Source: Amoebophrya sp. A120
Taxonomy: Eukaryota; Protista; Dinoflagellata
Length of the DNA stretch: 22,435 bases
Direction: 5' to 3'
Assembly (NCBI GenBank): GCA_905178155.1
Contig: CAJINV010000025.1
Coordinates: forward strand, 380,475 to 402,909
The translations under genes were made by a program, and so were the position numbers. Positions within the stretch are counted from its first letter, which is position 1; every line of letters starts with the position of its first letter. This document shows, in pieces, positions 1 to 22,435 of this stretch. The notes beneath the pieces are model-generated. The model saw only the letters and a program-made list of their open reading frames with translations. It made no database searches and was not told the origin of the DNA.

Positions 1-1110
1 GGCGAAAGCCCTAGGCCAGCGCGGGGACTCGGTCCCCGCGTCATGGCCTAGGGGCCAGCTGTAAGCGCTTCCCGGACACCGTGCAGCCAAGGGGCGAAAG
101 CCCTAGGCCAGCGCGGGGACTCGGTCCCCGCGTCATGGCCTAAACCCGCTGTACGCGCTTCCCGGACACCGTGCGGGCAAGGGGCGAAAGCCATAGGCCA
201 GCGCGGGGACCCGGTCCCCGCGTCGTGGCCTAGGGGCCAGCTGTAGGCGCTTCCCGGACACCGTGCGGCCAAGAGGCGAAAGCCCTAGGCCAGCGCGGGG
301 ACTCGGTCCCCGCGTCATGGCCTAGGGGCCAGCTGTAAGCGCTTCCCGGACACCGTGCGGCCAAGGGGCGAAAGCCCTAGGCCAGCGCGGGGACTCGGTC
401 CCCGCGTCATGGCCTAGGGGCCAGCTGTGAGTGAGCGCTTCCCGGGCACCGTGCGGCCAAGGGGCGAAAGCCCTAGGCCAGCGCGGGGGCTCGGTCCCCG
501 CGTCATGGCCTAGGGGCCAGCTGTGAGTGGGCGCTTCCCGGATACCGTGCGGCCAAGGGGCGAAAGCCCTAGGCCGAGTCCCCGCGTCATGGCCTCGGGG
601 CCAGCGGTATGCGGTAAGCGCTTCGCTCCCGGACACCGAGCGGCCAAGGGGCGAAAGCCCTAGGCCAGCGCGGGGACTCGGACGGCCCCCGCATCATGGC
701 CTAGGGGCCAGCTGTAAGCCCAGCGCTTCCCGGACACCGTGCGGCCAAGGGGCGAAAGCCCTAGGCCAGCGCGGGGACTCGGTCCCCGCGTCATGGCCTA
801 GGGGCCAGCTGTAAGCGCTTCCCGGACACCGTTCGGCCAAGGGGCGAAAGCCCTAGGCCAGCGCGGGGACTCGGCCCCCGCGTTATGGCCTAGGGGCCAG
901 CAGTGTGCGCCCCCCGGACACCGCTCTGCCAAGGGGCGAAAGCCCTAGGCCAGCGCGGGGACTTGGTCCCCGCGTCATGGCCTAGGGGCCAGCTTGGCGC
1001 GCTCCCCGGGAACGACACCGCGCGGCCAGGGAGGGGGCATGCAAAGAGACAGAAGCCCTAGGGCAATGCGGGGACTCTGTCGCCGCGCCATGACGTCGGG
1101 GCCGGCTGCA
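1..1110. repeat. GC-rich tandem satellite, ~92-bp unit, ~11 copies, decaying rightwards (remnants to ~1325); left end outside the window
   Basis: The anchor ggcgaaagcc recurs at 1, 93, 183, 275, 367, 463, 559, 650, 751, 843 and 935. Each unit holds nested inverted repeats: ccctaggcca/tggcctaggg and cgcggggac/gtccccgcg. Confidence 0.97.
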
Positions 1111-1328
1111 GACCCGGCGCCAGTTTCTTCTTTTCTTTTTATCTTTGCGCGCGGCAGGCTGATGAATCCAGTGCGCGCAAGCAAGGGTGCCGCGTCCGCA
1201 GGCCCGTCGCGGGTCATTGAATGCAAGGCGCACCGAGATACCTAGCTGCGAGCGACCTGCCTGCCCAGTGCCACCGCGCAGACAAATGCCGGAAGGTCGC
1301 CGCACGGGGACTCTGTCCCCGTGCTCGG

Positions 1329-1560
1329 ACCTTGTTTGTAATGCGAAGTCTACATCATGATAAAATCTGTCATGCATGGCTAGCGAAATAAAGCCCCATT
1401 TCTTGTTTCCGAGAGAGAGGATTTGTCATGCGGATTAAGCATTGGAATAAGTGCTTGAAATCTGTGACGCTAGAGCTTGCATGCCAGACGATCTGGGTCA
1501 GGCAAAACCTGCATGACAGATCTCGCATTCTTCCAGACCCAGACATTTTTGCAATCCATA
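1329..1560. mobile_element. Introner, family 1 (gtctgggtctggaag TIR), left end lost at the satellite junction
   Basis: Right TIR cttccagacccagacatttttgcaatccata ends at 1560 and internal ttgtcatgc/gcatgaca motifs are present, but there is no left TIR. Left coordinate is approximate. Confidence 0.8.
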
Positions 1561-1561
1561 T

Positions 1562-4500
1562 GTGCAGGAGCATTACAAAAAGGAGATGCTTTGGGTTTTC
1601 GACGCGTTCGATATCTACACCATGAAATCTATGGAAGCGTCAGGTTTGAAATCGACAAAGTTGAAATGATTTGTCTTGCATAAAGTCTATACCAGTTGGA
1701 TGCCCAATTTCCAAGCGGTGCATGACAAATATCGGCACCGTCTGAATCCAGTTTGTCATGCTGTTTAGGGACAGAAGGCGTCTCTTGTCATGCTACTTTA
1801 GCAGCTGTATCGCAGACACTAGACAGGCTGAGCGTCGGCCTCACTTGCCATTCCTGCAAGAGAGGCACTTCATGCCTTGCAATTTATGCATGAGAAATTA
1901 TTTCAACCCTGTCGATTTCAATCCTGACGCTTCCATGAAATCCGACTTGTTCCGCTTGCTAGTCTATGAACTGCAAAAGTCTCGTACTCGTATAAATTTA
2001 AATGCATCACAAATTTCCCCAGCATGAAATTTGTCATGCGGATTTACCTTAAGAAAAAAATTTGTAATGCATGGCTGCAATTAGAATTACTACGAGTGCG
2101 ATACTTTTGCACAGGATATAGTCCTGTACCGGGAGGGCGGCGTGTACATAGACTGGAAGCTCATATCAACTGCAAATAAAATGTCTGGGTCTGGAAATTT
2201 GTAATGTTGCGTTGGGAATAGTGAATGCTCTGTAATGCACAGGCAAGCATGCGAAATATGAATATCTACGCTTTATTTTTGTGTTGCGTTTTTCGCATGA
2301 CAAGCTGCGTTTTTGCATGACAGGCAAAAGGGTCTCTTTTTGGACACGCATCACAAACTTTTTGGTCATGCCAGACAAGCATGACAAATCTCGCAATCTT
2401 CCAGACCCAGACATATTGGCATTTGATAGCTCACCCCCATCGTCGACTGGGACCAGCTGTTATCTTGTGCAAAAGTATTGTATCGTACTAGAATAAATTG
2501 CATTACAAATTGACTCAGCATTACAAATTTAAAAATTTGTAATGCTGATCGACATGGAGAAGAAGATGCATAAATGCAATTACTACGAGTATCGGATACT
2601 TTTGCACAGGATGGATGTTGGAGAAGGCGTTTTCCGGGACGGAAAAGTTCCGGTCCCCATATCAAGTGCAAATATGTCCTCTGGGTCTGGACGAATGCGA
2701 GGACTTGTGATGCTGCATTTGGATTCCAAAAAAAATCTGTATTGCGTGATGAGGAGCGACGGGAACAATGTGATTTTTCCTACGCGAAGAGGGCACTCGT
2801 CGTGCGGAAGTAGAGGCATCTTCAAGATGCATGCCCTCACAAAGTCTGTGAGGCTAGGGCATGCATCACAGATCGATCATGGCTCACGCGATGAAACGCG
2901 CATCACAAGTATCAGAATCTTCTTTCAGACCCAGATATTATATTTGCGATGCATACCCCAAGAAAAGTGACGAGAGACCCCGTCACGGGCAACATCGTTG
3001 CGGAGGAAAAAATGCAAAACAAGGACGACATTGGGCTCCTCGCCTCCTGCCAAGATTTCACGTTTGGGTTTGGGGTCCCTTACTTTTTCGAATCGTTTCC
3101 GGCTATCAAGCAGTTGCCCAGTTGGCCGAATCAAGACTCATCATTACAAGGCTTGACAAATGGCTTCCTCGCGGCGAAACCTCTAAACTTACTCCTCGGG
3201 GACATGCTCTACCATTTATTCCGCCGCGCGGAATTGCACAGCTACGGAAACACCGTTTGGGATACCACGGGGCCAGTAAGCCTCTACATGTCCTTATCAA
3301 ATGTAAAAATGTCTGGGTCTGGAAGAATGCATGTTTGTCATGCTTGTCTGGCATGACTATTAAATCTGTCATGCACGTTGCCCAAGAGCCGCGTTTTTCT
3401 GTCATGCGGAGACGCAATTTGTCATGCAGAATAGGCAACACCTACAAGCTCAGAAATTTGTCATGCTGAGCCAGCACTTGTGGGCTCCTCATGCTACGCC
3501 ACTCAGCATCACAAGTTTCCAGACCCAGACATTTTTACAGTTGATAGTCCTTACTCCGGGCAGACCCCACGAAGGTCCGAGAAATGCCACAGGTGATGTC
3601 GCAAAAGAACCCTGCGCAGACTCCTAGTGCGCCGTATCAAATGTAAAAATGTCTGGGTCTGGAAGGTTAGAACTTGTCATGCTAAATCTGAATGATGCAA
3701 AAATCTGTGTTGCGTGAGTACCAAAAGCTGTCCGCTTTTGACTAAATTGAGAGGGAGTTTTCTCATGCAGGAAAGGCATGATTGAGACCTCACAAAATCC
3801 GGCATGCTGGGTCTCACATTCCAGACCTCACGGGTCATGGAAAACCTGCATCACAAATCTTGCATTCTTCCAGACCCAGACACTTTTACATTTGATACGC
3901 CGAGCAGTTCGACATCTTCAAATCCCGCCGGCCTTCTCGACTCTGCGGGGTGGGCTATCCAACGCCAAGCGCGGCGGAAAAGCGGCGATGTCCTGGGAAA
4001 GTGGGAGTGTTTGCAGCTCCAGGGGGGGCCGGGCGATGCAGCCTTTCTTGCCTTCGACGGAAACGGAAATAAATGGTTTCCGAACCGCGAAGTCAGGTAT
4101 TCCCTTCCGTGGGATATGGCATTCTCAAAAAATGTTGCGATTCTCAATTGTTACATTTTTTTTCTTTTTATGCGGAATTGCAATCAGGATCCACACGATA
4201 AAGCTGCTTCGCATTACAAATTCTCGAAGAGCCCAACAATCTTCTGTGCGAAATCTGTCATGCAAGACGCGCAAGGTCCCCTCTTTCACTTCTGTTGCCG
4301 TTCTCGCATTACAACACTTGTCTTGAGAATGTAACGTTTGAGAACGCCATATGCGATGACCCAGGGCTCGAACAGCTCGCCTTGGTAAAAAAGGCGGGGT
4401 TCCACCACGCCGGCGCCGGGTGGAGTAACGACGACAGCTATGACAAGGAAAAATCCCCCTCCCCATATCAAAAGGAAGTTTCTGATGCTGGATTTGCGTA

Positions 4501-5817
4501 TACAAAAAATCAGGTATGTCTTGCAGTAGAGGGCTGCAGGCTCCTGCCAAGCCTGAGTACTTACTAGAGAGGTTTTGGCCTAGGCGCTTAGCATGAGAAA
4601 CGTCCATGCTGTAGGCCCAACAGCATAGCATCACAAACCGCCTGCATAATAAAGGCGGCAAAGCCTGTGGAGTTGTCTTCTTGCAAGACAGACGTGATTT
4701 GTAGTCTCAAATGAGCAAGACAAATTTGCGGAAACATACCTTTGCGATATGGGGAGGGGGGATTGTTCCTCTCAATAGCACCGCGCCGCTGCCGCCCGGA
4801 ATCCGCCGCCACCTCGTATCACATAAAAAAAGTGTTACAGTTACACACTTGTTGGAGTTTCTGCATCACAATCACAAAGTCGCGAGACTATAAGGGAAAA
4901 GAGGAAAACCTGCTGTGAAGATGCGCAGACTATAAGGGAAAACACGAATGATAATAAAATGAGGTTAGCAAGCATTTCCTGCATGACCACAGAGGTTGCG
5001 TTGTCTGTCTTGCTTGTCTCCCATCAGAGTGTGTAACTGTAACACTTTTTTCTTGCGATACCTCGGCGGGCAGAATTACATGGACGAATTATCCTGAGTA
5101 AAAACATCCGCCCCACACCAGAGTCAAGATGGGGATTTTGCAACACAAACCTAGAACTTTTGGGGGTCACGCATCACAAGTTGCAGTCCGTAGTGTAGTG
5201 CAGGTTCGCAAGGCCAGCTGCATCAGAAATCCATCTGCTCATCCTGTTTGCAGTATTACAAATTCCAAAACACGACTAACAATGCCTCTCCTGGCGATGC
5301 GCATTACAAATGTTCCCGTCATTGCAAATCTGCATGACAACTCTGGTGTGGGGACGTTTTTACTCAGGATATGAATGGAAGAAAAGGAAGTGGTTCAACG
5401 CCAACTGCTACCAGGAAGTTCCAGGGGTGCCTACCAATAGGAAAAATCCCCACTCAGTCCCCATACTGTTGAAAAGGTATATTTTTGGAAATTTGTGATG
5501 CTGATTTGTGATCACAAATCGTGTCTGTCTTGCGCGAAGGCATCTCCACAGACAACCGCCGCACTGCGCAGGCGGTTTGTCATGCTGCTGGGCCTACAGC
5601 GAGGACGTTTTTGTTTTTCAAATTATAAGCGCCTAGGCCAAAACCTCTCTACTCGCGCTTAGTATGGGCCTGCAGTGCTCTCCAGCAAGACAGCTCGGAT
5701 TTGTGTACACCAATCCAGCGTCGGAGATAGCCTTCGTTTTAATATGGGGAGGGGGGATTTTTCCTTTCGATAGTGCCATGGCCGGGCGTCGCGGATAAGG
5801 AGTACCAGTGTCGGTAA
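1562..5817 (+). CDS. 5'-partial glycosyltransferase family 32 gene (Gly_transf_sug / Och1-Sur1-like); 13 exons separated by 12 non-canonical introner introns
   Basis: Exons, keeping the left TSD copy: 1562-1611, 1922-1964, 2124-2163, 2434-2460, 2619-2659, 2961-3294, 3552-3634, 3903-4114, 4357-4438, 4783-4816, 5066-5089, 5377-5431, 5778-5817. Total 1065 nt = 354 aa + TAA, no internal stop. Protein: VQEHYKKEMLWVFDAFDPDASMKSDLFRLLVLYREGGVYIDWKLTPIVDWDQLLEKAFSGTEKFRSPRKVTRD...GLTNGFLAAKPLNLLLGDMLYHLF...VWDTTGPVSLYMSLLRADP...RHLGGQNYMDEWKKRKWFNANCYQEVPGVPWPGVADKEYQCR*. The motifs ksDlfR..vLy..GGvYiD, N.f.aa.P and tGP are GT32 hallmarks. Confidence 0.92.
1612..1916. mobile_element. Introner / non-canonical intron 1 of the GT32 gene (diverged)
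   Basis: tatctacaccatgaaat ... atttcaaccctgtcgat; TSD ttcga/ttcaa; removal joins DAF-(D/N)PDASMKSD in frame. Confidence 0.82.
1965..2118. mobile_element. Introner / intron 2, family 2 (tgcaaaagtatcg TIR)
   Basis: tatgaactgcaaaagtctcgtactcgta ... tacgagtgcgatacttttgcacaggata; perfect TSD tagtc; joins FRLLV-LYREGG. Confidence 0.93.
2164..2428. mobile_element. Introner / intron 3, family 1
   Basis: tatcaactgcaaataaaatgtctgggtctggaa ... ttccagacccagacatattggcatttgata; perfect TSD gctca. Confidence 0.93.
2461..2613. mobile_element. Introner / intron 4, family 2
   Basis: tatcttgtgcaaaagtat ... atacttttgcacaggatg; TSD gctgt/gatgt; frame preserved. Confidence 0.9.
2660..2955. mobile_element. Introner / intron 5, family 1 (diverged)
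   Basis: tatcaagtgcaaatatgtcctctgggtctgga ... tcagacccagatattatatttgcgatgcata; perfect TSD cccca. Confidence 0.9.
3295..3546. mobile_element. Introner / intron 6, family 1 (opposite orientation to 2164-2428)
   Basis: tatcaaatgtaaaaatgtctgggtctggaa ... ttccagacccagacatttttacagttgata; perfect TSD gtcct. Confidence 0.95.
3635..3897. mobile_element. Introner / intron 7, family 1
   Basis: Near-perfect ~31-bp TIR; perfect TSD cgccg; close relative of 13770-14031 and of 22186-22435 (inverted). Confidence 0.95.
4115..4351. mobile_element. Introner / intron 8
   Basis: tatggcattctcaaa ... tttgagaacgccata; TSD tggga/tgcga; frame preserved. Confidence 0.88.
4439..4777. mobile_element. Introner / intron 9, family 3 (aatccccctccccatat TIR)
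   Basis: tatgacaaggaaaaatccccctccccatatc ... gatatggggaggggggattgttcctctcaata; TSD acagc/gcacc (3 of 5 match); frame preserved. Confidence 0.85.
4817..5060. mobile_element. Introner / intron 10, family 4 (aaaagtgttacagttacac TIR)
   Basis: tatcacataaaaaaagtgttacagttacac ... gtgtaactgtaacacttttttcttgcgata; perfect TSD cctcg. Confidence 0.94.
5090..5371. mobile_element. Introner / intron 11
   Basis: tatcctgagtaaaaacatccgccccacaccagag ... ctctggtgtggggacgtttttactcaggata; TSD cgaat/tgaat. Confidence 0.93.
5432..5772. mobile_element. Introner / intron 12, family 3
   Basis: taccaataggaaaaatcccc ... ggggatttttcctttcgata; perfect TSD gtgcc. Confidence 0.92.
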
Positions 5818-5845
5818 AAAGAAGGGACGACGAGCAGTTGGCGAC

Positions 5846-6826
5846 CAATGAATGCAAAAGCAAAGAACATGGACGAAATTTGTCTTCCTCGTTGAGGAAA
5901 CGAAACCACGTGCCACCACGCAACAAAGGAGTAGAAACAGCACAAACAGGATAACACGATCAGGATGTCAGCTTGTTGTAGGCGGTTCTGGGTCGGAAAT
6001 TCCACGCTGGTCATAGTTTTTACTTCAACTTTCGCACAACGCAACAGCAGATCCGCTCGTGCAGAAGTTGTAGCTGTAGCACGACTACGCAATAAACACT
6101 TTTAATTTTACCCTCAGGAACAACACACTACTACAAAATATCACTCCAAGTACTAAAGCTGTAACTTTTTTTTCACGAACGACCAAAAAAGCACAGGACG
6201 AATATCGAGCACACCGGTGCAAGCTCGAAAACCCCGGTTAGAGTCAGGCATCTGGGTTTCGTAATCTCTCAGGCGTCGGCGCATTGTTTCTATTCAGATT
6301 AGCACCGCAGTACAAGGCTTAACCGCAAGAGGACCACACTCCCTACCAATTTTGAAAGGCGAAAACTTTTGAGCGAGGCACTGCCGCCGATGGTGGGCCA
6401 AGTTCTTTGACGTCTGCGAAACGCGATCGAGTTCTAAAAAATAAAAACATCTTACGCATGCGCCAATCAACTATCAAAAAAGTGTGAGCCTTGTGTAAAT
6501 TCATTTATTTTCCTAGTTTTTAGTCTCTTGGGTCGTCTTAGTCGGCCACACAAACGTGTGTGGCTGCGACGGCGGGAGTTGACTCTGCAGGGACCGCTTA
6601 CGGAGTTAGCCCTGGGTCCCCCAAGCTAGTACTGTAGGAAAGCAAATCGAAGTAGGAGCAATAAGAGTCGAACGCTTTACGTTGTACCTAAGTCCCGCGG
6701 CGCAGACGAAGAAATGTGAGAAATCAAGTCAGTCGGCTGAGCAAGAACTCAGAGCCATTATATATATTTATCATTATAGCGCAATGAATGCAAAAGCAAA
6801 CATGGACGAAATTTATCTTCCTCGTT
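5846..6826. repeat. 45-48-bp direct repeat pair (5846-5893, 6782-6826) bracketing ~0.89 kb of unique DNA
   Basis: caatgaatgcaaaagcaaa(gaa)catggacgaaattt(g/a)tcttcctcgtt occurs twice, 936 bp apart. Confidence 0.9.
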
Positions 6827-7230
6827 ATTTTGGCCCAAGCTACGCGGGGGGTGCGGGCAAGTACGTACTTATTCAAAAAGGCCGGCCCCCCTATGCGTGT
6901 AAGGCTTGGCTCGGGACACCTTGCGGCACGAAAGTCCTCCTAAAAAAAAAAAGGCGCCGCCGCCGTATTATCTGAAAGAAAACGAAAACATGAAAGGCCG
7001 GGGCGCTGCGGAGAAGCCGCCGCAGGCACGCCTCTCACCAAGTCGGACGAAGTTTATCTTTCTCTTTTTTTCGGCCCAAGCTACGGTGGGGGCGCGGGTA
7101 CATACCAAACAGAACCGGCCCCGCCCTTACGCGTGTAAGGCTTGGGCCGTGCCACTTTTGTGGCGCGAATTTTTTGGAGCCGCCACCGCTACCGCCCCGC
7201 CTCCAGCTAGTAGGCAAAGGCGAAGGCCCA
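6803..7230. repeat. Diverged tandem duplication, ~240-bp period
   Basis: ggacgaa.tttatctt...ggcccaagctacg...gcgtgtaaggcttgg at ~6803-6908 and ~7044-7145. Outer limits are approximate. Confidence 0.75.
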
Positions 7231-7498
7231 TTTTTGTCCTCGAAAGCAAACTGCTTTCTGTGCCCAGGGCCGCAAGCACATAAATACCTCCGTAGTACGT
7301 CAAAAGCCTTAATATAGTTTTAGTTCTATCTGCTTCATCAAGCAGACTGCTTGGCCCAACAATTCTTCACATCTGTGAGACAAATACTAACGATGTCTTT
7401 TTCAATCAGTATCAGATTTTTCAGCTCAATTTTTCAGTGGGACAGAAACTCCGAATTCTGTACACAACAGCAGGCATTAATTATGCGTGATGTAGTTG

Positions 7499-7707
7499 TA
7501 TCGCAAGAAAGAACTGTTTCACTGTAAACCTGTGATGCAGAGAACGAAACACCAAAGTGTTTGTCTTGCTACACCTGCAACGCAATGGCTTTTTAAGCGT
7601 GTTTTCCCTTGGGAAACGCGCATGGCAAATTATCTGTGTCATGTGTAAGAAACTTGTGATGCAGATCTTGCAAAACCATCACAGTGAAGCAGTTTTTTCG
7701 TGGGATA
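7499..7707. mobile_element. Introner-type element, family 5
   Basis: tatcgcaagaaagaactgtttcactgt ... acagtgaagcagttttttcgtgggata; TSD agttg/tgttg; reverse-complement homolog of 15996-16205. Confidence 0.92.
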
Positions 7708-7767
7708 TGTTGATATAATTCGTCGTCCGAGTGCCGTCGCGTGGAAGACAGCCCCGCGCACTTCCTC

Positions 7768-8091
7768 TATCAAGGTGAAAAAAGCCCCCACCCCATATCG
7801 GAAACGGAAGATTCGCGAATTTGTGATGCTGTATTTGAGTACACAAATCGACGTGTATTGCTAGAAGGCCAAGAGACGAAGCTGCGGCCTAAATTGCAGG
7901 TAATCTGTCATGCTGTTTCCCACTTCCAGTTGCCTCCTGTCATCCTGGCGCTGCAAGGCTTTCCCACGTTAGGCAGCACTACAGTCCGGCGCATCTTTTG
8001 CCTTCTAGCATCACAAAGCTGATTTGTGGCCACAAATCTGCATCACAGATTTCCGTTTTGATATGGGGAGGGGGCATTTTTAATTGTAATA
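7768..8091. mobile_element. Introner-type element, family 3
   Basis: tatcaaggtgaaaaaagcccccaccccatatc ... gatatggggagggggcatttttaattgtaata; perfect TSD tcctc. Confidence 0.92.
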
Positions 8092-10700
8092 TCCTCGAAT
8101 GCTATGCGATAGGTATCAACCTTGAAACACTATCATGTCCGCAGCGTCTTGCCAAGGTCTTCGCCTATGTGGCACATGTGCCACCAGACGACTCCAGCAC
8201 CGACGCAGAGCTTTGAACCCCTCGCGGGGCTTCCCGCCCGTGGGCACTACGAAATTTCGTATAACGCCGTACCTGGTGGCAGGCACGCAAAAGCATCTGT
8301 CAGAGGGCATGATGCGTGATGTGTGAGACTACATTCAGCTTGCCGCTGAAGCTGCTTCACATCTAAAGACCGTGGCGCAAGTATCGATCGAAATGACGCT
8401 CGCAGCGAGAACCGCATTGGTGCAGACATCAGGAACAATAAGGAATTGATTTTGCCGGAGCTCACACAGACGCCCGCCCCCCTAGGGGACGCGTAGGCTC
8501 CTCCAGGCTCCGACGTTCACATGTTCTTGAGATGATCGCGCGGTCCTCTTGAAAGTAGACCCAGCAAATTCACAGAGGGGCGCTACACTACACTTTCCGC
8601 CCAAAGCGTTTGAGGGGATTGCTTTCCCGCTGTCTAATTATCTAAAAATGATCAGTTCTCTACGAAAGTGAAGTGTTGGAATCGGTCCAAAAATGCCTGG
8701 AAATGATGAATGCAGCGGTCGCTGTGTCGGATCGAAAAATGCGAAACATCGAATGCAAAGATGGTCGGTCTTGGGTAGTGGAAATGAGTGCCCATGTCTC
8801 GTCCACCAAAGTCGGTTTCTGTTTAAAGAAGATTTTTGAATTGATTCTAGTATGGCTCCTGCTAGAGTAGAACAGGCCACGTCTGGTGCAGTAGCCCCAC
8901 GCACCGCCTGGAGGTCCCTCTGGTGATAAGTACAGCAACACTGTGAGAGTTGTACCAGCCTGCTCTTGTGCGTATACCTCTACCACTTACCTAAAATAAC
9001 GCATCGCACTTTTTACGCAAAGATCATGTCGATGTGCAGCTACAATGTCGCACTAGGTAGAAGATCAAATTGGTAGTGACCGGAGGCGCACTTGCAAGCA
9101 GTTTTCGCTGGGGGCGAAAGATTTGTTTCTGTTGCTGTTCGCAAACAAGATTCCGACCTGATTATCGATACGCAGACGACGTTCTTTGACGACTACCGCA
9201 TGCAGACTCTGATACCGATCACGACCCGACAAACGACTTGTGACTTACGCTATTACTATGCGGATACGATGCGGAAGGAAGATTTGTTCTTGGGCGACGT
9301 GATGAGAAATTTGTCTTGGACAAGGAGACACCGGCCTGAAACTTGTGACGCAACATTTTCGCGCGGGGATTTTTTTTTACTGGGATACATGGAAGAGAAG
9401 ATTGGAGTTTGTCATGCTGGATTTCGACGACTTGGGTTTTGGCCACCTGATTGAGAACTCGACCCAGTGCAGAGGCGACGATGTCAATTTGTGTTTGCAC
9501 TTGATAGATCCGACTCGGCTTTCGAAATCTGTGGCTCCAGTTTGGTTTGTTTGTTTCAGAGGAAACGGAAAAAAAGGCTATAGCAGAGGCGATTTCATCT
9601 TCATCCTGTGACGCTAGTTCATCTTCTGGTGAAAATTTGTATAATAATTCAGGAACAGCTGGCTCTAGTACAAGAACAGCTGCTAGTGAAGAAGATAATT
9701 CTCGCCCAGCAGAACACATCATGATAAATCTTGTGGAAGACAGGTGCTTGAAAGTCGAGGCTTTACGGGCTGCTGCGGTGGGAGGAATAAAAGCTGCGAA
9801 TTTGTAGTAAAAGGCTCAACAATAGAGACATAGCCGCGATCTCTTCGGTAAGAGCTTTGGTTTGCCGTAAGACTAAGTCGTGCTCTGTTGTTCTTTCCAT
9901 GCTGCACCAATTTCTCAACGAAGAAGTAGTCGTGCACTGGTTATATATATATTCGATGCACCAATTTCAATATCGTCTATCTTCGAGTTTCATCATACAC
10001 CGTGACACTTGTTGTCACCTGCGAACTATTTTCGGTCAACCTCAACAATGATACCGCTTCGGTGACGTGAAGAATCGAATTTTGCAGTTTTGCCAAGCCG
10101 CACCGTTTCGGTCATTTCAAAAACGTTCTTGTCTAGACCTAAAATGAAAATCGGTCGTGCAGCGTATCGTGCAAAATTTTCTGTACGTGCGTATGGTGCA
10201 AAATTTTTTGTATTCTATCCGAATTATCGTGCAACTTCTGCTTTTCAACTACTTCGGTGTTGGTACTATCTTGTCCAAGGTTGACGCTGGCTATAATTTT
10301 TCACCCCGTCGGTCGTGCAACGAGATCACTCGTTTTTGCAACAGCATGTCGGTTGTTCTCGCCGTGCACAATATGTTGATTATCGTACACAATTCGTACG
10401 CAACATCCCACATCCACAACAGGACAATGTGAAGCTTTTGTTCTTCGCGGAATTATAAACGCTTCTACTTTGCCCCTACAAGTTTACATAAATCACTAAC
10501 GACGGCTGCTCATCTCACAGATATTGAATTTATATTTTATTGAAGTACTATTCACACCAAAAGAAAACGAAATTGAATATAAAATTATTGACCACGACGA
10601 GACAACAAAACTAAGTACTCAAAGAAACACGAAGCGGAAGCGGTGAAGAGAAACACGCATAAGAGAAGCGGAATCGTGCGTTCCTGCTGCCCACAACAAG

Positions 10701-11609
10701 TATGAGATGGACTGAGCGATTCAAAATCAACGGATTCAAAAATTTTCTTTCATGTTCCAAGCTTTTCCTGACTCTTGAAAAGAACAGCAGCATGGATGGG
10801 CTGTGTTCTGGGTGTTTTTTTGCGTTCGCCGAAACGTCGCCCAGAAGAGTATCAAGCGAACAAGCTAGGTCGATCTCAACTTGACTTCGTGACTTAGGCG
10901 TACGTGAACGCAGAAAAACCGGGAAGGGGAACAAGGCGAGTGTCTGCATTCATAAACGTGAAGAATTCGCAGAAGCAAGGGGCAACAGAGTAGGCTACAC
11001 AGCGGATACCCTCGAAGCCCAAGCCTGCCACTATTTGGCCCCAAGGCGCTTTTTTTGTTGGCATTTTTTGTTGCATTTTTTTGTTGGCATAGTAGCCCGC
11101 GCGGCCTCCGTGGACCTGGTCGAGGCTGCCGCAGGTTTACAACCTTTACGCGAGCAGGCCCAAAGGCATTCCCACCACGGCGCACCAGAAGCCGCCGGCC
11201 ATGCCCGGCGGTCGGCCCGCTTGGGTTTTGGAATGGGCCTTGGGTTGCCCTTCACATGGCTGACGCGCGTTTTTCCCGGGACACAACTTGGCGGCACTGT
11301 TGCGTCTTGTTTTTCCGATCATTTCAAGGCTTCATGCGCACGCGCTGACTTCATCCCCTACTTTGCAGCCTGTAAGTATAAAATGGCAAGTAGTTGCCTC
11401 AAGTTGAGACCGGCCACGTTGGCCTCTTTCGTAGTCTTCGGCCTACATATTTTACTTCCATAACCCGGCGCCGACATCTCCGCCACTTACCTGAAACTGC
11501 TCCGCGCGACGCCGAATCCGGGGACGTTTTGGAGGAGTTGATGGGATGCGTTTTAGTTGAAAAAAAATTTTTGAATCGCTTGGGTTTGAATCGCTCAGTC
11601 CATCTCATA
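10701..11609. mobile_element. 909-bp non-autonomous TIR element with TAT...ATA ends
   Basis: tatgagatggactgagcgattcaaa / tttgaatcgctcagtccatctcata is a perfect 25-bp TIR, extending imperfectly to ~50 bp. Perfect TSD acaag. The empty-site motif gcccacaaggtacct is visible at ~11718 and ~15579. Confidence 0.93.
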
Positions 11610-11643
11610 ACAAGGTACCTAATTCATTCCCAATCTAGACAAC

Positions 11644-13410
11644 AAACACGAAGCGGAAGCGGTGAAGAGAAACACGCAATTCCTGCGGTGAACGAAGAGA
11701 AACGCGTGCGCTCCGGCCGCCCACAAGGTACCTACTTGATTCCCAATCTAGGCATTGCATTTTTCCAGACATCTCATGCTCGGCATCACAGATGATAGCT
11801 AGGACTAGGTCGCGCAGCACCAGCGCGAACCTCGTGAGCGCCAGAATGGGTTACTAACCACCTCTGTGGCCCCATTTTTGTTCTCCCGTGGCCAGCCCTT
11901 GCCTACAAAAATGGACGACACCGGGGGAGCACAGGAGACGCGCAGCCAATGCCCACGCCGATGTCGGTGCGCAATCAATCTGGAGAGGGAGGCGAAGATG
12001 GCGCGCGCATGCTAGAGAAGCACGCACTATCAAAGGAGCAACTAAATCACTTCACATCTGAATCATAGGGCCAAAAAAAAAAATTTTTGAGTATTAATAT
12101 AGCTTAGCATGAAGAAATGACTTCAGTTGTATGCACATGATGACGATGCGAATATGCCACCAGAATGGCAGTTTTGAAGGCTCAAATGAAGAGCTTTGAT
12201 TTTGAACTAGATAGTTGATAGCTGCAGGACGATCTAGATAAGTAGCTAGCTGAAGATCATGGTTTATTTGATGAAAAAACAAAGAATATTAGAAGGATTT
12301 CGCCTTGTGGCTTCCGGCCGGCAGCCTCTCGCCAAGCTGGAGCGAGGAGCTGCTACGCCTCCAATGTGGAGAGCTGCTGGGAGACATAAACCGCCAATGA
12401 GCCGAAGAGCTGGCACTCCGTGACGAAGCAGCCCAACGGATTCGGAGCTGGTACTCCGTGACGAAGCAGGCCAACGGATTCGCCCGAATCCGTTGGGCTG
12501 CTTCGTCACGGAGTTCCAGCCCTCCGGCAGAAGAAGCACACATTCTTCCCCGCAGAGCTCCACGTTGGCGACGTCCCAGCTCCTCCAGCCTGGCGGGAGG
12601 CTGCCTGCCGGAAGCCACCAGGCGAAATCCCTTTACTTTTCTTTGTTTTTTCATTAAATAAACCATGATCTTCAGCTACTTATTTAACTAGATCTTCCTG
12701 CAGCTATCAACTACCTAGTTTAATTAAGAAGCTCAACAGCAGAGCCTTCTTCTGCCGTACCTGGTTTGCATTCTGCATCATATCAACGCAATCATTCATA
12801 AGTGAAAGCCACATGATTTGTTACTTGAAATACATTAAAAAAATTTTTTTTTTGGCCCTATGATTCAGATGTGAAGTGATTCATTTGCTCCTTTGATAGC
12901 ACGCGCGGCTTGTTTACTCATCTTGACGCGAATATATATAATTTAGCGAGCTCGTGGCCCCTCTCTCCGGCGACGCAGTGGCCCGCCACTGCCCGCTAGC
13001 GACCTCTGTTGGGGAGGGTTCGGGACTTGTTGCAGCCTCTGTTGCACCCGGCGCTGCGACCTCTCGGCGCAGTGCTGGAGCACGGTTCGACCCACGTCTG
13101 TGGGCGGACAAGTGCGACGCCCGCAGCCACCTCTGTGGCGCGGACGTCGCGGCGCGGTCCCTGCTGCACGCCTCGCTACTGTATCTAGTAGCACAAAAGA
13201 CGCTGCGAAGCAGCGCAGATACACTTTATACAGAGCCGGAGTTGTTCCACCACTGTGAAGGGTGTCGTGGCCTTTTGTTGAGAACATACGGACTAGAGCA
13301 GCGGCCCCATGCGGCCGCAGAACTGCGGGGATTTGGGAAGTAGTTTGTGTTCGCCTCACGATGATCACCAAGATGCTACCCAAGTCACATCATGGATCAG
13401 GTACCAACAG
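11644..13410 (+). repeat. ~0.9-kb backbone repeat, copy A (contains the 12028-12898 foldback); a partial extra copy of its first ~105 bp starts at 10625
   Basis: Collinear blocks shared with 13411-22165: gcggtgaagagaaacacgca; gcccacaaggtacct; taggtcgcgcagcaccagcgcgaacctcgtgagc; gcctacaaaaatg; ggaggcgaagatg; cccgctagcgacctctg; gtgctggagcacgg; cggcgcggtccctgctgc; aggtaccaacagggcggaagc. Confidence 0.88.
12028..12898. mobile_element. 871-bp foldback element (palindromic over its whole length), TAT...ATA ends
   Basis: The start tatcaaaggagcaa..aatcacttcacatctgaatcatagggccaaaaa pairs with the end ttttggccctatgattcagatgtgaagtgatt..ttgctcctttgata. The arms stay complementary to a centre at ~12483 (aacggattcg-cc-cgaatccgtt). 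Flanked by gcac; absent from backbone copy B at ~16805. Confidence 0.93.
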
Positions 13411-13448
13411 GGCGGAAGCCGAAGCGGTGAAGAGAAACACGCATTACG

Positions 13449-14031
13449 TATCAAATGTAAAAATGTCTGGGTCTGGAAGATTCTAAACCTGTAATGCTGT
13501 CTCTGGATTCTAAAAAATTTGTATTGCATGACCAGCAAAAGGACTCCAGTTTGTGCTACGTGAAGAGGGCATTTCTCATGCGGTAGAGGCACCACAAAGT
13601 CCTCTGAAAATCTGTGATGCTAGGGCATGCATCACAGACATCATCGGCCATTCAAAATATGCATGACAAACCTGGCAATCTTCCAGACCCAGACACTTTT
13701 GCAATGGATAGGTGGGCGCGACCTGCCACCCGGTGGGGCGGGAGGAATTCGACGTGCCTCCACCAGCACTATCAAGTGTAAAAGTGTCTGGGTCTGGAAG
13801 ATTGCAACTTGTCATGCTAAATCTGAAGCATGCAAAAATTTGTTTTGCATGAGTGCCAAAAGCTGTCCGCTTTTGACCAAGTTGAGAGGGAGTTTCTCAT
13901 GCAGGAAAGGCATGATAGAGCCCTCAAAGAATCTGTCATGCTGGGTCTCGCATTCCAGACCTCATGAGTCATGGAAAACCTGCATCACAAATCTTGTATT
14001 TTTCCAGACCCAGACATTTTTACATTTGATA
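13449..14031. mobile_element. Composite element: two family-1 introners (13449-13710, 13770-14031) enclosing a 59-bp exon-like fragment
   Basis: The TSD ttacg flanks only the outer ends (13444-13448 and 14032-14036). The inner flanks (ggtgg, agcac) match neither outer flank. Confidence 0.88.
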
Positions 14032-14065
14032 TTACGAATACCAAAACGAAAACCGAACTTCAAGA

Positions 14066-14372
14066 TATCAAAGTGAAAAAAGCCCCCACCCCATATTCAA
14101 AAGACGATTTGTGTTGGTGGATTCGTGTACTACGCAAATGAGCTTTGTAATTGCAGCAAGAGCTTGTCTGCATATAATTCTATAGCCCATTTGGGTGCTG
14201 CGCGCCCGGCTAGCAGCTGAGCATGTGAAACAAGGCTGACATATTAGGCGAAAACGCATGACAGACTCGCTGAACAATGCGCCACAAGGGTTCCGCTTGC
14301 CTTGTACGCAAGACAAAGCATCGCAAATTTTCCTCTCGATGTGGGGACGGGGGTGGATTTTTCCTTACGATA
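14066..14372. mobile_element. Introner-type element, family 3
   Basis: tatcaaagtgaaaaaagcccccaccccatat ... ggggtggatttttccttacgata; TSD caaga/cgcga (3 of 5 match). Confidence 0.83.
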
Positions 14373-14399
14373 CGCGACTCGCTTTCTCCGCGGCCTGCA

Positions 14400-14550
14400 T
14401 ATGAACTGCAAAAGTATCGTATAAATGCATGACAAATTCCCTCAGCATGAGATTGAGCAATTAAAATTTGTAAGTATATGCGTATGTGACTTAACAAAAA
14501 GATTTGTAATGCATGACTGCAATACGAGTACGATACTTTTGCACAGGATT
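14400..14550. mobile_element. Introner-type element, family 2
   Basis: tatgaactgcaaaagtatcgta ... tacgatacttttgcacaggat; right end and TSD are degenerate. Confidence 0.83.
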
Positions 14551-14603
14551 GCTTTCTATAGTTAGAACTCCGCGCCAGCTCCTTCACGACGATCGAACTG
14601 TCC

Positions 14604-14969
14604 TATCCTGTGCAAAAGTATCGGATTCGTATTGCAGTCATGCATTACAACAAATCTTTTTGTTAAGGTAAATCAGCATTGCAAATCAGTCAGGGTAGAG
14701 GAGCAATCCTCGGGCACATAGATAACAAAACGCTGCACATCTGAAAGAGTTTTTTTGAAAGAAGAAAAGAACAGACGTGCACCATCAGAAGTGTAGTGCT
14801 GGCGGTAGCACTTGTGCTGCACCATCAGAAGTGCGTAACTCGCATGCCGGGCGTGCCATGTCAGGATGTCAGGATAACGCAGAAGCTCAGTCAGTCAGTC
14901 AGCATTGCAAATTTTATCTCTCATGCTGAGAAATGCACTTATACGAGTACGATACTTGTGTAGTTCATA
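14604..14969. mobile_element. Introner-type element, family 2, inverted, with a ~0.21-kb internal insertion
   Basis: tatcctgtgcaaaagtatcg ... cgatacttgtgtagttcata; perfect TSD tgtcc. Confidence 0.9.
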
Positions 14970-14991
14970 TGTCCGGCGGGAAAATATCGAT

Positions 14992-15566
14992 ATGAGAGTG
15001 CAAAAAAACAACTCGATCTCCACGTACTACCCAGCTGCAGCCGCCCGGGACGAGAGTGCGGCTCTACTGCTGAGCGCGGAAGATAACGCAGTGGGACAGC
15101 ACGTTGAACAGGAGACGGAAAATGTTGAAAAAACCCCCGCCCACGGGGGCTGTTGCCAAGACTGCTGCACGAAAAAGTGCGTGCTCATCCTTCTCCTCAT
15201 ATTTCTCGTTCTCGCAGGCGGTGCTTGCGTTTTAATTTTCGTTCCCTGGTTCGACGTATCAAATGTAAAAATGTCTGGGTCTGGAAGGATGCGAACTTGT
15301 GATGCTGTCTTCGGATTCTAAAAAAATCTGTATTGCATGACAAGCAATTATAGGGCTCCAGTTTGTGCTTCGCGGGAGGGCATTTGTCATGCGGAATAGG
15401 CATCAAGAGGGCCTCTAAAGCTCTGTGATCATGCTAGGTCATGCATTCCAGACCTCATAGGTCATGGAAAACCTGCATCACAAGTCTTGCAACCTTCAAG
15501 ACCCAGACATATTTGCAATCCATACGACGGTTGGAGTGAATCTTTGTACACGAGATGGAGAGGAGG
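14992..15566 (+). pseudogene. Captured N-terminal fragment of a single-pass (probably type II) membrane protein gene, containing one introner
   Basis: MRVQKNNSISTYYPAAAARDESAALLLSAEDNAVGQHVEQETENVEKTPAHGGCCQDCCTKKCVLILLLIFLVLAGGACVLIFVPWFD continues in frame as GWSESLYTRWRG after removing 15257-15529. It then runs into backbone repeat DNA and stops at ~15650. Confidence 0.65.
15257..15524. mobile_element. Introner, family 1
   Basis: tatcaaatgtaaaaatgtctgggtctggaag ... agacccagacatatttgcaatccata; perfect TSD cgacg. Confidence 0.94.
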
Positions 15567-15677
15567 TGCGTTCCTGTCGCCCACAAGGTACCTAATTCAT
15601 TCTCATATTCTAAGCATAAGGCACTCCAGATCGGTCACATAATTCTAGGCATCAACTGCACAAATAGGACTAGGTCG

Positions 15678-15934
15678 TATGGATTGCAAAAATGTCTGGG
15701 TCTGGAAGAATGCAAGTTTGTCATGCTTGTCTGGCATGGCTCGAAAATCTGTGTTGCATAGGCGCGAAAAGGCCCTCTTGCCTGTCATGCAAAAACCCAG
15801 TTTGCCTTTGCCATGCGGAATACGTAAGACATGGCAGCCAAAAAATTTGTCATGCGTAGGTGCGTATTGCAGTGCGTCTACCATTCACTTTTAGCATTAC
15901 AAGTTTCCAGACCCAAACATTTTTACATTTGATA
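15678..15934. mobile_element. Introner-type element, family 1, inserted in backbone DNA
   Basis: tatggattgcaaaaatgtctgggtctggaa ... ttccagacccaaacatttttacatttgata; perfect TSD ggtcg. The empty site taggtcgc is seen at ~11806 and ~16540. Confidence 0.95.
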
Positions 15935-15995
15935 GGTCGCCAGACATCACCACCAGCGCGAAGAACCTCGTGAGCCCTGGGGGTATTGTGCGGGA

Positions 15996-16205
15996 TATCC
16001 CACGAAAAAACTGTTTTACTGTGATGATCTTGCAAGATCTGCATCACAGGTTTGTATACACATGACACAGAAAATTTGCATTGTGCGCTTCCCAAGGGAA
16101 AACACGCTAAAAAATCCAATGTCTTGCAGGCGTAGCAAGACAAATCGTTCCGTGCTCCATTCTCTGCATCACAAGTTCACAGTGAAACAGTTTTTTCTTG
16201 CGATA
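15996..16205. mobile_element. Introner-type element, family 5
   Basis: tatcccacgaaaaaactgtttt ... aaacagttttttcttgcgata; perfect TSD cggga. Confidence 0.94.
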
Positions 16206-16253
16206 CGGGAGCAAAACAAAGTGAAGTGGAAATATCAAAGCGACGCAAGCTGT

Positions 16254-16466
16254 TATCCCACGAAAAAAGTGTTACAGTTACACATTTGTTGTCAATTCCG
16301 CAACACAAATTTTCTCTGCATGAGAGAGAAAACTTGTAATGCGAAGATCATAAGGGAAAACAGGAAGGAAAGGAGGCTCCGAAGCATTTCCTGCATGAGA
16401 AAGGTTGTCTCTGTTGCCAGTCTTGCATGACAATGTGTAACTGTTGTAACACTTTTTTCTTCTATA
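16254..16466. mobile_element. Introner-type element, family 4, right flank replaced
   Basis: tatcccacgaaaaaagtgttacagttacac ... gtgtaactgttgtaacacttttttcttctata; the left flank gctgt has no matching right copy. Confidence 0.85.
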
Positions 16467-16837
16467 ATTCATTCTCATATTCTAAGCATAACGCACTCCA
16501 GATCGATCACATTCTAGGCATGATCACAAATAGGACTACTAGGTCGCGCAGCACCAGCGCGAACCTCGTGAGCAGGGCCGGAATTTTTATGGGCCAACCA
16601 CCTCTGTGGAAGGAAGGACCCCACTTTTGTTCTCCCGTGGCGGCGGTGGCCACGGCCAGAATTTCTGCCTACAAAAATGAAAATAAATGGAGGACAGCGG
16701 GGGAGCGCAGCAGGAGCAGACACACAGCCAATGCCTACGCCGATGGCGGTGCGCGAACTGGTAGGAGGGAGGCGAAGATGACGCTCGCATGCTAGTAGAG
16801 AAGCGTTCGCGGCTTGATGTTGGTCACCCTTTTTTAT

Positions 16838-17960
16838 GTTCACACACGACTCGCAAGGCACATCCTGACGTCTATGGCGCGAATACTCCAAAAACAGAAA
16901 TAGTCGCCCTCTACCAAAATAGCTTGCACTCAGCAAAAACGATCGATGAGAGATGATATTGATGATCCCCCCATTGTAGTTGACACGTTTTGATCGCCCC
17001 CCTTCCCCCCTTTCCACCGGTGGCGGTGGAAAGGGGGGCAAGAAAAAGTAAAGAGGCAGGGACTGACGTACTTTTCGTATACCCATCGGCAAGTGATAGG
17101 CACACTTTTGCCAATCGACCCGCTGTGGTAGGCATTTGTTACGTACTTAGTTATGGTGCTGGGGTGGTTTAGTATGACGAAGGAACGACGGGGAGATGAT
17201 GAAGGGGCGTTGAGCGCTCGTCGGACTTTCCCTCTTCAGCTGAAGACCGTTACTTCGGCGAAGTTTCGACATTGTCATTTGTATTGCTGGAAATTAGCTG
17301 TTGATATGATAGCCTGTTTGTTCAGAAGAAGCGATGAGATGCTGCATTTTTCTGGATCTTTTCCGCTATTGAAAGCGGGGCGCTTTATAGGAGAGGAATA
17401 GCGACATGCTTGGCATTTTTGTGGAGCTTTCCACTGCGCGGCTAGCTAGCGAATTTACTAAGGGCTGGCGCATGATTAAGGCGCTGACCCATTCTCGTCG
17501 TGCCATAGTTCTGGTGCTTTGCCTGTGCTGAACAAAGAACGGGCACACCTTGTCGCGCTCATCGAGTTTTACCAAAGTGCAGGGGCGATTCCAGAATCCC
17601 AACTTTGATCCCGCCAAACTCTCGCCCTGGAAACTTTCCTGGGCCGGGTATCAATGCTCAGCCCTTCCCCAGCTTGGAATTGAAGCTCGGGGCAGGTGGT
17701 TTCCGTGGATTCCGGGGTCGGAATTCGCCAAACTTGGGACTCAGGAATCGGCCGTAGTTTTCATGAATTCCGTTTCGGAATTCGCGAAAGTCCGGCCCCG
17801 AGCCCGGCATCAAAGTCGGCAGCTTTCGCGAATTCTTACTCGGAATTCATGAATGTTGGGCCTCGGGTTGCTAAATAGGCCTCTTCCCGTGGTGGATGTG
17901 AAGTGGCGTTGAGTTCACACACGACTCGCAAGGCACATCCTGACGTCTATGGCGCGAATA
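16838..17960. repeat. Perfect 48-bp direct repeat pair (16838-16885, 17913-17960) bracketing a 1027-bp cassette
   Basis: gttcacacacgactcgcaaggcacatcctgacgtctatggcgcgaata occurs twice, 1075 bp apart. Confidence 0.95.
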
Positions 17961-18704
17961 TGTAGAATCCAGGGGCTCGTCGTAGCCCCTTCTTCCGGCG
18001 ACGTAGTGGCCGAGCGAGCTTTGCGAGGGGAGGGCGCACGCTCGCCCCTCGTAGCGAGCCGTCATTAAGTACCCGCTAGCGACCTCTGCTGTTGCAGCCT
18101 CTGTTGCACCCGGCGCTGCGACCTCTCGTCGCAGTGCTGGAGCACGGCTCGACCCAAGTGGTCTACTCTAAAACTTCAAATAAGCGGCAATGCCGTAAAG
18201 TCCTGCGAAATCCATGCCCCGCGAGCTTGCGCCTCTGTTGGCCTGGGACAGAGCGGAAAATATTTACTACAAAGGGCCGCCGCAGCACTGTGAGTGCATT
18301 TGGGGAGCAGGGCCTCGGTATTTGGAGAGGAGAAGTCCTTTCCTTTGTAAGCTGACCGCCTTTCACTACGCACCATAGCCAAAAGCTGGCAGCTGCAAAG
18401 TCGAAACCGCTGCGAAAGAGGCAAGACCAAGAAAGGCCACAAGTAAGTAGGAAAGGCCATGGGCCACCCCAGTAGCCCTGCCAAGCAAGAGGCTGCGCCC
18501 GTCGCAACGTCCTTCCGCCAACGAGTTTCCGGACCGGGCTACCTAGCGGCCGCCGTGTCGCCCTAGCTTTATTTCGGCCGTTTTAGGTGCATGGGAGTCC
18601 TACACTATTTTTTTAAAACTGTCCTTGTCCTACACTCAGGGATCCTACTTATACTCACGGCTCGAGACCTTAGACCCAGCCTCTCCTGCGCTCCGGCGCG
18701 CGTG

Positions 18705-18840
18705 TTGTCGCACACGCGCTGCGTGACAGGGCGACGCGGTGGGCCGGGGGCTGGCGCGACGTTCCGTTGCATGTCGAACACGCGCTGCGTGACACGGCGA
18801 GGCGGTCGCTGGCCCGGGATGGGGGCGACGTTCCGTTGCA
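18705..18840. repeat. Tandem duplication, ~67-bp unit, 2 copies
   Basis: acacgcgctgcgtgaca...gcgacgttccgttgca occurs twice. Confidence 0.85.
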
Positions 18841-19013
18841 TATCTTGGATTCTAGATTTAAATAAAAACAACCTATTCCGGGGGGGAGGTTGTTTTTATG
18901 TGTGGAGAAATTTAGAATCACGGCCACAGTGCAAGATCCTGAATTTCGTCGCACATAAAAACGACCTATGCCCGGGAATAGGCTGATCTTTTGCAAATCT
19001 AGAATCCAGGATA
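18841..19013. mobile_element. 173-bp foldback MITE-like element with TAT...ATA ends
   Basis: tatcttggattctagattt / aaatctagaatccaggata, with inner arms cctattcc.gg / ccgggaatagg and gtttttatgtg / cacataaaaac; flanks ttgca/tggga. Confidence 0.75.
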
Positions 19014-19031
19014 TGGGATCGAACGTCGGGC

Positions 19032-19290
19032 GAGCAGAGGTCGATTTTATGGCCGCGGAATTTTCGCGAAAACCGACTCAACCTGTTGGAAGCAGAGGTT
19101 GATTTTATCGTCGTGAAATTTCGCGGCCATAAAATCGACCTCTTGGAAGCAGAGGCTGATTTGATTGCTCCGAAATTTTCGCAGACACAGAGTCAACCTT
19201 TTGGAAGCAGAGGTTGATTTTATGGTCGCGAAATTTCCGGAGGCATAGAATCGACCTCCTGGAAGCAGAGGCTGATTCTATGGCCACGAA
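19032..19290. repeat. Minisatellite of 57-58-bp self-complementary units, ~4.5 copies
   Basis: (g)agcagagg recurs at 19032, 19089, 19146, 19204 and 19262. Units fold, e.g. gaggttgattttat...ataaaatcgacctc. Confidence 0.88.
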
Positions 19291-20346
19291 GTAGAAGCTT
19301 TTATATTTTCTACAGCCATTGGCTGGAGAAGACGCGGCCCAAAATGCGCATGCTTTGCCAGTTTTAGTTCAGGCCCTATGCCAGATTAAGGAAGCGCAAT
19401 GGACAGTGCTGGAGCACGGCTCGACCCAAGTGGTCTATGGGCGGACAAGATTAATCCTTGGAAACATCCATCACCCTGGCGCACAAGATTAATCCTTGGC
19501 AACCCGCTACCGGGCCTGCCATGTTCATCTTTCACGCCCGCGCCCGACGTTTTCGCGTCAGCGAGTTGCTGGGGAGTCGAGCGGAAGCCGGAGGCTCATT
19601 CTCTGGCACCGCTGGCGCAGTTAGTTGATAGCGAATACATCCTAGCGCTACCCCTTTGGCGAAGGGTCAGCCGAACGGATATGCGGCTGCACCAGAGCCG
19701 CGCGAATCCAGGCGCGCTGATTGTTTGCAATTCTGCAACTGGGCCAAACGCAGCGGCTGTAGCGCGCCGCAACTGGCTGCAGCCTCTCAATAGTGGCGGT
19801 CGGCAACTCTTTTTAGCGACCGGCGTGGCGCGTCTTCTTGCAATTTTAGGATGCGGAAAAGCAGGCCGCCAGCATTCGCCAAAGCCGGGGGCCATCCGTG
19901 AAAAGCCTCCAGGTGGCCTCCCGGCCAGCGCGCATGCACCCAAAAAGCGCAGCAAATCCGAGGAAAGCACCTCCACCGAGCGCTAGCCCACCGCGCAACA
20001 TGCCTAGTAGCTGTATTTCGCTGAGCATGTCCCGCTGCTCCAGAAACTCTTGGCCGTACTTCAGCCAGGTCGCAAAGCACCCGCCCACGGTTCCGGTGCG
20101 ATCGGGAAATACTGTCAGGCATCTTGGGTTCGCATAAAGATGTCGCATGAAGACCAATACCCCAAAGAAATACCCCTTGAAGGGGGTACTTGCTGGGGGT
20201 ATTCTTCATCGTTGTGCACCGAGCTGAGTCCAAAAATCCCGGGGGGTATTGATGAGGGTATTCGTGCGGGGTATTGCTTTGGGGTATCGCGTTGGGGTAT
20301 TGCTTTGGGGTATGCGTTTTCGCATTGGGTGAGCTTGGCGAAGGTG

Positions 20347-20535
20347 AAACGCGAGCGGGAAACTTCCACCATTGCAAAATCCCAATTTGTGTTTCACCCA
20401 AACCCGAGCGGGGAATTTCCATCATTGCAAATTGTAGCTTGCCTCTCACCCAAACCCGAGCGGGGAATTTCCATCATTGCAAATTGTAGCTTGCCTCTCA
20501 CCCAAACCCGAGCGGGGAATTTCCATCATTGCAAA
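20347..20535. repeat. 52-bp minisatellite, ~3.6 copies
   Basis: caaacccgagcggggaatttccatcattgcaaa at 20399, 20451 and 20503, with a diverged first copy at ~20347. Confidence 0.93.
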
Positions 20536-22185
20536 ATGGCGAGCGTCAATACTTTCAACTCCCCACACCGTCTGACTTCCAAACCCGAGGATTTGGCGGA
20601 TGGCTGGTCGCCTCGCCAACTCCTACGCGCGCGGAGACACATCCAGACGAAGCCTGGGCGCACCCTCGCGCCCAGTGCTGGAGCACGGCTCGACCCAAGT
20701 GGTCTATGGGCTCTCCCACAGTTTCGCTGTTAGTACTGATTTGGACCGACTTCAAAAATGTTAAGGAAATCGGAAAAAAATCCGCAAAAAATCCAGGCAC
20801 GCCGCAAAAAATCGACTTTGTGCCGTGGCTGCTAACGTCCACAGGCGAAGCAAAGTAGCGCGAAACGAAGTCGGTCGCCCGCGTTCTCGAAGCTCGAGAA
20901 TGCGCCAACTCGGTCTCACGGCAGTTTTTGCCGGTGTCCTGAGGCGTTAGGCCCCACCCTGGAGCGTCCGGGCTGCCAGAAAGATTCCCGCAGCCGGGTT
21001 GGGGGCGCCGGGTTGTCATGTTCCGCCCGGCGGGCGGTGCTCACAAAATCGATTTTGTGAGTACCCGCGGACAGATTCGATTTTTTGCGCACCCTTCGGG
21101 CACGCTTTTCGAAGATGCCCTATCCTCGGGCGGGGCCACACAATCCGCGCGTGGTCGCAAAATCGATTTTACCAACACAAAAGCCGGAAAATCCGGCAAA
21201 AGCTGCAAAATTGATTGCGTGGGGCGAAGTCGCAGAGGACGGGCCTCTGCCCGCCTTGGATCGATGTTTCGCCTTGGATTATCATTTTGCTCGGGACGCA
21301 ACACAAAACAGCTCGGATTTTTGCATGCGACACCTCGAGCGCGACTGCCTTCGGATTTTTTTTGGATTTTTGGCAGCAGCTTACCAACTGGATAGTAAGC
21401 AACTGCCTCCGCCGATGGTATGGACCAGGTTTAGTCCGATCTCGCTACTATTGAATAGTAATGGAGGCACAAAATCGATTTTCTGCTATTTTCTCGGAAG
21501 CACTATTTTCCGGAAGTCGGAAAATCCGGACCGCAGCGATCTCCCGAGATCTTTCCGGAAGTCCAGATCTCTCCGGAAAATCTAATGTCCGGCAAGGTGC
21601 CGACGTTGTCCATAGGGTTGAGGGGTTGCAGAATCGACTTTGTGGCCGGTAGGGCCCGTTGCCCGGCCGTACCTCATAGGGCGCGGGCTGGGACGGGGGT
21701 TGGTAAGGCATTGGCGTGGGAGACTGCATCCGCGAAGAAAGGGCGGACACACAAAATCGATTTTGTGGGAGATCCGCTAAAGCGCATAGCTGGAAGTTCG
21801 GCTCGACCCAAGTGGTCTATGGACGGACAAGAGCTGCGACGCGCGCAGCGGACGTCGCGGCGCGGTCCCTGCTGCGCGCCTCGCTGCTATGTATCTAGTA
21901 GTGCAAAAGACGCTGCGAAGGAGCGCAGATTATACGCCTTTACTTCAACATAGTACAGAGCCCCCGGAGTTCCACCACTCTGAAGGGTATAATAACCTTT
22001 TAAGAACATACGAAGTAAACAAGCTGTCAGCCCGTCAAGGGGCGCCAGCGCTCTGCTGGGGATAGATTTGGGGAGAATTTTGTGCTCGCGCCACGATCAT
22101 ATAGGTAGCAAACCCTCGTACCCAAATTACATCATGGATCTTCAGGTACCAACAGGGCGGAAGCGTTTCGCTTCGAGAGCGAGAC

Positions 22186-22435
22186 TATCAAATGTAAAAA
22201 TGTCTGGGTCTGGAAGAATGCAAGATTTGCGATGGAGGTTTTCCATGACCCATGAGGTCTAGAATGCGAGACCCAGCACGACAGATTCTTTGAGGTCTCT
22301 ATCATGCCTTTCCTGCATGAGAAACTTCCTCTCAACTTGGTCAAAAGCGGACAGCTTTTGGCACTCACGCAACACAGATTTTTGCATCATTTAGATTTAG
22401 CGTGACAAGTTCTAATCTTCCAGACCCAGACATTT
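22186..22435. mobile_element. Introner, family 1, inverted relative to 3635-3897; right TIR cut by the window edge
   Basis: Begins tatcaaatgtaaaaatgtctgggtctggaag; the window ends in cttccagacccagacattt; left flank gagac. Confidence 0.93.

What the first reader, a model, noticed from the sequence alone, without database searches (positions are those of the whole stretch)
1562..5817. Hidden 13-exon gene in which every intron is a TIR transposon with no GT-AG boundary
Seen: 12 elements, each TAT...ATA (three slightly varied) with TIRs and a 5-nt flanking direct repeat (7 perfect, 4 with one mismatch, 1 with two). One rule, deleting the element plus one repeat copy, restores a 354-aa open frame across all 12 junctions. 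It rebuilds the GT32 motif SDLFRLLV|LYREGGVYID across a junction. Exons are as short as 24-27 nt and about 75% of the gene span is element. Sliding the junction through each TSD never gives GT...AG. Established (recalled, should be verified): non-canonical introners with inverted and direct repeats were described in Amoebophrya spp. (Farhat et al. 2021), with the removal mechanism unresolved. Inference: the exons stayed intact while the elements diverged, so the gene has been under selection and is precisely repaired, by structure-guided RNA splicing or by DNA excision.
Basis: partly seen in the sequence, partly recalled or inferred. Interest (0 to 1): 0.92.

Follow-up and report, generated by a model that had tools for sequence, protein, structure and literature searches.

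The report
Transposon introns spliced without splice signals
A sugar-transferase gene of the marine parasite Amoebophrya is broken up by at least twelve small hairpin-shaped transposons that are missing to the exact base from what appear to be its transcripts despite lacking normal splice signals; this kind of intron is already published for this organism, but how it is cut out is still unsolved, and this locus would allow the cut site to be mapped.

Summary
Twelve TAT...ATA inverted-repeat elements with 5-nt flanking repeats interrupt a GT32 glycosyltransferase gene. Removing each element plus 5 nt gives 353 aa, colinear with four Amoebophrya sp. A120 paralogs. No cut offset gives GT-AG. In one RNA-like run, 8 of 12 junctions are supported: 3 as listed joints, 5 from loose ends or contig length. 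A DNA-like run keeps the elements. So removal is likely at RNA level. The ends match the A120 introner motif TAT-N7-AAA of Farhat 2021 (9 of 12 exact). Gozashti 2025 already reports tens of introner introns in single A120 genes. Corrections: the gene is 5'-incomplete, has a 13th element, and has at least 14 exons. Added here: related elements sit in opposite orientations; a shared internal motif occurs in all 12; empty sites confirm target-site duplication; one mismatched repeat suggests a cut after repeat position 3, though another points the other way. The mechanism is open: hairpin-guided relaxed spliceosome about 50%, nuclease plus ligase about 35%. The scan noted similar hairpin introns in other protist genomes.

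The parts
1335..1560 (.). E0: 13th element, 5' arm missing from the window; ends ATA followed by the 5-nt repeat at 1561-1565
   Evidence: 73% identical over 1362-1560 to element 15257-15524, weaker match to about 1335 (D10). Two RNA-like contigs carry an upstream GT32 exon joined at 1558 (table 7), which is not in the window.
1562..1629 (+). first coding exon in the window (no start codon; the gene continues upstream)
   Evidence: 21 of 23 aa identical to P0003 and P0004
1630..1937 (.). E1, 308 nt, repeat AAATC/AAATC
   Evidence: joint skipping 313 nt in X4 at depth 954.5
1943..1964 (+). exon, 22 nt net, part of the GT32 SDLFR motif
1965..2118 (.). E2, 154 nt, repeat TAGTC/TAGTC
   Evidence: protein homology only, no RNA joint among the rows shown
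2124..2163 (+). exon with the GGVYIDWK motif (DxK form of the DxD site)
2164..2428 (.). E3, 265 nt, repeat GCTCA/GCTCA; same family as E6 in opposite orientation
   Evidence: 71% over 267 nt, minus strand; homology only
2434..2460 (+). exon, 27 nt net
2461..2613 (.). E4, 153 nt, repeat GCTGT/GATGT
   Evidence: paralog residue favours the upstream copy at position 2; homology only
2619..2659 (+). exon, 41 nt net
   Evidence: 13 of 14 aa identical to each of 4 paralogs
2660..2955 (.). E5, 296 nt, repeat CCCCA/CCCCA
   Evidence: joint skipping 301 nt in X4 (1157.3) and X1 (112.4); element-exon piece 2859-2985 intact in X1 at 57.7
2961..3294 (+). largest exon, 334 nt, with the NGF-A-KP and TGP motifs
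   Evidence: 81-85% identical to four A120 PF04488 proteins; X4 contig 3009-3200 with 0 differences, depth 922.8
3295..3546 (.). E6, 252 nt, repeat GTCCT/GTCCT
   Evidence: joint skipping 257 nt in X4 (1165.1) and X1 (74)
3552..3634 (+). exon, 83 nt; this copy lacks about 40 aa that the paralogs have in this region
   Evidence: record 12
3635..3897 (.). E7, 263 nt, repeat CGCCG/CGCCG; 90-92% identical copies at 13770-14031 and 22186-22435
   Evidence: removal inferred from X4 record 12
3903..4114 (+). exon, 212 nt net
   Evidence: X4 record 12, 3898-4112 with 0 differences
4115..4351 (.). E8, 237 nt, repeat TGGGA/TGCGA; the RNA-like contig keeps the upstream letter at repeat position 3
4357..4438 (+). 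exon, 82 nt net, the most diverged from the paralogs (10-12 of 27 aa)
4439..4777 (.). E9, 339 nt, repeat ACAGC/GCACC; same family as E12 in opposite orientation
4783..4816 (+). exon, 34 nt net
4817..5060 (.). E10, 244 nt, repeat CCTCG/CCTCG
   Evidence: X4 loose end before 5060 equals exon letters 4796-4810
5066..5089 (+). exon, 24 nt net
5090..5371 (.). E11, 282 nt, repeat CGAAT/TGAAT
   Evidence: homology only
5377..5431 (+). exon, 55 nt net
5432..5772 (.). E12, 341 nt, repeat GTGCC/GTGCC, starts TAC
   Evidence: X4 loose end before 5773 equals exon letters 5418-5426
5778..5817 (+). last coding exon, stop TAA at 5815-5817; transcript-like contig continues past 6200
   Evidence: 11-12 of 12 aa identical to the paralogs; X4 record 16

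Best explanation
This is the 3' part of a GT32 glycosyltransferase gene of Amoebophrya (strain A120 or a close relative) whose introns are small inverted-repeat transposons, and each is likely cut out of the RNA together with exactly one copy of its 5-nt target duplication, most likely by a relaxed spliceosome guided by the element's own hairpin rather than by GT-AG. Shown: the anatomy, the frame, the protein family, and joined forms in an RNA-like run at 8 of 12 junctions while a DNA-like run keeps the elements. Inferred, insertion: a cut-and-paste, integrase-like transposase inserts the element and duplicates 5 nt; empty sites carry one copy. Inferred, splicing: in the pre-mRNA the arms pair, and the cuts are set by distance from the TAT and ATA ends, because removal stays at element+5 where the two repeat copies differ (E8, E9). 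The signals are symmetric, so either orientation works. Most speculative step: the 5' cut falls one base before TAT, so the element supplies the U at +2 and A at +3 of a normal 5' splice site, and the hairpin replaces recognition of G+1 and the 3' AG.
For: Frame and register. Family: a profile from 149 other hits scores the joined protein at 98 bits against 33 for the best raw frame; 12 of 12 sampled members are PF04488. RNA level: X4 joints at E1, E5, E6 skip 313, 301 and 257 nt, each element+5. The 425-nt record 12 equals the predicted length with E7-E10 removed. X4 depth is about 900-1570 on exons and 3' region, and 5-30 in four bins inside elements. X1 keeps element-exon pieces at depth 41-58. 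Each retained element has 1-7 in-frame stops. Hairpins: z -3.6 to -10.3 in 12 of 12. Orientation: E3/E6 and E9/E12 are inverted relatives. Cut after repeat position 3: E8 contig; E4 paralog residue agrees. For a spliceosome: A120 keeps 83 of 89 spliceosomal proteins and U2, U4, U5, U6, and 15% of its canonical introns share the same repeat design (PMC7789003). Fritillaria is a precedent for a spliceosome that handles MITE-derived non-GT-AG introns.
Against: Nothing here tests the catalyst. With a cut one base before TAT, only 2 of 12 introns start GT and 0 of 12 end AG, and no branch point was identified. A stable terminal stem would hide the bases that U6 normally reads (recalled). At E9 the paralog residues favour the downstream repeat copy (+44 summed score), which conflicts with one fixed cut. 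The arms show no bias to G-U over A-C pairs on the transcribed strand (11:11 and 14:15), so there is no sign of selection for RNA pairing. TAT and ATA are not predicted to pair in 2 of 12 (E2, E5). U1-70K, U1A and U1C homologs are listed for A120, so the 'lost U1' argument is weak. X4 is only guessed to be RNA, X1's kind is not on record, both are contigs that drop rare forms, and only one run of each kind covered the gene. E2, E3, E4 and E11 have no RNA row among those shown.
Confidence: 0.5

Rival explanations
1. Same gene and same RNA-level removal, but without the spliceosome: a hairpin-recognising nuclease makes staggered cuts at a fixed distance from the stem base and a ligase such as RtcB joins the exons. 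This would be a precise version of SOS splicing or of euglenid nonconventional intron removal.
For: No conserved dinucleotide at any cut. Orientation independence. SOS splicing is triggered by paired inverted repeats and needs RTCB (PMC12779559). Euglenid TIR/TSD introns leave as full-length circles without lariats (PMC11282704).
Against: SOS splicing is described as imprecise, with indels, whereas the listed joints here are one exact form each (contigs would hide minor forms). RtcB, AKAP17A and CAAP1 homologs in Amoebophrya were not looked for. No G-U bias in the arms.
Confidence: 0.35
2. The joined forms are reverse-transcriptase template switches across a hairpin between short direct repeats, and the gene is dead or not repaired in vivo.
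For: Hairpin plus short repeat is the known recipe for false non-canonical junctions (PMC2923612, abstract; the hairpin part is recalled). X4, if RNA, is presumably cDNA.
Against: The frame stays open over 353 codons and gap-free against paralogs, while related elements in the gene have drifted to about 70% identity. One contig lacks four elements in a row at depth 631. At E8 the contig keeps the upstream letter, which would need a jump on only 3 nt of homology.
Confidence: 0.04
3. The elements are excised from DNA, in a somatic or stage-specific way like ciliate IESs, and the transcript comes from the repaired DNA or from an element-free near-identical copy.
For: DNA-like X1 holds joined forms at E5 (112.4) and E6 (74).
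Against: Those depths match paralog-specific exon variants beside the same junctions (102.6 at 2992-2994; 71.3 at 3255-3256). This copy's own element-exon pieces and exon letters sit at single-copy depth 41-58 in X1. X4's exon letters are this copy's (0 differences). Element-free paralogs explain the joins better, though linkage was matched by depth, not read through.
Confidence: 0.05
4. The elements are self-splicing or self-cleaving RNAs.
For: Strong folding and a shared 8-nt motif in all 12.
Against: No Rfam match at gathering threshold in the window. Lengths of 153-341 nt, unrelated interiors and both orientations argue against one catalytic fold.
Confidence: 0.03

Closest known systems
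Introner elements among the non-canonical introns of Amoebophrya sp. A120 (Farhat et al. 2021, PMC7789003; sections 10, 11, 16, passages, and supplement part 3 of 5 read; figures not visible)
   Same: Inverted repeats starting TAT, 7 variable nt, then AAA; direct repeats of 3-5 nt (5 bp in the legend of Fig. S19); mean non-canonical intron 240 nt; no GT-AG; RNA-seq supported; mechanism left open.
   Different: Nothing in kind. This gene copy did not turn up as a protein of 196-2000 aa. The sections read do not report orientation independence, the shared internal motif, empty sites, or the use of mismatched repeats to place the cut.
Amoebophrya A120 introners in Gozashti et al. 2025 (PMC12130899; 4 passages read)
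   Same: Diverse TIR DNA transposons generating tens of introns in a single A120 gene; one TIR family with LTR-integrase-like, Ginger-reminiscent ORFs.
   Different: The passages concern mobilisation, not removal. The 12 elements here (153-341 nt) are too short to encode a transposase; the mobiliser was not identified.
Euglenid nonconventional introns (review PMC11282704, section 6 read)
   Same: TIRs that bring the ends together, TSD-like repeats, non-canonical junctions, unknown removal mechanism.
   Different: Different lineage and end consensus (pyrimidine|purine junctions, CAG/CTG pairing). They are shown to leave as circles; not tested here.
SOS splicing in C. elegans and human cells (PMC12779559; passages and Discussion read)
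   Same: Removal of TIR transposons from mRNA without GU-AG, triggered by arm pairing.
   Different: SOS splicing uses several cut sites and leaves indels; here one exact product is seen per listed joint and the repeat is removed.
Fritillaria borealis non-canonical introns (review section; bioRxiv 2025.08.15.670264 abstract)
   Same: MITE-derived introns with TIR and TSD, removed precisely.
   Different: They have preferred AG-AC or AG-AT ends and a shown spliceosomal route through divergent U2AF; here no dinucleotide is conserved.
GT32 / PF04488 glycosyltransferases of A120: CAD7975138.1, CAD7968390.1, CAD7968398.1, CAD7955094.1
   Same: Colinear, 81-85% identical in the largest exon, nearly the same C-terminus.
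   Different: This copy lacks about 40 aa in a variable linker, and its N-terminal exons are outside the window.

Membership tests
Amoebophrya A120 introner elements (Farhat 2021) | 8-20 nt inverted repeat between the two intron ends | tested here: met
   12-19 of the first 20 nt match in 12 of 12, with longer gapped matches
Amoebophrya A120 introner elements (Farhat 2021) | 3-5 nt direct repeat at the exon/intron boundaries | tested here: met
   5 nt: 8 perfect, 3 with one mismatch, 1 with two
Amoebophrya A120 introner elements (Farhat 2021) | IR motif TAT, 7 variable nt, at least AAA | tested here: met
   exact at the 5' end in 9 of 12; E12 has TAC-N7-AAA; E1 and E8 lack the A run at 11-13
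Amoebophrya A120 introner elements (Farhat 2021) | repeated in the genome | tested here: met
   10 of 12 have a relative elsewhere in the window; E1 matched only itself, E8 and E11 gave no listed hit but see X1 depths far above single copy across element bins. Strictly, 9 of 12 have a listed relative.
Amoebophrya A120 introner elements (Farhat 2021) | absent from the transcript, non-canonical ends | tested here: met
   8 of 12 supported in X4, whose RNA status is a guess; 0 of 72 cut positions canonical
Amoebophrya A120 introner elements (Farhat 2021) | lies in the A120 genome itself | tested here: inconclusive
   All 4 close protein hits are A120 but none is identical; no genome is held for the window
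MITE / non-autonomous TIR DNA transposon | target-site duplication made on insertion (empty site has one copy) | tested here: met
   In-window empty sites for two elements outside the gene: GGTCG once at 11804 and 16538, twice around 15678-15934; ACAAG once at 11720 and 15580, twice around 10701-11609. Joined E5 and E6 sites in X1.
MITE / non-autonomous TIR DNA transposon | cognate transposase with matching TIRs | not tested
   No genome available; not searched
U2-type spliceosomal intron | GT/GC...AG ends | tested here: not met
   0 of 72 cut positions; 5 of 12 junctions have no in-frame GT-AG pair within about 15 nt, and the listed joints at E5 and E6 do not use the nearby ones
U2-type spliceosomal intron | lariat intermediate, spliceosome dependence | not testable with these tools
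   needs lariat sequencing or inhibition
SOS splicing substrate | imprecise excision at several sites with indels | tested here: inconclusive
   one exact form per listed joint, but contigs drop rare variants and 783 joints were not shown
SOS splicing substrate | needs AKAP17A, CAAP1, RTCB | not tested
   homologs not searched
GT32 glycosyltransferase (PF04488) | profile match of the sugar-binding region | tested here: met
   Indirect: the 4 paralogs pass the Pfam cut-off over the region aligned to the first exons, and a profile of 149 other hits gives 98 bits on the joined protein. Three single exons gave no Pfam hit. PF04488 itself was not run on the joined protein.
GT32 glycosyltransferase (PF04488) | DxD metal-binding motif | tested here: inconclusive
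   The site reads D-W-K; K at that position is the usual form among the relatives (103 of 133 with the motif found, of 149; D in 12). Activity untested.

The most novel reading that the evidence does not exclude
Amoebophrya has a second, spliceosome-independent splicing system that recognises any TAT...ATA hairpin in either orientation, perhaps through a protein bound to the shared TGTnWTGC motif, cuts at a fixed 5-nt stagger and religates seamlessly. That would be a precise, genome-wide counterpart of SOS splicing, handling tens of thousands of introns and making transposon insertion into exons nearly free.
Probability: 0.3. Interest if true: 0.88.

Novelty: new member of a known kind. Interest (0 to 1): 0.42.

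Why it matters
The kind of intron is known. The open question is how Amoebophrya removes the more than 60% of its introns that lack GT-AG. Three searches of the held library listed no paper whose title or opening abstract announces the mechanism; most subscription journals are not held. This locus is a good test bed: it appears well expressed, has 12 elements in 4.3 kb in both orientations, has element-free paralogs, and has four junctions whose repeat copies differ and so mark the cut position. Either outcome would matter: a spliceosome that needs neither GT nor AG, or a precise ligase-based route.

Tried and rejected
No genome is held for the window, so no genome-wide counts were possible. 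No holder on record as RNA was listed. Raw RNA runs X10 and X11 did not cover the exons (214 and 4 reads, all partial, on element pieces): no evidence either way. X10's reads match the first 87 nt of E7 with other flanks, so they come from another copy. Eight of the 12 listed runs were never laid, so E2, E3, E4, E11 and replicate support stay open. Pfam on three single exons: 0 of 3 hit. G-U versus A-C bias in the arms: none. Position of repeat mismatches over 22 elements: 3, 3, 2, 2, 0 at positions 1-5, too few to place the cut. Empty sites for the 12 gene elements inside the window: none; the blast test gave one self hit among 20 queries, and the two empty-site pairs for outside elements came from motif look-up. 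Rfam: 0 hits. Elements at 7499-8091 restore no long frame when removed (longest 83 aa). Uniform removal of element+2, which would put a T at +2 and an A at -2, was rejected: it stops at residue 332 and the listed joints are element+5. The NT...AN pattern in Farhat's Table S4 was not used as evidence because aligners choose among equivalent positions. A weak TcdA/TcdB Pfam hit in P0006 (E 0.017, under the cut-off) was treated as general glycosyltransferase likeness and not pursued.

Full report
Observation. They are 153-341 nt, begin TAT and end ATA (E1 and E4 end ATG, E12 begins TAC), and match at 12-19 of their first 20 arm positions. The 5-nt flanking repeats are perfect in 8, have one mismatch in 3 and two in 1. 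Removing element plus 5 nt gives 353 codons and a TAA at 5815-5817, with 75.0% of the span removed. The other 17 uniform rules give 23-332 residues. None of 72 equivalent cut positions is GT-AG, GC-AG or AT-AC. Every element, if kept, brings 1-7 in-frame stops.

The gene. The largest exon finds four proteins, all from Amoebophrya sp. A120, 81-85% identical and all PF04488. The joined protein is colinear with them to the last residue. At each of the 12 junctions, element+5 scores better than all six alternatives tried; the margin is small at E7 (3 points), which lies in a variable linker. A profile built from 149 other hits (12 of 12 sampled are PF04488) scores the joined protein at 98 bits and the best unjoined frame at 33, of 839 targets. 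The DxD site reads DWK, the usual form in this group (103 of 133). The gene is incomplete: the frame starts in mid-domain, a 13th element ends at 1560 and lacks its 5' arm, and a 92-nt tandem array fills 1-1009. Two X4 contigs join an upstream GT32 exon at 1558 that is not in the window. So the gene has at least 14 exons. None of the four hits is identical to the window, so I cannot say whether this is A120 itself or a close relative.

RNA or DNA. Twelve runs were listed and four were laid. X10 and X11 (raw RNA) did not cover the exons. X4 is guessed to be RNA and behaves so: depth about 900-1570 on exons and the 3' region, 5-30 in four bins inside elements. It shows joints at E1, E5 and E6 that skip 313, 301 and 257 nt, each element+5. 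Loose ends equal the preceding exon at E10 and E12. A 425-nt contig has exactly the length predicted if E7, E8, E9 and E10 are all removed; this assumes it abuts the next contig with a 30-nt overlap, as its neighbours do. That supports 8 of 12 junctions. E2, E3, E4 and E11 are not among the rows shown (783 joints were not displayed). X1, kind not on record, behaves as genomic DNA: unique pieces, including element-exon borders, sit at depth 41-58 and element bins far higher. X1 also holds joined E5 and E6 sites at 112 and 74. These match the depths of neighbouring paralog-specific exon variants (102.6 and 71.3), so I read them as paralogs that never received those elements. That link is by depth only. 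DNA excision is disfavoured, not excluded. This rests on one run of each kind.

Transposon origin. Two elements outside the gene have empty sites in duplicated sequence within the window, each with one copy of the 5-nt repeat. Relatives of E7 at 90-92% identity lie at 13770 and 22186. E3/E6 and E9/E12 are family pairs in opposite orientation. E6 and E12 have direct RNA-like support, E9 has length support, E3 has homology only. A motif TGT[ACG][AT]TGC or its reverse complement occurs 46 times in 3,134 nt of elements, at least twice in each of the 12, against 1.3 in shuffles (maximum 4 of 100) and once in 1,077 nt of exon. I picked the motif by eye from these same elements. It could be a transposase site or a splicing-factor site.

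Where the cut falls. Removal stays at element+5 where the repeat copies differ (E8 one mismatch, E9 two), which suggests measurement from the element ends rather than perfect repeat matching. At E8 the contig matches through 4112 with no difference, so it keeps the upstream letter at repeat position 3. At E4 the paralog residue also favours the upstream copy. At E9 the paralogs favour the downstream copy, against a single fixed cut, although that exon is the most diverged. All 12 elements fold strongly (z -3.6 to -10.3, 30 shuffles each), which any inverted repeat would. The terminal triplets are not predicted to pair in E2 and E5, and there is no G-U over A-C bias on the transcribed strand (11:11).

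What is known. Farhat et al. 2021 (PMC7789003; sections 10, 11, 16, passages, supplement passages and part 3 of 5; figures S19-S25 not visible and may show more on repeat geometry) report over 60% non-canonical introns in A25 and A120, 8-20 nt inverted and 3-5 nt direct repeats, and 29,850 repeated introns in A120. Their A120 motif is TAT, seven variable bases, then AAA. Nine of 12 elements fit it exactly at the 5' end. They found 83 of 89 spliceosomal proteins and no U1 snRNA, but list U1-70K, U1A and U1C. Gozashti et al. 2025 (PMC12130899; passages) report tens of introner introns in single A120 genes. Two reviews repeat this (PMC11282704 passages and section 6; PMC11453091 passages). SOS splicing (PMC12779559; passages and Discussion) is hairpin-triggered and RTCB-dependent but imprecise, and its main text does not mention Amoebophrya. 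Fritillaria shows a spliceosome adapted to such introns (abstract). Searches listed no paper that announces the Amoebophrya mechanism, judged from titles and abstract openings. Four earlier scan notes describe similar hairpin or non-AG introns in other protist genomes; I did not check them.

Verdict. I commit to hairpin-guided removal by a relaxed spliceosome at 0.5, with nuclease plus ligase at 0.35, DNA excision 0.05, RT artefact 0.04 and self-splicing 0.03. The preference for the spliceosome rests on precision, retained machinery and precedent, not on a test. Interest is 0.42, earned by the open mechanism and by the mismatched repeats, which make the cut site mappable from existing data.

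Noticed in passing
window 14970-15575 (+): 5' part of a second GT32 paralog with a predicted membrane segment; matches P0006 residues 62-180 across element 15257-15524 (repeat CGACG). Removing 14604-14969 and 15257-15524 opens a 148-aa frame. Its middle exons are not in the window. Suggests a tandem array or a fragment.
   Followed up: partly
window 13449-14031: Compound element: two 262-nt family copies around a 59-nt foreign piece, with a 5-nt duplication (TTACG) only on the outside. Looks like two introners moving together with a captured exon-sized segment.
   Followed up: partly
window 1-1009: 92-nt GC-rich tandem array, 10.8 copies, with a decayed tail to about 1330, lying where E0's 5' arm should be. 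If E0 is still spliced, its arms pair across more than 1.5 kb.
   Followed up: no
window 10701-11609 and 12028-12898: Longer TAT...ATA elements (909 and 871 nt). The second has a 4-nt rather than 5-nt flanking repeat (GCAC), a test case for fixed-distance versus repeat-guided cutting.
   Followed up: partly
window 7499-7707 and 15996-16205: Two copies of one element family, 86% identical, in opposite orientation; the first is in sequence with no long restored frame.
   Followed up: partly
window 14066-14372, 14400-14549, 16254-16465, 18841-19013: Further elements of the same type with decayed flanking repeats, apparently outside coding sequence.
   Followed up: no
window 5876-6200: X1 differs from the window at 5908 and by an 8-nt gap at 6146 in the one contig shown, while X4 matches exactly; a second copy of the 3' region or a strain difference.
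   Followed up: no
window 19033-19290 and 20347-20535: 58-nt and 52-nt tandem repeats among other dispersed repeats in the last 6 kb.
   Followed up: no

Follow-up and report, generated by a model that had tools for sequence, protein, structure and literature searches.

Tens of thousands of Amoebophrya introns are spliced with neither GT-AG borders nor a detectable U1, which raises the question of how such introns are recognized and removed. The stretch of Amoebophrya sp. A120 DNA that we analysed (22,435 nucleotides; hereafter, the window) poses this question within a single gene, in which copies of one repeated intron lie in opposite orientations. The elements in question are Amoebophrya A120-type introners that can sit in either orientation, and we estimate, with a probability of roughly 0.6, that their removal proceeds by recognition of a stem and cuts at fixed distances from it.

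Host gene and inverted introner pairs

The host gene enters the window from the 5' side; its further 5' exons lie outside, and the transcript-like contigs described below have a loose end at 1558. The exons and elements of its coding region are as follows.

1565..5817, plus strand: host gene, C-terminal 352 codons of a DXD glycosyltransferase (PF04488 in paralogs)
1565-1628, 1942-1963, 2123-2162, 2433-2459, 2618-2658, plus strand: first five host exons within the window, at the inferred register
2960-3293, 3551-3633, 3902-4113, 4356-4437, 4782-4815, plus strand: next five host exons
5065-5088, 5376-5430, 5777-5817, plus strand: last three host exons
2164..2428, plus strand: introner of the focal subfamily, orientation B; inferred intron 2163-2432, 270 nt
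3295..3546, plus strand: introner of the focal subfamily, orientation A; intron 3294-3550 at the inferred register, 257 nt
1630-1937, 1965-2118, 2461-2613, 2660-2955, plus strand: first four of eight other coding-region introners (within 1630..5371)
3635-3897, 4115-4351, 4817-5060, 5090-5371, plus strand: last four of these eight (within 1630..5371)
4439..4777, plus strand: introner of another family, joint 4437>4782 (both=1); its two flanks differ
5432..5772, plus strand: opposite-orientation relative of 4439, joint 5426>5773

Every such element of the gene region starts with TAT, ends with AT(A/G) and is flanked by a 5-bp duplication. Removal of 12 elements together with 5 nt each yields a frame of 352 codons that stops at 5815-5817 and encodes a protein 66-70% identical to four paralogs, and removal of 11 elements with one duplication copy each from 1561-5480 gives a stop-free frame of 357 codons; when the elements were cut without the extra 5 nt, stops appeared in every frame. 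The longest host exon matched four proteins among 170 candidates, all from Amoebophrya sp. A120, at 81-85% identity; the protein of the host gene itself was not among the matches. PF04488 (DXD glycosyltransferase family) was found in two scanned paralogs, and a Pfam search of five single exons or frames gave no match.

A single subfamily of TAT...ATA miniature transposons includes both 2164-2428 and 3295-3546, which lie in opposite orientations and are each flanked by an exact 5-bp duplication. Alignment of the first against the reverse complement of the second, as the earlier note on this DNA had proposed, confirmed the match, also for the interiors: with 45 nt trimmed off each end, these still share an alignment of 102 nt at 73.5% in minus orientation (E 1e-13). 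The same note held that both elements must be removed to keep the frame. Each does interrupt the frame if retained, but in different ways: 3295 causes a frameshift and a stop, whereas the 270 nt inserted at 2164 are divisible by three, and removal there is forced by an in-frame stop and not by a frameshift. When the spliced frame was aligned with the four paralogs, there was no gap at either junction. Joint 3289>3547, at which 3295 is removed, was seen in transcript-like contigs of runs X1-X3 and in X5; the 2164 joint was absent among the joints listed (15 of 33 in the X1-X4 set; 15, with 1007 further, in the X5 set), and the reading frame and the paralogs suggest that this element is spliced out as well. 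The focal pair thus stands half on observation (the 3295 joint) and half on deduction (2164).

The gene contains a second opposite pair, 4439 and 5432 (71% over 252 nt, minus strand). Joints 5426>5773 and 4437>4782 occur at the same contig depth in X2 and X3, and both elements are removed in one transcript-like contig, which settles the principle that both orientations are spliced within one gene, as the earlier note had claimed for the focal pair. Among the eight other coding-region introners, joints are listed for all except 1965 and 2461; the three elements with joints absent among the 15 of 33 listed (2164, 1965 and 2461) flank short exons.

Beyond the 5' end of the coding region, the contigs extend 5' of 1558 with exon sequence that is absent from the window. 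An element in the region 1330-1560 has its right end at 1560, and its left end was not found; upstream of it lies a GC-rich 92-bp tandem array of about 11 copies (1-1120).

Splice joints and the cut register

Eleven runs were listed, none of them recorded as RNA, and the RNA status of X1-X4 is the tool's guess from contigs, which give no strand; X1-X3 come from one sample and X4 from a second sample of the same study. X1-X4 behave as spliced RNA, with zero depth in bins 11019-11519 and 12021-12521, exons joined and up to eight junctions in a single contig, and they differ from the window at scattered sites. In X5, the run kind of which is not given, joined forms at depths of 112 and 74 occur beside exon-element boundary contigs at 41-58; this mixture, seen at 2654-2956 and 3289-3547, would fit either total RNA or a DNA source that includes paralogs or retrocopies free of the elements. 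The raw RNA runs X9 and X10 gave no coverage of the host gene, the 217 reads of X9 being from another locus.

Each of the 15 joints listed (of 33) skips one element plus exactly 5 nt. Most joints are slidable because of the flanking duplication, and four narrow the register: the intron can include up to 2 nt before TAT at 4115, 0-1 nt at 4439 and 13449, and only 1 nt at 13770. All 15 listed joints are compatible with a start 1 nt before TAT, as against 14 for 0 nt and 12 for 2 nt; no register other than 1 nt before TAT with 4 nt after ATA accommodates the full set. The exact value of this register is set by one joint, the non-slidable 13768>14036, which was seen in both samples; a base difference there between the RNA strain and the window would shift the register, and scattered differences of this kind are present in the runs. 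We infer that the cut is generally asymmetric about the stem, 1 nt before and 4 nt after. At this register, all 16 3' dinucleotides occur among the 271 elements of the wider set described below, with AG in 21.

The joint that fixes the register belongs to a composite element.

13449..14031, plus strand: composite of two introners, 13449-13710 and 13770-14031, with one outer 5-bp duplication

Each half is spliced separately in X1-X4, by joints 13447>13715 (both=1) and 13768>14036 (both=0), and the own flanks of 13449 and 13770 match at only 1/5 and 0/5 positions. Since both halves lose the element plus 5 nt despite non-matching flanks, it is the element, and not the duplication, that determines where the cuts fall. 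Splicing can do without a target duplication, which only makes the outcome neutral. The spacer between the two introners is 59 nt, and splicing leaves a 54-nt exon (13715-13768), a multiple of three. The stretch 13444-14036 looks like exon capture by a composite introner, whether or not the exon is coding. Among the related loci described below, 37 mismatched duplications that were scored gave no information on the register; five loci (L028, L048, L057, L062 and L072) have elements with intact ends and flanks matching at 0-3 of 5 positions, and are natural non-slidable junctions.

Other elements in the window

Two further inverted pairs had been named in the earlier note, and both were recovered on the minus strand: 3635/22186 at 90.7% and 7499/15996 at 86.5%. 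The latter is not a pair of coding-region introns, since 7499 lies in the 3' untranslated part of the host transcript and 15996 inside an intron that is probably canonical GT-AG.

22186..22435, plus strand: opposite-orientation relative of 3635 and 13770; element cut by the window end
7499..8091, plus strand: two introners, 7499-7707 and 7768-8091, spliced from the 3' untranslated region

Joints 7494>7709 and 7762>8092 are present in X1-X4, and X3 record 15 ties both to coding exons; these two introners are thus spliced where no reading frame is at stake. The 3' untranslated region is long (5818-8374), and a single X3 contig, with eight elements spliced out, reaches from 3547 to 8374. About a dozen sites in 5818-8374 differ between the runs and the window, possibly because of a different haplotype or a very recent paralog.

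A second transcript runs from 10471 to 22185; one of its exons, 14974-15255, is similar to paralog P0004 in the N-terminal part of the latter (56%), with divergence after 15570. Two canonical introns with GT-AG borders, at about 11727-13400 and 15587-22144, are implied by loose ends, and these two share sequence. Three introner-type elements (15678, 15996 and about 16256; span 15678-16466) lie inside the second of these probable canonical introns. A 39-nt repeat is dispersed at five places (13070, 18132, 19404, 20673 and 21786) and, together with 58-bp and 52-bp tandem arrays (19033-19290 and 20347-20535), falls mostly within the long intron. Two elements of this region are unusual. The one at 10701-11609 is 909 nt, more than three times the usual length, and is spliced by the same plus-5 rule. 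The other, a TAT...ATA element at 12028-12898, contains nested long inverted repeats (12176-12342 and 12583-12749), and its flanks match at 4/4 and 7/8 but 0/5 positions, against the 5-bp rule; X1-X4 depth over it is near zero. A subterminal motif, GCAT(G/C/T)ACA, recurs with its reverse complement across unrelated element families and is a putative, likely transposase-binding site.

Orientation across related loci

Scanning with the TIR, we obtained at least 130 related loci (598,774 bases, partly overlapping), a selection for one TIR type in which the organism is assigned from shared elements only. We found no long unique match between these loci and the window and, for one test exon, no protein match, which is weak evidence. 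In the window and the roughly 0.6 Mb of loci together, an element detector identified 396 unique copies; 99,728 shuffled bases gave none. We assigned strands by means of a codon model self-trained on the same data, so that elements are judged here by open frames and not by RNA; the strand calls fell on a single strand in 65 of the 71 loci with two or more. We kept 271 elements and dropped 125 of the 396, in which the strand call was not confident, the frame fell short of 80 codons or flanks of 25 nt were lacking.

Sixteen families account for 232 of the 271 elements. Orientation per family, which the earlier note had suggested counting genome-wide and which we counted on the at least 130 loci, supports its claim: all 12 families with at least four copies lie both ways round, with no inconsistent edge. 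The same holds for 10 of 10 families when only frames of at least 200 codons are considered, and pairs at 90% identity or more include 38 in the same orientation vs 35 in opposite orientation. The focal family splits 30:14 (p 0.023), a skew that does not survive eight tests.

The inverted repeat starts with TAT, seven variable bases and an A-run, and these termini hold in 100-104 of 105 copies per position when the inner TIR core serves as the anchor; 78 of the 94 core-anchored copies with intact ends have a 5/5 duplication. The elements have the TIR, TSD, short length, lack of a coding frame and high copy number of MITEs. Both orientations lie in open frames, and the hallmarks of insertion are present.

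Linear signals or a stem

From the two orientations, the earlier note deduced that strand-specific signals cannot be essential and that only the symmetric TIR, folded into a stem, is common to both. Both orientations do work, and our tests found no strand-specific signals, but the deduction does not follow from its premise: the outer 30-50 nt are identical in both orientations, so that orientation independence alone cannot exclude linear signals. Either way round, an element offers a fixed 5' end n-U-A-U-C/G, branch-like A's and a U-run 11-15 nt from the 3' end, and the A-bearing motifs sit in the TIR on both strands.

We therefore weighed a reading in which a remodelled U2/U5/U6 spliceosome recognizes linear TIR signals (an n-UAU donor, a branch A in the subterminal repeat and the U-run) and measures the 3' cut from these, the stem being incidental; orientation would be irrelevant because the TIR repeats the signals on both strands. 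Besides the identical ends, the register itself speaks for this reading, as it puts U at +2 and A at +3, which are also the bases of the spliceosomal donor consensus at these positions. The U-run lies at -11 to -15 across families. Furthermore, A120 is described as retaining nearly all spliceosomal proteins along with U2, U4, U5 and U6 (PMC7789003), and T is at +2 in 9 of 9 listed predominant non-canonical classes (rows of Table S4 in PMC7789003), a regularity that aligner preference could also cause.

The comparison of the two ends lends this reading little help. When the 5' ends of the 271 elements were compared with their reversed 3' ends, the outer 45 positions showed no difference at p<0.001. 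Nor did the functional end hold an excess of branch-like motifs: CTRAY gave 22 vs 18 of 271, and CATNAC occupies the branch position in only 147 of 271 elements, no more commonly than the mirror position (169). The 3' arm is not better conserved than its 5' mirror, nor is the 3' U-run better conserved than the mirror A-run (58 vs 42 changes, 525 sites each), and the 3' dinucleotide is free.

A further pattern is one that a remodelled spliceosome does not predict. Read in transcript orientation, 86 rare TIR substitutions give G·U and 52 give A·C (permutation p 0.0035), or 61 and 31 if singletons alone are counted; the excess of G·U is present in 8 of 9 families, with a tie in 1. Interiors, as a control, show 183 vs 182 (Fisher p 0.016 vs TIR). 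The excess fades to 110 vs 82 (p 0.051) when all minor variants are counted, and raw terminal pairs comprise 189 wobble vs 186 A·C, so that inherited A·C mismatches are tolerated. This modest bias in the TIR would favour RNA pairing. Predicted RNA folds pair both ends of the focal introns (stem z -4.8 for 2164 and -7.1 for 3295), as is expected for any TIR element. Thus, the tests lean toward the stem as the common signal, as the earlier note had it, but the cut is asymmetric about the stem, and candidate signals of the linear kind lie in the TIR as well. Taken together, we regard splicing by linear signals as an unlikely but serious alternative.

That the elements are instead absent from the DNA of the sequenced material, through empty alleles, intron-less paralogs, retrocopies or excision like that of ciliate IESs, would fit the joined and unjoined forms in X5 and the guessed RNA status of X1-X4. 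It fits poorly with zero depth in two intronic bins and up to eight junctions per contig in X1-X4, and with the composite: an empty site would lack the whole of 13449-14031, yet the contigs retain the 54-nt exon, and the cuts of both halves fall at non-duplicated flanks. We consider this very improbable. Recruitment of canonical or near-canonical sites from the target duplication is largely refuted: this published route creates introns in either orientation in Polarella and Aureococcus (10.1101/2020.10.14.339549), and both focal elements end in ATA-G, giving AG in one register, with GT at the start of the 3295 duplication, but 252 of the 271 elements offer GT/GC-AG at none of six registers, none of the five duplication positions is strongly unlike exons in composition (lowest p 0.026), and 13449 and 13770 are spliced without a duplication.

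In the reading that we prefer, stem recognition with cuts at fixed distances, the two element ends would pair in vivo and the stem would be the signal, from which the machinery would measure its cuts, one lying 1 nt ahead of the 5' UAU and the other 4 nt past the 3' AUA. This register, fixed exactly by one joint, would be general to the elements, and as 1 + 4 equals the 5-bp duplication, any insertion in either orientation would restore the message exactly. The catalyst might be a structure-reading nuclease with a ligase, by analogy with the proposal for euglenids; this is a guess, at about even odds against a stem-guided remodelled spliceosome. Fixed register, independence from orientation and duplication, and the trace of selection for RNA pairing together make the splicing mechanism testable.

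A more far-reaching version can be offered tentatively, and we think it rather less probable than not. A single code, N1-UAU...AUA-N4, with its stem read by a non-spliceosomal nuclease and ligase, would erase insertions of the dominant transposon superfamily wherever and whichever way round they land, and would splice composites that carry new exons. This would be a second, independent origin of Euglena-type splicing, in an alveolate, with spacers matched to the target duplication.

Comparison with known systems

The proteins matched by the host gene, four among 170 candidates, all come from Amoebophrya A120, which identifies these elements with the introners described by Farhat et al. 2021 (PMC7789003); they are thus already known, and the hairpin idea has also been published. 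A120 introners are described there as having an inverted repeat of TAT, seven variable bases and an A-run, a direct repeat of 3-5 nt (5 bp in the legend to Fig. S19), a length of about 240 nt and non-canonical ends, with a hairpin model; U1 snRNA was not detected, and the introner border is called unknown (PMC7789003). Our elements share the TAT start, the A-run, the short direct repeat, the non-canonical borders of spliced repeated introns and the A120 paralogs. In the available text of PMC7789003, "orientation" appears for genes only, and a literature search, with figures and subscription papers outside its scope, found no account of orientation or cut register for Amoebophrya introners; both the fixed register and the orientation are apparently unreported for them. 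TIR-flanked A120 elements with homology to LTR elements have also been described (PMC12130899).

The elements lack the GT/GC donor and AG acceptor of canonical U2 introns. Introner-like elements of Polarella glacialis and Aureococcus are intron makers with TIRs and TSDs, several classes of which insert in either orientation (10.1101/2020.10.14.339549); unlike ours, which need no such dinucleotides, they take GT/GC/GA and AG sites from the element or the duplication, and the classes described show an orientation bias. Introns of Fritillaria borealis (reviewed in PMC11282704) are likewise MITE-derived, with TIR, TSD and non-canonical borders, but have dominant AG-AC or AG-AT ends and spliceosomal removal, whereas the ends here are free except for U at +2.

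The closest parallel in mode of action is with the nonconventional introns of Euglena (N3-CAG...CTG-N5), for which mutational tests and circular intron RNA are available (PMC12501133). Both have an inverted end motif at a fixed distance from the cuts with a shorter 5' spacer, free terminal dinucleotides, a proposed MITE-like origin and slidable junctions that mask the rule (PMC12501133). They differ in motif and spacing (CAG at +4 and CTG at -8, with spacers of 3 and 5, vs TAT/ATA with 1 and 4 here), and no purine preference is evident here at the first downstream exon base (A+G in 162 of 271). The lineages are unrelated, and the Amoebophrya copies are young and still in families. The introns described here work like euglenid-type nonconventional introns without being members of that class, the end-pairing stem being predicted. 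If this is true, two distant lineages would have reached the same way of neutralising transposons.
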